Shown here: piece by piece, positions 1 to 64,000 of the stretch
Position numbering within the stretch: the stretch's first letter is position 1
Layout: the number at the start of each line of letters is the position of its first letter
NCBI RefSeq assembly: GCF_000027125.1
Contig: NC_017626.1
From: Escherichia coli 042
Lineage (GTDB): Bacteria > Pseudomonadota > Gammaproteobacteria > Enterobacterales > Enterobacteriaceae
Strand: one strand, 5' to 3'
Length of the DNA stretch: 64,000 bases
Notes under the pieces: generated by a model
Databases searched by the model: none
Told to the model about the DNA's origin: nothing
What the model saw: only the letters and a program-made list of their open reading frames with translations
Made by a program: the position numbers and the translations under genes

Positions 1-339
1 GACACATGTCTGAAAGACATTTTTACGATGATACAAAGCAATAATACTTATATGTTCGATGATTTTAAGCACCGATACCATCCGGTCTTTTACCAAATAA
101 TGAAAAAGAATCCCTCCCTGGAAGATAATTGTAAAAAACAACAGAATAAGAATTAATCTTAGGATAAATATTTATTTACCATGGCCTTTTGAACGCTGAA
201 AAGTAGCGCTCTGCAAAGTAAATCCCGCTATAGTTATGCTATGCATTTGTCTTTAATGATATCTCGTCATTGTATTAACAGGCTGAAATTATCATTAATG
301 CACATTTCAATATTAGCAGGGATACCTGAGGAGTTTAAA

Positions 340-1392
340 GTGAACATATATATCGGGTGGCTTTTCAAATTAATCCCTTTAATTATGGGCTTAATTTGTA
401 TCGCGTTAGGTGGCTTTGTGCTGGAAAGTTCTGGGCAAAGTGAGTATTTCGTCGCGGGTCATGTGCTGATTTCTCTGGCAGCCATATGCCTGGCATTATT
501 CACTACCGCATTTATTATCATTTCGCAGCTCACGCGCGGCGTTAATACGTTTTACAATACATTGTTCCCCATTATTGGCTATGCGGGGTCAATTATCACC
601 ATGATATGGGGTTGGGCACTGTTAGCAGGCAATGATGTGATGGCAGACGAGTTTGTTGCCGGCCATGTTATTTTTGGCGTTGGTATGATTGCCGCCTGTG
701 TATCGACAGTGGCAGCGTCATCCGGTCACTTTCTGCTCATTCCCAAAAACGCAGCAGGGAGCAAGAGCGATGGAACACCGGTACAGGCTTATTCTTCATT
801 AATCGGTAATTGCCTCATTGCCGTTCCCGTTTTACTCACCCTGCTCGGTTTCATTTGGTCTATTACGCTGTTACGTAGTGCCGACATAACTCCGCATTAT
901 GTCGCCGGTCACGTATTGCTTGGGTTAACCGCAATCTGTGCCTGTCTAATTGGCCTTGTTGCCACAATTGTCCATCAAACACGTAATACGTTCTCATCCA
1001 AAGAACACTGGCTGTGGTGTTATTGGGTTATTATTCTCGGCTCAATCACGGTGCTGCAGGGCATATACGTGTTAGTCAGCTCCGATGCAAGCGCCCGACT
1101 GGCTCCCGGCATTATCCTCATTTGCCTCGGAATGATCTGTTACAGCATATTCTCAAAAGTCTGGCTACTGGCACTGGTCTGGAGACGTACCTGTTCGTTA
1201 GCCAACAGAATACCGATGATTCCCGTCTTCACCTGCCTGTTTTGCCTTTTCCTGGCATCGTTTCTTGCAGAAATGGCGCAGACCGACATAGGGTATTTTA
1301 TTCCTTCGCGGGTTCTGGTCGGTTTGGGAGCGGTATGCTTTACGTTGTTCTCAATCGTTTCAATATTAGAAGCAGGTTCTGCTAAAAAATAA
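340..1392 (+). CDS. yhiM: inner-membrane protein YhiM
   Basis: Frame of track ORF 241..1392. The sequence NIYIGWLFKLIPLIMG... is recognised as YhiM. GTG at 340 lies 6 nt after GAGGAG (328-333) and gives 350 aa. The profile is multi-TM. Confidence 0.9.
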   Translation: MNIYIGWLFKLIPLIMGLICIALGGFVLESSGQSEYFVAGHVLISLAAICLALFTTAFIIISQLTRGVNTFYNTLFPIIGYAGSIITMIWGWALLAGNDVMADEFVAGHVIFGVGMIAACVSTVAASSGHFLLIPKNAAGSKSDGTPVQAYSSLIGNCLIAVPVLLTLLGFIWSITLLRSADITPHYVAGHVLLGLTAICACLIGLVATIVHQTRNTFSSKEHWLWCYWVIILGSITVLQGIYVLVSSDASARLAPGIILICLGMICYSIFSKVWLLALVWRRTCSLANRIPMIPVFTCLFCLFLASFLAEMAQTDIGYFIPSRVLVGLGAVCFTLFSIVSILEAGSAKK

Positions 1393-1408
1393 TTGCAACG
1401 TACCGGAT

Positions 1409-1447
1409 AAAACCAGCGTTGACCATTTGCGTAACGCTGGTTTTTCT
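1409..1447 (+). terminator. rho-independent terminator after yhiM
   Basis: 12-bp stem aaaaccagcgtt / aacgctggtttt followed by a T-run. Confidence 0.8.
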
Positions 1448-1706
1448 CAGGTATCATGAAATAACGCAGAATTAATGCATAGTGGTTAAGTATAAAAAAA
1501 CAGCAAAGTTGCTGATTTTTTCAACCTGTTCATATTTTATAAAGATCTGGCCACTGGGGGAGTTTTAATCACCTTTCCTTCCACCTTATATTAAGCATGG
1601 AGGGTTTCAGTTCACAGGCTCATTAGAAAATAATCACAAGATAACCACTATCAAAATTAGCTCATTTTTAATGCGACTCTAATAATTTTCATCTTTAGGA
1701 AATAGC

Positions 1707-2909
1707 TCAGGACGACTTCGCTGCAATCAAATCCTGCGCACAAGCCCATGCACTCGACCACGCCCACTGGAAGTTATAGCCCCCCAGCCAGCCGGTGACG
1801 TCCATCACTTCGCCGATGAAGTACAGCCCAGGCACTTTGCGCGCTTCCATCGTCCGTGAAGAGAGTTCGTTGGTGTCCACGCCGCCGAGCGTCACTTCGG
1901 CAGTGCGATAGCCTTCAGTGCCGTTGGGTTGTACGCGCCAGTCGGTCAATGTGCTAATCAGTGCCTGTTGGTCACGCACGTTGAGCTGTTTTAGCGAGAC
2001 ATCCGGGATTTGCCCGAGTTGTTGTAAACGTTCAACCAACCGCTTCGGTAGATGAACCGCCAGAGTGTTTTTCAGGCTCTGATTCGGATGTGCATTACGC
2101 TGCTCATTCAGGAAGGTTTCGAGGTCCACATCCGGTAGCAGATTGATACTGACAAATTCACCCGGTTGCCAGTAGCTGGAAATTTGCAACACCGCCGGTC
2201 CAGATAAGCCGCGGTGGGTGAAGAGTAAGTTCTCACGGAAAACGGTGCCGTTTTCAGCGGTAATCACGGAAGGCACCGCCACGCCCGCCAGCACCTGTAA
2301 CTCTTCGAGCAACGGTTTATGCAGAGTGAATGGCACCAGGCCCGCGCGGGTCGGCAGCACGTTGAGGCCAAATTGTTCGGCAATCTTATAACCAAACGGC
2401 GACGCGCCCAGCCCCGGCATTGACAGTCCACCGGTCGCGATGACCAGCTTTTCGCAACCGACAGTCATGCCGTTCAGTTCAAGCGTGAAGCCTGTTTCAT
2501 CCTTCGCCACACTCAGCACTTCGCTACGCAATCTGAAGGCCACATTGCCCTTCTCGCACTCATCCACCAGCATGTCGACAATCTGCTGCGCGGAGTCATC
2601 GCAGAAGAGTTGCCCTAACGTTTTCTCGTGCCAGGCGATGCCGTGTTTATTGACCAGATCAATGAAATCCCACTGGGTAAAACGCGCGAGTGCAGACTTA
2701 CAAAAATGCGGATTCTGGCTCAGATAAGCGCCCGGTTCGACATAAAGGTTGGTAAAGTTGCAGCGCCCACCGCCAGACATGAGGATTTTGCGCCCTGGTT
2801 TTTTACCATTATCGATCAGCAGAACCCGGCATCCTGCCTGACCTGCCAGCGCAGAACAGAACATACCTGCCGCACCAGCGCCTATAATAATGGCATCAAA
2901 CCTTTCCAC
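1707..2909 (-). CDS. yhiN: FAD-dependent oxidoreductase YhiN (HI0933-like flavoprotein)
   Basis: 400-aa ORF with an N-terminal GAGAAG dinucleotide-binding motif (IIIGAGAAGMF). Recognised as YhiN. Confidence 0.92.
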   Translation of the reverse strand: MERFDAIIIGAGAAGMFCSALAGQAGCRVLLIDNGKKPGRKILMSGGGRCNFTNLYVEPGAYLSQNPHFCKSALARFTQWDFIDLVNKHGIAWHEKTLGQLFCDDSAQQIVDMLVDECEKGNVAFRLRSEVLSVAKDETGFTLELNGMTVGCEKLVIATGGLSMPGLGASPFGYKIAEQFGLNVLPTRAGLVPFTLHKPLLEELQVLAGVAVPSVITAENGTVFRENLLFTHRGLSGPAVLQISSYWQPGEFVSINLLPDVDLETFLNEQRNAHPNQSLKNTLAVHLPKRLVERLQQLGQIPDVSLKQLNVRDQQALISTLTDWRVQPNGTEGYRTAEVTLGGVDTNELSSRTMEARKVPGLYFIGEVMDVTGWLGGYNFQWAWSSAWACAQDLIAAKSS

Positions 2910-3140
2910 GTTGCGCTCCTCTAAGAAAAAACGGGCGTGAATTGTAAAGATTCCTCAGTGGTCGCACCAGCATCAATATTACTAAAAGGAAGTATTTACC
3001 TGAATTATATAAGATAATTATTTTTTGAGTGAAATCCATACAGGAGGCAAATCAAAAAAAGTCTATATTTCACTTTGCCCGCGCCGCGAAAGTCACTGAT
3101 AATGCGCCGCGTTCATGTCCTCAAAATGGCGTAACGTCCT

Positions 3141-4640
3141 ATGCTACATTTGTTTGCTGGCCTGGATTTGCATACCGGGCTGTTATTATTGCTTGCACTG
3201 GCTTTTGTGCTGTTCTACGAAGCCATCAATGGTTTCCATGACACAGCCAACGCCGTGGCAACCGTTATCTATACCCGCGCGATGCGTTCTCAGCTCGCCG
3301 TGGTTATGGCGGCGGTGTTCAACTTTTTGGGTGTTTTGCTGGGTGGTCTGAGTGTTGCCTATGCCATTGTGCATATGCTGCCGACGGATCTGCTGCTTAA
3401 TATGGGATCGTCTCATGGCCTTGCCATGGTGTTCTCTATGTTGCTGGCGGCGATTATCTGGAACCTGGGTACCTGGTACTTTGGTTTACCTGCATCCAGC
3501 TCTCATACGCTGATTGGCGCGATCATCGGGATTGGTTTAACCAATGCGTTGATGACCGGGACGTCAGTGGTGGATGCACTCAATATCCCGAAAGTATTAA
3601 GTATTTTCGGTTCTCTGATCGTTTCCCCTATTGTCGGCCTGGTGTTTGCTGGCGGTCTGATTTTCTTGCTGCGTCGCTACTGGAGCGGCACCAAGAAACG
3701 CGCCCGTATCCACCTGACCCCAGCGGAGCGTGAAAAGAAAGACGGCAAGAAAAAGCCGCCGTTCTGGACGCGTATTGCGCTGATCCTTTCCGCTATCGGC
3801 GTGGCGTTTTCGCACGGCGCGAACGATGGTCAGAAAGGCATTGGTCTGGTTATGTTGGTATTGATTGGTGTCGCACCAGCAGGCTTCGTGGTGAACATGA
3901 ATGCCACTGGCTACGAAATCACCCGTACCCGTGATGCCATCAACAACGTGGAAGCTTACTTTGAGCAGCACCCTGCGCTGCTGAAACAGGCTACCGGTGC
4001 TGATCAGTTAGTACCGGCTCCGGAAGCTGGCGCAACGCAACCTGCGGAGTTCCATTGCCATCCGTCGAATACCATTAACGCGCTCAACCGCCTGAAAGGC
4101 ATGTTGACTACCGATGTGGAAAGCTACGACAAGCTGTCGCTTGATCAACGTAGCCAGATGCGCCGCATTATGCTGTGCGTTTCTGACACTATCGACAAAG
4201 TGGTGAAGATGCCTGGTGTGAGTGCTGACGATCAGCGCCTGTTGAAGAAACTGAAGTCCGACATGCTTAGCACCATCGAGTATGCACCGGTGTGGATCAT
4301 CATGGCGGTCGCGCTGGCGTTAGGTATCGGTACGATGATTGGCTGGCGTCGTGTGGCAACGACTATCGGTGAGAAAATCGGTAAGAAAGGCATGACCTAC
4401 GCTCAGGGGATGTCTGCCCAGATGACGGCGGCAGTGTCCATCGGCCTGGCGAGTTATACCGGGATGCCGGTTTCCACCACTCACGTACTCTCCTCTTCTG
4501 TCGCGGGGACGATGGTGGTAGATGGCGGCGGCTTACAGCGTAAAACCGTGACCAGTATTCTGATGGCCTGGGTGTTTACCCTTCCGGCTGCGGTACTGCT
4601 TTCCGGCGGGCTGTACTGGCTCTCCTTGCAGTTCCTGTAA
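3141..4640 (+). CDS. pitA: low-affinity inorganic phosphate transporter PitA
   Basis: 499-aa polytopic ORF. The sequence [39 protein letters not shown] is recognised as PitA. Confidence 0.96.
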
Positions 4641-4658
4641 TCGCACGCACCAAAACGA

Positions 4659-4687
4659 GCGGGTCAGTTTACTGGCCCGCTTTTTTT
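4659..4687. terminator. terminator hairpin between convergent pitA and uspB
   Basis: Stem gcgggtcag / ctggcccgc followed by T7 on the + strand. Confidence 0.8.
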
Positions 4688-4710
4688 ATGCGTTATTTTT
4701 GCTGAAGTGC

Positions 4711-5046
4711 TTAATGCCAAATCATCAATGCAATCAGACTGACCACCACCAGACCACACAATGCGCTGGTCAGAATAAACTGCCGACGCACCCGCTCACA
4801 GCGGCGAATAAACTCATCATCGTGATGATCGCGATAACGTTGGGCATAGATATACCAAACGAGACGCACCTGTTTGTTGGGTTGGCCATGTGAGGTAAAA
4901 AAGCCCCCTCCATCAACATATTGATAGAGCAATGGATCGCAGTTACGCAGTACCACTAACAACGCGCGTAGTGATGAGAAATAGCGCGCCATGTTAACAA
5001 TGCAAACGACACATAAAGCCCAAAATAATGCGACGGTGCTTATCAT
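4711..5046 (-). CDS. uspB: universal stress protein B
   Basis: 111-aa two-TM ORF ([23 protein letters not shown]...), divergent from uspA. Confidence 0.95.
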
Positions 5047-5436
5047 ACCTCCTCCCCGGCGACCTGCCCGCGGAGTTCCACCCCGGGGCTACCGCTCCCG
5101 ATACGCTGCCAATCAGTTAACACCAGGTCCTGGAGAAACCGCTTTTGTGGTGACCAACATCCGAGCGGCTCTATAGATAGTGTAGGAGATCAGGTTGTTT
5201 TTTTTCCAGAAGGTTAACCACTATCAATATATTCATGTCGAAAATTTGTTTATCTAACGGGTAAGCAAGGCGGATTGACGGATCATCCGGGTCGCTATAA
5301 GGTAAGGATGGTCTTAACACTGAATCTTTACGGCTGGGTTAGCCCCGCGCACGTAGTTCGCAGGACGCGGGTGACGTAACGGCACAAGAAACGCTAGCTG
5401 GCCAGTCATCGACAACTTTATGGAAGGAGTAACACT

Positions 5437-5871
5437 ATGGCTTATAAACACATTCTCATCGCGGTCGATCTCTCCCCGGAAAGCAAAGTTCTGGTAGAGA
5501 AAGCAGTCTCTATGGCTCGCCCCTACAATGCGAAAGTTTCTCTGATCCACGTAGATGTAAACTACTCTGACCTATACACCGGGCTTATTGATGTGAATCT
5601 GGGTGATATGCAGAAACGCATCTCTGAAGAGACACATCATGCGCTGACCGAGCTTTCCACTAATGCAGGCTACCCAATCACTGAAACCCTGAGCGGCAGC
5701 GGCGACCTGGGCCAGGTTCTGGTCGATGCAATCAAGAAATACGATATGGATTTGGTGGTTTGTGGTCACCACCAGGACTTCTGGAGCAAACTGATGTCTT
5801 CCGCACGTCAGCTGATCAACACCGTTCACGTTGATATGCTGATTGTTCCGCTGCGCGACGAAGAAGAATAA
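5437..5871 (+). CDS. uspA: universal stress protein A
   Basis: 144-aa [27 protein letters not shown]..., preceded by GGAGTAACACT. Confidence 0.97.
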
Positions 5872-5896
5872 TCTTCCCTCTACGACGTGTTCCTGA

Positions 5897-5926
5897 ACGC
5901 CCGCATATGCGGGCGTATTGCTTTTT
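5897..5926 (+). terminator. uspA terminator
   Basis: Stem acgcccgc-atat-gcgggcgt followed by attgcttttt. Confidence 0.8.
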
Positions 5927-6186
5927 GGCGCGCCTTGTTAACTTGCAGCGTAAACACCTTATCTGGCCTACGGTCTGCGTACGCAATCAAAATCCCCTGC
6001 CAATACAACATTTAACACCATCATATTTTCCATCATTAGTGTGATCAGCTGGTTATTTTCTGTTGTAATAGTGTATTAATCTATTCACCGCATCAATATT
6101 AAGAATCTCTGACAGATGTAAACTTTTTCGCGCGTTATCCCTTACGCGTTCATACTTTTCAGGATGGTATTGGAAGGTTAATAAAT

Positions 6187-7656
6187 ATGAATACAACAAC
6201 ACCCATGGGGATGCTGCAGCAACCTCGCCCATTTTTCATGATCTTTTTTGTCGAGTTATGGGAGCGATTCGGCTACTACGGCGTGCAGGGCGTACTGGCG
6301 GTTTTCTTCGTTAAGCAGCTTGGATTCTCGCAAGAACAGGCTTTTGTCACTTTTGGTGCTTTTGCTGCGCTGGTCTATGGCCTCATTTCCATTGGCGGCT
6401 ATGTCGGCGACCACCTGCTGGGGACCAAACGCACCATTGTTCTCGGAGCACTTGTGCTGGCGATTGGCTACTTCATGACCGGCATGTCGCTACTTAAGCC
6501 TGACCTGATTTTCATCGCCCTGGGGACTATCGCTGTCGGTAACGGCCTGTTTAAAGCTAACCCAGCCAGCTTGCTTTCGAAGTGCTATCCACCGAAAGAT
6601 CCGCGGCTTGATGGCGCATTCACCCTGTTCTATATGTCGATCAACATCGGCTCGTTGATAGCGTTATCGCTGGCCCCTGTGATCGCTGATAGATTCGGCT
6701 ATTCAGTCACCTACAACCTGTGCGGTGCGGGATTAATTATCGCGCTATTGGTTTACATCGCCTGTCGCGGAATGGTGAAAGACATTGGTTCTGACCCCGA
6801 CTTCCGGCCGATGAGCTTCAGCAAACTGTTGTACGTGTTACTTGGCAGCGTGGTGATGATCTTCGTCTGTGCATGGCTGATGCACAACGTAGAAGTCGCC
6901 AATCTGGTGCTGATTGTTCTCTCCATCGTCGTCACCATCATTTTCTTTCGTCAGGCATTCAAGCTGGATAAAACCGGGCGCAATAAAATGTTTGTCGCCT
7001 TTGTCCTGATGCTCGAAGCGGTGGTGTTTTACATTCTCTACGCCCAGATGCCAACGTCACTGAACTTCTTTGCCATCAACAACGTGCATCATGAAATTCT
7101 CGGCTTTTCCATCAACCCGGTCAGCTTCCAGGCGCTTAACCCTTTCTGGGTGGTACTCGCCAGTCCAATACTGGCAGGCATTTACACGCATCTGGGTAAC
7201 AAAGGCAAAGACCTCTCGATGCCGATGAAATTTACTCTCGGCATGTTTATGTGCTCGCTGGGCTTTCTTACAGCCGCCGCTGCGGGAATGTGGTTTGCTG
7301 ATGCACAAGGACTGACATCGCCGTGGTTTATTGTGCTGGTTTACTTATTCCAGAGCCTGGGTGAACTGTTTATTAGCGCCCTTGGCCTGGCGATGATTGC
7401 TGCCCTGGTGCCGCAGCATTTGATGGGCTTTATTCTCGGGATGTGGTTCCTGACGCAGGCTGCCGCGTTCTTGCTGGGCGGCTATGTGGCAACATTTACC
7501 GCAGTACCAGACAACATTACCGATCCGCTTGAGACGTTGCCCGTCTATACCAACGTGTTTGGTAAGATTGGCCTGGTTACGCTGGGCGTTGCGGTGGTGA
7601 TGCTGCTGATGGTGCCGTGGCTGAAACGAATGATTGCGACGCCCGAAAGCCATTAA
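6187..7656 (+). CDS. dtpB: di/tripeptide:H+ symporter DtpB (POT family)
   Basis: 489-aa ORF with the POT signature [17 protein letters not shown]. Confidence 0.95.
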
Positions 7657-7668
7657 TTATTCTTGCAG

Positions 7669-7704
7669 AAAGCAGGGTAGCGATAACGCTACCCTGCTTT
7701 ACTT
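7669..7704. terminator. bidirectional terminator between dtpB and rsmJ
   Basis: Perfect 14-bp stem aaagcagggtagcg-ataa-cgctaccctgcttt. It abuts the rsmJ stop at 7705. Confidence 0.8.
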
Positions 7705-8457
7705 TTACACCGGCGTTCCGGCATAAATATCAAAGCGATGCCCTTTGGTCACTACCGCGTTTGGCGTGGCGACATTCGCCAGCGGCGGCGCGTAGTCCGG
7801 GCGCTTTACCACCACGCGTTTGGTCGCCAGCAAGCGTGCAGGCTCCAGCAATCCATCAGCGTCGAGATCCGGCCCCACCAGCGACTGGAACACGCGCATC
7901 TCTTTTTTCACCAGCGCGCTTTTCTGCTTATGCGGGAACATCGGGTCGAGATAGACCACCTGCGGGCGTGGGGTAATATCGGTCAGCGCCGTCAGGCTGG
8001 AGGCGTGAATTAACTGCAACCGCTCCTGCAACCAGCCGCCGATTTCCGCATCCGCATAACCACGCGCCAGGCCGTCGTCGAGCAATGCAGCAACCACCGG
8101 ATTACGCTCCAGCATCCGCACGCGGCAGCCGACTGAAGCCAGCACAAAGGCATCGCGCCCCAGCCCTGCGGTGGCGTCCACCACGTCCGGGAGATAATCG
8201 CCTTTAATGCCCACCGCTTTTGCCACCGCCTCACCGCGACCACCGCCGAATTTGCGACGGTGCGCCATCGCTCCGCCAACAAAATCAACAAAGATGCCAC
8301 CAAGCTTCGGCTCATCACGCTTGCGCAGTTCCAGATGCTCCGGTGTTAACACCAGCGCCATCAGGTTGTCTTCATCATGTTCCAGCCCCCAGCGAGCCGC
8401 CAGAACAGATAAGGCACCGTCTCCGGTGCCTGTTTCATCAATTAAGCAGATTTTCAC
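7705..8457 (-). CDS. rsmJ: 16S rRNA m2G1516 methyltransferase RsmJ
   Basis: The track ORF is over-extended. GTG at 8457 gives (M)[27 protein letters not shown]..., 250 aa, starting 8 nt after the prlC stop (operon). Confidence 0.9.
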
Positions 8458-8464
8458 TGAATGA

Positions 8465-10507
8465 TCAGCCCTTAATGCCGTAATGCTCCAGCATCGCATC
8501 CAGTTGCGGTTCACGACCACGGAAGCGTTTGAACAGATCCATCGGCTCTTCTGAACCGCCACGGCTCAGAATGTTGTCGAGGAACGACTGTCCGGTTTCA
8601 CGATTGAAAATGCCCTCTTCCTCAAAACGCGAGAAGGCATCTGCCGCCAGCACGTCGGCCCACAGGTAACTGTAGTAACCTGCGGCATAACCACCGGCGA
8701 AAATATGGCTGAAAGCGTGCGGGAAACGGCCCCATGACGGAGAAGGTACCACGGCAACCAGTTTCTTGATTTCTGCCAGAGTTTCGAGGATTTTCGCTCC
8801 CTGATCCGGGCGGAACTCGGCATGGAGGCGGAAATCGAACAGGCCGAACTCCAGCTGGCGCAGAATAAACAGTGCCGCCTGGTAGTTTTTCGCTGCCAGC
8901 ATTTTATCCAGCAGCTCCTTCGGCAGCGGTTCGCCGGTTTCATAGTGACCGGAGATAAACGCCAGCGCCTCAGGCTCCCAGCACCAGTTTTCCATAAACT
9001 GACTCGGCAGTTCGACCGCATCCCACGGCACCCCGCTGATCCCGGAAACACCAGCGGTTTCAATGCGGGTCAGCATATGGTGCAGACCATGACCGAACTC
9101 GTGGAACAGGGTGATCACTTCGTCGTGAGTAAACAGTGCCGGTTTACCATTTACCGGGCGGTTGAAGTTACAGGTCAGATACGCGACCGGTTTTTGCAGC
9201 GAACCGTCGGCTTTACGCATCTGGCCTACGCAGTCATCCATCCACGCCCCGCCGCGCTTGTTTTCACGGGCATACAGGTCGAGGTAGAAGCTGCCGCGCA
9301 GTTCGTTGTTCTCGTCATACAGTTCGAAGAAACGTACATCCGGATGCCAGACATCAACATCTTTACGCTCTTTAGCGGTGATGCCGTAAATACGTTTCAC
9401 CACTTCAAACAAGCCGTTAACCGCTTTGTTTTCCGGGAAGTACGGACGCAGTTGTTCGTCACTGATGCTGTAGAGGTGCTGTTTTTGTTTTTCACTGTAG
9501 TACGCGATATCCCACGGCTGCAACTCATCCACGCCAAATTCGGCTTTAGCGAAGGCACGCAGTTGCGCCAGCTCTTTTTCACCTTGCGGACGCGCGCGTT
9601 TTGCCAGATCGGTTAAGAAATCAAGCACCTGCTGCGGATTTTCTGCCATTTTAGTGGCAAGGGATTTAAAGGCGTAGTTTTCAAAACCCAGCAGTTGCGC
9701 CAGTTCGTGACGCAGCGCGAGGATCTCTTCCATCACCTTGCTGTTGTCCCACTTACCGGCGTTCGGACCTTGATCGGAGGCGCGGGTGCTGTAAGCACGA
9801 TACATCTCTTCGCGCAGAGCCTGGTTGTCGCAGTAGGTCATTACCGGCAGGTAGCTTGGGATATCCAGCGTCAGCAGGTAGCCTTCAAGTTCTTTCGCTT
9901 CAGCCTGGGCTTTTGCCGCAGCCAGCGCGCTTTCTGGCATCCCCGCCAGCTCCGCTTCGTCGGTAACGAGTTTGGTCCAGCCCATTGTCGCATCGAGGAC
10001 GTTGTTGCTGTACTGGTTGCCCAGCTCGGAAAGACGAGTGGCAATCTCACCGTAACGCTGCTGTTTCTCTTTTGGCAGACCGATGCCAGAGAGTTCGAAG
10101 TCGCGCAGTGCGTTATCAACCGCTTTCTTCTGCGCCGTGTTCAGCGTGGCGTAATGATCGCCATCGCGCAGGTCGCGATATGCTTTATACAGCCCTTCAT
10201 GTTGTCCTACCCAGGTGCTGTATTCTGACAGCAGCGGCAGGGTTTGTTCGTACGCTTCACGCAGTTCCGGACTATTTTTCACCGAGTTCAGATGGCTGAC
10301 CGGGGAGAAGATACGCCCCAGCACATCGTCCACTTCCGCCAGCGGCTGGCAGAGATTTTCCCAGGTGTACGGTGCCCCCTGCGCTACTACGCGCTCCACA
10401 TTTTCGCGGCAGTCGTTCAGCGCCTTAGTCACGGCTGGAACGACATGTTCCGGGAGAATTTTAGAAAACGGAGGCAATTCAAAGGGAGTCAGTAACGGAT
10501 TCGTCAT
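8465..10507 (-). CDS. prlC: oligopeptidase A (M3 family Zn metallopeptidase)
   Basis: Sequence [17 protein letters not shown]... with the HEFGH zinc motif ([11 protein letters not shown]). Starting at the internal Met gives 680 aa. Confidence 0.95.
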
Positions 10508-10709
10508 TAGCGCAGTCCTGGTTAAAGAGGTTAAGGAAGCGCTCAACAGGCGCTTTACATAATGTTTGTAGCATGGGGTTAAGTGTAGTGAATTTCAATG
10601 AGAAACGTTACGCTTTCGCGGCGGCGGCCTCTTTTCGGTATACTGTCCTGATAGGCTTTTGTGCGCCCCGAATACGGGCCGATTTTTACTTACCGGAACA
10701 CCTTTACCC

Positions 10710-11552
10710 ATGCTCAGTTATCGCCACAGCTTTCACGCTGGCAACCACGCCGACGTCCTTAAACATACCGTTCAGAGCCTGATCATCGAGTCGCTGAAAG
10801 AGAAAGATAAACCGTTTCTCTATCTCGATACCCACGCAGGGGCCGGGCGTTATCAGTTAGGCAGCGAACATGCCGAGCGTACCGGCGAATATCTCGAAGG
10901 CATCGCCCGTATCTGGCAGCAAGACGATTTGCCTGCAGAGCTGGAGGCGTACATCAATGTGGTAAAACACTTTAACCGTAGCGGTCAGTTGCGTTACTAC
11001 CCCGGTTCACCGTTGATTGCCCGTCAGTTACTGCGTGAACAGGACAGCCTGCAACTAACCGAACTGCACCCGAGCGATTACCCGTTGCTACGTTCTGAAT
11101 TTCAGAAAGACAGCCGTGCGCGCGTGGAAAAAGCCGACGGTTTCCAGCAGCTTAAGGCCAAGCTGCCGCCGGTTTCCCGCCGTGGTTTAATCCTTATCGA
11201 CCCGCCGTATGAAATGAAAACCGACTATCAGGCGGTGGTCAGCGGGATAGCAGAAGGTTACAAACGTTTCGCCACTGGCACTTACGCACTGTGGTATCCG
11301 GTGGTGCTGCGCCAGCAAATTAAGCGCATGATCCACGACCTGGAAGCGACCGGCATTCGCAAAATTCTGCAAATTGAACTGGCGGTACTGCCAGACAGCG
11401 ATCGCCGTGGCATGACCGCTTCCGGCATGATTGTGATTAATCCGCCGTGGAAGCTGGAACAGCAGATGAATAACGTGCTGCCGTGGCTGCACAGCAAACT
11501 GGTTCCGGCTGGTACCGGGCACGCCACCGTAAGCTGGATCGTGCCGGAGTAA
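10710..11552 (+). CDS. rlmJ: 23S rRNA m6A2030 methyltransferase RlmJ
   Basis: MLSYRHSFHAGNHADVLKH... is recognised as RlmJ. The internal ATG gives 280 aa, and a DPPY motif (LIDPPYE) is present. Confidence 0.92.
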   Translation: MLSYRHSFHAGNHADVLKHTVQSLIIESLKEKDKPFLYLDTHAGAGRYQLGSEHAERTGEYLEGIARIWQQDDLPAELEAYINVVKHFNRSGQLRYYPGSPLIARQLLREQDSLQLTELHPSDYPLLRSEFQKDSRARVEKADGFQQLKAKLPPVSRRGLILIDPPYEMKTDYQAVVSGIAEGYKRFATGTYALWYPVVLRQQIKRMIHDLEATGIRKILQIELAVLPDSDRRGMTASGMIVINPPWKLEQQMNNVLPWLHSKLVPAGTGHATVSWIVPE

Positions 11553-11623
11553 TTGCAGCCATTGCTGGCACCTATTACGTCTCGCGCTACAATCGCGGTA
11601 ATCAACGATAAGGACACTCTGTC

Positions 11624-12976
11624 ATGACTAAACACTATGATTACATCGCCATCGGCGGCGGCAGCGGCGGTATCGCCTCCATCAACCGCGCGGCTATGTA
11701 CGGCCAGAAATGCGCGCTGATTGAAGCCAAAGAGCTGGGCGGCACCTGCGTGAACGTCGGCTGCGTACCGAAGAAAGTGATGTGGCACGCGGCGCAAATC
11801 CGTGAAGCGATCCACATGTACGGTCCGGATTATGGTTTCGATACCACTATAAATAAATTCAACTGGGAAACGTTGATCGCCAGCCGTACCGCCTATATCG
11901 ACCGTATTCATACTTCCTATGAAAACGTGCTCGGTAAAAATAACGTTGATGTAATCAAAGGCTTTGCCCGCTTCGTTGATGCCAAAACGCTGGAGGTAAA
12001 CGGCGAAACCATCACGGCCGATCATATTCTGATCGCCACCGGCGGTCGTCCGAGCCACCCGGATATTCCGGGCGTGGAATACGGTATTGATTCTGATGGC
12101 TTCTTCGCCCTTCCTGCTTTGCCAGAGCGCGTGGCGGTTGTTGGCGCGGGTTACATCGCCGTTGAGCTGGCGGGCGTGATTAACGGCCTCGGCGCGAAAA
12201 CGCATCTGTTTGTGCGTAAACATGCGCCGCTGCGCAGCTTCGACCCGATGATCTCTGAAACGCTGGTCGAAGTGATGAACGCCGAAGGCCCGCAGCTGCA
12301 CACCAACGCCATCCCGAAAGCGGTGGTGAAAAATGCTGATGGCAGCCTGACGCTGGAGCTGGAAGATGGTCGCAGTGAAACGGTAGATTGCCTGATTTGG
12401 GCGATTGGTCGCGAGCCTGCCAATGACAACATCAACCTGGAAGCCGCTGGTGTAAAAACCAACGAAAAAGGCTATATCGTCGTCGATAAATATCAAAACA
12501 CCAACGTTGAAGGTATTTACGCGGTGGGCGATAACACGGGTGCAGTGGAACTGACACCGGTGGCAGTTGCAGCGGGTCGCCGTCTCTCTGAACGCCTGTT
12601 TAATAACAAGCCTGATGAGCATCTGGATTACAGCAACATTCCGACCGTGGTCTTCAGCCATCCGCCGATTGGTACTGTTGGTTTAACGGAACCGCAGGCG
12701 CGCGAGCAGTACGGCGACGATCAGGTGAAAGTGTATAAATCCTCTTTCACCGCGATGTATACCGCCGTCACCACTCACCGCCAGCCGTGCCGCATGAAAC
12801 TGGTATGCGTTGGACCGGAAGAGAAGATTGTCGGAATTCACGGCATTGGTTTTGGTATGGATGAAATGTTGCAGGGCTTCGCGGTGGCGCTGAAGATGGG
12901 GGCGACCAAAAAAGACTTCGACAATACCGTCGCCATTCACCCGACGGCGGCAGAAGAGTTCGTGACCATGCGTTAA
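11624..12976 (+). CDS. gor: glutathione reductase
   Basis: 450-aa ORF with GGGSGG FAD motif and redox-active [13 protein letters not shown]. Confidence 0.97.
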
Positions 12977-12982
12977 ATGTTA

Positions 12983-13013
12983 AAGGGCAAAGAGTGGTGT
13001 GCTCTTTGCCCTT
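12983..13013. terminator. hairpin between convergent gor and dinQ
   Basis: 12-bp perfect stem aagggcaaagag-tggtgtg-ctctttgccctt. Confidence 0.7.
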
Positions 13014-13029
13014 AGTTACGTTTCCGCTA

Positions 13030-13113
13030 TCAGTTCAGAAGCTGAAGCAGAAAGCGGATCAGTTCCAGCAGCGCAATTAACGCCCCAAGAACGATGATTG
13101 CTTTATCAATCAC
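13030..13113 (-). CDS. dinQ: type I toxin peptide DinQ (27 aa, membrane)
   Basis: Hand translation of the minus strand gives GTG-IDKAIIVLGALIALLELIRFLLQLLN-stop. This ORF is below the track cutoff. It sits between gor and arsR as in K-12. Confidence 0.85.
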   Translation of the reverse strand: MIDKAIIVLGALIALLELIRFLLQLLN

Positions 13114-13187
13114 CCGTTTTCTCCATGCGATGGAGTGAGAATGCATCCGCTTACTCATCCACTGCCTGTCACGGCGCATGTCTCATT

Positions 13188-13220
13188 GTTAGATAAGAAC
13201 TCTCTCACTCCGGCCAGAGC
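13188..13220. repeat. dinQ-leader copy of the agr repeat (target of AgrB pairing)
   Basis: gttagataagaactctctcactccggccagagc matches 13619-13651 at 31 of 33 positions and matches 13387-13419 less well. Confidence 0.8.
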
Positions 13221-13304
13221 ATCAGTTAACGGCACCACCCGTACTTCTGACCAGGACTTTGAAAGCGTTTATGCGCATTACCAGAGTGAAAATGCCTCAG
13301 AGCT

Positions 13305-13324
13305 AACTGGATAATCATACAGTA
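13305..13324. promoter_or_regulatory. LexA (SOS) box upstream of dinQ
   Basis: aaCTGGataatcatACAGta fits CTG-N10-CAG and taCTGTatatatatACAGta. It lies ~190 nt upstream of the dinQ start on the dinQ side. Confidence 0.75.
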
Positions 13325-13386
13325 CATGCAGGTTATAAAACCAGCACGTCCTTGCAATAGTTTCAGTATGGTATTAGCATTGATGC

Positions 13387-13470
13387 GTTAGATGATGGCA
13401 TTCTCACTCCAGCCAGAGCCACCAACTCAGGGCTGAAGAGTAAAAAAACCGACGCAAAGTCGGTTTTTTT
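13387..13470 (+). ncRNA. agrA: AgrA small RNA (dinQ-region repeat RNA)
   Basis: Repeat unit ending in the terminator aaaaaaaccgacgcaaagtcggttttttt. The 5' end is approximate. Confidence 0.7.
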
Positions 13471-13618
13471 ACATCCGGATTCGGACAAGGCTTAATATGA
13501 CGATGACCCAGTGAAAGTATATAAATCGTCACTGCGATATATACCGAAGTGCTCCCTCCGCCAGCTGAAGAAACCGCTAATTCTTGCAATGTTAGCCACT
13601 GGCTAATAGTATTGAACC

Positions 13619-13701
13619 GTTAGATAAGAGCTCTCTCACTCCAGCCAGAGCCACCAACTCAGGGCTGGAAAGTAAAAAACCGACGCAAAGTCGGTTTTTT
13701 T
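13619..13701 (+). ncRNA. agrB: AgrB small RNA (antitoxin-like repressor of dinQ)
   Basis: Second repeat unit with the same terminator, aaaaaaccgacgcaaagtcggttttttt, and the best complementarity to the dinQ leader. The 5' end is approximate. Confidence 0.75.
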
Positions 13702-13770
13702 ACGTCCTGATTCAGACCTCCTTTCAAATGAATACCCAACGCTTAATTCACACCTATTACCTTCCTCTGC

Positions 13771-13829
13771 ACATACACATTCGTTAAACCATATATGTTT
13801 TTGACTTATCCGCTTCGAAGAGAGACACT
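13771..13829 (+). promoter_or_regulatory. ars promoter with upstream ArsR operator region
   Basis: TTGACT (13801-13806), 17-bp spacer, GACACT (13824-13829). The AT-rich dyad-like acatacacattcgttaaaccatatatg lies just upstream, where ArsR is known to bind. Confidence 0.55.
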
Positions 13830-13853
13830 ACCTGCAACAATCAGGAGCGCAAT

Positions 13854-14207
13854 ATGTCATTTCTCTTACCCATCCAACTGTTCAAAATTCTTGCTGATGA
13901 GACCCGTCTGGGCATCGTTTTACTGCTAAGCGAGCTGGGAGAGTTATGTGTCTGCGATCTCTGTACTGCCCTCGATCAGTCGCAGCCCAAGATATCCCGC
14001 CACCTGGCGCTTCTTCGTGAAAGCGGGCTATTGCTGGATCGCAAGCAGGGTAAGTGGGTTCATTACCGCTTATCGCCGCATATTCCAGCATGGGCAGCGA
14101 AAATTATTGAGCAAACAAGATTAAGCCAACTGGACGACGTGCAGGCTATCGCCCGTAAGCTGGCCGCAGCCAACTGCTCTGCAGACGGTAAAGCAAGCTG
14201 CAGTTAA
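13854..14207 (+). CDS. arsR: arsenite-responsive repressor ArsR
   Basis: 117 aa with the ELCVCDLC As(III)-binding motif and an HTH. Confidence 0.95.
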   Translation: MSFLLPIQLFKILADETRLGIVLLLSELGELCVCDLCTALDQSQPKISRHLALLRESGLLLDRKQGKWVHYRLSPHIPAWAAKIIEQTRLSQLDDVQAIARKLAAANCSADGKASCS

Positions 14208-14254
14208 AAAATTTGCCTGGATATATATGATTTTCCGAATGTGAGGTGTCGAAG

Positions 14255-14617
14255 ATGAAGACGTTAACGGTGTTTGATCCGGCGATGTGTTGCAGTACCG
14301 GCGTCTGTGGTTCTGATGTTGATCAGGTGCTGGTCGATTTTTCCGCAGATGTGCAATGGCTGAAAAGCCGCGGTGTTCAGGTCGAACGTTACAATCTCGC
14401 GCAGCAACCGATGAGTTTCGTGCAAAACGAAAAAGCGAAAGCGTTTCTTGAGGCTTCCGGGGCGGAAGGATTGCCCTTGATCTTACTGGGAGGCGAAACC
14501 GTGATGGCGGGCCGTTATCCGAAACGCGCCGAGCTAGCCCGCTGGTTTGGGATCCCGCTGGAGAAGGTGGGGCTGGCACCAACACACTGCTGTGGCGGAA
14601 AAACCGACTGTTGTTGA
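14255..14617 (+). CDS. arsD: arsenic metallochaperone / secondary regulator ArsD
   Basis: MKTLTVFDPAMCCSTGVCG... (Cys12/13/18 motif) with a C-terminal HCCGGKTDCC. ATG at 14255 gives 120 aa, as in R773 ArsD. Confidence 0.92.
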   Translation: MKTLTVFDPAMCCSTGVCGSDVDQVLVDFSADVQWLKSRGVQVERYNLAQQPMSFVQNEKAKAFLEASGAEGLPLILLGGETVMAGRYPKRAELARWFGIPLEKVGLAPTHCCGGKTDCC

Positions 14618-14634
14618 GCCGGTCAGGGGGACAT

Positions 14635-16386
14635 ATGAAATTCTTACAGAATATCCCGCCTTATCTGTTTTTTACCGGTAAGGGAGGTGTAGGTAAAACG
14701 TCAATTTCCTGCGCAACTGCTATCCATCTGGCGGAACAGGGAAAACGGGTTCTGCTTGTCAGCACCGACCCCGCGTCGAATGTCGGTCAGGTATTTAATC
14801 AAACTATTGGTAACGCTATTACTCCTGTGACAGCGGTTCCCGATTTGTCAGCGCTGGAAATTGACCCTCAGCAAGCCGCTGAACAGTATCGGGCCAGAAT
14901 CGTTGACCCTATCAAAGGACTTCTCCCTGAGGAGGTTGTAAATAGTATACGCGAACAACTTTCGGGAGCATGTACGACAGAGATCGCGGCGTTCGATGAG
15001 TTCACCGGTTTACTGACCGATGCCTCTCTGCTGGCCCGCTTTGATCACATCATTTTTGATACCGCGCCAACGGGCCATACCATACGACTTCTGCAGCTCC
15101 CCGGTGCCTGGAGCAGTTTTATTGAAAGTAATCCCGATGGTGCCTCCTGTCTTGGCCCGATGGCTGGGCTGGAAAAACAGCGTGAGCAGTACGCTGATGC
15201 GGTAGAAGCATTATCCGATCCTGAGCGTACCCGCCTGGTGCTGGTTGCACGCCTGCAAAAATCAACATTGCAGGAAGTCGCTCGCACTCATGAAGAACTG
15301 GCAGCGATTGGTCTTAAAAATCAGTATCTGGTGATCAACGGCGTATTGCCTGAGTCCGGGCAGCAAAATGACCCACTAGCAATGGCAATAGTTCAGCGTG
15401 AGCAGGAAGCCCTGGTAAATTTACCCGCCGGTTTATCGACCATTCCAGCAGATACCCTCTTTCTTCAACCGGTGAACATGGTTGGCGTGCCTGCATTAAA
15501 AGGTCTTTTTAATACCCGTTTCGAGCCTGCCCCACTCTCTGGCCAGGTGCGCCAGCAATTCTCTGAAAACATGTCATTCTCTGAGTTAGTGAATGATATT
15601 GCCCGCAGTGAACACGGTCTGATCATGCTGATGGGAAAAGGCGGCGTGGGGAAAACCACAATGGCCGCAGCTATCGCCGTCAGGCTGGCAGATATGGGAT
15701 TCGATGTGCATCTTACAACCTCCGATCCTGCTGCCCACATTAACACTACCCTAAACGGCACACTTAACAACCTACAGGTCAGCAGGATCAATCCGCAGGA
15801 AGAGACCGAGCGCTATCGCCAGCATGTCCTTGAGACAAAGGGAAAAGATCTCGATGAAGCGGGGAAACGACTGCTGGAAGAGGATTTACGCTCTCCCTGC
15901 ACCGAAGAGATTGCTGTATTTCAGGCGTTCTCGCGCGTGATCCGTGAGGCGGGTAAACGTTTTGTGGTGATGGATACCGCACCAACCGGTCACACGCTGT
16001 TACTGCTGGATGCCACCGGGGCTTATCACCGTGAAATTGCGAAAAAAATGGGCGAAAAAGGTCACTTTACTACGCCAATGATGCAACTTCAGGATCCGCA
16101 ACGCACCAAAGTGCTGCTGGTTACGCTGCCTGAAACCACACCCGTACTGGAAGCGGCTAATTTGCAGGCCGATCTTAAACGCGCAGGGATTCATCCCTGG
16201 GGCTGGATAATCAATAACTGCCTTTCTATTGCGGAAACTCGTTCGTCGCTACTGTGTCAGCGAGCAACGCAGGAACGACCACAAATTGAGGCGGTGATGG
16301 CCCGACATGCTAAGCGTGTAGCGCTGGTCCCTCTATTCGCACAAGAACCTACGGGTATCGAAAAACTCAGAAAGCTGGCAAGTTAA
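14635..16386 (+). CDS. arsA: arsenite-stimulated ATPase ArsA
   Basis: MKFLQNIPPYLFFTGKGGVGKTS... Two Walker A loops (GKGGVGKTS, GKGGVGKTT) and two DTAPTGHT signature sequences. 583 aa from the ATG at 14635. Confidence 0.95.
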   Translation: MKFLQNIPPYLFFTGKGGVGKTSISCATAIHLAEQGKRVLLVSTDPASNVGQVFNQTIGNAITPVTAVPDLSALEIDPQQAAEQYRARIVDPIKGLLPEEVVNSIREQLSGACTTEIAAFDEFTGLLTDASLLARFDHIIFDTAPTGHTIRLLQLPGAWSSFIESNPDGASCLGPMAGLEKQREQYADAVEALSDPERTRLVLVARLQKSTLQEVARTHEELAAIGLKNQYLVINGVLPESGQQNDPLAMAIVQREQEALVNLPAGLSTIPADTLFLQPVNMVGVPALKGLFNTRFEPAPLSGQVRQQFSENMSFSELVNDIARSEHGLIMLMGKGGVGKTTMAAAIAVRLADMGFDVHLTTSDPAAHINTTLNGTLNNLQVSRINPQEETERYRQHVLETKGKDLDEAGKRLLEEDLRSPCTEEIAVFQAFSRVIREAGKRFVVMDTAPTGHTLLLLDATGAYHREIAKKMGEKGHFTTPMMQLQDPQRTKVLLVTLPETTPVLEAANLQADLKRAGIHPWGWIINNCLSIAETRSSLLCQRATQERPQIEAVMARHAKRVALVPLFAQEPTGIEKLRKLAS

Positions 16387-16428
16387 TTTTTTATACAGGG
16401 CGACCATGTCGCCCTGTCAGGAGGGTGT

Positions 16429-17718
16429 ATGTTACTGGCAGGCGCTATTTTTGTCCTGACCATCGTATTGGTTATCTGGCAGCCGAAAGGTTTAGGCATC
16501 GGCTGGAGTGCAACGCTCGGCGCGGTACTGGCGTTGCTTACGGGCGTGGTTCATCCGGGTGATATTCCGGTGGTGTGGAATATCGTCTGGAACGCGACGG
16601 CGGCGTTTATTGCCGTCATTATCATCAGCCTGCTGCTGGATGAGTCCGGCTTTTTTGAATGGGCGGCGCTGCACGTCTCACGCTGGGGCAATGGACGCGG
16701 TCGCTTGCTGTTCACCTGGATTGTCCTGCTCGGTGCCGCCGTTGCAGCTCTGTTTGCCAATGATGGCGCGGCGCTGATTTTAACGCCAATTGTCATCGCC
16801 ATGCTGCTGGCTTTAGGATTCAGTAAAGGCACTACGCTTGCGTTTGTGATGGCGGCCGGGTTCATTGCCGATACCGCCAGCCTGCCGCTTATTGTCTCCA
16901 ACCTGGTGAATATCGTTTCCGCAGATTTCTTTGGCCTCGGCTTTCGCGAATACGCATCGGTGATGGTGCCGGTGGATATCGCCGCAATTGTTGCCACGCT
17001 GGTGATGTTGCATCTTTATTTCCGCAAAGATATTCCGCAGAACTACGACATGGCGCTGCTGAAATCGCCCGCAGAAGCGATTAAAGATCCTGCTACGTTC
17101 AAAACTGGCTGGTTTGTTTTACTGTTTCTGCTGGTGGGATTTTTCGTCCTGGAACCGCTCGGCATTCCGGTAAGCGCCATTGCGGCAGTGGGCGCGCTGA
17201 TATTATTTGCCGTCGCTAAACGCGGTCATGCAATTAATACGGGTAAAGTCCTGCGCGGTGCGCCCTGGCAGATTGTCATCTTCTCGCTCGGCATGTATCT
17301 GGTGGTTTATGGCCTGCGCAATGCCGGACTAACGGAATATCTTTCTGGCGTACTCAACGTGCTGGCGGAAAACGGCCTGTGGGCCGCGACGCTCGGCACC
17401 GGATTCCTCACCGCCTTCCTCTCTTCTATTATGAACAATATGCCGACGGTACTGGTTGGCGCGTTGTCCATTGATGGCAGCACGGCATCTGGCGTTATCA
17501 AAGAAGCGATGGTTTATGCCAACGTGATTGGCTGCGATTTGGGACCGAAAATTACCCCAATTGGTAGCCTGGCTACGCTACTCTGGCTGCACGTACTTTC
17601 GCAGAAGAATATGACTATCAGCTGGGGATATTACTTCCGTACAGGAATTATCATGACCCTGCCGGTGCTTTTTGTGACGCTGGCTGCGCTGGCGCTACGC
17701 CTCTCTTTCACTTTGTAA
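16429..17718 (+). CDS. arsB: arsenite/antimonite efflux permease ArsB
   Basis: 429-aa polytopic ORF recognised as ArsB. Confidence 0.95.
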
Positions 17719-17730
17719 TGAGATATTGAT

Positions 17731-18156
17731 ATGAGCAACATTACCATTTATCACAACCCGGCCTGCGGTACGTCGCGTAATACGCTGGAGATGATCCGCA
17801 ACAGCGGTACAGAACCGACCATTATCTATTATCTGGAAACACCGCCAACGCGCGATGAGCTGGTCAAACTCATTGCCGATATGGGGATTTCCGTACGCGC
17901 GCTGTTGCGTAAAAACGTCGAGCCGTATGAGGAACTGGGCCTTGCAGAAGATAAATTTACTGACGATCGGCTAATCGACTTTATGCTTCAGCACCCGATT
18001 CTGATTAATCGCCCGATTGTGGTGACGCCGCTGGGAACTCGCCTGTGCCGCCCTTCAGAAGTGGTGCTGGAAATTCTGCCAGATGCGCAACAACGCGCGT
18101 TCACCAAGGAAGATGGCGAGAAAGTGGTTGATGAAGCGGGTAAACGCCTGAAATAA
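17731..18156 (+). CDS. arsC: arsenate reductase (glutaredoxin-coupled) ArsC
   Basis: 141 aa. MSNITIYHNPACGTSRNTLEMIR contains the catalytic Cys12. Confidence 0.96.
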   Translation: MSNITIYHNPACGTSRNTLEMIRNSGTEPTIIYYLETPPTRDELVKLIADMGISVRALLRKNVEPYEELGLAEDKFTDDRLIDFMLQHPILINRPIVVTPLGTRLCRPSEVVLEILPDAQQRAFTKEDGEKVVDEAGKRLK

Positions 18157-18202
18157 AGCGGCGATATCCACTGCCGATAGTTGGTAAAGTGCGCTTCGTT
18201 TA

Positions 18203-18296
18203 TGTCGGATGCGACGCTAACGCGTCTTATCCGACCTACAAAACCGTGCAAATTCAATATATGGCATGAAATCTGTAGCGCGTAGCGCATCAGGCA
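18203..18296. repeat. REP/BIME-type palindromic units
   Basis: tgtcggatgcgacgctaacgcgtcttatccgacctaca, plus the inverted unit gcgtagcgcatcaggc. The second unit abuts or overlaps the stop of the ArsR-like gene. Confidence 0.8.
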
Positions 18297-18586
18297 ATTT
18301 TGCTATTTACGCAGCACTCCTCGCGTAAGAATTCAATTATCGCTTCCAGCATTGCGTATTGCGAAACACACATCAGCGTCCGACTCTCACGGTTTTGTTT
18401 GACCAGCCCTACCGATACCAGTGCTGAAATATGGTGACTGAGTGTAGAGCCGGGTATCCCAAGCTGCTTTTGCAACTCACCGACCGGCAAACCTTGTTCC
18501 CCCGCTTTGACCAGGTGTTTGAATATGAACAAACGGGTCGGGTGACCTAGCTCTTTCAGCGCTTTAGCAACTTCTTCCAACTGCAT
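18290..18586 (-). CDS. ArsR/SmtB-family HTH regulator (second copy, C-terminal vicinal Cys type)
   Basis: 98 aa. wHTH segment HPTRLFIFKHL...GSTLSHHISALVSVGLV. It lacks the CVC motif but has Cys73 and a C-terminal ECC. The SD AGGGGG lies 6 nt before the ATG. Confidence 0.85.
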   Translation of the reverse strand: MQLEEVAKALKELGHPTRLFIFKHLVKAGEQGLPVGELQKQLGIPGSTLSHHISALVSVGLVKQNRESRTLMCVSQYAMLEAIIEFLREECCVNSKIA

Positions 18587-18609
18587 ATGACACCCCCTTT
18601 GTCTGGTTG

Positions 18610-18670
18610 ATATTTCGATAATACCAGAAATATCTTGATCTGAATTTCATTTCGATTATTCTGGAAATAT
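18610..18670. promoter_or_regulatory. two tandem operator-like inverted repeats in a divergent promoter region
   Basis: IR1 is ATATTTC-N10-GAAATAT (18610-18633, perfect 7-bp arms). IR2 is tcATTTC-N10-GAAATAT (18647-18670). The 21-mers starting tttcgat match each other at 17 of 21 positions. Confidence 0.6.
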
Positions 18671-18693
18671 GGATTCATTCAATGAGGTTACGT

Positions 18694-19695
18694 ATGAGTA
18701 GTTGGCTTGCGATGCTGCAAGATGCCGCAGAGATGTTTGTGTTTCTCGCCGTCGAGCTTTCTTTGCTGTTTATAGTGATTAGTGCCGGTGTCAGCCTGAT
18801 AAGACAAAAGGTGCCAGACCATAAAATCCAGCAGATGATGGGGGCCAGAAAAGGGAGAGGCTATCTCCTGGCGGCTCTGTTGGGAGCCGTTACCCCGTTC
18901 TGTAGTTGCTCGACAATCCCCATGTTACGTGGATTGTTGTCAGCGAAAGCCGGGTTCGGTCCGACCCTCACTTTTTTATTTGTTTCACCGTTACTTAATC
19001 CCATTATCGTCGGACTAATGTGGGTAACCTTTGGCTGGAAAGTTACCTTGTTGTACGCGATTATCGCCGCCGGCATCTCCGTACTTGCCAGTATTATCCT
19101 CGATTCTCTGGGGTTTGAACGTCATATCATTGCCAGTAAAAGCTCATCAGCAAATTGTTGTGCTCCAGCCAAAACTTCGCCAGGGACGACATATACGCCC
19201 ATAAAAGTGAGTTGCTGTAGTCCAGCGGCTAAAGTCATTGAGAAACCCGCAGTTAACTGTTGCAGTACCAAAGCAGTGGCAAGTATTAATCCCATAAAAT
19301 TAGCCATCAAAGATGCATTGCAGCAGTTTAAAGACGTACTGCCATATCTTGTGTTAGGGGTATTACTAGGCTCTTTTATTTATGGCTTTATCCCCTCACA
19401 GTGGATTGCCGCTCATGCAGGGGCAGATAATCCCTTCGCCATCCCATTGAGCGCCGTTGTCGGAATTCCGCTGTATATCCGGGCAGAGGCGGTTATCCCT
19501 CTGGCATCTGTTCTGATGACAAAAGGAATGGGTCTGGGAGCATTAATGGCATTAATCATCGGCAGTGCCGGAGCAAGCCTGACGGAAGTGATATTACTTA
19601 AATCAATGTTCAGAATACCGATGATAGTTGCATTCCTGACGGTTATATTAGGTATGGCTATCTTGATGGGCTATTTGACTCAAATGCTATTTTAA
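18694..19695 (+). CDS. ArsP/DUF318-like permease with Cys-rich loop (putative metalloid or organoarsenical efflux)
   Basis: Polytopic ORF with a TPFCSCSTIP motif in an early TM segment. A central loop carries three CC pairs. The ATG at 18694 is preferred because GAGG lies 7 nt upstream. The track start at 18682 is also possible. Confidence 0.75.
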   Translation: MSSWLAMLQDAAEMFVFLAVELSLLFIVISAGVSLIRQKVPDHKIQQMMGARKGRGYLLAALLGAVTPFCSCSTIPMLRGLLSAKAGFGPTLTFLFVSPLLNPIIVGLMWVTFGWKVTLLYAIIAAGISVLASIILDSLGFERHIIASKSSSANCCAPAKTSPGTTYTPIKVSCCSPAAKVIEKPAVNCCSTKAVASINPIKLAIKDALQQFKDVLPYLVLGVLLGSFIYGFIPSQWIAAHAGADNPFAIPLSAVVGIPLYIRAEAVIPLASVLMTKGMGLGALMALIIGSAGASLTEVILLKSMFRIPMIVAFLTVILGMAILMGYLTQMLF

Positions 19696-20275
19696 ATAGA
19701 TGCCAGCAGTAAACTATAAGGAGCATTGTGAGTGCCTTATCCTTCTGAGTAGAAAATCATAGATAGGATAATCCTTAAAAATCACAAATAACTTAACTAA
19801 TGCTTTGAGAATGATGACGGATCCGTCAGTAAGTCATCAATCGACAATCACCACGCAATCATGCTTCTCTGACATTTTATCGGAGAAGCAATGTCTCTTT
19901 GTTTCAGTGCTATCCCCCCTTTTAAAGGGCAGATTTCAGTCGCCAATACAACACATTTTTAAATACACTTTAACCTGGTTCATTATTACACATCTAAAAC
20001 ATCACAAAAATATCACTTCACACACTATCGGTGAACATCATAACTTTTTAAAATGAGCGCTTTTTGATAGTTGTTAACGTTTTCCTTTACGATACTATCA
20101 CTGCCCTTTTTTTATACACAAATATTACCGGGTGGAGATAAAAGGGAAATCAAAGGTAATTATATCAGGAAGAGATAACGCATTACATTTATTGTGTGTA
20201 GAAGAAAATCCATTCCTGTTCTAATTATCCAATTTAAACATCTTAGCATAAAACAAATGATGAATAAGGAATTTT

Positions 20276-21499
20276 ATGTCAATTGACTTTACCCCAGGTA
20301 TGATAAATACATATCACGGCGATATTTATAACCGCACAACAGATACCGACAATGTTAAAACACCAGACACACCGATGTGGCCTTGTGATAATCAGGAAGA
20401 ACAGCAGCCCATTAATTTTTCATTGTCTGAAGAAGGATATAACGCTGAACAATTTGATTTAGCGCAACAACAACTCCAACAAATTAATGCGTACCACACG
20501 AACACCACATATACAAATGCAGACTACTCAAAAATTGTGGCTCAAATTGTAAGTCTTATTAATAACATTGAAACGATAAGTTCGACACCACTTACGCAAC
20601 AGACACAATCAATACTTAATCAGATTAATAACATTAGATACGAAAAGAATAAAAATTCTGAATGTCGAATCATTGTTGTCGCTAATCCTAAACCCGACAA
20701 GGCAATCATAACTAAAATTAGCGTAGAAGAGGGAATACCAGTAAGATTCAGTGTCCAAACCATGTTTTCAGATACTAATTTTATTACTGAACAACGAGCT
20801 GACTTACCGACTAATATAAAAGATATTCAAAGCCTGTATCAAAAAATGACGAAGTTATATATTGAGCACAGTGAAAATAAAAACAGGATGAAAGTCTTTG
20901 CCGGAACCAACTTTATTGATTTCAATATGACAGGACAGAACCTGTCCGGGTTCGTTCTAACCTTGTCAAGGTTTTATTTCGAAGATCTACTTAATATAAA
21001 TTTCACTGACGCAAATTTAGGTGACGCTATTTTTTCACATAAAGAACACCCTACCCCAAAATTATATAAAGACGAACAATACCTTGACAAACAAATCGAA
21101 GGTTTATTTTCAACATTATTAACCATTAATGACAACTTTTTACGAGCAAAAGCGGAAATTGCTTCGACAATAATTAAATTCTTAGAGGCCAGGATAACCA
21201 ATATTTCATACAATGACATATTAAAATATCAGAAAGAATTCCAAAAGCAATGTTATAAGCAAGTTAAAGCCTTTACGACACTCTCCCGATACAATAAAAT
21301 TCAAACATGGGCAGAAATGTCTGAATATCAATTCGAAGTATTTCAATACGAGATGCTTAACCCCAAAAAAATGTCATACGCACCTTATTTAAAGAGATCG
21401 CTACCTGATGAAAAAACTATAAATTATGGGGTGGAAATAGAAACACCAACTGGCAAAAGAATTCGCTTATCAAATCATTACCAGAATATAATCCCATAA
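20276..21499 (+). CDS. yhiS: YhiS, uncharacterised AT-rich protein (intact here)
   Basis: 407-aa ORF between ars and slp, AT-rich. It has a Q/N-rich N-terminal third and a short pentapeptide-repeat-like stretch ([13 protein letters not shown]...[13 protein letters not shown]). Confidence 0.75.
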
Positions 21500-21743
21500 T
21501 ATGAACATTAGCACTTTATAATCATTGAATAAAAATAGATTTTATGTACCTTTAAAAAAAGGCTATTTTATGGGGCGATGGATACTCATGTCACGCCCCA
21601 AAATTAACAGAATTAAACTAAACAGAAGGGATATAAACATCAGACAGGTTTACGTTACTATCAGGCATATCGCCTCAGAATCAGATGAAAACTATAAAGA
21701 AATATCTATTATGGTTTTAATATTTGTTGATAAGGATAGTAAC

Positions 21744-22310
21744 ATGAACATGACAAAAGGTGCACTCATCCTCAGCCTTTCATTTTTGCTTGCCGCATGT
21801 AGTTCAATTCCGCAAAATATCAAAGGCAATAACCAACCTGATATTCAAAAAAGTTTTGTTGCTGTTCATAACCAGCCGGGGTTATATGTTGGTCAACAAG
21901 CGCGCTTTGGCGGGAAGGTTATCAACGTTATCAATGGCAAAACGGATACGTTGTTAGAAATCGCTGTATTACCGTTGGATAGCTATGCGAAGCCTGATAT
22001 TGAAGCCAACTATCAGGGCCGACTGCTCGCCAGACAAAGCGGCTTCCTTGATCCAGTGAACTATCGTAATCACTTTGTTACCATCCTCGGTACCATTCAG
22101 GGTGAACAACCTGGCTTTATCAATAAAGTCCCGTATAACTTCCTCGAAGTGAATATGCAGGGCATCCAGGTGTGGCATTTGAGAGAAGTGGTTAATACCA
22201 CCTATAACCTGTGGGATTACGGCTATGGTGCATTCTGGCCGGAACCGGGCTGGGGTGCGCCTTACTACACCAACGCGGTGAGTCAGGTAACACCTGAGCT
22301 GGTCAAATAA
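21744..22310 (+). CDS. slp: starvation/acid-inducible outer-membrane lipoprotein Slp
   Basis: MNMTKGALILSLSFLLAACSS contains a lipobox (LAAC). The internal ATG gives 188 aa, so the track ORF is over-extended. Confidence 0.93.
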   Translation: MNMTKGALILSLSFLLAACSSIPQNIKGNNQPDIQKSFVAVHNQPGLYVGQQARFGGKVINVINGKTDTLLEIAVLPLDSYAKPDIEANYQGRLLARQSGFLDPVNYRNHFVTILGTIQGEQPGFINKVPYNFLEVNMQGIQVWHLREVVNTTYNLWDYGYGAFWPEPGWGAPYYTNAVSQVTPELVK

Positions 22311-22321
22311 CACCACCGAAA

Positions 22322-22350
22322 GATGCAGATGCTTTCTCAGCATCTGCATC
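22322..22350 (+). terminator. hairpin after slp (partial terminator before dctR)
   Basis: 12-bp perfect stem gatgcagatgct-ttctc-agcatctgcatc with no T-run. Confidence 0.5.
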
Positions 22351-22462
22351 ATGCATTACATCAAATTAATACACAGCCAGCTAACTATTATTATAAGCCC
22401 TGTCCTGTTAATTACCTTTGGCAAACTGATTATAAAGTTAATGTCCGCACCAGGAGTCGGTT

Positions 22463-22993
22463 ATGTTTCTTATAATTACCAGGGATACGATGTTCTTCAC
22501 TGCGATGAAAAACATTCTGAGTAAAGGTAATGTCGTTCATATACAGAACGAAGAAGAGATCGACGTAATGTTGCATCAGCATGCCTTCGTCATTATTGAT
22601 ACATTAATGAATAATGTATTTCATTCTAATTTGCTCACTCAAATTGAACGATTAAAACCTGTCCATGTGATTATTTTCTCCCCCTTTAATATTAAACGCT
22701 GCCTGGGGAAAGTACCGGTGACCTTTGTTCCGCGAACTATCACCATCATCGACTTTGTCGCACTCATCAATGGCAGTTACTGCTCTGTGCCTGAAGCGGA
22801 TGTGTCCCTTTCGCGCAAGCAGCATCAGGTTCTGAGCTGCATTGCGAATCAAATGACAACGGAAGATATTCTGGAGAAACTGAAAATATCGCTAAAAACG
22901 TTCTACTGCCATAAACACAATATCATGATGATCCTCAATCTTAAGCGGATCAATGAGTTGGTACGCCATCAGCATATTGATTATCTGGTGTGA
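22463..22993 (+). CDS. dctR: LuxR-family regulator DctR (YhiF)
   Basis: 176 aa with a C-terminal LuxR HTH (LSRKQHQVLSCIANQMTTEDILEKLKISLKTFYCHKHNIM). Confidence 0.93.
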   Translation: MFLIITRDTMFFTAMKNILSKGNVVHIQNEEEIDVMLHQHAFVIIDTLMNNVFHSNLLTQIERLKPVHVIIFSPFNIKRCLGKVPVTFVPRTITIIDFVALINGSYCSVPEADVSLSRKQHQVLSCIANQMTTEDILEKLKISLKTFYCHKHNIMMILNLKRINELVRHQHIDYLV

Positions 22994-23053
22994 TCGATTG
23001 ATTAATATAAAGAGGCCCAGCAATAAATAGCCAGACCTCCCGTTAATTATACG

Positions 23054-24082
23054 TTATGCAGTAACGACTTCCGGTATCAGCGAAGCAATTTGCTTACGCC
23101 ATTGCGCTTGCTCCTGTTCGCCTTCTGTACGTTGACCATAAAGTTGCGCTATCTGCGTACCATCATGGGCAAACAATTCCAGACTGGTCACATAACCGTC
23201 ACTAGCAGGCTTACGGGTTACCCAGGTTTCAGCAATGCTCTCTTCTAATAGATGAAGAGTAAACGTCGGGTTAAAAATATTCAGCCAACCTTTCAGTGGC
23301 ACCACTTTTTCTACCACGCCAGTGAAAATCTGTACGCAGCCACGGTTGCCAACAAACACCATGATTTCATTACCATCCTGCTGTGCAGATTCAAGAATTT
23401 GCGCCAACGCACTGTTGGATACTTTGCAGGCCAAATCGTCTGCCACCAGATTGAACGCCTGTTGGCGCGTCAGGTTGTGGCGCTTGAGCAACGTAAAAAA
23501 CTGATGAACGTCGGTCATCGCCCGCCACTCTTGCTCGACCACACTGGCATCGGCTCGCATTTGAACGACTGGCGCATCAACGGCTTTTAACTCAAGCGGC
23601 GTATTCTCATCGGTGATAAACCGTGCCAGAAGCTCACTCCATGCCGCCATATCGGTATTGTCGGTGGCATAAACTTTTAGTAATGCATCGCCCTGATGAT
23701 CAAAGAACTGAATACTCTGGCGTTCGCCACGAGTCGTATTTTCTTTAATGTGAAAAACACTGGCCCATTGATTGAGAAACAGACGCAAATCCAGCGCGCG
23801 TGGATTGAGGATCAATCCGGCATGTCCGTTCAAATGCTGGTTTGTGAACGCACCAACTTGCTCATGGACTGCATATTCATTACGGCAAATACATTTGGTC
23901 TCGCCAACACTTTCGAGCGCCGCCAGAATGTCACGGATATCGCCGCACATCCGCCACGCATCGTGCGTGACGCGCGCAAATGCCAGTTCTGCTTCGCTAA
24001 TATTCATTAAACCTGCGATGTCACGCGCGTACTTTCCGGGATTTTGTTCTTTTAACTCAAGCCAGCGTGTGTAGTGGTTCAT
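23054..24082 (-). CDS. chuS: heme-degrading/heme oxygenase-like protein ChuS
   Basis: MNHYTRWLELKEQNPGKYARDIAGLMNI... The internal ATG gives 342 aa. Confidence 0.92.
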   Translation of the reverse strand: MNHYTRWLELKEQNPGKYARDIAGLMNISEAELAFARVTHDAWRMCGDIRDILAALESVGETKCICRNEYAVHEQVGAFTNQHLNGHAGLILNPRALDLRLFLNQWASVFHIKENTTRGERQSIQFFDHQGDALLKVYATDNTDMAAWSELLARFITDENTPLELKAVDAPVVQMRADASVVEQEWRAMTDVHQFFTLLKRHNLTRQQAFNLVADDLACKVSNSALAQILESAQQDGNEIMVFVGNRGCVQIFTGVVEKVVPLKGWLNIFNPTFTLHLLEESIAETWVTRKPASDGYVTSLELFAHDGTQIAQLYGQRTEGEQEQAQWRKQIASLIPEVVTA

Positions 24083-24102
24083 TGTCTCTCTTCCTTCCAT
24101 AT

Positions 24103-24125
24103 AAATGCCCCGAAATATCGGGGCA
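24103..24125 (-). terminator. intercistronic hairpin with T-tract between chuA and chuS
   Basis: On the minus strand, tgccccg-atattt-cggggca is followed by tttat. Confidence 0.5.
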
Positions 24126-24130
24126 GATGA

Positions 24131-26113
24131 TTACCATTGATAACTCACGAAAATTTTTCCATTACGACCATCCTGTGGGATGCCTTGTGGCGACCAGTAC
24201 TCTTTGTCGAAAGCGTTACCCAACACCAAAGTAGTGGTCATACCTTTGAGCGCCTGCTGCCCTTGATAACTGACGTAGAAATCATTCACGCCATAGCCTG
24301 GTTGTTTGCTGTAACTGCTGCTGATATGTGTTGAGCGATCGGCAAACGTACCAACCCACCCAACAGAGAAGCCACTGTGAGCGATCGGAATATTCAGGGT
24401 GCTGGTAACGGTATCCGGGTTAATACTGGAGATATATTCGCCGGTATCGGTGTCTTTGCCGCGGGTACGGTTATAGGCCACATCAAGGCTAAACAGATCA
24501 GTGGTATATTTCGTCATCACATCCCAACCCCAGATTTTGGCGTTCGGGACGTTATACGACATAGTTGTCGCCGCCGCGAAATCGACGGTCGTGGAGATGT
24601 AATCCTTCGCTTTGGTATCAAAGTAGCTGGCTTTAAATTCCAGAGCATCATTGGACAACATCAGATCATCAAAACGCAGCCCAAAACCGTACTCCTGAGT
24701 TTCGTTAGTTTCCGGACGTAAGTTCGGGTTTGGCACCCAATAGTTGGTATAGAAGCGACCAATCGAGAAGTGCTTAGAATCGTTATACATTTCGCCCATC
24801 GTCGGGGCGCGGAATGCCTGGGCATATGAGCCAAATAACATCAGCCAGTTAGCCGGGTTGATAGTCATCCCCGCGCGAGATGACCATTTGTCGGCATCAA
24901 CATCTTTGTAGCCGTCGCTGCTACCGCGATAACTGTCATAGCGGGTTCCGCCAAGCAGGGTAATCGGCAGATCGCGTAAGGTGATCTCATCCTGTAGCCA
25001 GCCGGAGCTAAAATCGATTTTTGCTTGCGGGAAGCCCGTCGTCGCGCCGCCCGGATGTTGTTCCTGACGATAATACTCACCGCCATATGTCAGTAAGTGA
25101 GAAGCGAAACTGTCGGCAAATAGAGTGGAACGGTTCTCCAGTTTGGCTCCTTTTGTTATCTGTTCACGATACTCGCCGGAACTCCCCGTGTTTTGCGCAT
25201 TAATACGGACTTCCGACCAGTAAATTTTTGCATCTGCATTTAACCAGTCGTTGCCCTGCGGGGCGAGTTTATAAGAAAGCTGCGCATCGCGTTGAATTGT
25301 TGAACGATCAACCATCGGGTTGCTGCTATCAGAAGCTTCAACGGTCTGCGGATTTTTTGGTTCACGCGCGTCGTTGTTGTAGTAACGCACTAAACCGCTC
25401 AGAGACTGGGCTGAATCAATTTGCCAGGTCCCTTTCGCCAGCATGTTATTAATGGACTCGTCATTCGGCGCGGTTTCACCATTGCTCTGGCGTAAATCAC
25501 CCCGATCGCGACTGGACCAGGCCACAATACCATCCAGATTTTCAGTTCGCCCAAACGCGCTCGCGCCTAATCCCAGGCTATGGTCCCCCGTGCCGCCAGT
25601 ACCAAAGACACGAAAACCACTACTTTGTCCTTCCTGCAATAAATCTTTTGCATCGACCGTATCGTAGGAGATCACCCCACCCAGCGCGCCACTGCCATAC
25701 AGTAATGCTGAAGGTCCGCGAACAATCTCAACACGCTTGATCAGCGCCGGATCAAGAAAAGTACCATTCAGGTGTCCGGTATCCGTTCCCTGGCGAACAC
25801 CATCGACAAGAACCAGCACGCCGCGATGATCATAGCCACGCATATTTACATCCTGACCGTTGGTTCGTCCGGTACCATCAAGAGTAATTCCAGGAACATG
25901 ACGCAGCAGATCGGTGGCTGAAGTAGCCGTTTGATTTTCAGGAGCGGAAGTGTCGATGACGCTGACCATCATAGGCGCTTCGAAGGAACTACGGGCATTC
26001 CCCGTTGCCGTAACGGTCATGGTTTCAGTAGCAAAAGCAAACGTTGGCAAGGTGGCAGAAACAGCCAAAGCCAACAAACTCAAACGCAACGAGGTAAATT
26101 GCGGACGTGACAT
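24131..26113 (-). CDS. chuA: TonB-dependent outer-membrane heme/hemoglobin receptor ChuA
   Basis: 660 aa with a signal peptide, a TonB-box-like ETMTVTA and a C-terminal ...FVSYQW beta-barrel terminus. Confidence 0.95.
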   Translation of the reverse strand: MSRPQFTSLRLSLLALAVSATLPTFAFATETMTVTATGNARSSFEAPMMVSVIDTSAPENQTATSATDLLRHVPGITLDGTGRTNGQDVNMRGYDHRGVLVLVDGVRQGTDTGHLNGTFLDPALIKRVEIVRGPSALLYGSGALGGVISYDTVDAKDLLQEGQSSGFRVFGTGGTGDHSLGLGASAFGRTENLDGIVAWSSRDRGDLRQSNGETAPNDESINNMLAKGTWQIDSAQSLSGLVRYYNNDAREPKNPQTVEASDSSNPMVDRSTIQRDAQLSYKLAPQGNDWLNADAKIYWSEVRINAQNTGSSGEYREQITKGAKLENRSTLFADSFASHLLTYGGEYYRQEQHPGGATTGFPQAKIDFSSGWLQDEITLRDLPITLLGGTRYDSYRGSSDGYKDVDADKWSSRAGMTINPANWLMLFGSYAQAFRAPTMGEMYNDSKHFSIGRFYTNYWVPNPNLRPETNETQEYGFGLRFDDLMLSNDALEFKASYFDTKAKDYISTTVDFAAATTMSYNVPNAKIWGWDVMTKYTTDLFSLDVAYNRTRGKDTDTGEYISSINPDTVTSTLNIPIAHSGFSVGWVGTFADRSTHISSSYSKQPGYGVNDFYVSYQGQQALKGMTTTLVLGNAFDKEYWSPQGIPQDGRNGKIFVSYQW

Positions 26114-26117
26114 AGCG

Positions 26118-26135
26118 ATTCTCCATGAGGAAAAT
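26118..26135 (-). promoter_or_regulatory. FourU-type hairpin occluding the chuA Shine-Dalgarno (RNA thermometer)
   Basis: The minus strand reads AUUUUCC-UCAU-GGAGAAU, so UUUU pairs with the GGAGA SD. The hairpin ends 4 nt before the ATG. Confidence 0.65.
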
Positions 26136-26402
26136 AAAAAATGCTGGCTGCCTGGGTTAATACCGGGGTGGCTGGCGAAAAATAAATTTATTTAAAATTC
26201 AGAGCGATAATATTCGCCGGGTGAGTTTACAGGCGTTTATATCCCATGAAATTGCCTGGTATCTCGGCAAATACGCAAAAGCACGCCCTCTTTGTCAGGC
26301 AAAACGATATGCCCCATCAGGAGTGAAGAGCGCTGTGCGTTACCCCTTGTAAATGATATGGCTTTGTTATCCATATGGCCGTATTTTGTTAAATGCAAAC
26401 GT

Positions 26403-26421
26403 GATAATGAGAATTATTATC
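26403..26421. promoter_or_regulatory. Fur box (chuA promoter)
   Basis: gataatgagaattattatc versus the consensus GATAATGATAATCATTATC. It lies ~290 nt upstream of the chuA ATG. Confidence 0.8.
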
Positions 26422-26754
26422 GATCAATTTTTTATGATCAAGCTTTTTTTTAACCGCCATTAACACAATAAACAGAGGGTTATGAAACTTATCCTGCGCC
26501 CTGGAAACCACTTTATTTTTATGGTTATTCCCCCATGACCTCATCACTAAACTTTGTCGTTAACAGTGATAATTTTCTCTTCGCTTTGCTCTGCAAGCCT
26601 CGATATCTCTGGGTTCTCAGCTTTTTCCCGCGCTGAAATTTAGTCGGTAACAAGAACGTTAGCTGACGAAGCATCTTGATAAAAATCAAAAATAAATACG
26701 CTTGTAACGCCTTGCGTATTGAATCGACGGTTGTATTTCATATATAACTCAAAT

Positions 26755-26773
26755 GATAATCATGATCATTCTC
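26755..26773. promoter_or_regulatory. Fur box (chuT promoter)
   Basis: gataatcatgatcattctc overlaps a GATAAT -10-like hexamer, with TTGTAT 18 bp upstream. Confidence 0.75.
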
Positions 26774-26796
26774 AATTTGATAAGAGTTCTCATATT

Positions 26797-27711
26797 ATGC
26801 CAAGGATCATCACCAGGCCGTTTCTTTTTTCCCCACTGACGTTATGTATTTCAGCCGTGGCCTCTGCTGCGAAGACCGCGGTAAAACGAAAAAAATTGTT
26901 TACGGCAGTACTGGCTCTTAGCTGGGCTTTTAGCGTAACGGCTGCCGAACGTATCGTGGTCGCAGGAGGATCGCTGACGGAGCTAATCTACGCGATGGGC
27001 GCTGGCGAACGCGTGGTTGGTGTCGATGAAACGACATCTTATCCACCAGAAACCGCCAAACTGCCGCATATTGGCTACTGGAAACAACTCAGCAGCGAAG
27101 GCATTTTGTCACTTCGCCCGGATAGCGTAATTACCTGGCAGGATGCCGGGCCACAAATTGTGCTCGACCAACTACGAGCGCAGAAAGTCAACGTCGTCAC
27201 CCTGCCGCGTGTGCCTGCCACCCTTGAGCAGATGTACGCCAACATTCGCCAACTGGCAAAAACGTTACAGGTTCCTGAACAAGGGGACGCGCTGGTGACA
27301 CAAATCAGCCAACGCCTGGAGCGAGTACAGCAAAACGTGGCGGCCAAAAAAGCCCCGGTTAAAGCCATGTTTATTCTCTCCGCAGGCGGAAGTGCGCCAC
27401 AGGTTGCCGGTAAAGGCAGCGTCGCGGACGCCATTCTTTCGCTTGCCGGAGCAGAAAACGTCGCTACCCACCAGCAGTACAAAAGCTACAGCGCGGAATC
27501 GCTGATTGCGGCTAACCCTGAAGTGATTGTCGTAACCTCACAAATGGTCGATGGCGATATTAATCGGCTACGTTCTATTGCCGGAATTACCCACACTGCC
27601 GCATGGAAAAACCAGCGCATTGTCACCGTTGATCAAAACCTGATTCTGGGAATGGGTCCGCGTATTGCTGATGTCGTTGAGTCTTTACACCAGCAGCTTT
27701 GGCCGCAATAA
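26797..27711 (+). CDS. chuT: periplasmic heme-binding protein ChuT
   Basis: Class III periplasmic-binding-protein-like sequence (ERIVVAGGSLTELIYAMGA...). The start is uncertain. The ATG at 26797 is chosen because the track start (TTG at 26719) lies upstream of the Fur box and promoter. Confidence 0.85.
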   Translation: MPRIITRPFLFSPLTLCISAVASAAKTAVKRKKLFTAVLALSWAFSVTAAERIVVAGGSLTELIYAMGAGERVVGVDETTSYPPETAKLPHIGYWKQLSSEGILSLRPDSVITWQDAGPQIVLDQLRAQKVNVVTLPRVPATLEQMYANIRQLAKTLQVPEQGDALVTQISQRLERVQQNVAAKKAPVKAMFILSAGGSAPQVAGKGSVADAILSLAGAENVATHQQYKSYSAESLIAANPEVIVVTSQMVDGDINRLRSIAGITHTAAWKNQRIVTVDQNLILGMGPRIADVVESLHQQLWPQ

Positions 27712-27730
27712 ATGGATTTAAATCAGACGA

Positions 27731-29068
27731 ATGAACACAAATAACACCCTGGATCTCACGCCACATTTTGCTTTAGACGGTGATCAGCCATTTAAAGACA
27801 GGCGCGCCATGATGCCGTTTCGTGGGGCCATTCCAGTTGCCAAAGAGCAACTGGCACAGACCTGGCAAGAGATGCTCAATCAAACGGTATCACCACGTAA
27901 GCGACTGGTTTATCTACACATTCCTTTTTGTGCAACACACTGCACGTTTTGTGGTTTTTATCAGAACCGTTTTAATGAAGATGCGTGTGCTCATTATACC
28001 GACGCCCTGATTCGTGAAATAGAAATGGAAGCGGACAGCGTATTGCATCAGTCAGCCCCCATCCACGCGGTCTATTTCGGTGGCGGCACGCCTTCCGCGC
28101 TTTCGGCACACGATTTGGCCAGAATTATCACCACATTACGAGAAAAGCTGCCACTGGCCCCTGATTGTGAAATCACTATCGAAGGCCGGGTACTGAATTT
28201 TGACGCTGAGCGAATCGATGCTTGCCTTGATGCAGGAGCAAACCGCTTCTCAATTGGTATTCAGTCGTTTAACAGCAAAATCCGCAAGAAAATGGCCCGC
28301 ACCTCGGATGGCCCAACCGCCATTGCGTTTATGGAAAGCCTGGTCAAACGCGACCGTGCAGCGGTGGTCTGTGACCTGCTGTTTGGCCTGCCGGGTCAGG
28401 ATGCGCAAACCTGGGGAGAAGATCTGACTATTGCCCGCGATATCGGTCTCGACGGCGTCGATCTCTATGCGCTCAATGTCCTGCCCAATACACCGCTGGG
28501 CAAAGCCGTGGAAAATGGGCGCACTACCGTGCCCTCTCCGGCAGAACGTCGCGATCTTTATCTGCAAGGGTGTGATTTTATGGACGATGCCGGTTGGCGC
28601 TGCATCAGTAACAGCCACTGGGGCCGTACCACACGCGAACGCAATCTCTATAACCTGCTGATAAAACAAGGTGCCGATTGTCTGGCCTTTGGTTCCGGAG
28701 CCGGCGGTTCGATTAATGGTTACTCCTGGATGAACGAACGCAATCTGCAGACCTGGCATGAATCCGTCGCGGCAGGCAAAAAACCGCTGATGATGATCAT
28801 GCGTAACGCCGAACGTAATGCGCAATGGCGTCATACCTTGCAGTCAGGTGTTGAAACAGCGCGTGTACCGCTGGATGAACTTACGCCACATGCCGAAAAA
28901 CTCGCGCCGTTACTGGCTCAATGGCACCAAAAAGGCTTAAGCCGCGATGCGTCAACTTGCCTGCGGCTGACTAATGAAGGTCGTTTCTGGGCAAGCAATA
29001 TTTTGCAGTCTCTTAATGAACTAATTCAGGTACTTAATGCGCCAGCGATTGTGCGTGAAAAACCATAA
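27731..29068 (+). CDS. chuW: radical-SAM heme-degrading methyltransferase ChuW (HemN-like)
   Basis: 445 aa with the CxxxCxxC cluster motif (FCATHCTFCGFY). Confidence 0.92.
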   Translation: MNTNNTLDLTPHFALDGDQPFKDRRAMMPFRGAIPVAKEQLAQTWQEMLNQTVSPRKRLVYLHIPFCATHCTFCGFYQNRFNEDACAHYTDALIREIEMEADSVLHQSAPIHAVYFGGGTPSALSAHDLARIITTLREKLPLAPDCEITIEGRVLNFDAERIDACLDAGANRFSIGIQSFNSKIRKKMARTSDGPTAIAFMESLVKRDRAAVVCDLLFGLPGQDAQTWGEDLTIARDIGLDGVDLYALNVLPNTPLGKAVENGRTTVPSPAERRDLYLQGCDFMDDAGWRCISNSHWGRTTRERNLYNLLIKQGADCLAFGSGAGGSINGYSWMNERNLQTWHESVAAGKKPLMMIMRNAERNAQWRHTLQSGVETARVPLDELTPHAEKLAPLLAQWHQKGLSRDASTCLRLTNEGRFWASNILQSLNELIQVLNAPAIVREKP

Positions 29069-29080
29069 CAGGAGTGATTT

Positions 29081-29575
29081 ATGAGCCATGTCTCGTTACA
29101 AGAATTTTTGAAAACGGAGCCGGACGGTACGCTGGAGGTGGTAGCCGAACAATACAACACCACACTGCTGGAAGTAGTGAAAAATCTGCCCTCCTCTACC
29201 ATAGTGTCAGGCGATAAATTCGATACTGTCTGGGATACCGTCTGCGAATGGGGCAACGTCACCACGTTAGTACATACTGCCGATGTCATCCTCGAATTTA
29301 GCGGCGAACTGCCTTCGGGTTTCCACCGCCACGGCTATTTCAACCTACGCGGAAAGCACGGCATGTCCGGGCATATCAAAGCAGAAAACTGCACACATAT
29401 TGCCTTGATCGGACGTAAATTTATGGGCATGGACACCGCATCCATTCTCTTTTTCAACAAAGAAGGCAGCGCAATGCTGAAAATCTTCCTCGGCAGGGAT
29501 GACCATCGTCAGCTCCTGAGCGAACAAGTCAGCGCCTTCCATGCTCTGGCAGCATCGTTAAAGGAACACGCCTGA
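29081..29575 (+). CDS. chuX: heme-binding protein ChuX
   Basis: 164 aa. Identified by its position in the chu operon and recognised sequence. Confidence 0.88.
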   Translation: MSHVSLQEFLKTEPDGTLEVVAEQYNTTLLEVVKNLPSSTIVSGDKFDTVWDTVCEWGNVTTLVHTADVILEFSGELPSGFHRHGYFNLRGKHGMSGHIKAENCTHIALIGRKFMGMDTASILFFNKEGSAMLKIFLGRDDHRQLLSEQVSAFHALAASLKEHA

Positions 29576-30198
29576 TGACGCCGTGGCTACTCTTTGGCGC
29601 AGGCGGAAAAGGTATGGGTGCCAGAACGCTTGAACTGGCGCTGGCGGAACAACGTCCGGTCGTTGCTGTCGTTCGTCATGCCGATGCCGCTACGAAACTG
29701 GCGCAACAAGGCGTACAGGTTTTTACAGGCGACGCCTGTGATGCCAGCGTAGTCGCGAATGCTTGCCGCGCAGCTGGCCCGGATGCGCTTATCATCTCAA
29801 CAATGGGCGGAGCTCAGGATTATCTGGCGCACAGAACAGTGATTGATGAGGCCGAAAAGGCCGGCATCAGTCGCATGATTCTGGTGACCTCTTTGGGATG
29901 CGGCGATAGCTGGCCGTTTTTATCGGAGCGGGCAAAGGCTGCGTTTGGTCAGGCGGTACGGGAAAAAACGCTGGCGGAAAGCTGGTTGCAAACCAGCCAG
30001 CTTGATTACGCCATTCTCCGCCCTGGCGGTCTGCTTGATGGGGCGGCAACGGGCAAAGCACAACGGATACAAAATCAGGAGTGTCATGGTTTTGTTCACC
30101 GTGCCGATGTCGCCGCACATATCCATGAACTGGCAAATGCGCCAGCACTTAACCAGCAGGTCTACAGTCTGATTGAACCGGACCTGAAACCGGCGTGA
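29575..30198 (+). CDS. chuY: NAD(P)H-dependent reductase ChuY (anaerobilin reductase)
   Basis: 207 aa with a Rossmann-like N-terminus (LFGAGGKGMGA). Its start overlaps the chuX stop (TGATG). Confidence 0.88.
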   Translation: MTPWLLFGAGGKGMGARTLELALAEQRPVVAVVRHADAATKLAQQGVQVFTGDACDASVVANACRAAGPDALIISTMGGAQDYLAHRTVIDEAEKAGISRMILVTSLGCGDSWPFLSERAKAAFGQAVREKTLAESWLQTSQLDYAILRPGGLLDGAATGKAQRIQNQECHGFVHRADVAAHIHELANAPALNQQVYSLIEPDLKPA

Positions 30199-30246
30199 TA
30201 CCCCGGCGCGGCATGTCCGCGCCGTAATGTCGTAACGGAGTTTTGC

Positions 30247-31239
30247 GTGCTCAAGGATTCACTCTCTTCCGCCAGGGTCTTTATGGGGCTATCACTATTA
30301 TTGCTAGCTCTGGTGCTGTTCGGTGCCAGTCAGGGAGCGTTAAAGATCAGTTTTGATGCCCTTTTTGATGAGGAATACCGCGATATTTGGCTCAATATTC
30401 GTCTACCACGGGTTTTGTTGGCGGTGCTGGTAGGTGCAGCGTTGGCAACCGCAGGGGTAATTATGCAGGGGCTTTTTCGCAACCCAATGGCTGACCCTGG
30501 ATTACTCGGCGTCAGTAGCGGTTCTGCATTAATGGTTGGCGTTGCTATTGTACTGCCCTTTTCGTTCCCCGTGGTGCTGGTGCTTTATGAACAAATGGTG
30601 TTTGCCATCGCCGGAAGTTTAGTGGTCTGCACCATCATTTTTCTCATCACGCAGCGCCATCGCGATGGCAGCATGATGCAATTGTTACTCGCCGGTATCG
30701 CCATCAATGCCCTGTGCGGCGCAGCGATCGGCATCCTGAGCTATATCGGCGATGAGCAACAGCTACGACAACTCACGTTGTGGATGATGGGCAATCTCGG
30801 TCAGGCGCAATGGCCAACGTTATTGGTTGCCAGTTCCTTCATTCTGCCCGCCATTATGGCAACAACGTGTCTCGCCGGAACGCTGAATTTGCTGCAGCTC
30901 GGTGATGAAGAAGCCCATTACCTCGGCGTGAACGTAAAGCGTAAACGCCAGCAATTACTGTTAGTGAGCTCACTGCTCGTTGGTGCCGCCGTATCGGTAA
31001 GCGGCATTATCGGCTTTATTGGCCTGGTGATCCCGCATCTGATTCGTATGACTACCGGGGCAAATCACCGCTGGCTAATCCCTTGCTCCGCCCTCGCCGG
31101 AGCCTGTTTATTGCTGATGGCAGACACGCTTGCCCGCACGCTGGTACAGCCAGCAGAAATGCCCGTGGGATTATTAACCAGCCTGCTTGGCGGTCCTTAT
31201 TTTATGTGGTTGATTCTGCGCAACCGGAGGATCACATGA
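30247..31239 (+). CDS. chuU: heme ABC transporter permease ChuU (FecCD family)
   Basis: 330-aa polytopic ORF with a GTG start. Confidence 0.9.
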
Positions 31240-32006
31240 TCAGCGCCCAGAATCTGGTTTATAGCCTTCAGGGGCGGCGTCTGACTGACAATGTCTCGCT
31301 GACTTTTCCCGGTGGGGAAATTGTTGCCATTCTCGGCCCTAATGGTGCGGGAAAATCTACGCTGCTTCGCCAGTTAACCGGCTATCTTCAACCTGATAGC
31401 GGCGAATGTCGGTTGTTTAATAAGCCATTAAATGAATGGTCGATTACTGAACTGGCGAAACACCGGGCCGTGATGCGTCAAAATAGCCACATGGCGTTTC
31501 CATTCAGCGTACAAGAAGTTATCCAGATGGGGCGGCATCCGCATCGTACTGGTAATCAGGATAATGAAACAGCACAAATAATGGCGTTATGTGACTGTCA
31601 GGCGTTAGCAAACCGCGACTATCGGCAATTATCCGGTGGTGAACAACAGCGCGTGCAATTAGCGCGCCTGCTGGTGCAACTCTGGGAACCTACTCCCTCA
31701 CCGAAATGGTTATTTCTTGATGAGCCAACTTCGGCGCTGGATATTCACCATCAGCAGCACTTGTTCCGTTTATTACGCCAGTTAGTTCACGAACGGCAGT
31801 TCAATGTTTGCTGCGTATTGCACGATCTAAATCTTGCCGCGCGTTATGCAGACCGTGTTGTATTAATGCAAAAAGGAAAGGTTATCGCAAATGGTAAACC
31901 TCAGGACGTATTGACACAGCAGGCGCTGACAATGCTCTACGGCGCGGATATTACCGTACTTAAAGATCCTGCCAACCATTCACCACTGATCGTCCTCGAT
32001 CATTAA
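31236..32006 (+). CDS. chuV: heme ABC transporter ATPase ChuV/HmuV
   Basis: [16 protein letters not shown]... with Walker [10 protein letters not shown], the LSGGEQQR signature and Walker [12 protein letters not shown]. The ATG at 31236 overlaps the chuU stop (ATGA). Confidence 0.93.
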
Positions 32007-32012
32007 AAGCAA

Positions 32013-32037
32013 CAGGAGTACCGCACTGGTACTCCTG
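32013..32037. terminator. hairpin between convergent chuV and yhiD
   Basis: 10-bp perfect stem caggagtacc-gcact-ggtactcctg. Confidence 0.6.
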
Positions 32038-32057
32038 CGAATAAATAACTATACAGA

Positions 32058-32705
32058 TTAGCTAATTGAAACGCCTTTCACCCCTGCCATACCTTTTAAT
32101 AATCGCAACAGATCTTCTATCGACGTTGTGGCATGAAGCTGGATATCAATGGCGACCACTTCATGATCTTCATTTTCCTGCAACGAAACTAAATCAGTTT
32201 TTATTTTTTGCTGCTTAAACCAGTCGAGCATTGACACCGTATTACCGTTCACTAATGTCAGCTGTAAATGGTAATTTTTGTTCATCAGGCGGAAGGTTAA
32301 TTGATGGAAGACTTCCAGCACCAGTAAGGTCATCACTGAACCATAAATGCCCAGTTCGTACATACCGCTACCAATAACCATACCAATGGCGGCGGTCACC
32401 CAGATATCCGCTGCCGTCGTCAGACCTACAATATTTTGGTTACGAACGAGAATGTTACCTGCACCGATAAACCCGACGCCCGTCACCACCTGAGCAGCAA
32501 TACGGCTGGGGTCCAGTCCGACGTGATCTAAAGACAGCACGTCAGCAAAACCATATTTCGAAACAATCATAAACAGGGCGCTTCCCATGCCAATTAATAC
32601 ATGTGTGCGTAACCCTGCTCCTTTGCCGCGCATTTGCCTTTCCATGCCAATAGCGCCACAGGCAATTGCTGCGAGTATAAGACGTATAATAAATTCTGCT
32701 GTCAT
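32058..32705 (-). CDS. yhiD: MgtC-family inner-membrane protein YhiD
   Basis: MTAEFIIRLILAAIACGAIGMERQ... The internal ATG gives 215 aa. Confidence 0.92.
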   Translation of the reverse strand: MTAEFIIRLILAAIACGAIGMERQMRGKGAGLRTHVLIGMGSALFMIVSKYGFADVLSLDHVGLDPSRIAAQVVTGVGFIGAGNILVRNQNIVGLTTAADIWVTAAIGMVIGSGMYELGIYGSVMTLLVLEVFHQLTFRLMNKNYHLQLTLVNGNTVSMLDWFKQQKIKTDLVSLQENEDHEVVAIDIQLHATTSIEDLLRLLKGMAGVKGVSIS

Positions 32706-32768
32706 ATAAAAATGCAAAAAGGAGCAGCAAGATGGCTCAACTTGCTACTCCTTTTTACTTGTACCTCA

Positions 32769-33095
32769 TTAATTCGGCAAGTCATTAGATGCTTGATTTT
32801 TGAAGGTATACAAATTTTTCTGCGGGTTTTTCTTGCAGTATTCGATCACTTTAGGAATTTGAGTGAGATCGGTTTCATTTAAAGTAACGGTATCGCCACC
32901 TTTATATACTGTTTCTTCATGCAGCATCCACCATGCAACCGGTGTCATGGCTTTTGGATTCAGATCAATAAATTCCTGGCAGGTCATATCTTTAGCGGAT
33001 TCATTGGCTGCCAGCGCAGATTGTGCGTTCACCAGTGACAAAGCCGCTACAGCGCCCATAAAAATAAACGCTTTACGGAGAGATGAAATATTCAT
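32769..33095 (-). CDS. hdeB: periplasmic acid-stress chaperone HdeB
   Basis: MNISSLRKAFIFMGAVAALSLVNAQSALA..., 108 aa from the internal ATG. Confidence 0.95.
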   Translation of the reverse strand: MNISSLRKAFIFMGAVAALSLVNAQSALAANESAKDMTCQEFIDLNPKAMTPVAWWMLHEETVYKGGDTVTLNETDLTQIPKVIEYCKKNPQKNLYTFKNQASNDLPN

Positions 33096-33210
33096 TTTGT
33101 AACCCATTCAATATAGAGATTATATATGAACAGGAGGAATAGCTGCTTTTAAAGAAGATATTCCGGCCTGTTCAATATGCAAGGAAGTACGATGTAACGC
33201 ATTCCCGGAA

Positions 33211-33543
33211 TTACATATCTTTCTTAATTTTGTCCCATTCGCCTTTAACTTTATCTTTAAAGTTGGCTTGTTTATCCTGAGTACAAGCCTGAACGATAGC
33301 TGGGGTTACGGTTGCAATACCCTGAACATCTAAAACCGCATCTTCTGGTTTATCTTTGTTGTTCAGCGCTTCAGCAAAACCAACTGCAGTTGGCTGGAAG
33401 GATTCGTCCACAGCCAGGAAATCTTCACAGGTCCAGGAGTTGACCGGTTTTTTGTTATCAGCTGCTTTTTGCGCATCCGCTGCATTGCTCACAACTGGCA
33501 GAAGAAGCAGACCACCAAGAATAACGCCTAATACTTTTTTCAT
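33211..33543 (-). CDS. hdeA: periplasmic acid-stress chaperone HdeA
   Basis: 110 aa. MKKVLGVILGGLLLLPVVSNA forms the signal peptide. Confidence 0.97.
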   Translation of the reverse strand: MKKVLGVILGGLLLLPVVSNAADAQKAADNKKPVNSWTCEDFLAVDESFQPTAVGFAEALNNKDKPEDAVLDVQGIATVTPAIVQACTQDKQANFKDKVKGEWDKIKKDM

Positions 33544-33701
33544 CGTAATATCCTCAACTATAAAGTGAAAGAGCCGTCACGAATCAATTTCGACACTGAG
33601 GTTATAACCTGGTTTTCTGTATATGTCATGTTGATGGAAAATATCAAAATCAGATATTTTTATTTCAATACAATGAGTTACAGATGCATCAGATACTGTA
33701 A

Positions 33702-33721
33702 TTAGGAAATTTTTATTAAAT
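33702..33721. promoter_or_regulatory. GAD-box-like site in the hdeAB/hdeD divergent region
   Basis: ttaggaaatttttattaaat versus the GAD box TTAGGATTTTGTTATTTAAA. The match is partial. Confidence 0.45.
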
Positions 33722-33797
33722 CGACTGCATTCTTAGACGCGTTTTTGGCATAGATTGATAGCAGGGGATTTTCTTCTTAATTTTATAGGGTGGTTCT

Positions 33798-34370
33798 ATG
33801 TTATATATAGATAAGGCAACAATTTTGAAGTTTGATCTGGAGATGCTGAAAAAGCATCGCAGAGCAATCCAGTTTATTGCCGTGTTGCTGTTTATCGTCG
33901 GGTTGCTGTGTATCAGTTTCCCGTTCGTCTCTGGCGATATTTTAAGCACGGTAGTGGGTGCATTATTAATATGCTCGGGCGTTGCGCTTATTGTTGGATT
34001 ATTCAGCAACCGCAGTCATAATTTCTGGCCGGTATTATCCGGTTTCCTCGTCGCAGTCGCCTATTTATTGATCGGCTATTTCTTCATCCGCGCACCGGAG
34101 CTGGGCATTTTTGCCATTGCGGCATTTATTGCCGGTTTGTTCTGTGTTGCAGGGGTTATTCGCCTGATGAGTTGGTATCGTCAGCGTTCAATGAAAGGCA
34201 GCTGGCTACAGCTCGTTATTGGTGTGCTGGATATCGTCATTGCCTGGATATTCCTTGGTGCAACGCCGATGGTGTCTGTAACTTTGGTTTCCACACTGGT
34301 GGGTATTGAACTGATATTTAGCGCCGCCAGCCTGTTCAGCTTCGCCAGTTTGTTCGTTAAGCAGCAATAA
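33798..34370 (+). CDS. hdeD: acid-resistance membrane protein HdeD
   Basis: 190-aa multi-TM ORF recognised as HdeD. Confidence 0.95.
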   Translation: MLYIDKATILKFDLEMLKKHRRAIQFIAVLLFIVGLLCISFPFVSGDILSTVVGALLICSGVALIVGLFSNRSHNFWPVLSGFLVAVAYLLIGYFFIRAPELGIFAIAAFIAGLFCVAGVIRLMSWYRQRSMKGSWLQLVIGVLDIVIAWIFLGATPMVSVTLVSTLVGIELIFSAASLFSFASLFVKQQ

Positions 34371-34387
34371 TTATCCCAGTTGTCACC

Positions 34388-34420
34388 CGGATCATAGTCA
34401 CTTGATGTGACTATGATCCG
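34388..34420 (+). terminator. hairpin after hdeD
   Basis: 14-bp perfect stem cggatcatagtcac-ttgat-gtgactatgatccg. Confidence 0.65.
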
Positions 34421-35166
34421 ATTAATACTCTCTCCGCTACACAGCGTTGTAGATCAATTGCGCACTATCATTGAAATAATTACCTGCTGATGATTATTTC
34501 AACCTACTGAATTTCATCTGATTTTTTCATTCCATGGCAAATTAGCCATTTCAAACATTATCATGGCTGATATTTTCCGTAGTCAGGTTTAATGTTTTAA
34601 AAGTGCTGTGGGAAAGTGAACAAAGAGTTCCGTAAGCGTTGATGCTATGGGCGGTTAAATAAGTAATCCGGGTTCATTTTTTGCAACAGGCGTTGATTAC
34701 ATTGCATAAATATCCGTGTCTCCAGACGCTATATAAAAACCTGAAGACATGAATGAGTTATTTACTCAGGTAATTTCAATGCGTTAAAAGAAAGCTGGCA
34801 ATCCAATTGCCAGCTTAAGTCGAAACAAGGAGACTCGATATTTAAATCGGATTACATTTTAACTTTAGTAATATTCTTCAGAGATCACAAACTGGTTATT
34901 GATAACTTATTCTTGGGCAGTAATCCGCAAACGTTAACTTTTTGTTTACTATTTACAAACTGTTAACAACCAGGAATCTTACTTAGGATCAATATATGGA
35001 GTGCGTGATGGATAAATCTGAAGTATTGATTAGTGTTAATAAACGTATTAGTTCACGAAGGGCAAAGTTCTTATAGGCGTTTACTATATTGAACAACGAT
35101 TCGGACAAGGATGTAAATAATGAAAAGGATGACATGTGCGAAACGATAACGGCTAAGGAGCAAGTT

Positions 35167-35694
35167 ATGATTTTTCTCATGACGAAAGATTCTTTTCTTT
35201 TACAGGGCTTTTGGCAGTTGAAAGATAATCACGAAATGATAAAAATCAATTCCCTGTCAGAGATCAAAAAAGTAGGCAATAAACCCTTCAAGGTTATCAT
35301 TGATACCTATCACAATCATATCCTTGATGAAGAAGCGATTAAATTTCTGGAGAAATTAGATGCCGAGAGAATTATTGTTTTGGCACCTTATCACATCAGT
35401 AAACTAAAAGCTAAAGCGCCTATTTATTTTGTCAGCCGCAAAGAAAGTATCAAAAATCTTCTTGAGATTACTTATGGTAAACACTTGCCCCATAAGAATT
35501 CACAATTATGTTTTTCACATAATCAGTTCAAAATTATGCAACTGATTCTGAAAAATAAAAATGAAAGCAATATCACGTCGACGCTCAATATTTCGCAACA
35601 AACATTAAAGATTCAGAAATTCAACATTATGTACAAGCTGAAACTAAGACGTATGAGCGACATCGTCACCCTGGGTATCACATCTTATTTTTAG
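35167..35694 (+). CDS. gadE: LuxR-family acid-resistance master activator GadE
   Basis: MIFLMTKDSFLLQGFWQLKDNHEMIKI..., 175 aa from the internal ATG. It is preceded by an ~800-bp AT-rich regulatory region. Confidence 0.95.
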   Translation: MIFLMTKDSFLLQGFWQLKDNHEMIKINSLSEIKKVGNKPFKVIIDTYHNHILDEEAIKFLEKLDAERIIVLAPYHISKLKAKAPIYFVSRKESIKNLLEITYGKHLPHKNSQLCFSHNQFKIMQLILKNKNESNITSTLNISQQTLKIQKFNIMYKLKLRRMSDIVTLGITSYF

Positions 35695-36032
35695 TCAGGA
35701 CATAAGCAACTGAAATTGATGGCTGGCATGACGAGGGATGCAGATGCTGATTTCATTACCCCCGGTGATTACTAAAGGAGAGGCGAAAACGACTTTATTC
35801 CCCTGGTATGTGTATCCACCAGTAGAACCCTTCGTTGCCCGAATGCTGGCAGGAACTGTTGGCAGAACGGCAACATTTTTTTTGTCGTTGACCTCACCAT
35901 GTCGATCACTATGCCTGTATCCCACCTTACTGGCTGACAACCCCACTATGCCGCTGGTCTGTAAATCCCTCATATCTCTCCTCGCGCGCAATTTAAAGAA
36001 CCGTTATTTCTCAAGAATTTTCAGGGACTAAA

Positions 36033-37190
36033 ATGAACAGAAGAAGAAAGCTGTTAATACCGTTGTTATTCTGCGGCGCGATGCTCACCGCCTGCGATGA
36101 CAAATCGGCGGAAAACGCCGCCGCCATGACGCCTGAGGTCGGTGTCGTCACGCTCTCCCCCGGTTCGGTCAATGTGTTGAGCGAATTACCCGGTAGAACC
36201 GTTCCTTATGAAGTTGCCGAGATACGTCCCCAGGTGGGCGGTATTATCATTAAACGCAACTTTATCGAAGGCGATAAAGTGAACCAGGGCGATTCGCTGT
36301 ATCAGATTGATCCTGCACCTTTACAGGCCGAGCTGAACTCCGCCAAAGGCACGCTGGCGAAAGCGCTCTCTACCGCCAGCAATGCCCGCATCACCTTTAA
36401 CCGCCAGGCATCGTTGCTGAAGACCAACTACGTTAGCCGTCAGGATTACGACACCGCGCGCACCCAGTTGAATGAAGCAGAAGCCAATGTCACCGTCGCC
36501 AAAGCGGCTGTTGAACAGGCGACTATCAACCTGCAATACGCAAATGTCACCTCGCCGATTACGGGCGTCAGCGGGAAATCGTCGGTGACCGTCGGCGCAC
36601 TCGTTACCGCTAATCAGGCAGATTCGCTGGTTACCGTACAACGTCTGGACCCGATTTATGTCGATCTCACGCAGTCGGTGCAGGATTTCTTGCGTATGAA
36701 AGAAGAGGTCGCCAGTGGGCAAATCAAACAGGTTCAGGGCAGTACGCCAGTACAGCTCAATCTGGAAAATGGTAAACGTTACAGCCAGACCGGCACGCTG
36801 AAATTCTCCGACCCGACGGTGGATGAAACCACGGGCTCCGTGACGTTACGGGCGATTTTCCCCAACCCAAATGGTGACTTGCTGCCTGGCATGTATGTCA
36901 CGGCATTAGTGGATGAAGGTAGCCGCCAGAATGTATTACTGGTGCCGCAGGAAGGTGTCACCCACAACGCCCAGGGTAAAGCAACGGCGCTCATTCTGGA
37001 TAAAGACGATGTTGTGCAGCTACGCGAAATTGAAGCCAGCAAAGCCATCGGCGACCAGTGGGTCGTCACCTCTGGCTTACAGGCTGGCGATCGGGTGATT
37101 GTTTCCGGTTTGCAACGCATTCGTCCGGGTATCAAAGCACGAGCAATTTCCTCCAGCCAGGAAAACGCCAGCACCGAATCGAAACAATAA
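36033..37190 (+). CDS. mdtE: RND efflux membrane-fusion lipoprotein MdtE
   Basis: 385 aa with lipobox LTAC. Confidence 0.95.
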   Translation: MNRRRKLLIPLLFCGAMLTACDDKSAENAAAMTPEVGVVTLSPGSVNVLSELPGRTVPYEVAEIRPQVGGIIIKRNFIEGDKVNQGDSLYQIDPAPLQAELNSAKGTLAKALSTASNARITFNRQASLLKTNYVSRQDYDTARTQLNEAEANVTVAKAAVEQATINLQYANVTSPITGVSGKSSVTVGALVTANQADSLVTVQRLDPIYVDLTQSVQDFLRMKEEVASGQIKQVQGSTPVQLNLENGKRYSQTGTLKFSDPTVDETTGSVTLRAIFPNPNGDLLPGMYVTALVDEGSRQNVLLVPQEGVTHNAQGKATALILDKDDVVQLREIEASKAIGDQWVVTSGLQAGDRVIVSGLQRIRPGIKARAISSSQENASTESKQ

Positions 37191-37214
37191 CGTTGCAGGC
37201 TTAAGGGGACTTTC

Positions 37215-40200
37215 ATGGCTAACTATTTTATTGATCGCCCGGTTTTTGCCTGGGTACTTGCCATTATTATGATGCTTGCAGGCGGTCTGGCGATCATGAA
37301 CTTACCGGTTGCGCAGTATCCGCAGATTGCGCCACCGACCATTACCATCAGCGCTACCTATCCAGGTGCCGATGCGCAAACGGTAGAAGACTCGGTCACT
37401 CAGGTGATTGAGCAAAATATGAATGGGCTTGATGGCCTGATGTACATGTCTTCAACCAGTGATGCGGCGGGTAATGCCTCTATTACTCTGACCTTCGAGA
37501 CTGGGACATCTCCTGATATCGCACAGGTTCAGGTGCAAAATAAACTGCAGCTCGCTATGCCTTCATTACCTGAAGCGGTGCAGCAGCAGGGGATTAGCGT
37601 CGATAAGTCGAGCAGTAATATCCTGATGGTAGCGGCGTTTATTTCTGATAACGGCAGCCTCAACCAGTACGATATCGCGGACTATGTAGCGTCTAATATC
37701 AAAGACCCGCTAAGCCGTACCGCGGGCGTTGGTAGCGTACAGCTCTTTGGTTCCGAGTACGCCATGCGTATCTGGCTGGACCCGCAAAAACTCAATAAAT
37801 ACAATCTGGTACCTTCCGATGTTATTTCCCAGATTAAGGTGCAGAACAACCAGATTTCTGGTGGGCAATTGGGTGGCATGCCACAGGCGGCAGACCAGCA
37901 GCTAAACGCCTCGATCATTGTGCAGACGCGTCTGCAAACGCCGGAAGAATTTGGCAAAATCCTGTTGAAAGTTCAGCAAGATGGTTCGCAAGTGCTGCTG
38001 CGTGATGTCGCCCGCGTCGAACTTGGAGCGGAAGATTATTCCACCGTGGCGCGCTATAACGGCAAACCTGCTGCCGGGATCGCCATCAAACTGGCTACCG
38101 GAGCAAACGCCCTGGATACCTCGCGGGCAGTCAAAGAGGAGCTGAACCGCTTATCAGCCTATTTCCCCGCAAGTCTGAAGACGGTTTATCCTTACGACAC
38201 CACGCCGTTTATCGAAATTTCTATTCAGGAAGTTTTTAAAACACTGGTTGAGGCTATCATCCTCGTCTTCCTGGTCATGTATCTGTTTTTGCAGAATTTC
38301 CGTGCCACAATCATCCCGACGATTGCCGTACCGGTGGTTATTCTCGGGACGTTTGCGATCTTGTCGGCGGTCGGTTTCACCATCAACACGTTAACTATGT
38401 TCGGGATGGTGCTGGCGATAGGGTTACTGGTGGATGACGCCATCGTGGTGGTGGAGAACGTCGAGCGTGTCATTGCGGAAGATAAGCTACCGCCGAAGGA
38501 AGCAACGCATAAATCGATGGGGCAGATCCAACGTGCGCTGGTCGGGATTGCCGTTGTTCTTTCCGCAGTGTTTATGCCGATGGCCTTTATGAGCGGTGCA
38601 ACCGGGGAGATCTACCGCCAGTTCTCCATCACGCTGATCTCCTCCATGCTGCTTTCAGTATTTGTGGCAATGAGCCTGACCCCTGCCCTGTGCGCCACCA
38701 TTCTGAAAGCCGCGCCGGAAGGCGGTCATAAACCTAACGCCCTGTTCGCACGCTTCAACACGCTGTTTGAAAAATCAACTCAGCACTATACCAATAGCAC
38801 CCGCTCGCTGTTGCGTTGTACCGGTCGCTACATGGTGGTCTACCTGCTGATTTGCGCCGGGATGGCGGTGCTGTTCCTGCGTACGCCGACCTCTTTCTTA
38901 CCAGAAGAGGATCAGGGGGTATTTATGACCACCGCGCAGTTACCTTCCGGTGCCACCATGGTTAACACCACGAAAGTGCTGCAACAGGTGACGGATTATT
39001 ATCTGACTAAAGAGAAAGATAATGTTCAGTCGGTGTTTACCGTTGGCGGCTTTGGCTTCAGCGGCCAGGGGCAAAACAACGGTCTGGCGTTTATCAGCCT
39101 CAAACCGTGGTCTGAACGTGTCGGTGAGGAAAACTCGGTTACCGCGATCATTCAGCGGGCAATGATTGCGTTAAGCAGTATCAATAAAGCCGTCGTCTTC
39201 CCGTTCAACTTACCCGCGGTGGCTGAACTGGGTACCGCGTCAGGTTTTGATATGGAACTGCTGGACAACGGCAACCTGGGGCACGAAAAACTGACCCAGG
39301 CGCGAAACGAGCTATTATCACTGGCAGCGCAATCACCGAATCAAGTCACCGGGGTACGTCCGAACGGACTGGAAGATACGCCGATGTTCAAAGTGAACGT
39401 CAACGCCGCGAAAGCTGAGGCAATGGGTGTGGCGCTGTCTGATATCAACCAGACAATTTCCACCGCCTTCGGCAGCAGCTACGTGAACGACTTCCTCAAC
39501 CAGGGGCGGGTGAAAAAAGTGTATGTCCAGGCAGGCACGCCGTTCCGTATGTTGCCGGATAACATCAACCAATGGTATGTACGCAACGCCTCTGGCACGA
39601 TGGCACCGCTTTCGGCCTATTCGTCTACCGAATGGACCTATGGTTCACCGCGACTGGAACGCTACAACGGCATCCCGTCAATGGAGATTTTAGGTGAAGC
39701 GGCGGCCGGGAAAAGTACCGGTGACGCCATGAAATTTATGGCAGACCTGGTCGCTAAACTTCCGGCAGGCGTCGGCTACTCATGGACCGGACTGTCGTAT
39801 CAGGAAGCGTTATCCTCAAATCAGGCTCCCGCGCTGTATGCCATTTCACTGGTCGTGGTGTTCCTCGCCCTCGCCGCACTTTATGAGAGCTGGTCAATTC
39901 CGTTCTCGGTGATGTTGGTTGTACCGTTAGGCGTCGTTGGCGCATTACTGGCCACCGATCTACGCGGCTTAAGTAATGACGTCTACTTCCAGGTTGGTTT
40001 GCTGACCACCATCGGGCTTTCCGCCAAAAACGCCATCCTGATTGTCGAATTTGCCGTTGAGATGATGCAGAAAGAAGGGAAAACGCCGATAGAGGCGATC
40101 ATCGAAGCGGCGCGAATGCGTTTACGCCCAATCCTGATGACCTCTCTGGCCTTTATTCTCGGCCTGCTGCCGCTGGTTATCAGTCATGGTGCCGGTTCTG

Positions 40201-40328
40201 GCGCGCAAAACGCGGTAGGTACCGGCGTGATGGGCGGGATGTTTGCCGCAACAGTGCTGGCAATTTACTTCGTTCCGGTCTTTTTCGTTGTAGTGGAACA
40301 TCTCTTTGCCCGCTTTAAAAAAGCGTAA
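37215..40328 (+). CDS. mdtF: RND efflux pump MdtF
   Basis: 1037 aa. [24 protein letters not shown] is an AcrB-family N-terminus. Confidence 0.96.
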
Positions 40329-40339
40329 CGTGTAAATGA

Positions 40340-40378
40340 GAGTAAGGTTGAACGTGAGGGTTCAGCCTTACTCTTTCC
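40340..40378 (+). terminator. mdtF terminator
   Basis: Stem gagtaaggttgaac / gttcagccttactc (one mismatch) followed by tttcc. Confidence 0.65.
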
Positions 40379-40690
40379 TGCCAACCATTCACCACTCAAC
40401 AACCAGCTAACCGTCAGGAATACCAGGCTTAGTACACAGCACTGAAAGTAGAAACCACTCCAGCCATTCGTCATCAATTTGAATAACACAATAGTGACCC
40501 ACATTCCCGTAATCGTATGAATTGTCAGCTTAATAATCCCAAACATGCCGAGTCTTTTCCTCCTGAAAATACCTATACCGCCTGGCAAACTGCGAAAGAG
40601 AACTAGCCGGTAGCCCGGCAGAAATCATCAGGGAAGAGTTTCACATGAAGCAGGTGTGAGATCCTGACCAATATTCAAATGCAAAATATG

Positions 40691-41419
40691 TCAGGAAAAG
40701 GTACCTGGCGAATGTTGCGCAAACTGATGTGGCGTTACACCATAATATTGTCGAAATGTGTTTATAAAGTACGATGTACTGCTATAGCCACATTTTTCCG
40801 CAATAGTATGCAGAGGAATTTGACGTAACTCGAGTAATCGTCTGGCCATCGACATCCTGGAGGCGAGTAATATTTTACTGAAACAGGTATTTTCATCCTG
40901 CAACTTTTTTTTGATTAGACTCTCGCTGGTATACATTCTTTCCGCGATATCGCGCAGATACCAACGTTTAGCGATATCAAAGCTAATAAGGCGTTCAACT
41001 TTTCCTGAAACAGTACTGATACTATTGAAAAGTAAGGGGATCAGTTCTTTCTTATGAGAAAACATCGATAAACAGGAAAGATAGAGCATTTTGCTCAGTA
41101 TCGGCGAATTTACCCCGGAGTCATTGAAACTATCAAAAATCGCCGTCACCAGCGGCATGGGGGGTGACTGGTTAATTAACAGACGGTCTTTGCTATGTAA
41201 CCCTAAATTGCGTGGTATCTGACGAATATTTTGTAAGTAATGGCAAACTGTCAGCTCATCGATATCCAGTCGTCGCGTATCCGGTGAACAAAACGCAAAA
41301 TCGTCTGCCAAATTTTTATCCAGTAACAGGATACTCTCGTTGTGCAACGATATTTTTTGCTGTTCATGATAAATATCGAATGAACGACGAACGAGGATCA
41401 CCGAGCAGACATGAGTCAT
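40691..41419 (-). CDS. gadW: AraC-family acid-resistance regulator GadW
   Basis: 242 aa with a C-terminal AraC HTH (GYSSTSYFINTFRQYYGVTPHQF). Confidence 0.95.
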   Translation of the reverse strand: MTHVCSVILVRRSFDIYHEQQKISLHNESILLLDKNLADDFAFCSPDTRRLDIDELTVCHYLQNIRQIPRNLGLHSKDRLLINQSPPMPLVTAIFDSFNDSGVNSPILSKMLYLSCLSMFSHKKELIPLLFNSISTVSGKVERLISFDIAKRWYLRDIAERMYTSESLIKKKLQDENTCFSKILLASRMSMARRLLELRQIPLHTIAEKCGYSSTSYFINTFRQYYGVTPHQFAQHSPGTFS

Positions 41420-41665
41420 GACTATCCCTTATATTTCATTACTGCGATTATTTCAATTTCAGTATACTAATGAAATGATGCCAGACTGTTTCTTAGCGCA
41501 AAAACTGCCAGATTTGGTAGGACCAAAATTTATCCACAAAGTAGTTTTGCATAACAGTTAATTGATAATAAGTAAATGCAACACGAATATATTTTCGCAC
41601 AGCGTATAGCTTATGTTTATAAAAAAATGGCTGATCTTATTTCCAGTAAAAGTTATATTTAACTT

Positions 41666-41771
41666 ACTGAGAGCACAAAGTTTCCCGTGCCAACAGGGAG
41701 TGTTATAACGGTTTATTAGTCTGGAGACGGCAGACTATCCTCTTCCCGGTCCCCTATGCCGGGTTTTTTTT
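41666..41771 (+). ncRNA. gadY: GadY small RNA (antisense to the gadX 3' UTR)
   Basis: actgagagcacaaagtttcccgtgccaacaggg... is recognised as GadY. It ends in the terminator cccggtcccctatgccggg plus T8, 17 nt from the gadX stop. Confidence 0.85.
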
Positions 41772-41787
41772 ATGTCTGAGTAAAACT

Positions 41788-42612
41788 CTATAATCTTATT
41801 CCTTCCGCAGAACAGTCAGTGCCGTAAAAATTCCCTTGCGCAACAATACTTGCCGCCGAGTCACGGTTCGACAATCCCTGCGCCGATCGCTCCTGATACT
41901 CTGTGGGCGTCATCCCATAATAATTTCGAAAGACGTAAATGAAATACGACACGCTGTGATATCCACAGGACACTGCGACTCGCTTAATTGAAAAGCCATG
42001 TATAACAATAAGTTGCAAAGCATGTTGCATTCTACACTCAGTAAGCAACTGTGAATATGAAGTCTCTTCTTCGCGCAATTTTTTCTTTAACAGGCTTGGA
42101 CTCATCAACAGCTCGCTGGCGATTCGGGCTAGTGTCCACTCATGGGCGATATTATTATTGATAACCGTACAAACTCGTGTTCGCATGTTCGGTTGCAAAA
42201 CGTTCAGAAGTAGCGGTATAAACTGCTCATCCTCCAGAAAAACAGATAACAGCGCAAAGATTAATGCTCTTTTACGTAGCGTTTCTGCATAGCGAAGATT
42301 CTTATTCTGCGATAGTTGCGCAACTTCCTGAAAAACAGGAATATCTCTGGTACAGTGATGAACGAGTAATGAAGGAACTTTTTTATGTGCATGAAGTTTT
42401 AATGCCTCCTCCTTGAGCATCGGGAGAAATAATGAAAGCGTATCCCTTGAAACTAATATGAAATGTTCACCACACTTATCTACTCGAATTTGGCTTGCAT
42501 CCGCAAAAACCAGGTCACCGCCATTAAAATAGCGATATTCACCATTAACCATGGTGAGAATATATTTATGTCTTGCGTACGCAATTAGACAATTCCCATG
42601 TAGTGATTGCAT
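41788..42612 (-). CDS. gadX: AraC-family acid-resistance regulator GadX
   Basis: 274 aa. MQSLHGNCLIAYARHKYILTMVNGEYRYFNGGDLVFAD. Confidence 0.95.
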   Translation of the reverse strand: MQSLHGNCLIAYARHKYILTMVNGEYRYFNGGDLVFADASQIRVDKCGEHFILVSRDTLSLFLPMLKEEALKLHAHKKVPSLLVHHCTRDIPVFQEVAQLSQNKNLRYAETLRKRALIFALLSVFLEDEQFIPLLLNVLQPNMRTRVCTVINNNIAHEWTLARIASELLMSPSLLKKKLREEETSYSQLLTECRMQHALQLIVIHGFSIKRVAVSCGYHSVSYFIYVFRNYYGMTPTEYQERSAQGLSNRDSAASIVAQGNFYGTDCSAEGIRL

Positions 42613-42912
42613 AGTTGGCTTAATATTACATAAACATATTACTGTTTATTAATGTAGCACGCCGCCCTCTTAAGTCAAATTGATTGATAAATAAATTTTA
42701 ACGAAGCGGGAAAACAGGATGATAATCTACGGGCAGGATGACTGGATTTATAATACAAAAGGCGCGCTTAAGAACGCAGTGAAATTAATAATAAGCAAAT
42801 AATACCTTGTAGTGACATGAAAAATATCCGTTACATTGAATAAACATTCATATAACATATATCTTATCAACACGATGAATAGACAGCCAATATATTATTG
42901 CGATTAATAAGC

Positions 42913-42957
42913 AACCGAATGCCCAACTGTTTTTTAAAGGTTGGGCATTCGGTTTTT
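42913..42957. terminator. hairpin downstream of gadA (between gadA and gadX)
   Basis: 15-bp perfect stem aaccgaatgcccaac / gttgggcattcggtt. Confidence 0.6.
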
Positions 42958-42971
42958 ACAACGTTATGTTA

Positions 42972-44372
42972 TCAGGTGTGTTTAAAGCTGTTCTGCTGGG
43001 CAATACCCTGCAGTTTCGGGTGATCGCTGAGATATTTCAGGGAGGCTTTGTAGTCTTCCAGCAACAGTTCAGCAAAGTCCATTTCGAAGCCGCGACGACA
43101 CATAATGCGCATCACCACGATGTCGGTGGCTTCACCGCCGAGAGTGAAGGCCGGAACCTGCCAGCCGCGCAGACGCAGACGTTCAGAGAGGTCGTACAGG
43201 GTGTATCCCGGATCTTCACCATCTTTCAGTTTGAAGCAAACCGCCGGGATGCCTTCGTCCGGGCGACCGGTACAGATGAACTCATACGGCCCCAGTTTGG
43301 CGATTTCATCCGCCAGATAGGCAGCGACCTGGTAGGAAGCATTCTGTACTTTGGTATAGCCTTCACGACCGAGGCGCAGGAATTCATAGTACTGTGCAAT
43401 TACCTGACCCGCCGGGCGGGAGAAGTTGATGGCGAAAGTCCCAATCTGACCACCGAGATAGTCAACGTTGAACACCAGTTCCTGCGGCAGCGCTTCTTCA
43501 TCACGCCAGATAACCCAGCCGCAGCCCAGCGGAGCCAGACCGAATTTATGGCCTGAAGCACTGATCGATTTCACACGCGGCAGGCGGAAGTCCCAGACGA
43601 TATCCGGGGCGACGAACGGTGCCAGGAAGCCACCGCTGGCGGCGTCGATGTGCATGTCGATGTCGATGCCGGTGTCGGCCTGGAATTTATCCAGCGCATC
43701 GTGCAGCGGCTGCGGGAACTCATAGTTACCGGTGTAGGTCACGCCGAAAGTCGGCACCACGCCGATGGTGTTTTCGTCGCAGGCTTCAATCATGCGTTTC
43801 GGGTCCATAAACAACTGACCGGGGCGCATAGGGATCTCACGCAGCTCCACATCCCAGTAGCGGGCAAATTTATGCCAGCAGATTTGTACCGGACCGCACA
43901 CCAGGTTTGGTTTGTTGGTCGGCTTACCTGCGGCTTCCATACGCTTGCGCCAACGCCATTTCATCGCCATCCCGCCGAGCATACAGGCCTCGGAAGAACC
44001 AATGGTGTTGGTGCCAACGGCCTGACCATTTTTCGGCGCAGGCGCATGCCACAGATCGGCAACCATGTTTACGCAACGCAGGTCGATGGCTGCAGATTGC
44101 GGATATTCTTCTTTGTCGATCCAGTTTTTATTGATCGACAAATCCATCAATTTATGGACGTTTTCGTCGTCCCAGGTCTGGCAGAAAGTGGCCAGGTTCT
44201 GACGAGCGTTGCCATCAAGATATAATTCATCATTGATAATCTGGAATGCGACATCATCGCGCATTTCGTGCAGCGGAAATCGTTTTGACTCCGCGATAGT
44301 AGAAATGGCCTTTGCGCCAAAACGTGAATCGAGTAGTTCTGAGCGGAAATCCGTTAACAGCTTCTGGTCCAT
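42972..44372 (-). CDS. gadA: glutamate decarboxylase alpha (PLP-dependent)
   Basis: [40 protein letters not shown]..., 466 aa from the internal ATG, with the [14 protein letters not shown]-lysine motif. It is called gadA rather than gadB because it is linked to gadX. Confidence 0.95.
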
Positions 44373-44451
44373 TTCGAACTCCTTAAATTTATTTGAAGGC
44401 AATAAAAAAGTAGGATTTATCCGCAATGGAAGCAAGGCATTACAGGCTTAA

Positions 44452-44471
44452 TTTAAATAACAAAATCCTAA
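44452..44471 (-). promoter_or_regulatory. GAD box (GadE binding site) of the gadA promoter
   Basis: The minus strand reads TTAGGATTTTGTTATTTAAA, an exact match to the 20-bp GAD box as I recall it. Confidence 0.85.
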
Positions 44472-44540
44472 GCAGAAAAACGACTTTTTATAATATAAAC
44501 ATTTAACATGATAATATTAAAAACAGACTTTATTATCGTA

Positions 44541-44572
44541 ATGAAAATCGCCCAAACATTCCTGTTCGGGCG
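44541..44572 (-). terminator. yhjA terminator
   Basis: On the minus strand, cgcccgaaca-ggaa-tgtttgggcg is followed by attttcatt. Confidence 0.7.
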
Positions 44573-44582
44573 ATTAAATTAA

Positions 44583-45980
44583 TTATTGTTTATCCTGCAT
44601 ATACGGCGTGTAAACCCCGTTCAGACTGTGCAGGAAAGCTACGATATCATCCACATCCTCCTGCGGCAGCTCTTTGCCTACCTGATAGCGCAACATCAGT
44701 TTCACCGCCCCGTCCAGCGTCGGCACATCACCGCGATGGAAGTACGGTGCCGTTAGTGCAACGTTACGTAAACCGGGTACTTTCTGACGCAATTTATCGC
44801 GCTCTTCTTTAGTAACATTCATACGACCAATATCCGCCGCCGTAATTTCACCAAAGTTAAAGTCTTTTTTCAGCCCCAACGGTTCGAAGGAACGTCCGCC
44901 GAGAATAATACCACCATGACAAGTTGCACATTTATTATCTTTAAATAATTGATAGCCTTTTTTCTGTTGTGCCGTCAGCGCATTCTCATCTCCACGCAAC
45001 CATTTATCAAATGGGGAATCCGGCGTAATTAATGTTTTCTCAAATTCAGCAATGGCATCAGTAATATTTTCGCCACTGAAACCTTGCGGATAGACTTCGA
45101 GGAACTGCGCTTTAAGCTGCGGATCTTTTTCCAGCTTAGCAATAATTTCGTCCCAGGATTTCGACGCCATTTCAATCGGATTCAACGGCGGTCCACCAGC
45201 CTGATCCTGCAATGTTGCCGCACGACCATCCCAGAACTGCTCAACGTTAAATACTGAGTTAAATACCGTCGGCGCGTTAATCGGGCCCACTGCGCCACCA
45301 ACACCAATCGATGTTTTTCTGCCATCGACGCCCCCCGCATTCAACGCATGGCAATGAGCGCATGAAATGGTGCTATCAGCCGATAAACGGGGATCGTGAT
45401 ACAGCGCAAAACCCAACTCCACTTTTTGCGCATCGGTAGGCAGTTTTTGCGGGATGGGCTGCACCGGTTCATTGCGATGCTCCGGAGCAGTATCATTGCT
45501 GGCGTAATATTCCGCGCGCTGTTTTGCAATCCAGGCCAGTATTTCCGCCCGCTCTTCATCACTCACCTTACCCGCCCAGTGTAGCGCGGTATAACGCGTT
45601 GGCGGCATAGTTTCATACTGCATCACCCATTCAATCTTATTCAGATCGCTTTGCGAAACGGGTTTATCAGCCAACAGAGCCGCACGCACGGCCTCGAGGT
45701 TAAAAGATTTATATCCAAGCTTTATGTCGTAATCCATCAACTGTTTCGCGCCGGGAATATAATAATAGGCAGGTAATTCTGCCGAAGGCGTATGGCAATA
45801 ATCGCATCCTTTTTCGCGGAGAAAGCCTAAAACCTGATTATTTTCACTGACAGCAGATGCCTGAACATCGGCCTGTTTACTGCGTTTATTATCGTGGTAC
45901 CACACATAACCAGATAACCCTAAATAGCAAATCGCGACGCCAGCCAGGCCGATCGCGGTAATACGTGAGACCATTTTCAT
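44583..45980 (-). CDS. yhjA: cytochrome c peroxidase (tri-heme, membrane-anchored) YhjA/Ccp
   Basis: 465 aa with an N-terminal TM segment and three CxxCH motifs (CDYCH, CAHCH, CATCH). Confidence 0.93.
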   Translation of the reverse strand: MKMVSRITAIGLAGVAICYLGLSGYVWYHDNKRSKQADVQASAVSENNQVLGFLREKGCDYCHTPSAELPAYYYIPGAKQLMDYDIKLGYKSFNLEAVRAALLADKPVSQSDLNKIEWVMQYETMPPTRYTALHWAGKVSDEERAEILAWIAKQRAEYYASNDTAPEHRNEPVQPIPQKLPTDAQKVELGFALYHDPRLSADSTISCAHCHALNAGGVDGRKTSIGVGGAVGPINAPTVFNSVFNVEQFWDGRAATLQDQAGGPPLNPIEMASKSWDEIIAKLEKDPQLKAQFLEVYPQGFSGENITDAIAEFEKTLITPDSPFDKWLRGDENALTAQQKKGYQLFKDNKCATCHGGIILGGRSFEPLGLKKDFNFGEITAADIGRMNVTKEERDKLRQKVPGLRNVALTAPYFHRGDVPTLDGAVKLMLRYQVGKELPQEDVDDIVAFLHSLNGVYTPYMQDKQ

Positions 45981-46087
45981 TATTCTTCCCTCACGGTGGT
46001 GAGTTATTGTGACCCAGAAAATTTTCCAGAATGCTGCAAACGTCTCTGCGAGACAAAGCCATCATAAAAAACAGGGAGATACGCTTT

Positions 46088-46101
46088 TTGATAGGAATCA
46101 A
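46088..46101. promoter_or_regulatory. FNR box upstream of yhjA
   Basis: TTGATaggaATCAA is a perfect match to TTGAT-N4-ATCAA. It lies ~110 bp upstream of the yhjA ATG. Confidence 0.75.
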
Positions 46102-46354
46102 TCAATTACATGAATATAAACTATCAATAAGATAGCCTGTGCCTATTACCCAGATCAGAAATGGCATATCATGATTGCGGCGAGAGCAGGATTGAATGTT
46201 CTGAAAATGAAAAACAAAACCAAATCCGTATTTTTATAAATTCCATTGATATTAGTGCGTTATATTTTTTGACAAGTTAATAAACGTGATCTACCGCACG
46301 CTTTGTCGCCCACCAGGCGGAGCGAATGACTACCCTTAAAGAAAAGCCCGATAA

Positions 46355-48034
<1,680 letters not shown>

Positions 48035-48040
48035 TATTTT

Positions 48041-48072
48041 TACAGCCAGCCGCTAACTTCCTGCTGGCTGTA
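48041..48072. terminator. hairpin between convergent treF and yhjB
   Basis: Stem tacagccagc-(12 nt)-gctggctgta followed by aaatt. Confidence 0.65.
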
Positions 48073-48084
48073 AAATTATCCTCT

Positions 48085-48687
48085 TCAGGAGGAGATATTT
48101 AACATCATTGCCGCCTGGGTGCGATTTTTCACTTCCAGACGGCGATACAGGGATTCCAGATGCGCTTTTACCGTTCCGGTACTGATATTCAGCGCCCTGC
48201 CGATCTCTTTATTTGATTCGCCCGCCGCTAACATGGTTAAAATCTCCCGCTGGCGGGCGCTTAACGATTTGAGATCTTTAATGTCCTTTTCCGGCGTCGT
48301 CCGCCAGTCTCCAGGCAGAAACATCATCCCCATCGCCGCACTATTTACCGCCAACGCAAATGTCTCGACGGTTGAATCACGAGGCACAATGGCCAGCACA
48401 TTAAAATGGATAACTTCCTGTAACCACCGTTTATTACAATCCGTCGCCGTAATTAACACCTTAACCTCAGGAAATTGCACCACGGTTTTTTGCAGCAACC
48501 AGTAGCAAAACTCACCATCCTGATCGCCATCGAGCATCACTAAGGCTTCAGGGTAACTTTCCAGCTTTTGCCATAACTCGTCTGCCTGACCGGCCCCCTG
48601 AATACTCACTCCTGGAATACGCTGCTGTAAACTGATTTTCATTCCATGAATAAATATTGACTGCCTGTCAAACATGACTATTTGCAT
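48085..48687 (-). CDS. yhjB: LuxR/NarL-type response-regulator-like protein YhjB
   Basis: 200 aa with a receiver-like N-terminus and a C-terminal LuxR HTH (LSARQREILTMLAAGESNKEIGRALNISTGTVKAH). Confidence 0.92.
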   Translation of the reverse strand: MQIVMFDRQSIFIHGMKISLQQRIPGVSIQGAGQADELWQKLESYPEALVMLDGDQDGEFCYWLLQKTVVQFPEVKVLITATDCNKRWLQEVIHFNVLAIVPRDSTVETFALAVNSAAMGMMFLPGDWRTTPEKDIKDLKSLSARQREILTMLAAGESNKEIGRALNISTGTVKAHLESLYRRLEVKNRTQAAMMLNISS

Positions 48688-49206
48688 AACTGAATCTCCA
48701 CCTGAATACGTTAAAAAGACTTAAGTAGTGGAAGGGTATTACCCGCGAGAAAAAATAAGAATTCGCCATTTGGCGGTGGCCATTCTACAGAGATGACGCG
48801 TAGAAAATAGTTACCGATATAAATAGTTACAGCTAAACGCCTGAAATTACATGTCGAGGGCACTATTTAAAACAATTTTGAGGATTTCCTTATATTGATG
48901 GTTAGTACGCATGCAATTAAAAATGAAACTCCGCGACCACAAGCAAAAATAACAAACGGCAATGAGACAAAAATAAGCACAAATAGCCAACACGTCCTCT
49001 GTTCACTTTAAAGGGAATCGCTGAAAAAAACGCTCTGTTTAGGGAAATTCACCTTTCTCATAAAGCTATTCCGCCCTTTTCCTGCTGAGAAATCGCCACA
49101 TTCGTCATGACAACATTGTGAAACCCGGCATAAGATGTTAGAAAAAACAATAAACAATGCGATATGCGCGCTACTGTTTCGCTGTGAACAACAATCGGTC
49201 AAAGAA

Positions 49207-50106
49207 ATGGATAAAATTCACGCAATGCAGTTGTTCATCAAAGTCGCTGAGCTGGAAAGTTTTTCCCGCGCAGCGGATTTCTTTGCTTTGCCAAAGGGAA
49301 GTGTTTCGCGCCAGATACAGGCACTGGAACATCAACTTGGCACCCAGCTTCTCCAGCGCACCACGCGGCGGGTCAAACTCACGCCAGAAGGCATGACCTA
49401 TTATCAACGGGCAAAAGATGTGTTGAGTAATCTCAACGAACTGGACGGTCTGTTTCAACAGGATGCCACCAGTATCAGCGGTAAATTACGCATCGACATC
49501 CCGCCAGGAATCGCGAAAAGCCTGTTACTGCCGCGTCTGTCGGAATTTCTCTATCTGCATCCGGGAATTGAGCTGGAGCTGAGTAGCCATGACCGTCCGG
49601 TAGATATTCTTCACGATGGTTTTGATTGCGTGATACGCACTGGCGCGTCACCGGAAGATGGCGTTATCGCCCGTCCCCTCGGCAAACTGACCGTGGTCAA
49701 TTGTGCCAGTCCACACTATCTGACGCGCTTTGGTTATCCTCAAAGCCCCGACGATCTGACTTCGCACGCAATAGTGCGTTACACACCGCACCTGGGTGTA
49801 CATCCGTTAGGTTTTGAGGTTGCCAGCGTTAATGGCGTCCAGTGGTTTAAGTCTGGCGGCATGTTGACGGTAAACAGTCGCGAAAACTATCTCGCCGCCG
49901 GTCTTGCCGGTCTGGGGATTATTCAGATCCCGCGCATTGCCGTGCGCGAAGCCCTGCGTGCCGGGCGGCTTATTGAAGTGTTGCCTGGCTACCGTGCCGA
50001 GCCGCTCTCCCTTTCGCTGATTTATCCGCAGCGTCGGGAGCTTTCCCGGCGTGTAAACCTGTTTATGCAGTGGCTGGCTGGCGTAATGAAAGAGTACCTG
50101 GACTGA
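49207..50106 (+). CDS. yhjC: LysR-family transcriptional regulator YhjC
   Basis: MDKIHAMQLFIKVAELESFSRAADFFALPKGSVSRQIQALE contains the LysR HTH. The internal ATG gives 299 aa. Confidence 0.9.
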   Translation: MDKIHAMQLFIKVAELESFSRAADFFALPKGSVSRQIQALEHQLGTQLLQRTTRRVKLTPEGMTYYQRAKDVLSNLNELDGLFQQDATSISGKLRIDIPPGIAKSLLLPRLSEFLYLHPGIELELSSHDRPVDILHDGFDCVIRTGASPEDGVIARPLGKLTVVNCASPHYLTRFGYPQSPDDLTSHAIVRYTPHLGVHPLGFEVASVNGVQWFKSGGMLTVNSRENYLAAGLAGLGIIQIPRIAVREALRAGRLIEVLPGYRAEPLSLSLIYPQRRELSRRVNLFMQWLAGVMKEYLD

Positions 50107-50154
50107 CCGACTATACTTTTTAAGAATGACCACGACAGAAGGACAAAAGAGCGG

Positions 50155-51168
50155 ATGACGCAGGAAAACGAGATCAAACGTCCCACCCAGGATCTGGAGC
50201 ACGAGCCGATTAAGCAGTTGGATAATAGCGAGAAAGGCGGCAAAGTTAGCCAGGCGCTGGAAACCGTCACCACCACTGCCGAAAAAGTCCAACGCCAACC
50301 GGTTATTGCGCACCTGATTCGCGCAACAGAACGCTTTAACGATCGGCTGGGTAACCAGTTTGGTGCGGCTATCACCTATTTCTCATTTTTATCGATGATC
50401 CCGATTTTGATGGTGTCGTTTGCCGCAGGGGGCTTTGTGCTGGCCTCCCATCCGATGTTGCTACAGGATATCTTCGACAAAATTCTGCAAAACATCAGCG
50501 ATCCGACGCTAGCCGCCACGTTGAAAAACACCATCAACACCGCCGTTCAGCAGCGTACTACCGTAGGGCTTGTCGGCCTGGCGGTGGCGCTTTATTCCGG
50601 CATCAACTGGATGGGTAACCTGCGTGAAGCGATTCGCGCCCAGTCGCGCGATGTCTGGGAACGCTCGCCGCAAGATCAGGAGAAGTTCTGGGTAAAATAT
50701 CTGCGTGATTTTATTTCGCTGATTGGTTTGTTGATTGCACTGATTGTGACGCTTTCGATCACCTCGGTTGCCGGTTCGGCGCAGCAAATGATTATTAGCG
50801 CCCTGCACCTGAACAGCATTGAGTGGCTGAAACCGACGTGGCGGTTGATTGGCCTGGCGATTTCCATCTTCGCCAACTATCTGCTTTTCTTCTGGATCTT
50901 CTGGCGCTTGCCGCGCCACCGTCCGCGCAAAAAAGCCCTGATTCGCGGAACATTTCTGGCTGCGATTGGTTTTGAAGTGATTAAAATCGTGATGACCTAC
51001 ACCCTGCCATCGCTGATGAAATCCCCCTCTGGCGCAGCATTTGGTTCCGTGCTGGGACTGATGGCGTTTTTCTACTTCTTCGCCCGTTTGACGCTGTTTT
51101 GCGCGGCGTGGATTGCCACCGCCGAATATAAAGATGACCCGCGAATGCCGGGGAAAACGCAGCGGTAA
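50155..51168 (+). CDS. yhjD: YihY/BrkB-family inner-membrane protein YhjD
   Basis: 337-aa polytopic ORF recognised as YhjD. Confidence 0.92.
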   Translation: MTQENEIKRPTQDLEHEPIKQLDNSEKGGKVSQALETVTTTAEKVQRQPVIAHLIRATERFNDRLGNQFGAAITYFSFLSMIPILMVSFAAGGFVLASHPMLLQDIFDKILQNISDPTLAATLKNTINTAVQQRTTVGLVGLAVALYSGINWMGNLREAIRAQSRDVWERSPQDQEKFWVKYLRDFISLIGLLIALIVTLSITSVAGSAQQMIISALHLNSIEWLKPTWRLIGLAISIFANYLLFFWIFWRLPRHRPRKKALIRGTFLAAIGFEVIKIVMTYTLPSLMKSPSGAAFGSVLGLMAFFYFFARLTLFCAAWIATAEYKDDPRMPGKTQR

Positions 51169-51206
51169 TTCAATGGTTTATAATGCCTGATAAACGCACG
51201 GTCGAT

Positions 51207-51246
51207 CCCCTCGCCCCTTCGGGGAGAGGATTAGGGTGAGGGGGTA
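51207..51246. repeat. GC-rich palindromic intergenic repeat
   Basis: cccctcgccccttcggggagaggattagggtgagggggt is a recurrent E. coli intergenic motif type. I cannot name the exact family. Confidence 0.5.
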
Positions 51247-51559
51247 CAAGCCAGCCAGAGACCAGGCAATGACATGCACATAACCACCTGAAACTACATT
51301 TCTTCAGGAGCAAACAATTTCATACCAACTCATAACCCCAGCATATAAATCCAGTTGGTAACTTTTATTTAACCTGAAACCAGTTTTATCCACTATTTAT
51401 AAAATTATGTGAAGCATTTCATAGAAGAAAAATCACTGGCCTAAACATTATCCCCTTTTTGCCTGGTTTTTGACCATTTCCGCGATTTGTTACACATTGA
51501 AATATCACTTTTGCTGTGCGTAATATGGCTATTCGTTAGCCAAAAAATAAGAAAAGATT

Positions 51560-52882
51560 ATGCAAGCAACAGCCACAACACTCGACCACGAGCAAGAATA
51601 CACGCCGATCAACTCGCGTAATAAAGTCCTTGTCGCCTCTCTCATTGGCACGGCCATTGAGTTTTTCGACTTTTACATTTACGCCACTGCGGCCGTTATT
51701 GTGTTTCCGCATATCTTCTTCCCGCAGGGCGATCCTACGGCAGCAACGCTCCAGTCGCTCGCCACCTTCGCCATCGCCTTCGTCGCGCGCCCCATTGGCT
51801 CTGCCGTTTTTGGTCATTTTGGCGATCGCGTTGGGCGTAAAGCGACGCTGGTCGCCTCGTTGCTAACGATGGGGATTTCGACCGTGGTGATTGGTCTGCT
51901 GCCGGGCTATGCCACGATTGGTATTTTCGCCCCGCTGCTGCTGGCGCTGGCTCGATTTGGTCAGGGTCTGGGCTTAGGCGGTGAATGGGGCGGCGCGGCG
52001 CTGCTGGCGACTGAAAACGCCCCACCGCGCAAACGTGCACTGTATGGCTCCTTCCCGCAGCTGGGCGCACCGATTGGCTTCTTCTTTGCCAACGGCACTT
52101 TCTTGCTGCTTTCCTGGCTACTGACCGACGAGCAGTTTATGAGCTGGGGCTGGCGTGTGCCATTTATCTTCTCAGCGGTGCTGGTCATTATCGGCCTGTA
52201 TGTTCGCGTGTCGCTGCATGAGTCGCCGGTGTTTGAGAAAGTCGCTAAAGCGAAAAAGCAGGTGAAGATCCCGCTGGGTACGCTGCTGACCAAACACGTA
52301 CGCGTCACGGTGCTCGGTACCTTCATCATGCTGGCAACCTATACGCTGTTTTACATCATGACGGTCTACTCTATGACCTTTAGTACCGCCGCCGCGCCAG
52401 TTGGGCTTGGCCTGCCGCGTAACGAAGTGTTGTGGATGCTGATGATGGCAGTTATTGGTTTTGGCGTGATGGTGCCAGTCGCCGGATTACTGGCTGATGC
52501 CTTTGGTCGCCGTAAAAGCATGGTAATCATCACCACGCTGATCATCCTGTTCGCGCTGTTCGCCTTTAACCCGCTGCTCGGTTCTGGCAACCCGATTCTG
52601 GTTTTTGCCTTCCTGCTGCTGGGGTTAAGTCTGATGGGACTGACCTTCGGGCCGATGGGCGCGCTGTTACCAGAGCTGTTCCCGACAGAAGTGCGTTACA
52701 CCGGAGCATCGTTCTCTTACAACGTAGCGTCGATTCTCGGGGCTTCCGTTGCGCCGTATATCGCAGCCTGGTTGCAGACTAACTACGGGTTAGGTGCGGT
52801 GGGGTTATATCTGGCGGCGATGGCTGGCTTGACCTTAATCGCCCTACTGCTGACCCATGAGACGCGACATCAATCGTTGTAA
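51560..52882 (+). CDS. yhjE: MFS metabolite:H+ symporter-family transporter YhjE
   Basis: 440 aa, 12-TM-like profile, with the MFS loop motif GHFGDRVGRK. Confidence 0.93.
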   Translation: MQATATTLDHEQEYTPINSRNKVLVASLIGTAIEFFDFYIYATAAVIVFPHIFFPQGDPTAATLQSLATFAIAFVARPIGSAVFGHFGDRVGRKATLVASLLTMGISTVVIGLLPGYATIGIFAPLLLALARFGQGLGLGGEWGGAALLATENAPPRKRALYGSFPQLGAPIGFFFANGTFLLLSWLLTDEQFMSWGWRVPFIFSAVLVIIGLYVRVSLHESPVFEKVAKAKKQVKIPLGTLLTKHVRVTVLGTFIMLATYTLFYIMTVYSMTFSTAAAPVGLGLPRNEVLWMLMMAVIGFGVMVPVAGLLADAFGRRKSMVIITTLIILFALFAFNPLLGSGNPILVFAFLLLGLSLMGLTFGPMGALLPELFPTEVRYTGASFSYNVASILGASVAPYIAAWLQTNYGLGAVGLYLAAMAGLTLIALLLTHETRHQSL

Positions 52883-52894
52883 TAAGAGTGAAAA

Positions 52895-52991
52895 GCCTGA
52901 TGCGCTACGCTTATCAGGCCTGAATTTCCATACAATATATTGAATTCGCAAAGATTTGTAGGACGGATAAGGCGTTCACGCCGCATCCGGC
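52895..52991. repeat. BIME (two REP units in opposite orientation)
   Basis: gcctgatgcgctacgcttatcaggcct plus tgtaggacggataaggcgttcacgccgcatccggca. Confidence 0.85.
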
Positions 52992-53031
52992 ATGAACAAA
53001 GCACACTTTGCCAACACTCTAAATCTGTTTA

Positions 53032-53058
53032 ATTGCCGGATGTCAGACATCCGGCAAT
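53032..53058. terminator. hairpin just downstream of yhjG
   Basis: 11-bp perfect stem attgccggatg-tcaga-catccggcaat. Confidence 0.6.
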
Positions 53059-53063
53059 TATCA

Positions 53064-55124
53064 TCACTTCTTCATCTGCGACAATATCGTCCGACACTGA
53101 TTAGCCTCCCCTTCGGAAGGTGAGATCAGCGCCAGTAACGCCGCCGCTGGCGTAACCAGCGTTGCCAGTGCCGCCGCAACGGCTCCGCGAGCAATCAACG
53201 GCCCGGCTTTCACCCCAGCCTGCGGATTTTTAAACGTCCCACGCACATACAGCGGCGAACGCAGTGTGATAATCCGAATTCCTTTACTCTCCGGATCAAT
53301 AGTCAAATCCAGCTGTTCCGAAGCAAAACTTGCCGTGCCGGTAATGTTAATCAACGCGTTCTCAGTATCGAAAGCAAAAATCTGCGGACGCGCCACGCCG
53401 TTGGCAATATCCAGATTCGCCGCCGCACAGTTCACCCGCACCTCATCGTCACCAAATATCGCACCGACAATGTAGTTACCGACATTCAGCCCGACAATCT
53501 CCATCAGGTTGCGGCTCACCAGCCCGTCATTCATCAGCAGTTTCAGGTTGCCGTTACTGTTGCCTAAAAGCGCCGCCACCGAGTTACCGCTACCGCGTAG
53601 TTCCGCGTCACCGTTCATTTCCCCCAGCGTCTTCTGCATCAGTTCTACATCGGGCATCAGTTCTTTCAGTTTCAGCCGACGAGCCTGAATATCCGCCCGC
53701 CCCTGCATCGGTTTTTTATCGCCCTCCAGATGAATATTCGCCGCAATGCTGCCGCCCGCCATGCCAAATTTCAGCGGTTGCAGGCGCAGGTCAGCATTTT
53801 TGAGGATGATATGAGTAGAAAGATCGCTAATCGGCAGGCTACTGCCATGCTCAATGCGCCGCCCTTTGAAGCGAACATCGGCATCCATAACGTCCCATTT
53901 ATCGGTTTCGAAGCGGTCATAAGGCAGCACTTTGCCCGCAGGCTGAATGCTTTTTTCACCCTTCTTCTGTTCAGACCGTTTCGACTTTTCAGCTCCTTTC
54001 CCGGAATCAACGCCAATCAACGGTCCCAGGTCCACCAGCCGCAATTGCCGCGACTCGACATCACCTTCTAGTTTTGGTCGTGGCTTGCCGGTGGTGTAGA
54101 CCAGAGAACCGTGGATATCGCTATCGCCAATGCGCCCATTAAAACCGCGATAATCAAAGACCGACGATTTTTCAGTGTCGATTTTCGCTACCAGCCGACC
54201 ATCCGTTTCAAACGGCGGGGTATCGGGCAGCAGAACGCCCGTCAGTTCATAGAGATCACCCAGCGAATCGCCAGAAAATTTAAGCCGTAAATCGACACCA
54301 CCCATCTTCATTGGGTCATTCACAACGCCATCAAAAGCAACACGGGTGTTACCAGAGCGGAAATCAGCCTGTACCGGAAACGGCGTCCCTTCGCCACGCA
54401 GCGCCAGCATACCGCCAATTTTCCCCTTACCCGCGAGCGGCTCTCCGTTATAACGTCCCTGCGCCTTCAGGCCAAAAACGTAATCGCCCACCTTTTCTTT
54501 ATCCGCTTTACCTTTCGATCCAGTAACTTCGCTGAACGGCAGCGGCTTGCCTAACGGATCGACAAAAATTTCCAGATCCGCTTTGCTTACTTTGTCATCA
54601 ATGGCGATCCGCCCTTGATCGAACAGAATATTATCCAGCCGAAACGACCATGCCGACGGCTTTGCATTCGTGTCTTTGTTGTCATCGTTGGCGAGATTAA
54701 AGGTCCAGTTATTGTTCTTTTCAGAGAGGCGAATCAGGCGTGCGTCGGGCTTTTCCAGTTTGATCCACGGTAGCCAGACCGTTTTGGTCAGCAGCGCCAA
54801 CGGTGCCAGCGTTGCCTCTACGCGTGGCAAATGCACCATCGTGACTTCGGGAATATCCGGTGGATTGCCAAGAATGATGTCTTCCGCGTGTACATGGGGC
54901 CACGGCACCCAGCTGCGCCAGCCAGTTTCTTGTTTTTGTCGCTCCCACTCCACGCCCAGATCGCCACGGATAGCGAACGGACGATTCAGTTCAGTAGAGA
55001 CTTTCTGGTTGATGGTCGGTTTAAGGCGATTCCAGTCAAAAGTTGCAATCAAAATGATCGCCACGACAATCAACAACAAGAAAGCCCCTGAAATCGCAGC
55101 GGTTATTTTGCCTGCCTTGCTCAT
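53064..55124 (-). CDS. yhjG: AsmA-family protein YhjG
   Basis: MSKAGKITAAISGAFLLLIVVAIILIATFDWNRLKP... has an N-terminal anchor. 686 aa from the internal ATG. Confidence 0.92.
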   Translation of the reverse strand: MSKAGKITAAISGAFLLLIVVAIILIATFDWNRLKPTINQKVSTELNRPFAIRGDLGVEWERQKQETGWRSWVPWPHVHAEDIILGNPPDIPEVTMVHLPRVEATLAPLALLTKTVWLPWIKLEKPDARLIRLSEKNNNWTFNLANDDNKDTNAKPSAWSFRLDNILFDQGRIAIDDKVSKADLEIFVDPLGKPLPFSEVTGSKGKADKEKVGDYVFGLKAQGRYNGEPLAGKGKIGGMLALRGEGTPFPVQADFRSGNTRVAFDGVVNDPMKMGGVDLRLKFSGDSLGDLYELTGVLLPDTPPFETDGRLVAKIDTEKSSVFDYRGFNGRIGDSDIHGSLVYTTGKPRPKLEGDVESRQLRLVDLGPLIGVDSGKGAEKSKRSEQKKGEKSIQPAGKVLPYDRFETDKWDVMDADVRFKGRRIEHGSSLPISDLSTHIILKNADLRLQPLKFGMAGGSIAANIHLEGDKKPMQGRADIQARRLKLKELMPDVELMQKTLGEMNGDAELRGSGNSVAALLGNSNGNLKLLMNDGLVSRNLMEIVGLNVGNYIVGAIFGDDEVRVNCAAANLDIANGVARPQIFAFDTENALINITGTASFASEQLDLTIDPESKGIRIITLRSPLYVRGTFKNPQAGVKAGPLIARGAVAAALATLVTPAAALLALISPSEGEANQCRTILSQMKK

Positions 55125-55193
55125 CGTTCGCTTCCTCATATTCTTCCTGTGCCAGTCCTAAAGATAGTCCAGCCAGGCGGAAAATGAGGCAGC

Positions 55194-55961
55194 TTATAGC
55201 GCCAGAACCGCCGTATTCAGCGTTTCTATCGGTGCCGGGCGTGAAAGAAACCAGCCTTGTGCGGCGAATGCGGGCGAGTTCTGAACATCACGCCACTCTT
55301 CCGGCGTTTCTACGCCCTCGACGATCACCCCGCGACAATAGCGATTCATGAGATGTAAAAGCTGAGAAAAGAGTGTGCGTCCTTCCGGCGACTGACGCAG
55401 CATCACAAACAGCTCTCGCGCGATTTTGATGTAGTCATAACGCACTTCACTTAGCGCAGAGAAATTTGCCATCCCGGTGCCAAAATCATCCAGCCACAGC
55501 GGGCCAAATTCACACATCGAGGCAAAGGTTGAATCTTTCGGCAGACGGATGTGTTCCACCAGTTCGAAACGCAGCCAGGGAAGACGCTCAATCTGGCGCA
55601 GGATTTTTGGTTGCTGACGCAGGGCGATGAGCGTAGGGCCATCAATATTGACCGATGCCAGCAGGTCGTGCTCTACAAAGAAGTCGGCTTTTTGCGCCAG
55701 CAAATCAATCTGCTCTTTCACAACCTCCATCCGATAGCTGACGGTGATTTCAGTAAAATAGCGATCCGGCGGCAGGCGTTGCGAAGGGTTCAAGGGATGC
55801 GTGACCACCGTTAATAGCTCCACGGCCATTAACCGCCCGCATGTTTGATAGATCGGCTGCCAGGTGTAAGCACGCTCACACTGCAACCAAAAACGCCGTT
55901 CCTGCAAGCTCTCGATGCTTGCTTCAGGGTTGCTTATTCGCTGGATAACCTGCCTTATCAT
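55194..55961 (-). CDS. pdeH: c-di-GMP phosphodiesterase PdeH (EAL domain)
   Basis: MIRQVIQRISNPEASIESLQERRFWLQCERAYTWQPIY..., 255 aa from the internal ATG. EAL-domain motifs ELL, DDFGTG and EGVET are present. Confidence 0.93.
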   Translation of the reverse strand: MIRQVIQRISNPEASIESLQERRFWLQCERAYTWQPIYQTCGRLMAVELLTVVTHPLNPSQRLPPDRYFTEITVSYRMEVVKEQIDLLAQKADFFVEHDLLASVNIDGPTLIALRQQPKILRQIERLPWLRFELVEHIRLPKDSTFASMCEFGPLWLDDFGTGMANFSALSEVRYDYIKIARELFVMLRQSPEGRTLFSQLLHLMNRYCRGVIVEGVETPEEWRDVQNSPAFAAQGWFLSRPAPIETLNTAVLAL

Positions 55962-56107
55962 CAAAGATGTCCTGTGTTTAAAAGTGATGCTGCCCGGACT
56001 CGACAAAGATTATCGGCGCGCAAGGGCAGAACTTTACCGCCTGGCCGGGTTAAATTTCCCCACTCCACAACGGAATCTTTCAGGAATACGTTCTGGCTCA
56101 AAAAAAT

Positions 56108-56126
56108 AATGGAACACTGTTTTAAT
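56108..56126. promoter_or_regulatory. KdgR-operator-like site upstream of kdgK
   Basis: aatggaacactgttttaat resembles the KdgR half-site pattern AATGAAACA-N-TGTTTCATT. It lies 67-85 nt upstream of the kdgK ATG. Confidence 0.5.
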
Positions 56127-56192
56127 ATGGTTGACCAGCAAACCACCACAGCGCAAACTAACGCTAATTTTTTACAGATCAGGTTCACGACT

Positions 56193-57122
56193 ATGTCCAA
56201 AAAGATTGCCGTGATTGGCGAATGCATGATTGAGCTTTCCGAGAAAGGCGCGGACGTTAAGCGCGGTTTCGGCGGCGATACCCTGAACACCTCCGTCTAT
56301 ATCGCCCGTCAGGTCGATCCTGCGGCATTAACCGTTCATTACGTAACGGCGCTGGGAACGGACAGTTTTAGCCAGCAAATGCTGGACGCCTGGCACGGCG
56401 AGAACGTTGATACTTCCCTGACCCAACGGATGGAAAACCGTCTTCCGGGCCTTTACTACATTGAAACCGACAGCACCGGCGAACGTACGTTCTACTACTG
56501 GCGTAACGAAGCCGCCGCCAAATTCTGGCTGGAGAGCGAGCAGTCTGCGGCGATTTGCGAAGAGCTGGCGAATTTCGATTATCTCTACCTGAGCGGGATT
56601 AGCCTGGCGATCTTAAGCCCGACCAGCCGCGAGAAACTGCTTTCTTTGTTGCGCGAATGCCGCGCCAACGGCGGAAAAGTAATTTTCGACAATAACTATC
56701 GTCCGCGCCTGTGGGCCAGCAAAGAAGAGACACAGCAGGTGTACCAGCAAATGCTGGAATGCACGGATATCGCCTTCCTGACGCTGGACGACGAAGACGC
56801 GCTATGGGGTCAACAGCCGGTGGAAGACGTCATTGCGCGCACCCATAACGCGGGCGTGAAAGAAGTGGTGGTGAAACGCGGGGCGGATTCTTGCCTGGTG
56901 TCCATTGCTGGCGAAGGGTTAGTGGATGTTCCGGCGGTGAAACTGCCGAAAGAAAAAGTGATCGATACCACCGCAGCTGGCGACTCTTTCAGTGCCGGTT
57001 ATCTGGCGGTACGTTTGACGGGCGGCAGTGCGGAAAACGCGGCGAAACGCGGGCACCTGACCGCAAGTACCGTTATTCAGTATCGCGGCGCGATTATCCC
57101 GCGTGAGGCAATGCCGGAATAA
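56193..57122 (+). CDS. kdgK: 2-dehydro-3-deoxygluconokinase (PfkB family)
   Basis: MSKKIAVIGECMIELSEKGADVKRGFGGDTLNTSVY..., 309 aa from the ATG at 56193, with the DTTAAGDSF motif. The track ORF is over-extended into pdeH. Confidence 0.95.
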   Translation: MSKKIAVIGECMIELSEKGADVKRGFGGDTLNTSVYIARQVDPAALTVHYVTALGTDSFSQQMLDAWHGENVDTSLTQRMENRLPGLYYIETDSTGERTFYYWRNEAAAKFWLESEQSAAICEELANFDYLYLSGISLAILSPTSREKLLSLLRECRANGGKVIFDNNYRPRLWASKEETQQVYQQMLECTDIAFLTLDDEDALWGQQPVEDVIARTHNAGVKEVVVKRGADSCLVSIAGEGLVDVPAVKLPKEKVIDTTAAGDSFSAGYLAVRLTGGSAENAAKRGHLTASTVIQYRGAIIPREAMPE

Positions 57123-57678
57123 TGGTTTTTGACGGAGAACGGGTAGATATTCGTTCTCCGTTAATCGCCTTGCAGGGGTGAACCGAACTATGCTGATAAT
57201 TTGAAGTAAACTGCTGACGCATATCATTCAAACTACGCGTAAATTTAAGCGGGTTCTCACCTTTAATTTCGACCGTGACGAAGACATTCCCATTGTTGTT
57301 AAAGAAGCCAAAATAATAGTCATGTTGATGACGACGATTGGTTTTAAATTGACGAAATGATAAATAGCAGCGGTTATCGTAGGTAATTAAAAAATCATTT
57401 TCTCCGTATTCGTTTATCATCTTATTTTTCAGGCTACCATCGAAGAGCACTGCATACTTATCTTTGTCAGCAAATAATTCGGCATCAGTTTCTCGGTTGA
57501 TCGTGTTGACGCTGATACCGAATTCTATTTTTACCTTGTCTTTATCGATATTATTTCTTGTGCTGACATACATATTATTGGCATCCCAGAGTAAGAGAAA
57601 GTTTTTGTTGCAGGAATAAAGACCTGTTAAGCAAAGAATGACTGTTAGCAAGAATAGTATGCGTTTTTTGTTACGCAT
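57094..57678 (-). CDS. island ORF E: secreted or lipoprotein-like protein of unknown function, with a 3' end running into core DNA
   Basis: 194 aa with signal peptide MRNKKRILFLLTVILCLTGLYSC and SD AGGAG 5 nt before the ATG. The last ~24 codons lie outside the repeat-bounded insert and overlap the kdgK 3' end by 29 nt. Confidence 0.6.
   Translation of the reverse strand: MRNKKRILFLLTVILCLTGLYSCNKNFLLLWDANNMYVSTRNNIDKDKVKIEFGISVNTINRETDAELFADKDKYAVLFDGSLKNKMINEYGENDFLITYDNRCYLSFRQFKTNRRHQHDYYFGFFNNNGNVFVTVEIKGENPLKFTRSLNDMRQQFTSNYQHSSVHPCKAINGERISTRSPSKTIIPALPHAG
57132..57161. terminator. hairpin immediately after kdgK
   Basis: 10-bp perfect stem acggagaacg-(10 nt)-cgttctccgt. Its last 4 nt overlap the left copy of the 9-bp direct repeat. 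Confidence 0.6.
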
Positions 57679-57739
57679 TTATACTCCTGAAAATGCGTTG
57701 AGGTCGCAAATATAATTAAATAGTCTGACATAAATAAAA

Positions 57740-58060
57740 TTAATTCCCTATCAATAATACATCTGCGACTTTTCTTGGTCCTTCGTAGATCTCAAATGCC
57801 TCGTACTTAGTCATCCATTGTTCAGGGGCGGTATCGAAAAGGAACTGAACGCACCCCATTGAAACGATACGTCCATCGGTTACATTAGGTTTTTCCAATT
57901 CAAAAACAACGCTCCATGCATTATTTTGCCAGTCAGTTTTCTCCTCTGGAAACCTGGAGACGGGATAATATCTACCGATAGGAGGTGCGCTCCTTCTGCC
58001 ACCTTCATTTTCTGTAAGCCAAACAACCTTTACACGATACATATGTTTCCATTCATTCAT
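57740..58060 (-). CDS. island ORF D: stand-alone EF-Tu domain III-like beta-barrel protein
   Basis: 106 aa. H-MYRVKVVWLTENEGGRRS...GRYYP...FEIYEGPRKVADVLLIGN aligns with EF-Tu [20 protein letters not shown]...GYRP...[20 protein letters not shown]. The start lies 3 nt after the ORF C stop. Confidence 0.7.
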   Translation of the reverse strand: MNEWKHMYRVKVVWLTENEGGRRSAPPIGRYYPVSRFPEEKTDWQNNAWSVVFELEKPNVTDGRIVSMGCVQFLFDTAPEQWMTKYEAFEIYEGPRKVADVLLIGN

Positions 58061-58063
58061 TAA

Positions 58064-58543
58064 TTAAATTAAGTGTGAATTATATAATATTGCCACCCCA
58101 TGCGATCTTTCCCATTTTAGTCCATCAACTAATAATGATAGAAAAGAATACTGGAAGCTTATATTTTTAATCACTTCTATTTTTTCATCATCTAATGACA
58201 AGATTACCCACCCCCCGTAATTTTTGCTAACCAGGTTGTTAATAAATTTAATTATAGGATTGGTTGAAATATCCTTTCCTTTATTCACAGCCATTTCCAG
58301 GTCATCGACTAAAGAACCATTGAAGTTGTAAACATGATATTCATTAAAGTCTATGTGCTCATCTAAAGGTGGGCCATAAGTAATCGGTAGATTGCATCTC
58401 TGCAAAAGATGATGATTACACCAGGCGTATACCGGAGGGTCGCGATGAAAGGTTTCCCCACCCCAGTGAACCATAACCTCTTGTAGATCTAGTTCCTCTG
58501 GAGCGAATCGTGTAGGGAGTAAAATATCCAAGTGAAAATCCAT
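58064..58543 (-). CDS. island ORF C: hypothetical protein (159 aa)
   Basis: AT-rich ORF with SD-like AGGATAGG before the ATG. It is coupled to ORF D. I recognise no motif. Confidence 0.6.
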   Translation of the reverse strand: MDFHLDILLPTRFAPEELDLQEVMVHWGGETFHRDPPVYAWCNHHLLQRCNLPITYGPPLDEHIDFNEYHVYNFNGSLVDDLEMAVNKGKDISTNPIIKFINNLVSKNYGGWVILSLDDEKIEVIKNISFQYSFLSLLVDGLKWERSHGVAILYNSHLI

Positions 58544-58642
58544 AGCCTATCCTAAATTTGGCACCCATAACATAAACTGTGTAAGAATCAACGACTGCCC
58601 CCCCAAAAATGGGAAAATTTACTTATTATGCAAAGTTACTTA

Positions 58643-58897
58643 TTAAGAAGCCCATTCCTCATTTTTTGGCAAATAGCCCTTTCGCCAACAGGTCAGAATC
58701 TTAAAACTCGCTCGCAAATAAAATTTATTAGCCGAATCGTTTTTAACCATTCTGACTAATGTCATCTCACCCGTTCTTTTATCTATCACGAACTCGCCGT
58801 AATCAGATCTACAATAGTCAGAAGATGTAGGTCCAAATTCATATTTTACTACTTTATCAGTTTCTTCAATTTTCAATATTTCTATATGATAGGCCAT
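58643..58897 (-). CDS. island ORF B: hypothetical small protein (84 aa)
   Basis: Its start overlaps the ORF A stop (TAATG). I recognise no motif. Confidence 0.6.
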   Translation of the reverse strand: MAYHIEILKIEETDKVVKYEFGPTSSDYCRSDYGEFVIDKRTGEMTLVRMVKNDSANKFYLRASFKILTCWRKGYLPKNEEWAS

Positions 58898-59322
58898 TAT
58901 TTAACACCATCTATTGCCTGGCATCGTATACAGCTAAAACCAGTAGCTAAAATCTCAACATAACTATCATAACCTGCTATAATATAATGTTTTAACTTTA
59001 ACCGTTTTTTAGGGTCATATAATCTCTCTTTTTCTTCAAGCGGTACAGAATTCATTACTTGATATATACCGGAGTCCAGATTTTCACCATCAACCTTCTT
59101 AATAACAATATTGTTATAGTTGGCTTCATGAAAATTGACGGTAGCACACTTAACTTCAGCAACTGTAGTGAAGACCAGTTCAATTTGAACATAATCTTTC
59201 TCTGTTGATATTAACTCCAGAGCATCTACTTTAATGTTGACGCCATCAGACTCTGTATATGTTAAAGATAAATAAGTTGTGGAAATCCTGAATCCAATCG
59301 ATTGTGATTTTAACACAAGCAT
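58897..59322 (-). CDS. island ORF A: hypothetical protein (141 aa)
   Basis: The ATG at 59322 lies 7 nt after GGAAGGAG. The track's GTG start at 59346 is less likely. The predicted pattern is beta-rich, and I recognise no motif. Confidence 0.6.
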   Translation of the reverse strand: MLVLKSQSIGFRISTTYLSLTYTESDGVNIKVDALELISTEKDYVQIELVFTTVAEVKCATVNFHEANYNNIVIKKVDGENLDSGIYQVMNSVPLEEKERLYDPKKRLKLKHYIIAGYDSYVEILATGFSCIRCQAIDGVK

Positions 59323-59489
59323 AAACTCACTCCTTCCAGTAGGCACAGGTATAATTTATTCAGCTAATAAATAATTAAACCCACTCTACGGTAAGTTTAT
59401 TTTAATAATGAATGGTTATCTGCGCGCTACCGCCGTGCCCGGAAAAATATCTGCGGTTATATCACGGTAACTAATTTATTACCGTTAAT

Positions 59490-59518
59490 CCCGGCAGCGC
59501 AGAAGAAACGCTGCCGGG
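59490..59518. terminator. bidirectional terminator hairpin downstream of yhjJ
   Basis: 10-bp perfect stem cccggcagcg-(9 nt)-cgctgccggg followed by ttatttatt on the + strand. It starts at the last base of the right direct-repeat copy. Confidence 0.75.
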
Positions 59519-59525
59519 TTATTTA

Positions 59526-61022
59526 TTACTGTGCGGGGGGAATATCCGTCACTTCAGGATGTACGTCATCCGTGGCGACAGAGGTGGTCGCAGCGGCGGT
59601 AGATGGGGTCATGATTTGATCCCAGGCCGCCTGCAACGCTTTCATGTTAAATTCCGGCTCGCCTTTCGGCTGCAGAAGTATTAACGCCATATCATTCGAC
59701 AACTGCTGACGCAGATCCTGATTTAACATCTCCACCGTCAGGCTGTTAAGGAAGTCCTGGCGCAGTTTCTGATATTGCTCCGGCGCGATATCAACGACCT
59801 GATTTTGCAACGAACGCATCCGCTGACCCATCAGAATATCGGTATCAGCTCGCGCATAGGCGGCAAACAGTTTCTGCAGCTCCAGTTTCTTTTGCGCCAC
59901 TAACGCATTGAACTCTTCTTCCGGCAGACCTTTATCGCGAACCTTCGCCAGTTCACGCGCCACCAGATTAAGGTTGCTGCTCAGCTTGTCGTTTGGTGAT
60001 TCGATGTTAATGGCACACTGCGCACGCAGATACAGCACACGACAGTCAAATCCAAGACCGATATCTTTGCTGTTACTGGCGCTTAACGCTTGCTGAACAT
60101 GCCAGAACAGCGCCTCACGGGCCAGGTCCGCACGCCAGTAGCGCAGCAGTGCGGCTGATTCACGAATCGGCTGCCACGGCGTATCCCACATGATTGATAA
60201 CCGGTCCTGACGCACCGCGTCAGTCATAATACTCACCGCTTCCGCACGCAGCGGAGAAAGCGTCGGCACCGGAGCCGGTGTTTCACGTTTGCCTTTCAGT
60301 TCGCCAAACGTTTTATTGATTTGGTCGACGACCGAGCGCGCATCCACGTTTCCCACCACCAGCAGCGTCATTGCATCCGGGGTATACCATTTCTGATAGA
60401 AATCTTTAATCTTTTCCGCTTCAACGGGTTGTTTCAGCGGATCGGCAGGATCGTGACCTAACAAGGTTGATCCTTTCAGACGATAGCGCCACCAGCCCTC
60501 TTTAGTATCGGCAGGCCAGGTTGCCACCATGTCCTGACTTTGCAGCGCGTGGTTGATGGTTTCTGGCGTGATAGTCAGTTTGCCAGTGGCATTTGCCAGA
60601 TAAGAGAGCGCTTCTTTCAGCAAGTCGTTACGGTTATTGGGCAAACTCAGATTAAACAGCGTGGTGTCATAAGAGACAATTACCGGCGGCATCGGGCGTT
60701 TAGGGTCGATCCCCTGCTGCCACAATGAACGCGCCTGTGCTGCTTCAAGGCCACCGCTTTGCGTTAACGCAATACGAGGGATGGCGTGGCTGTAACCGCT
60801 CTGTTGTGTACTTTCGGCGAGCGAACCGGTATTAACCAGCAGGCGAATTTCAACACGATCGCTGGGACGCTGGGGTGTGGTCAGCACTTGCCACTGTAAA
60901 CCGTTGGAAAGCGTCCCCTGTTGCCATGCTGGATCAGGCTGGAGCGCATCTGCCTGCACATAGCCAGCAGTGGCCATCATCAGCAAACCGCCCGCTAAAA
61001 GTCGAATTTTTGTGCCCTGCAT
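59526..61022 (-). CDS. yhjJ: periplasmic M16-family (pitrilysin-like) peptidase homologue YhjJ
   Basis: 498 aa with signal peptide MQGTKIRLLAGGLLMMATAGYVQA. Confidence 0.92.
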   Translation of the reverse strand: MQGTKIRLLAGGLLMMATAGYVQADALQPDPAWQQGTLSNGLQWQVLTTPQRPSDRVEIRLLVNTGSLAESTQQSGYSHAIPRIALTQSGGLEAAQARSLWQQGIDPKRPMPPVIVSYDTTLFNLSLPNNRNDLLKEALSYLANATGKLTITPETINHALQSQDMVATWPADTKEGWWRYRLKGSTLLGHDPADPLKQPVEAEKIKDFYQKWYTPDAMTLLVVGNVDARSVVDQINKTFGELKGKRETPAPVPTLSPLRAEAVSIMTDAVRQDRLSIMWDTPWQPIRESAALLRYWRADLAREALFWHVQQALSASNSKDIGLGFDCRVLYLRAQCAINIESPNDKLSSNLNLVARELAKVRDKGLPEEEFNALVAQKKLELQKLFAAYARADTDILMGQRMRSLQNQVVDIAPEQYQKLRQDFLNSLTVEMLNQDLRQQLSNDMALILLQPKGEPEFNMKALQAAWDQIMTPSTAAATTSVATDDVHPEVTDIPPAQ

Positions 61023-61201
61023 GTGAACCCCTGATCAACTATCCTGGTAATAAAAAACTGCCCGTTGTCGGTCAGTCTAAATGACGTTAAAAACACTTCG
61101 TGTTAGACCGCAAGAACATGAAAATGTCACGGAAGAAGTGAAATAAACCTGAACTCACCCAGGTGGTAAGTTCAGGCACAGGGGTCAATTATGCGCAAAC
61201 A

Positions 61202-61227
61202 CCCGCACTCGGGGAAGGGAGTGCGGG
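61202..61227 (-). terminator. hairpin downstream of dctA
   Basis: 9-bp stem cccgcactc-(8 nt)-gagtgcggg. Confidence 0.5.
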
Positions 61228-61241
61228 CATAAGTGATGAGA

Positions 61242-62564
<1,323 letters not shown>

Positions 62565-62710
62565 TTATGGGGTACCTGCGGCCTTAAAATAACACCCAGA
62601 CAACATCACAGAAATGTACCTGGATCATAATTGAAACAAAAAGGTTAAAAAGTTTGAGCTGGCTCGCACAAACCAGCACTTTTTAAAGTTTTGTAATCAG
62701 TTTGGGGTAG

Positions 62711-64000
62711 CTACTTTTCTTCCAGGTAACTCTCTTCGAAGATTTCAATAGGGAGTGGGCGAGCAAAAAGGAAGCCCTGGGCAATACCAACGCCCGCTTT
62801 TGCCAGCCAGTCGCGTTGTGCTTCAGTCTCCACGCCTTCGGCAATCATTTGTAAGTTCAGGCTTTGCGCCAACATGATAATTGCAGCAATCATGCTGCTA
62901 TCTTCCGGCAAGCCTTCAACAAACATTTTGTCGATTTTTAACACGTCGATTGGCAACGATTTCATATGCTGCAGCTGACGCAGCCCTGCGTAGCCCATGC
63001 CGAAATCATCCAGCGCCACCCGAACTCCGGCATTGCGCAGCGGACGGAGGATTGCCACCGCAGCATGAGGGTCGTCAATACGTCGGCTTTCTGTCACTTC
63101 CAGAATCAGTGTTCCCGGCTGAATGCGATAGCGGGTTAACAGTTCCAGCATATCCGCCACCATATTCGGGTGCATCAGTTGCAGCGCAGAGAGGTTTACC
63201 GACAAGGGCAGCATAATGCCGCGCTCTTGCCAGGCTGCAAGCAATCGACAGGACTCTTCCAGCACCCAGTGACCGACGGTAACCATCAGCCCACAGCACT
63301 CAATGCGATCGATTAAGCCATCCGGCAGATCCCAACTGCCATCCGGTTGCTGGATACGCAGTAACACTTCCGCACTGACCAGTTTACCGCTGTTCATCTC
63401 GACCTGTGGCTGTAACCAAATCGCAAACTGATGATTTTCCAGCGCATTAAGGATATCGCTCTCTTCCGTCAACCGCTGCTGGGCGGCTTCCATCTGCTGC
63501 GGATCAAAGAACTGAATCTGATTCTTGCCTTTATGGCGAGCGGTAAATGCCGCAGAAATAGCGCGACTGTAAAGCTGTTCGGCGGTGAGATCGCCGTAGA
63601 ACATCGCCACGCCAATGCTACAGTGCGGACGGAGTTGAATACGTTCAATCGGCAGGCGCTCGCTCATGATAGTGAGCACTTGCTGACCTAAAGTGATTGC
63701 GTGCCACGGTTCCTGTACACCATTGGCAATGACAGCAAAGTCATAACCACTAATCTGCGCGAGGATCATACGTGGCGACAGTACCGATTTGAGTTTTTCC
63801 ACCAGCGTCAGCAGCAGAATTTCTCGTTGCGCCTCTTTCAGCACGCCCGCAGTATCACGCAGGGTTTCACAGGTGATGATCATCAGCGCGGTGGTTTGTT
63901 TACGCGCGACAACCTGCTCCAGCATCTCCATCAGCAAGGCTTTGTTCGGCAAATCCGACACCGGGAAGCGCATCGCGTTTTCGTTCTGTTCTTCATAATG
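62711..64000 (-). CDS. pdeK: c-di-GMP phosphodiesterase PdeK (YhjK), GGDEF-like + EAL; 5' end beyond the window
   Basis: EAL-domain motifs [14 protein letters not shown] and EGVETE are present. The frame stays open upstream of the track Met through position 64000 ([12 protein letters not shown]...). Confidence 0.9.

Follow-up and report, generated by a model that had tools for sequence, protein, structure and literature searches.

A candidate trivalent-organoarsenical sensor and exporter beside the ars operon of Escherichia coli 042, related to the SpArsR-arsP unit of Shewanella putrefaciens

A divergently transcribed regulator-permease pair that follows arsC in E. coli 042 is probably a self-contained sensor and exporter of trivalent organoarsenicals such as methylarsenite (MAs(III)), and the E. 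coli counterpart of the SpArsR-arsP unit of S. putrefaciens 200. The first-pass annotation had suggested a separate organoarsenical sensing and efflux arm at this position. This is the best reading because the pair appears orthologous to the S. putrefaciens unit, the repressor of which is selective for methylarsenite according to published experiments; the same relationship supplies the presumed substrate. The homology, the pattern of cysteines, the identity of the operator, the order of the genes and a repeated association with ars genes were all observed directly. The type of system is already known, and the pair would be a further E. coli member of it, unsurprising to specialists in arsenic resistance.

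Organization of the locus

The window analysed is a stretch of 64,000 nucleotides (64 kb) of contig NC_017626.1 (assembly GCF_000027125.1). Both open reading frames are present directly after arsC, as first described, and are divergently oriented (Table 1). In the source annotation they are named merely 'permease' and 'ArsR/SmtB family transcription factor'. The permease frame opens at 18682 (337 amino acids), 12 nt before an ATG at 18694 that is the likely start, since GAGG lies 6 nt upstream, orthologues begin with MNSW or MSSW and PGAP chose the same codon. An Rfam scan of positions 12900-21000 returned two known AgrB-family sRNAs upstream of arsR and nothing else. Base composition was uninformative with regard to a foreign origin, as the GC content of the pair (about 47%) is intermediate between that of ars (about 52%) and yhiS (about 33%).

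Table 1. Positions in the window of the features of the regulator-permease pair and its surroundings
Feature	Position	Strand	Basis or remarks
REP units between arsC and the regulator stop	18202-18296	none	Full REP 18202-18239; truncated REP 18274-18296, overlapping the regulator stop codon; both also in K-12
Regulator gene	18290-18586	minus	SpArsR-type ArsR/SmtB repressor (predicted), 98 aa; ORF and Pfam/NCBIfam matches
Regulator 3'-end segment surviving in K-12	18290-18359		About 80% identity
Divergent promoter/operator region (putative)	18587-18693	none	Sequence reading; phylogenetic footprint, 10 taxa
Operator box 1 (putative)	18609-18634	none	Perfect 8-nt inverted repeat
Operator box 2 (putative)	18648-18670	none	Same register as box 1
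Permease Shine-Dalgarno GAGG	18684-18687		Sequence reading
Permease gene	18694-19695	plus	PF03773/ArsP_1, arsP-like, 333 aa; ORF, Pfam, PGAP start
TPFCSCS codons (permease residues 67-73)	18892-18912	plus	Sequence, conservation, literature
Permease hydrophilic central loop, variable length	19114-19293	plus	Three CC dipeptides: residues 155-156, 174-175 and 189-190
Permease internal segment surviving in K-12	19300-19341		81% identity, E = 7e-7
Terminator-like hairpin 3' of permease	19862-19890	plus	Consensus scan only

The regulator and its cysteines

The regulator had been proposed to be a second ArsR-family protein at this locus, and it scored above threshold with the Pfam profiles HTH_20 (E = 1.5e-14, 54.2 bits, cut-off 27) and HTH_5 (E = 5e-7, 29.9 bits, cut-off 22) and with the NCBIfam model for ArsR/SmtB metalloregulators, NF033788 (61.9 bits, cut-off 55). 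An AF2 model (pLDDT 93.8) has the topology a1-a2-a3-a4-b1-b2-a5, exactly that of the ArsR/SmtB winged helix-turn-helix, and nearly all of the top 50 matches in a fold search with this model were ArsR/SmtB-family proteins. The protein thus belongs to the ArsR/SmtB metalloregulators. Its cysteines, Cys73, Cys91 and Cys92 (C-terminus ...REECCVNSKIA), are invariant among 43 regulator orthologues. In the model, Cys73 lies in the beta-wing, in the strand of residues 70-75, and the vicinal pair stands just past helix alpha5, which ends at residue 88.

These cysteines form neither the type 1 nor the type 2 ArsR site. The ELCVCDLC sequence of the canonical ArsR encoded at 13854 is indeed absent, as the first-pass annotation had stated: at the positions aligned with the type 1 site (Cys32-Cys34-Cys37, CVCDLC) the regulator reads GLPVGELQ, with no cysteine. 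The R773/K-12 type of ArsR, of which the protein encoded at 13854 is an example, shares the fold family and the locus with the regulator, but it is only about 27% identical and carries its CVC site in the DNA-binding domain. The likeness to the C-terminal site of Acidithiobacillus ArsR that had been noted is borne out by alignment, Cys91 and Cys92 matching residue for residue Cys95 and Cys96 of A. ferrooxidans AfArsR (6J05). This structure is also the best PDB match, both by sequence (E = 4.7e-10, 30% identity) and by fold (TM 0.88), and the CC pair at the end of alpha5 is common to both proteins. However, the type 2 As(III) site of AfArsR consists of Cys95, Cys96 and Cys102, whereas the regulator ends six residues after its CC pair, has no later cysteine equivalent to Cys102, and instead has the additional conserved Cys73 in the wing.

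A vicinal pair alone, lacking a third C-terminal cysteine and set in an AfArsR-like fold, is the arrangement of SpArsR. The SpArsR sequence was reconstructed from a supplement to PMC12124457, which prints the Sp-ars gBlock; two bases missing from the gBlock text were repaired by stitching the reading frames, and the result was checked against a 98% identical protein, P0325. The regulator is 57% identical to P0325 over 92 amino acids (E = 9e-41), and its Cys73, Cys91 and Cys92 align as the counterparts of SpArsR Cys83, Cys101 and Cys102. As judged from sequence, it is an orthologue of SpArsR, the methylarsenite-selective repressor of S. putrefaciens 200. In the literature, Cys101 and Cys102 are described as a two-coordinate MAs(III) site, and SpArsR is reported not to respond to As(III). 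NdArsR, the other MAs(III)-selective ArsR known, has the same C-x17-CC pattern as the regulator.

The gene order of the S. putrefaciens unit (Sput200_1227 and Sput200_1226) is likewise that of a divergent regulator and permease, and the Shewanella arsP has CC dipeptides in its central loop, as does the E. coli permease. The two loci differ in that SpArsR has a 10-residue N-terminal extension absent from the E. coli regulator, and in their neighbours, which are arsRDABC in E. coli 042 and, in Shewanella, an LMWP-type arsC, a second arsR, arsP2 with a thioredoxin gene, and a GAPDH gene with an MFS gene.

The putative intergenic operator

Two copies of a motif occupy the spacer between the genes. 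Box 1 is GATATTTC-N10-GAAATATC, and its core, TTCGATAATACCAGAAATATCT, is identical over 22 nt to the core of the S. putrefaciens arsP promoter, which was used in a working biosensor. Box 2, CATTTCGATTATTCTGGAAATAT, lies 37 nt downstream of box 1, as against a box spacing of about 100 nt in Shewanella. Chance would give 0.02 occurrences of the motif in the 64-kb window, and there are just two. Of 48 loci fetched, 23 contain the operator 18-mer, in every case within the regulator-permease spacer. Promoter-like hexamers at 18607-18636 (plus strand) and 18682-18655 (minus strand) each overlap one operator box, the number of such hexamers in the spacer being no higher than chance. The regulator is therefore predicted, at the level of sequence, to control the adjacent arsP gene through this operator.

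The permease

The proposed ArsP-family membership of the permease was confirmed by a PF03773 (ArsP_1) match of 176 bits (cut-off 32.3, E = 1.2e-51) covering residues 13-334 of the 337-amino-acid frame. With the arsP that diverges from an SpArsR-like gene in an S. putrefaciens-like locus (L048), the permease shares 53% identity along its full length (E = 3e-115); with the other PF03773 paralogue of that locus the figure is just 29%. No account of transport by the S. putrefaciens ArsP itself turned up in the literature consulted. About eight hydrophobic segments, divided by a hydrophilic loop, are seen in the hydropathy profile, in keeping with the 4+4 transmembrane core, similarly divided, that is described for the ArsP family (TCDB 2.A.119) in the literature. 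The same literature distinguishes homologues of roughly 300 amino acids from those of roughly 400 with a hydrophilic insert; the insert of the E. coli permease is Cys-rich and about 60 amino acids long. Of the 18 orthologues of at least 47% identity that were aligned or compared, 16 retain CC dipeptides, among them the arsP of L048; the two exceptions are 51-52% identical. For membrane orientation, hydropathy and the positive-inside rule contradict each other. An AF2 model built with 18 close homologues was unusable (pLDDT 44.7), and a search for PDB entries related in sequence to the permease found none.

The founding member of the family, Campylobacter jejuni ArsP, shares with the permease both PF03773 and the link to an ars operon, and is reported to export MAs(III) and trivalent roxarsone and not As(III). 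TPFCSCS, which had been described as the cysteine motif of ArsP, does not serve as a marker of that function. It is conserved in all aligned PF03773 homologues except YraQ, including those that lack ars neighbours, and CSC is described in the literature as common to the SO_0444 Cu/Zn and SaoE families. The motif, being family-wide, thus says nothing about the substrate, although it is presumed to be a thiol site within the transport path. Literature searches for this motif and for the accessions of the proteins from E. coli and from plasmids returned nothing useful. E. coli K-12 YraQ, a PF03773 paralogue, has CTCC where the permease has FCSCS, aligns poorly with it and lacks an ArsR partner. 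Phage Chris1 labels its copy of the permease as 'YraQ family'.

Distribution and genomic context

The pair had been viewed as an appendage of arsRDABC. This view does not hold for E. coli as a whole, since the pair occurs in 2219 of 5426 complete genomes (about four in ten) and arsDA in 255, which makes the pair some nine times commoner; it usually adjoins arsRBC and also occurs alone. It is also carried on about 650 plasmids of Escherichia, Salmonella and Klebsiella, most of them conjugative, and in one Citrobacter phage with ars genes nearby. It stands apart from other ars genes in Aeromonas veronii, E. ruysiae and on plasmids, and none was found within 7-10 kb in A. veronii, Serratia and two examined plasmids (IncF and IncX). 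The pair is a self-contained mobile unit. Of 30 species-level loci with orthologues of the permease, 15 lie no more than 10 kb from ars genes, and at least six arrangements are represented; the same association is seen on a Staphylococcus plasmid. A spread sample that lacked controls hints at enrichment of the plasmid copy in poultry and pigs, from which no claim is made. It counts against an organoarsenical role that many copies have no nearby ars gene and that other members of PF03773 have Cu/Zn phenotypes.

Proposed mechanism and alternative explanations

What induces the pair, what the permease carries and how export is powered are inferred as follows. The repressor, presumably a dimer, would bind the two conserved ATTTCGAT-N-GAAAT boxes, which overlap both divergent promoters, so that it would silence its own gene and that of the permease. 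MAs(III), and probably also phenylarsenite or reduced roxarsone, needs just two sulfur ligands and would bind the vicinal Cys91-Cys92 at the C-terminal end of alpha5, freeing the repressor from the operator. The PF03773 permease would then export the organoarsenical, probably by way of its membrane CSC motif and driven by the proton gradient, and the CC-rich loop may aid substrate capture.

Identities of 57% for the regulator and 53% for the permease leave room for a shift in specificity. The pair could be a general sensor and exporter of trivalent metalloids, i.e. of inorganic As(III) and Sb(III), that backs up ArsB/ArsA or works with it, with a three-sulfur site formed across subunits by Cys73 and Cys91'/Cys92' and a CC loop that hands As(III) to the CSC motif as ArsD does to ArsA. 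We consider this unlikely, although several observations speak for it. Cys73 is invariant alongside the CC pair throughout the clade and could be a third ligand in the dimer, which would allow As(III) sensing; the modelled positions of Cys73 and the alpha5 end are relevant here, alpha5 helices being antiparallel in ArsR/SmtB dimers according to the literature. In Deefgea, arsD and arsA flank a permease of 63-65% identity (arsR'-arsD-permease-arsA-acr3) in an operon whose regulator is AfArsR-like (CC-x6-C), an association that points towards inorganic As(III). Vicinal cysteine pairs are also a feature of ArsD. Castillo and Saier proposed that ArsA and ArsP work jointly, and found that an E. coli ('Eco') ArsP and its ArsA partner cluster alike in both trees. 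Against this reading, SpArsR has the same three cysteines and is reportedly unresponsive to As(III), C. jejuni ArsP is reported not to export it, and strain 042 is already equipped for As(III) with ArsD, ArsA and ArsB.

It is very unlikely that the permease is instead an SO_0444-like exporter of soft metal cations (Cu, Zn, Cd, Hg or Ag) under a metal-sensing ArsR/SmtB repressor, its adjacency to ars being incidental. SO_0444 (NF033936, 109.2 bits) and SaoE (NF040736, 86 bits) are the best NCBIfam matches of the permease and share its fold family as well as its CSC motif; both scores are far below the cut-offs of 300 and 325, so that the permease is not a member of either family. A DUF318 protein, Shew_3410, is reported to matter under zinc stress, a 47% identical paralogous pair adjoins silE/silRS on an IncF plasmid, and the plasmid copies that lack ars neighbours would also fit metal export. 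On the other side stand the recurrence of ars linkage across many arrangements, the orthology to a characterised arsenical system, operator included, and a regulator that, as read from its residues, appears to lack the His/Asp ligands of alpha5 typical of Zn sensors.

That the regulator is a thiol-redox or persulfide sensor of the BigR, SqrR or YgaV kind controlling a permease for a sulfur compound is scarcely credible. In its favour, the PDB sequence matches of the regulator that come second and third are YgaV (3CUO) and BigR (3PQJ), both of which also appear among its fold matches, and a thioredoxin-family gene follows certain PF03773 paralogues. Against it, the NCBIfam BigR score is only 38.5 bits against a cut-off of 155, the cysteine positions appear not to match the BigR/SqrR pair, the thioredoxin-linked permeases are the different, 29% identical paralogue, and ars linkage and SpArsR orthology both speak against a sulfur-compound role.

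The enterobacterial and Aeromonas permeases with two to four CC dipeptides in a hypervariable central loop might form a distinct ArsP subtype. In such a subtype the loop would serve as an ArsD-like arm that captures metalloid, and the permease could also be driven by ArsA, which would make it an ATP-driven organoarsenical pump spread by conjugative plasmids and a temperate phage among Enterobacteriaceae of humans and livestock. Coupling to ArsA is suggested by the Deefgea gene order (arsD-arsP-arsA-acr3) and by the arsDA-bearing haplotype of the window; the proposal as a whole is unlikely.

Implications

Methylarsenite, which is far more toxic than arsenite, is made by anaerobic bacteria that methylate arsenic, and it also forms when organoarsenical herbicides or feed additives, roxarsone for example, are reduced. 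If our reading is correct, about four in ten complete E. coli genomes and some 650 plasmids have a dedicated methylarsenite sensor and pump. The operator and repressor would then also supply an enterobacterial set of parts for MAs(III)-specific biosensors. According to a review on arsenic and the gut microbiome, the activity of ArsP has yet to be evaluated in bacteria of the gut.

Loss of the unit from E. coli K-12

The earlier statement that K-12 lacks the pair proved right, in that neither gene is present in the arsC-yhiS interval of MG1655. This strain does have degraded remnants of both: the same REP units are followed by about 70 nt of the 3' end of the regulator gene and by a 42-nt piece of the permease gene, and homology of the flanks resumes at window position 19967. 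The REP unit abutting the regulator stop codon had been interpreted as an insertion junction, an interpretation that these remnants rule out. Since K-12 retains both the REP units and pieces of both genes, it lost the pair by deletion. K-12 is the usual host for arsenic biosensors and for ars genetics. We found no report in the literature of the pair being tested in E. coli, and the loss of the unit from K-12 may explain this lack of study.

Gene content and family assignment

The gene order in the window is gor, dinQ, two AgrB-family sRNAs, arsR, arsD, arsA, arsB, arsC, the regulator-permease pair, yhiS, slp and dctR. Both divergent ORFs described after arsC in the first-pass annotation are present, and their assignment was upheld by profile searches: the regulator matches HTH_20 and HTH_5 in Pfam and, with 61.9 bits, exceeds the 55-bit cut-off of the ArsR/SmtB metalloregulator model in NCBIfam, and the permease matches PF03773 (ArsP_1) at 176 bits. 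The permease falls far below the cut-offs of two NCBIfam subfamilies of PF03773, SO_0444 Cu/Zn efflux (109 versus 300) and SaoE (86 versus 325). Source databases give the two proteins no names beyond 'permease' and 'ArsR/SmtB family transcription factor'. For the permease, the ATG at 18694 is preferred as start: GAGG precedes it by 6 nt, its orthologues start with MNSW or MSSW, and PGAP picked the same start. The AgrB-family matches sit where K-12 has agrA and agrB. yhiS, an IS5-split pseudogene in K-12, is intact in the window (407 aa, approximately 33% GC) and has no Pfam or NCBIfam match.

Features of the regulator-permease locus and of compared loci (window positions unless another sequence is named)
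Feature	Sequence	Position	Strand	Remark
AgrB-family sRNA match	window	13388-13472		94 bits; between dinQ and arsR
AgrB-family sRNA match	window	13620-13703		108 bits; between dinQ and arsR
arsDA	window	14255-16386		
Full REP	window	18202-18239		directly 3' of arsC
Truncated REP	window	18274-18296		between arsC and the regulator stop codon, which it overlaps
Regulator ORF	window	18290-18586	-	98 aa
Cys73 codon of regulator	window	18370-18372		residue in beta-wing
Regulator-permease spacer	window			107 bp, between the divergent ORFs
Candidate operator box 1	window	18609-18634		GATATTTCGATAATACCAGAAATATC; perfect 8-nt inverted repeat
Candidate operator box 2	window	18648-18670		CATTTCGATTATTCTGGAAATAT; related to box 1, same spacer
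Permease ORF	window	18694-19695	+	preferred ATG; mechanical start 18682
yhiS	window	20276-21499		
Remnant region	K-12 (L001)	5805-5929		
AfArsR-like regulator	Aeromonas (L021)	9143-9511		EECC-x6-C
AfArsR-like regulator	Deefgea (L032)	9173-9547		EECC-x6-C
Thioredoxin-linked PF03773 paralogue	S. putrefaciens-like contig (L048)	4418-6103		
Thioredoxin-linked PF03773 paralogue	further locus (L047)	4785-5997		
ars cargo of phage Chris1	ON041214.1 (L049/L050)	between replication gene P and dinI		temperate, lambdoid

Relationship to the SpArsR-arsP system

The closest solved relative of the regulator is AfArsR of Acidithiobacillus ferrooxidans (PDB 6J05), in sequence comparison (E = 4.7e-10) as well as in a fold search with a predicted model of pLDDT 93.8 (TM 0.88). 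Cys91 and Cys92 align with Cys95 and Cys96 of AfArsR, just past helix alpha5, but Cys102, the third ligand of the AfArsR As(III) site, has no counterpart because the regulator stops six residues past the CC pair. SpArsR, the methylarsenite (MAs(III))-selective repressor of Shewanella putrefaciens 200, is described in the literature as AfArsR-like without the third cysteine, binding methylarsenite via Cys101/Cys102 and showing no arsenite response; the cysteine pattern of the regulator is the one given there. The sequences of the SpArsR gene and of the arsP promoter (222 bp) that SpArsR controls are printed in a 2025 biosensor paper (PMC12124457). Rebuilt from the printed text with two dropped bases repaired, and backed by a 98% identical database protein, SpArsR has 105 residues with cysteines at 83, 101 and 102. 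The regulator is 57% identical to that database protein over 92 residues (E = 9e-41), and its Cys73, Cys91 and Cys92, which coincide with the three SpArsR cysteines, are invariant in 43 orthologues (55-93% identity). NdArsR, the other known MAs(III)-selective ArsR, has the same C-x17-CC pattern. By sequence comparison, the regulator is of the SpArsR type. Both characterised MAs(III)-selective ArsRs have an equivalent of Cys73, though the literature gives binding to the vicinal pair alone.

The S. putrefaciens-like contig encoding the 98% identical protein also carries a 332-aa PF03773 gene, divergent from the SpArsR-like gene across a 221-bp spacer, in agreement with the position given in print for arsP, 222 bp upstream. 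Along its full length the E. coli permease shares 53% identity with the product of this gene (E = 3e-115), and CC dipeptides occur in the central loop of both proteins; identity to a second PF03773 paralogue on this contig is just 29%. The SpArsR-arsP system type has already been characterised, and the E. coli pair is, as judged from these alignments, a new putative member of it. Earlier, an E. coli homologue of ArsP whose gene accompanies arsA had been listed, in a cluster with Aeromonas hydrophila and Yersinia homologues, and ArsP variants were described in which a hydrophilic insert separates TMS4 from TMS5 (Castillo and Saier, 2010). A literature search found no paper on the pair in E. coli or its operator, and none on how it was lost from K-12 or spread on plasmids and a phage.

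The motif TPFCSCS, previously taken to identify ArsP, proved too widespread for this purpose, being kept in all aligned PF03773 homologues down to approximately 30% identity, including a sil-adjacent paralogue, a thioredoxin-linked one and the product of a Bacillus plasmid gene that neighbours a gene for a MarR-family regulator. Its conservation marks it as a family marker, not a substrate marker. The thioredoxin-linked paralogue (29-33% identity), which repeatedly has a small thioredoxin-family gene 3' of it, was seen both on a C. freundii plasmid and in the ars island of Shewanella.

Candidate operator and proposed mechanism

When ten spacers, ranging from Escherichia to Pseudoalteromonas, are aligned, both candidate operator boxes stand out as the conserved islands. 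The box motif is absent elsewhere in the 64-kb window (chance expectation 0.02 occurrences), and of 48 fetched loci, 23 contain its 18-mer core, each time in the regulator-permease spacer. The S. putrefaciens arsP promoter and the E. coli spacer share an identical 22-nt core. Each strand has promoter-like hexamers that overlap one of the boxes, according to a scan that by itself was not above chance.

Homology and operator identity suggest that the repressor would sit on the two boxes and keep both promoters silent. By analogy with SpArsR and Campylobacter jejuni ArsP, a trivalent organoarsenical needing just two thiol ligands would bind Cys91-Cys92 and release the repressor, and the permease would then export the organoarsenical. 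This reading of repression, organoarsenical release and export is the best supported, and we regard it as somewhat probable.

Linkage to ars genes

A species survey with one genome per species gave 30 loci encoding a permease relative. In at least 15 of the 30, ars genes lie no more than 10 kb away, a minimum count given the shortness of several contigs; since such adjacency is roughly estimated at 1% by chance, the arsenic link is robust. In Escherichia, arsR(DA)BC is followed by the pair. In six Aeromonas species, the regulator heads the island arsR'-arsD-arsA-arsC(LMWP)-phosphatase-GAPDH-MFS-acr3-arsC, divergent from the permease. Buttiauxella has arsRBC upstream of the pair or convergent with it, a Pseudomonas MAG has arsB and then the permease, and a Staphylococcus equorum plasmid encodes a permease of 37% identity together with an ArsR of its own, divergent from arsD-arsA. 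The pair lacks ars neighbours in A. veronii, E. ruysiae, Serratia, Limnobaculum and marine gammaproteobacteria, and is therefore a self-contained unit. In Aeromonas and Deefgea, a second, AfArsR-like regulator (27-33% identity) heads arsD-arsA, and both ArsR site types coexist at one locus.

The Deefgea permease lies within the operon arsR'-arsD-perm-arsA-acr3, at a locus without a SpArsR-type gene. This order, arsD-permease-arsA under an AfArsR-like regulator, favours the main alternative, broader handling of As(III) and Sb(III) by the pair, as do the invariance of Cys73 and an older proposal that ArsP works with ArsA; we nevertheless consider it unlikely. Soft-metal efflux by the pair is improbable and redox or persulfide sensing by the regulator barely credible, both fitting context and orthology poorly.

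Distribution in E. coli and loss from K-12

The pair had been regarded as an appendage of arsRDABC but is not tied to it. Of 5426 complete E. coli genomes, 2219 have the whole pair and 255 have arsDA; a chromosomal arsDA is rare in this species. The window's pair allele (at least 99% identity) occurs in 176 records and its arsDA, at the same threshold, in 177; from these near-equal counts, the window is an example of a single minority haplotype of the entire block, and arsRDABC plus the pair looks like a single lineage-specific haplotype.

Nor do the REP units mark an insertion junction, as first proposed. K-12 has the same REPs, then approximately 70 nt of the regulator 3' end (approximately 80% identity) and 42 nt that correspond to permease positions 19300-19341 (E = 7e-7), before collinear homology resumes at window position 19967; thus, the pair was lost from K-12 through two deletions. 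The locus has decayed independently several times, other lineages being at other stages: Shigella flexneri has lost the regulator and the first 10 permease codons, one E. coli genome retains only permease residues 183-333, and strain LR-58-2 has IS5 inserted in the pair.

Plasmid and phage carriage

Among PLSDB plasmids, 648 (456 conjugative) carry an allele of the pair with 75-80% identity; they come mainly from Escherichia, Salmonella and Klebsiella. Most are conjugative IncF, IncX or IncHI-size plasmids, and many of those sampled came from pig, chicken or duck. On the two plasmids examined (L011 and L012), the allele is bordered by IS26 or IS1 with no ars genes nearby. On one plasmid, a dinQ copy approximately 2 kb upstream of the pair hints that the allele is of chromosomal origin. 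In Citrobacter, arsRDABC, the regulator and the permease form a seven-gene cargo of lambdoid prophages (L003-L006) and of the deposited phage Chris1, in each case between replication gene P and dinI. The IncF plasmid p253 (L013) carries paralogues of both genes, an HTH-regulator (52% identity) and a permease (47% identity), as a pair that adjoins silE/silRS/silCFBA with ISL3 and IS1 in between.

Follow-up and report, generated by a model that had tools for sequence, protein, structure and literature searches.

The DNA between kdgK and yhjJ in Escherichia coli 042 is probably a toxin-less array of orphan immunity genes, which are directed against toxins injected by rival bacteria. This reading is based on the genomic context of the relatives of three of its genes, A, B, and D, and on an islet variant that carries a TriTu gene. 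An earlier note on this DNA had offered an orphan-immunity array as one of two explanations; the proposal stood for A, B, and D, but no immunity evidence was found for C and E. The kind of element is already known, while the protein families encoded here are uncatalogued. The expectation of an undescribed system in the same note was thus too high, because toxin-less immunity islets have been described before, e.g., in S. Typhi (PMC7400221).

The islet extends from position 57117 to 59524 (2408 bp, no strand assigned) of the window, i.e., of the 64,000-nucleotide stretch of DNA that was analysed. Its borders were taken from alignments with the empty K-12 site and from GC values. The GC content was computed to be 36.7%, in contrast to 52% in the flanks on both sides, and thus the AT-richness that had been judged by eye was verified. 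The alignments revealed that the islet replaces the kdgK-yhjJ spacer of about 95 nt, that it reaches from the last codon of kdgK (MPA* changed to MPE*) to the base adjoining the yhjJ stop codon, and that the replacement generated no target duplication. The K-12-type short spacer is present in 5220 of the about 5422-5426 complete E. coli genomes, where the flank query spans 726 bp. The islet was found in 169-170 of 5426 complete genomes (about 3%) and is absent from K-12-type genomes. Both the short K-12 spacer and the accessory status of the insertion had therefore been stated correctly. The islet-bearing genomes listed are mostly human isolates, with some isolates from animals and wastewater. 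Within the complete E. coli genomes 166 copies are at least 99% identical. They are probably clonal and are alone no evidence of selection, a point against the immunity reading.

Five co-directional genes, A to E, fill the islet, all of them on the minus strand, as had been noted from the ORF list of the window. The overlap of the A stop codon with the B start codon (TAATG), the gap of 99 nt between B and C, and the gap of 61 nt between D and E were all real. The gap of 3 nt between C and D is correct if the longest ORF is chosen for D (57740-58060, 106 aa), but homologues and PGAP favour a start at 58042, which results in a protein of 100 aa and a gap of 21 nt. None of the five proteins had a match in Pfam, NCBIfam, or PADLOC (at E<=1) or in PHROGs. 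No member of the recognised immunity families (Imm*, SUKH, TriTu, CdiI, and others) was found among A to E, which counts against the main reading, and the TriTu profile PF24689 gave no match above its gathering score. As reported in the earlier note, the islet contains no integrase, transposase, or tRNA, and its proteins have no phage matches. Also Rfam matches, flanking repeats, other mobile-element genes, and T6SS genes were not found at the islet, nor were a tyrosine recombinase, att repeats, or a tRNA target, the features of a recombinase-associated AID cluster or an integrative element. One AID cluster class, rAID-1, is reportedly recombinase-associated. As expected for an orphan immunity array, there is no toxin gene in the islet or in the whole window, where all ORFs are accounted for, and Rhs and CdiA core motifs are absent from the six-frame translations of both.

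A GC-rich hairpin is located at each end of the islet. The first follows the kdgK stop codon (57129..57164, plus strand; dG -26.9 kcal/mol, z -6.3), the second follows the yhjJ stop codon (59490..59518, minus strand; dG -24.2 kcal/mol, z -4.6). Both had been regarded as strong terminators of the core genes around the insertion. The hairpins themselves are real, but neither has a U-tract, and the terminator scan called neither. In addition, K-12 lacks both in the alignment, and, thus, they belong to the inserted DNA. The yhjJ-side hairpin is common to all islet variants, and positions 59416-59650 are conserved in variants that contain only E.

The product of gene B (58643..58897, minus strand, 84 aa) is predicted to confer immunity to a family of Rhs C-terminal toxins that is unclassified. 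The B family comprises 68 cluster representatives, mostly of about 79 aa. An orphan Rhs-CT ORF with LNPYGYVHNPAKWVDPYGL as its beginning precedes a Xenorhabdus homologue (42% identity) by 6 nt. The distance was again 6 nt for another homologue (43% identity), which follows a full-length SpvB-TcdB-RHS toxin of 2438 aa. The two toxin domains are homologous to one another (57% identity, E 3e-44). These contexts show relatives of B, which follow Rhs toxins without a gene A, at the position of a cognate immunity gene beside a conserved Rhs toxin family.

Next, gene D (57740..58042, minus strand) encodes a predicted immunity protein of 100 aa with a predicted EF-Tu domain-3-like beta-barrel. Orphan arrays that follow T6SS Rhs genes contain homologues with 57-70% identity in Citrobacter, in Serratia, and on the assembled contigs L067 and L068 from two other samples. 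These arrays have the organisation VgrG-DUF2169-PAAR-Rhs or PAAR-Rhs, and the neighbours are TriTu, Imm50, Barstar, and SUKH genes. In Citrobacter (L014) and on contig L068 the homologues are located 20-22 nt after orphan Rhs-CT modules, between which the identity is 68% (E 1e-54). The linked toxin has about 105 aa and begins with LYR(G/S)MSLDE(F/Y); its DNA was not detectable in 5426 E. coli genomes. In every other genome D was found without C, following Rhs toxin domains or TriTu, and the D ORF is the sole part of the islet that is shared with Citrobacter. Also in this case the contexts show the relatives at the position of a cognate immunity gene, beside a second conserved Rhs toxin family.

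The structure prediction suggests that the fold of D may be EF-Tu domain-3-like and that a decoy role is possible. The similarity to PF03143 was not significant (BLASTP E 0.017, hhalign E 0.12, no Pfam match). D repeatedly adjoins TriTu, which is the immunity gene for TreTu, a toxin that ADP-ribosylates EF-Tu. The R-x5-E spacing at the start of the D-linked toxin is the same as that of the catalytic residues R6 and E12 of TreTu. TriTu itself was seen only in related loci (L007, L014, L016-L018, L067). A tentative proposal, to which we give some chance but not a large one, is that D and its relatives form a new immunity family that derived from, or converged on, EF-Tu domain 3, and that would act as a decoy for the EF-Tu docking part of the toxin and not as a plug of its active site. 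If this were true, mimicry of the target domain would be a general route to neutralise many EF-Tu-dependent T6SS and CDI toxins.

The third example was gene A (58897..59322, minus strand), which encodes a predicted cytoplasmic immunity protein of 141 aa from an uncatalogued family. The family is small, with only 11 clusters among 5.8 billion proteins, and the confidence of the structure model was low (pLDDT 63.6). Twenty metagenomic relatives with 39-51% identity are located in arrays, where they follow orphan toxin cassettes and are accompanied by SUKH-1 immunity genes. In metagenomic contexts relatives were also found two genes downstream of a VgrG-RHS toxin of 2015 aa, and at two loci a conserved toxin-tail fragment is located upstream. 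The closest relative outside E. coli with a named organism is a lone gene in Paenibacillus, with no toxin nearby; this and the low model confidence count against the main reading. Relatives of A thus sit inside immunity arrays, but the link to toxins is weaker than for B and D.

Homologues directly downstream of the C-terminal domain of a polymorphic toxin were not found for C and E. Gene C (58064..58543, minus strand, 159 aa) is an ORFan cassette, represented by only four clusters, all of which are from this E. coli islet. It had no match to protein families or the PDB, and the lack of relatives outside this islet counts against the main reading.

The last gene is E (57094..57678, minus strand, 194 aa). 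Its N-terminus, MRNKKRILFLLTVILCLTGLYSC, as read from the sequence, contains a basic stretch, a hydrophobic stretch, and L-Y-S-C, i.e., a signal peptide and a lipobox-like motif (LTGLYSC), in which the Y at position -2 is atypical. E is lipoprotein-like and may be exported; a role in periplasmic immunity is possible, as is a function outside immunity. The native part comprises positions 57199-57678. The frame crosses the left hairpin and extends 29 nt into kdgK, the alignment with other E proteins diverges after RQQ, and the last approximately 35 codons have no homology to them. The junction carries E also in E. ruysiae, in the Escherichia genomes MOD1-EC7003 and E1V33, and in E. coli of the SMS-3-5 type. 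Relatives with 47-53% identity were found in Bacteroidota, i.e., in Riemerella and in a Bacteroidota MAG, the latter without the Cys. They are located among housekeeping genes and not among toxins, which counts against the main reading.

The earlier note had suggested a survey of the kdgK-yhjJ junction, and this survey indeed revealed occupied variants and swapped cassettes, i.e., a polymorphic junction. In another enterobacterium (L007) the same junction contains a longer islet with TriTu (PF24689, E 2.8e-18). It has weak matches, below the Pfam threshold, to SMI1/KNR4 (SUKH-1, E 7e-4) and, in a second EF-Tu-D3-like gene, to PF03143 (E 0.007). The slot of C is filled there by SUKH-like, 109-aa, and TriTu genes, and positions 58087-58643 of the window have no homology to this variant. 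In L008 a gene A' (69% identity to A) is followed by an Imm63-like gene (weak match, E 0.016), which is unrelated to B. The last gene of L007, of 81 aa, resembles this gene, as judged by eye from the translations. L008-type variants also carry H-rpt/ISAs1 fragments, which are typical of Rhs elements. By these comparisons the islet is a mosaic of cassettes, in which C is swapped with three other genes and the partner of A' differs.

Taken together, the following mechanism is proposed. The small cytoplasmic proteins A, B, D, and probably C would be independent cassettes, and each would bind and neutralise one family of C-terminal toxin domains, delivered by competitors on Rhs/YD-repeat proteins via type VI secretion or related systems. 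A toxin-less strain would thereby survive the attack of toxin-bearing strains or species. The cassettes would have been acquired horizontally from the arrays of orphan toxin and immunity genes behind the Rhs genes of other Enterobacterales, and would have gathered at kdgK-yhjJ beside the older resident gene E. Entry was probably by homologous recombination through the conserved flanks. We infer from the relatives that the E. coli genes are expressed and that their products bind these toxins and are protective.

The islet could instead be a decaying relic, i.e., the remaining 3' tail of an Rhs element or a different horizontally acquired fragment, which is carried passively in one clonal lineage and has no present function. 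The near identity of the 166 copies fits clonal inheritance, and the H-rpt/ISAs1 fragments and the 3' end of E, a fusion product running into kdgK, fit a relic. Such AT-rich DNA is usually a target of H-NS silencing in E. coli, and the scan recognised no promoter on the coding strand upstream of A. Furthermore, D and the 3' end of A carry frameshifts in strain 2017-02-2CC, and E. ruysiae has a degraded E, showing that the islet genes are dispensable, which also counts against the immunity reading. However, A is preceded by a strong Shine-Dalgarno sequence (GGAGTGAG), and all five frames are intact in the window. In comparison with a copy of about 82% nucleotide identity in a different host species, the dN/dS values were 0.27 for A, 0.11 for B, 0.28 for D, and 0.21 for E. 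These four genes are under purifying selection, and thus the genes are real. The dS values of A, B, and D were 0.27-0.46, whereas the neighbouring yhjJ had 1.15, a difference that suggests exchange later than the divergence of the hosts. Patchy decay is also expected for orphan immunity genes, because they are useful only intermittently. A relic is therefore regarded as unlikely.

The second explanation of the earlier note was two toxin-antitoxin or abortive-infection modules, A-B and C-D, plus the envelope protein E, with one gene of each pair poisoning the cell upon phage infection or loss of its partner. The tight pairing, with the A/B overlap and the 3-21 nt between C and D, would fit, as would small, AT-rich, accessory genes of no assigned family. 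But the pairs are not conserved: A' has an unrelated Imm63-like partner in L008, B follows Rhs toxins without A, D follows Rhs toxin domains or TriTu without C, and C occurs nowhere else. Together with the lack of a toxin gene, this argues against such modules, as do the empty PADLOC search and the lack of phage matches, and they were dropped as highly improbable. It is equally improbable that E forms the functional core, with A to D as hitchhikers, and that it is an envelope lipoprotein which came from Bacteroidota and acts outside toxin immunity (e.g., in surface or stress physiology). In favour of this, E is the sole gene common to all occupied junction variants (E. ruysiae, MOD1-EC7003, E1V33, SMS-3-5), and its relatives are among the housekeeping genes of Riemerella and a Bacteroidota MAG. 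But the toxin linkage of A, B, and D would be left unexplained, and E itself is degraded in E. ruysiae; this possibility is, however, compatible with an immunity islet and does not exclude it.

The immunity reading provides a testable function for five "hypothetical proteins" in about 3% of the complete E. coli genomes. It would add three uncatalogued immunity families (A, B, and D), each with candidate partner toxin domains, of which the B-linked and D-linked domains are conserved and match no Pfam family. The kdgK-yhjJ junction is a polymorphic site across Escherichia, at which immunity cassettes would collect away from toxin loci, and such islets could shape which strains outlive T6SS attack in the gut. 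The predicted EF-Tu-like fold of D would be a concrete entry to immunity by mimicry of the cellular partner of a toxin. In contrast to the EF-Tu domain 3 itself (PF03143, GTP_EFTU_D3), D is a stand-alone protein of 100 aa without a GTPase domain, and its genomic setting indicates an immunity gene and not a translation factor.

Several known systems can be compared with the islet. The putative T6SS/CDI immunity islet of S. Typhi, with 14 genes, was inferred in silico, since other bacteria carry homologues in their T6SS/CDI clusters (Barretto and Fowler 2020, PMC7400221). By its description there, it is likewise chromosomal, lineage-restricted, and composed of small, toxin-less genes. It differs in locus, host, and gene number (14 versus five), and it is backed partly by conserved-domain analysis, whereas A to E match no curated family. 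Gut Bacteroidales have acquired interbacterial defence (AID) clusters (Ross et al., bioRxiv 10.1101/471110) and Vibrio cholerae has immunity gene arrays (PMC5361080); both are likewise arrays of immunity genes that lack the effectors, defend against T6SS attack by other strains or species, and spread horizontally. AID clusters can sit on mobile elements and the V. cholerae arrays are inside T6SS auxiliary clusters, while the islet has no recombinase, mobile-element gene, or T6SS gene. The last example is the arrays of orphan toxin and immunity genes that follow Rhs genes in Enterobacterales (Poole et al. 2011, PMC3150448; Koskiniemi et al. 2014, PMC3967940), to which Rhs-main of Salmonella with TreTu/TriTu (PMC9825190) can be added. 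In contrast to these arrays, the islet has no rhs gene, toxin fragment, or Rhs core motif, but they would be the direct source of its cassettes, with D in Citrobacter and Serratia arrays beside TriTu and B after a Xenorhabdus Rhs-CT.

The islet between kdgK and yhjJ (window 57117-59524) consists of five minus-strand genes, A to E, which encode 141, 84, 159, 100 and 194 amino acids, respectively (for D, the start supported by homologues was used). The five ORFs were found where an earlier note had placed them, and the TAATG overlap of A and B as well as the 99-nt and 61-nt gaps were as described. The AT-richness, which had been judged by eye, was verified by calculation, i.e., the GC content is 36.7% in the islet and 52% on either side. 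The K-12 spacer had been described as short, and it has a length of about 95 nt at the empty K-12-type site. Alignment with this site revealed that homology on the kdgK side ends at the last codon (...MPA and stop in K-12, ...MPE and stop in the window) and restarts one base before the yhjJ stop, and, thus, the islet replaces the spacer outright.

Terminator hairpins had been proposed after kdgK and yhjJ. The two hairpins are thermodynamically strong (free energies -26.9 and -24.2 kcal/mol, z -6.3 and -4.6), but they lie in the inserted DNA, lack U-tracts, and neither was called by a terminator scan. The yhjJ-side hairpin (window 59490-59530) is followed on the plus strand by the U-rich run UUAUUUAUUACU, and transcription towards yhjJ would be terminated here more effectively than transcription of yhjJ; no gene ends there on the plus strand. 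As the earlier note had stated, no integrase, transposase or tRNA gene was found at the islet. Rfam matches and flanking repeats were likewise absent: the Rfam and tRNA scans gave zero matches, and a search for att-like or cassette-boundary repeats at the islet yielded only short repeats at chance level.

The kdgK-yhjJ junction was surveyed in 5426 complete E. coli genomes. The short K-12-type spacer is present in 5220 of them and the five-gene islet in 169-170 (166 of which are at least 99% identical), with all five genes annotated as "hypothetical protein" by PGAP. An E-like gene together with unrelated cargo, a DUF3142 protein and a 680-aa protein, was found in about 28-30 genomes, e.g., SMS-3-5. 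At the SMS-3-5 junction (locus L038, NC_010498.1 3901795-3907437; also locus L023) the E-like gene encodes 176 aa with a C-terminus of its own and adjoins yhjJ; next come the convergent gene of the 680-aa hypothetical protein and the DUF3142 gene. E is kept at the junction across Escherichia: it is present in Escherichia sp. MOD1-EC7003, accompanied by other cargo in Escherichia sp. E1V33, and the sole, degraded gene in E. ruysiae. A further E. coli/Shigella lineage (loci L008-L011) has a variant of A with 69% identity. The small gene behind it is a different one, matches Imm63 weakly (E 0.016) and is in turn followed by H-rpt/ISAs1 fragments. A search for this variant in the complete E. coli genomes returned IS-element matches only.

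A longer variant of the islet was found on a metagenomic contig, L007, of a more distant enterobacterium (82.5% nucleotide identity and a dS of 1.15 for yhjJ). Its ten genes are, from yhjJ to kdgK, A, B, a 150-aa gene, a 109-aa gene, TriTu, D, E, and genes of 67, 105 and 81 aa. The 150-aa protein has a weak SMI1/KNR4 (SUKH-1) match below the threshold of Pfam (E 7e-4), TriTu, the immunity protein of the Rhs toxin TreTu, was clearly recognized (PF24689, E 2.8e-18), the 105-aa protein (5185-5502) weakly matches EF-Tu domain 3 (PF03143, E 0.007), and the 81-aa gene resembles, by eye only, the Imm63-like gene of L008-L011. The window has E+D and B+A in common with L007, only the D ORF in common with Citrobacter, and the C region (58087-58643) occurs in the window alone. 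By these pairwise blastn comparisons the islet variants show a mosaic. The junction is thus a polymorphic site at which independent cassettes come and go.

The comparison with L007 yielded dN/dS values of 0.27 for A, 0.11 for B, 0.28 for D and 0.21 for E. The dS values of A, B and D (0.27-0.46) fall well short of the 1.15 of yhjJ, the core gene next to them, which suggests that these cassettes were exchanged after the hosts had diverged. Passive decay of individual islet genes is a real possibility, and one lineage indeed has frameshifts, i.e., the divergent strain 2017-02-2CC, in which the islet copy (97.7% identity) is disrupted in D and at the 3' end of A. As a general state of the islet, however, decay does not agree with the purifying selection across hosts.

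Gene B has relatives in 68 cluster representatives, mostly of about 79 aa (exhaustive phmmer). In Xenorhabdus griffiniae, a B homologue with 42% identity starts 6 nt past an ORF that opens with LNPYGYVHNPAKWVDPYGL, the hallmark end of an Rhs core, followed by a toxin domain of about 135 aa. A metagenomic homologue with 43% identity also starts 6 nt past its neighbor, here a full-length SpvB-TcdB-RHS protein of 2438 aa, the C-terminal domain of which is 57% identical to the Xenorhabdus toxin domain (E 3e-44). Judged from gene order and homology, this is the classic arrangement of a toxin and its predicted cognate immunity gene. The X. griffiniae region (CP133647.1, about 3.67-3.70 Mb, loci L027/L028) contains at least three tandem copies of a unit of about 6.65 kb downstream of an Rhs gene. 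Each unit comprises an HTH regulator, a SymE-like toxin, a 904-aa primase (DnaG/Toprim), a tyrosine integrase, an orphan Rhs-CT (C-terminal toxin module) and a B-like immunity gene. The unit resembles an integrative element by which an Rhs toxin/immunity cassette is carried and amplified.

The next example is gene D. Its Citrobacter homologue (70% identity) resides in an orphan array behind VgrG-DUF2169-PAAR-Rhs, surrounded by a TreTu fragment, TriTu, a Tox-HNH fragment, Imm50 and SUKH genes. This homologue is preceded, at a distance of 22 nt, by an ORF (...RPYGYVHNPLSWIDPLGL|KVLYRSMSLDEY...) that is an orphan Rhs-CT. The same order, toxin and then D, was found on an independent contig (L068), with a D homologue 60% identical to D and a toxin domain 68% identical to the Citrobacter one (E 1e-54). 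In Serratia marcescens and on another contig, L067, D is located in arrays behind PAAR-Rhs-RNase/Barstar, and in L067 it directly follows TriTu. TriTu and D homologues are neighbors in three independent contexts (L007 3315-3990, L067 8680-9300 and the Citrobacter locus L014 8806-10303), separated by gaps of 57-77 nt or by one orphan toxin module, which suggests that the two travel jointly or act on related toxins.

EF-Tu is bound by many T6SS and CDI toxins (bioRxiv 10.64898/2026.05.10.723254). The D motifs EGGR and FEIYEGPRKVA are collinear with EF-Tu domain 3; the sequence statistics are not significant, and sequence and profile comparisons of D with this domain gave no significant match. 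The presence of two EF-Tu-D3-like genes, D and the 105-aa gene, within the L007 immunity array was unexpected; their products have no detectable sequence similarity. The D-linked toxin begins with LYR(G/S)MSLDE(F/Y), in which the R-x5-E spacing equals that of R6 and E12 of TreTu, residues that bind NAD+ and are required for toxicity (PMC9825190). Because only the first 13 residues were aligned with TreTu by BLASTP (E 0.022) and Pfam yielded zero matches, LYR motif included, the toxin is at most a candidate relative of TreTu. As neither search ties the toxin to TreTu, and as the statistics for D are not significant, it seems rather unlikely, although conceivable, that D is a decoy of the EF-Tu domain.

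Relatives of A are rare, with only 11 clusters in a large protein database and 20 relatives (39-51% identity, on low-GC contigs) in a metagenome scan. Their neighbors include SUKH-1 proteins (Pfam E 1.4e-20, 1.2e-21 and 1.9e-7), an orphan toxin cassette (...YGYVGDPNTWIDPFGL...) and, two genes upstream, a 2015-aa VgrG-RHS toxin. A conserved peptide, VP[YF]D..PSH.V.DI..RPPS, directly precedes A relatives in two loci, L048 and L061 (E 2e-17), in L061 in the same frame as A. Possibly this peptide is what ends the cognate toxin.

Gene C is known from this islet alone. Similarity to a Citrobacter toxin fragment and to the SUKH-like protein of L007 was considered and dropped, as no real similarity was seen on comparison. 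E carries a putative signal peptide, and its N-terminus is lipobox-like; its reading frame crosses the left hairpin and enters kdgK by 29 nt, and its last approximately 35 codons have no counterpart among other E proteins. E is 47-53% identical to Bacteroidota proteins (L025 936-1487; L026 8001-8549, Riemerella anatipestifer). These relatives lie among housekeeping or unrelated genes without linkage to toxins, in Riemerella between a thioredoxin gene and rpmA and in a Bacteroidota MAG next to NusG. This points to cross-phylum transfer of an exported protein, which fits the low GC content of the islet.

Searches with A-E against Pfam, NCBIfam, PADLOC and PHROGs revealed nothing significant, and B, C, E and the B-linked toxin had zero matches to PDB sequences. 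In tblastn searches, E matched Riemerella records in the plasmid collection and nothing in phages, the D-linked toxin had no plasmid match, and B matched only a mislabelled E. coli chromosome. The E. coli record NZ_CP141089.1 (4.94 Mb) in the plasmid collection PLSDB is chromosome-sized and carries the kdgK-yhjJ islet, and the 101-kb Riemerella record NZ_CP081938.1 carries murA, miaA, rpmA and rplU; both look chromosomal, and therefore the matches are no evidence of mobility.

Elsewhere in the window, the annotation of the identical strain Ecol_316 places a chu/shu haem-uptake cluster (chuS, chuA, shuT, hutW, hutX, chuY, shuU and an ATPase gene) at about 23000-32100, between dctR and yhiD in the acid-fitness region. 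Such a cluster is a known accessory trait of chuA-positive phylogroups; it is unrelated to the islet. In Ecol_316, treF (by correspondence, window about 46400-48030) and a hypothetical gene (about 20290-21400) are annotated as frameshifted.

Taken together, an orphan immunity islet is the best-supported reading. A, B and D would serve, each by itself, as antidotes to toxin domains delivered by other bacteria on Rhs-type carriers, C would be an antidote by its position only, and the strain would keep the antidotes without the toxins. No Rhs core-end or CdiA VENN motif turned up when the islet and the full 64-kb window were translated in all six frames, and none of the complete E. coli genomes contained detectable DNA of the D-linked toxin. 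Toxin-antitoxin or abortive-infection modules, which had also been proposed, were rejected, as the gene pairs are not conserved and PADLOC gave no support. For the orphan immunity islet, we infer that the genes are expressed and that their products bind toxins and protect the cell.

The value of the islet lies in toxin-immunity pairs that can be assigned and in a possible EF-Tu-like immunity fold. Toxin-less immunity arrays have already been described as AID clusters of Bacteroidales (bioRxiv 10.1101/471110) and in V. cholerae (PMC5361080), orphan immunity genes in Serratia (PMC10539506), and a toxin-less immunity islet in S. Typhi (PMC7400221). The kdgK-yhjJ islet is thus not a new kind of system, but a new, unannotated case that occupies a new locus and combines families not yet catalogued.

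Follow-up and report, generated by a model that had tools for sequence, protein, structure and literature searches.

A free-standing homologue of EF-Tu domain III on a strain-variable Escherichia coli island is a probable orphan immunity gene for a putative mini-ADP-ribosyltransferase toxin

A small gene on a strain-variable island of the Escherichia coli chromosome, ORF D, encodes a protein that is confirmed, on the strength of its predicted fold and of profile comparisons, as a free-standing, divergent homologue of domain III of EF-Tu. The immunity family to which D belongs had not been named before. Because its relatives always stand directly after a toxin of the ADP-ribosyltransferase (ART) type, a stand-alone antidote is the most likely function of D, and we consider it probable that it is an orphan immunity gene, from a family neutralising an ART-fold toxin domain, that provides E. 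coli with acquired protection. Immunity proteins are usually viewed as unrelated, fast-evolving binders, whereas the D family is widespread and evidently derived from a domain of the essential translation factor EF-Tu. The toxin and immunity families are not yet covered by Pfam, NCBIfam, PADLOC or PHROGs, and they extend over 473 representative immunity clusters and 184 confirmed metagenome toxin loci, with the toxin domain borne on Rhs/YD and other scaffolds.

Genomic setting of ORF D

The window, by which we mean the whole 64-kb stretch of DNA that was analysed, is E. coli chromosome with the order yhjE, yhjG, pdeH, kdgK, island, yhjJ, dctA and pdeK. The features discussed below are located in it as follows, residues of D being counted in the 100-aa form of the protein.

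57116..59524, no strand: low-GC island of 2409 bp with five minus-strand ORFs, D included, standing in place of the 101-bp kdgK-yhjJ intergenic region of K-12
57094..57678, minus strand: 194-aa island ORF with a lipoprotein-like N-terminus (MRNKKRILFLLTVILCLTGLYSC), without a significant family match
57740..58060, minus strand: ORF D, 106 aa from the first ATG (58060), best read as an immunity gene left without its ART-fold polymorphic toxin
57770..57796, minus strand: codons for F83-E-I-Y-E87-G88-P-R-K91 of D, equivalent in the hhalign register to EF-Tu F374-A-I-R-E378-G-G-R-T382
57997..58005, minus strand: codons for Gly14-Gly15-Arg16 of D, equivalent in the hhalign register to EF-Tu Gly316-Gly317-Arg318, the 'EGGR' loop
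58064..58543, minus strand: ORF C, 159 aa, directly upstream of D, without a Pfam, NCBIfam, PADLOC or PHROG family
58643..59346, minus strand: two island ORFs of 149 aa (58897-59346) and 84 aa (58643-58897), without a family match

The first-pass annotation of this DNA had placed D in a horizontally acquired cassette, and the comparison with other genomes supports this. With 36.5% GC the island stands well below its flanking genes (54-56%), and a blastn comparison with the K-12 locus (L126) puts the break points of the replacement at 57115/57116 and 59524/59525. Only 169 of 5426 complete E. coli genomes (3%) carry the island, and all of them carry it at one and the same site. Flanking direct repeats were not found around the island, and scans of it returned no confident promoter, with promoter, terminator and repeat signals not above chance.

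All five island ORFs are annotated as 'hypothetical protein', and none of them has a meaningful match in Pfam, NCBIfam, PADLOC or PHROGs. The stop and start codons of the 149-aa and 84-aa ORFs overlap by 1 nt, and the 3' end of the 194-aa ORF runs over the end of kdgK. ORFs of the island other than D have no homologue in about 44 loci (L002-L044; the E. coli locus L001 left out). The likely true start of D itself is the second ATG, at 58042, which yields a protein of 100 aa and is the start used by RefSeq (WP_000286426.1) and by all homologues. The ORF is intact and near-identical across the 169 E. coli genomes.

Relation to EF-Tu domain III

Taken alone, D has no significant match to EF-Tu or to a curated family, so that its link with EF-Tu consists of structure prediction and of transitive, profile-level similarity. 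The D sequence matches no Pfam model even at an E-value of 10, no NCBIfam model and no PDB sequence; a single BLASTP comparison with E. coli EF-Tu (query sequence 99% identical to the tuf loci) aligned 26 residues (EF-Tu 305-329) with an E-value of 0.073. Profile searches of the PDB with D and its family alignments gave chance matches only, among them mitochondrial EF-Tu, which was in register at an E-value of 1.8.

The predicted structure points to one fold. An AF2 model of D built from a 14-sequence alignment (pLDDT 89.4, pTM 0.83) is mostly beta and forms a closed barrel, for which the top matches in a Foldseek search of the PDB are nearly all EF-Tu or EF1A, while the structural neighbours further down are domain III of EF1A, Hbs1, eRF3, GTPBP1, CysN, eIF2-gamma and SelB. 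The modelled barrel superposes on domain III of EF-Tu and EF1A, that is, on the fold of the GTP_EFTU_D3 superfamily (PF03143), and the sequence identity of D to EF-Tu is about 21-24%.

Profile comparisons lead to the same domain. Comparison by hhalign of an 81-sequence family profile with a small EF-Tu domain III alignment gave a P-value of 0.0019 over 82 columns and ran from end to end (D 1-98 against EF-Tu 303-389), while all 16 shuffled or reversed controls did worse (best P 0.06, at most 20 columns). One family member, P0161, shares 31% identity over 95 aa with E. coli EF-Tu domain III (E 3e-7) and covers positions 6-103 of the 106 in the Pfam GTP_EFTU_D3 model (E 2.5e-5) with 25.0 bits, a score that is the highest in the family and falls just below the gathering cut-off of 27 bits. 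The same protein matches an EF-Tu domain III HMM with an E-value of 1.3e-6, and dozens of further members lie in register with this HMM at two shared blocks; individually, 7 of the 81 members match GTP_EFTU_D3 at E < 1. With respect to GTP_EFTU_D3, the family thus has the in-register, full-length alignment of a member, but neither a score above the gathering cut-off nor a position C-terminal of a GTPase.

Both structure and sequence place the immunity family nearest to domain III of bacterial EF-Tu in particular. These results agree with the first-pass annotation, which had aligned D end to end with the C-terminal barrel of EF-Tu: its alignment register is the computed one, and its statement that D contains neither a GTPase domain nor domain II also holds. 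The single register that joins D and EF-Tu domain III (TufA ~300-393) brings the EGGR and F-x-I-x-E-G-x-R-x-V blocks of both proteins together. Within the close family, G15 and R16 of D are invariant. The block from F83 to K91 is the most strongly conserved one common to D and EF-Tu; D Phe83...Glu87-Gly88 corresponds to EF-Tu Phe374...Glu378-Gly379, and at F83, E87 and G88 conservation among the 81 family members reaches 90% or more.

Family-specific motifs set D apart from EF-Tu domain III, namely WQNNAWSVVFEL and FL..AP, the latter leading into a short helix that occupies residues 72-80 in the model; neither AWSV nor FL..AP occurs in EF-Tu. The genes of the D family also differ from tuf in their surroundings, as they lie in toxin-immunity modules and not in translation operons. 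The exchange of Thr382 of EF-Tu, the Doc site, for lysine had been singled out in the first-pass annotation. Lys91 of D does stand at the aligned position, but this position varies across the family, and the lysine therefore carries little weight.

A conserved toxin partner in relatives of D

The function of the family is indicated by its gene neighbourhoods. In a Serratia locus (L014), a 765-aa Rhs/YD-shell protein stops 18 nt ahead of the D homologue, and the ~105 residues past its DPLGL core boundary form a toxin C-terminal domain. Domains 65-100% identical to it immediately precede D homologues in Citrobacter, Yersinia, Photorhabdus and Paraburkholderia. The domain closes an Rhs ORF 1322 aa or more in length in a Photorhabdus locus (L021), and it lies directly upstream of three remote members of the D family, P0161 included, on non-Rhs scaffolds. 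The strongest evidence comes from the opposite direction. A metagenome scan with the toxin alignment yielded 184 confirmed loci, and the best 80 of these 184 were examined for the downstream gene; 76 of them extended far enough past the toxin for such a gene to be seen, and each of the 76 has a D-family ORF next to the toxin ORF, downstream in the same orientation and -4 to +38 nt away, so that none of these toxins was unpaired. Within its ORF the toxin domain is always the last, C-terminal part, preceded by an Rhs/YD or another scaffold. Identities among the toxins and among the immunity proteins co-vary (10 pairs, r 0.91, Mantel p 2e-4), a pattern that fits the binding and neutralisation of the toxin by its immunity protein without proving them, and that common ancestry could also yield.

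The family is large and takes several forms. An exhaustive HMMER search with a close-family profile returned 473 representative clusters at E <= 1e-3, the relatives being mostly about 90-135 aa long among the 150 matches listed. Tandem and fused forms are represented by P0061, P0141 and P0056, and none of the fusions listed joins a D relative to a GTPase. D homologues of Citrobacter, Serratia marcescens and Jejubacter lie in orphan toxin-tip/immunity arrays that trail PAAR-Rhs genes, where their neighbours are TriTu, Imm50, Barstar, SUKH and Tox-HNH genes, and Proteus has a lone relative amid housekeeping genes. The D family therefore displays the orphan copies, multi-immunity arrays, fusions and tandem repeats expected of immunity proteins. 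It also has their characteristic position directly downstream of a toxin C-terminal domain on the same strand, which is seen in the relatives and not in the window. An immunity role was among the possibilities raised for D in the first-pass annotation, and it is now strongly supported by gene context, as relatives lie directly downstream of the conserved toxin domain in all loci that permitted the check.

The toxin domain, of ~100 aa, is best described as a putative mini-ART family that is structurally nearest to TreTu and Tpt1. The term is based on the predicted fold and on a TreTu-like spacing of arginine and glutamate. In its AF2 model (pLDDT 86.7), the domain is predicted to have the split beta-sheet typical of ARTs, a conserved residue for NAD binding being placed on strand beta-1; the nearest neighbours of the model are TreTu and Tpt1, and the top fold match is an RNA-modifying enzyme. 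Among 68 distinct metagenome copies, Arg5 is present in 61/61 and Glu11 in 61/62 sequences, and Lys31, Glu35, Asp76 and Arg82 are nearly invariant. Arg5 and Glu11 agree in position and spacing with Arg6 and Glu12 of TreTu, both of which TreTu needs for its activity (PMC9825190). In sequence, the toxin has no Pfam or PDB match past the Rhs core boundary, nor does it match any characterised ART.

Orphan status in E. coli

The toxin that accompanies relatives of D elsewhere is missing from the E. coli sequences searched. No match to the toxin domain or to an Rhs core was found in the whole 64-kb window. When the two halves of the Citrobacter module were compared with the 5426 complete E. coli genomes, the toxin half matched none, and the D half matched exactly the 169 carriers of the island. 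The toxin gene was likewise not found on PLSDB plasmids. Since the toxin is absent from the window and from these 5426 E. coli genomes, D is here an orphan copy.

The E. coli allele of D shares only 54-70% identity with alleles that adjoin the toxin, and it may nevertheless cross-protect against their toxins. Carried by 3% of the complete genomes, D is a strain-variable island gene that is likely to act as a shield against the toxins of other enterobacterial genera.

Comparison with known toxin-immunity systems

The nearest characterised system is that of TreTu, a Salmonella Rhs-main ADP-ribosyltransferase that modifies EF-Tu at Asp21, and of its immunity protein TriTu (PMC9825190; PDB 7ZHL/7ZHM; PF24689). 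The toxin paired with D relatives is likewise a minimal, putative ART domain of ~100 aa that ends Rhs proteins and has its immunity gene directly downstream, and it carries the beta-1 arginine and the helix-1 glutamate at equal spacing. TriTu genes and D relatives are moreover found together in orphan arrays. There is, however, no sequence-level similarity between the two toxins, and D and TriTu differ in build: D is modelled as a closed barrel, whereas TriTu is by description a flat five-stranded sheet with two helices (PMC9825190). D has no match to the Pfam model of TriTu (PF24689) and does not belong to that family.

Orphan immunity genes and islands are known from Rhs and CDI systems (PMC3150448, PMC3967940) and share with D the retention of an immunity gene in the absence of its toxin. 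The E. coli island is similar to them also in being low in GC, horizontally acquired and strain-variable, and relatives of D lie downstream of full-length Rhs genes. It differs from such arrays in that it adjoins no rhs or cdi locus and holds no remnant of an Rhs core, and in that its other four genes are not recognisable as immunity genes.

Several interbacterial toxins bind EF-Tu, namely CdiA-CT NC101/EC869 (PMC5737660), Serratia Rhs2 (bioRxiv 10.1101/2025.10.28.685041) and Salmonella Rhs2 (bioRxiv 10.64898/2026.05.10.723254). There the toxins have EF-Tu itself as their partner, and no resemblance of the immunity proteins to EF-Tu is reported; CdiA-CT NC101 is reported to bind domain 2 of EF-Tu, not domain III (PMC5737660). 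A 2026 paper gives Tre1, TreX, Tre23, TreTu and RhsP2, together with its own TreThr, as the characterised T6SS ART toxins. An immunity protein resembling EF-Tu did not turn up in the open-access literature, an earlier description elsewhere being possible, and EF-Tu is not mentioned in the 2012 comparative survey of polymorphic toxins.

Proposed mechanism and possible target mimicry

The searchable (open-access) literature yielded no experimental characterisation of the D family or of its partner toxin, and we therefore infer the binding and neutralisation of the toxin by D from gene order alone. The D family, a set of cytoplasmic proteins of ~100 aa, would trace back to domain III, either that of EF-Tu or that of a translational GTPase very close to it. 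Its task would be to neutralise one minimal-ART toxin domain of ~100 aa, which is carried at the C-terminus of Rhs and other interbacterial polymorphic toxins. The D protein most likely binds the toxin 1:1 and would block either the active site or the surface with which the toxin docks on its target. Immunity proteins of other ART toxins serve as a model for such a block, for example the structurally unrelated TriTu, which blocks TreTu by covering its catalytic cleft (PMC9825190). In E. coli, D would shield the cell from neighbours that carry the toxin, such as Citrobacter, Serratia, Yersinia and Photorhabdus.

The ancestry of the family raises the further possibility of immunity by target mimicry. 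In that case EF-Tu, whether a substrate of the toxin or a partner in its docking or activation, might be recognised by way of domain III, and D, which would derive from a duplicated tuf domain III, might be a high-affinity decoy on the EF-Tu-binding surface of the toxin. We hold this extension as a tentative one, with the chances against it. It is made attractive by the predicted ART fold of the cognate toxin, which is close to TreTu, an enzyme that ADP-ribosylates EF-Tu (PMC9825190), and by the arginine and glutamate spacing common to the two. The particular closeness of the immunity family to bacterial EF-Tu domain III, in structure and in sequence, points in the same direction. EF-Tu is also a recurrent partner of T6SS and CDI toxins, and since interbacterial toxins repeatedly use it, as a target, an activator or an entry factor, an immunity protein derived from EF-Tu is plausible. 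A toxin that already bound domain III would offer the simplest route to such a protein.

The positions that are conserved between D and EF-Tu are likewise consistent with mimicry. The best-conserved blocks, EGGR (316-318) and F-x-I-x-E-G (374-379), include kirromycin-resistance sites of EF-Tu, among them G316D and E378K at the interface of domains I and III. A further change that confers kirromycin resistance, A375T, has been reported in EF-Tu (PMC5485169). The face that carries the shared blocks is functional in EF-Tu and would be exposed in a free domain.

Against mimicry stands the possibility that the conserved glycine, glutamate and arginine are merely structural. TreTu is reported to dock on helix D of the G domain of EF-Tu, not on domain III (PMC9825190), the top fold match of the toxin is an RNA-modifying enzyme, and immunity proteins come from many unrelated folds without mimicry. 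It is conceivable, though we would not yet favour it, that a duplicated EF-Tu domain III was captured beside a TreTu-like mini-ART that docked via this domain and there evolved into a tight decoy. The D family is therefore a possible case of target mimicry, and it provides a testable prediction of the target or docking site of the toxin, namely EF-Tu via domain III. Were this true, the ancestry of an immunity protein would have revealed the target or cofactor of a toxin ahead of biochemistry, and D would be the first immunity protein against an interbacterial toxin known to act by mimicking the target domain.

Other readings of ORF D

An orphan immunity gene remains our preferred reading of D, with or without mimicry, and three other readings fare much less well. 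Within the island, D could form a local toxin-immunity or toxin-antitoxin pair with ORF C, as the first-pass annotation envisaged, with D neutralising C. The two genes lie on the same strand with 1-19 nt between the end of ORF C and the start of D, an arrangement typical of coupled pairs. ORF C, however, bears no relation to the toxin domain conserved next to D relatives elsewhere, matches no toxin family or delivery domain, and is represented by only four protein clusters among 5.8 billion proteins, one of which (63% identical) was examined for context and proved to lie in the same island. Where relatives of D occur as orphans in other surroundings, the gene upstream is a different one. We regard such a pair as very improbable: ORF C is ruled out as the toxin of D by its lack of relation to the conserved toxin domain and by a context that, where examined, was this island only.

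EF-Tu domain III contacts EF-Ts and the T-stem of tRNA. A protein homologous to this domain, and sharing motifs with it, could accordingly bind EF-Ts, aminoacyl-tRNA, Doc-type kinases or the G domain of EF-Tu and thereby tune or shield translation. The identity of D to EF-Tu is low for such a role, the AWSV and FL..AP motifs are foreign to EF-Tu, and the Thr382-equivalent position is not conserved in the family. Pairing with a single toxin family (76/76, among the best 80 of 184 loci) and co-divergence with it argue for the toxin, and not for the partners of EF-Tu, as the partner of D. This role is thus also highly unlikely, and nothing in the analysis points to the sensor or adaptor hijacking EF-Ts, tRNA or Doc that had been suggested in the first-pass annotation.

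That D, which spans only the last domain of EF-Tu, might be a decaying tuf or selB-like fragment without a function of its own can be dismissed almost entirely, since a recent tuf fragment would be far more similar to EF-Tu, the family of 473 clusters has motifs of its own, the ORF is intact in 169 genomes, and the survey of the neighbours of D homologues found a conserved toxin partner gene.

Island borders and the remaining island genes

The gene for the free-standing EF-Tu domain III-like protein D lies in a low-GC island that takes the place of the 101-bp spacer between kdgK and yhjJ in K-12, and its left junction changes the last codon of kdgK (...MPE* in the window versus ...MPA* in K-12). 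The island showed neither direct repeats at its flanks nor an integrase or tRNA. The features concerned are as follows.

57116-59524, the island, 2409 bp, 36.5% GC
57094-57678, minus strand, 194-aa ORF with a lipoprotein-like signal, MRNKKRILFLLTVILCLTGLYSC
58064-58543, minus strand, ORF C
58643-59346, minus strand, two-ORF pair of 149 aa and 84 aa, with a stop/start overlap of one base

The 194-aa ORF is convergent with kdgK, overlapping its final 29 bases, and could conceivably encode an envelope-located immunity protein. The one-base overlap of the 149-aa and 84-aa ORFs, neither of which had family matches, suggests that they are translationally coupled and possibly form a second two-gene module. 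ORF C is very narrowly distributed, being found in 4 protein clusters among 5.8 billion; the single cluster analysed for gene context contains a copy with 63% identity, at locus L045 of a fragmented assembly, which also lies at the kdgK-yhjJ site.

The toxin domain and the architectures of the D family

The toxin paired with relatives of D is an unnamed, predicted mini-ART (ADP-ribosyltransferase) domain of about 95-105 aa, for which Pfam holds no model. Across metagenome loci L046-L125 together with L014 (Serratia), L021 (Photorhabdus), L041 and L042, its consensus is TLYRAVS..E...(18)...EGK[FW]FAE...A..WG......LDGIGPARY, and it is carried on Rhs/YD scaffolds or on others with Gly/Ala-rich, membrane-like linkers.

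Larger proteins also occur in the D family. The domain forms the C-terminus of a larger unknown protein in P0137 (483 aa) and P0158 (261 aa), bears C-terminal extensions in P0141, P0056 and P0082, and is duplicated in tandem in P0061, where a further C-terminal domain follows.

Additional observations

Eleven contigs of the 'viral' IMG/VR collection (L030-L040) carry tuf genes with 57-99% identity to E. coli EF-Tu, probably because the contigs were misclassified or include host sequence flanking prophages; these sequences were used solely for building the EF-Tu domain III alignment. Short SymE-toxin-like ORFs adjoin D homologues on the opposite strand in Jejubacter (L007:4554-4736) and Serratia (L014:6351-6467), both within Rhs orphan arrays.
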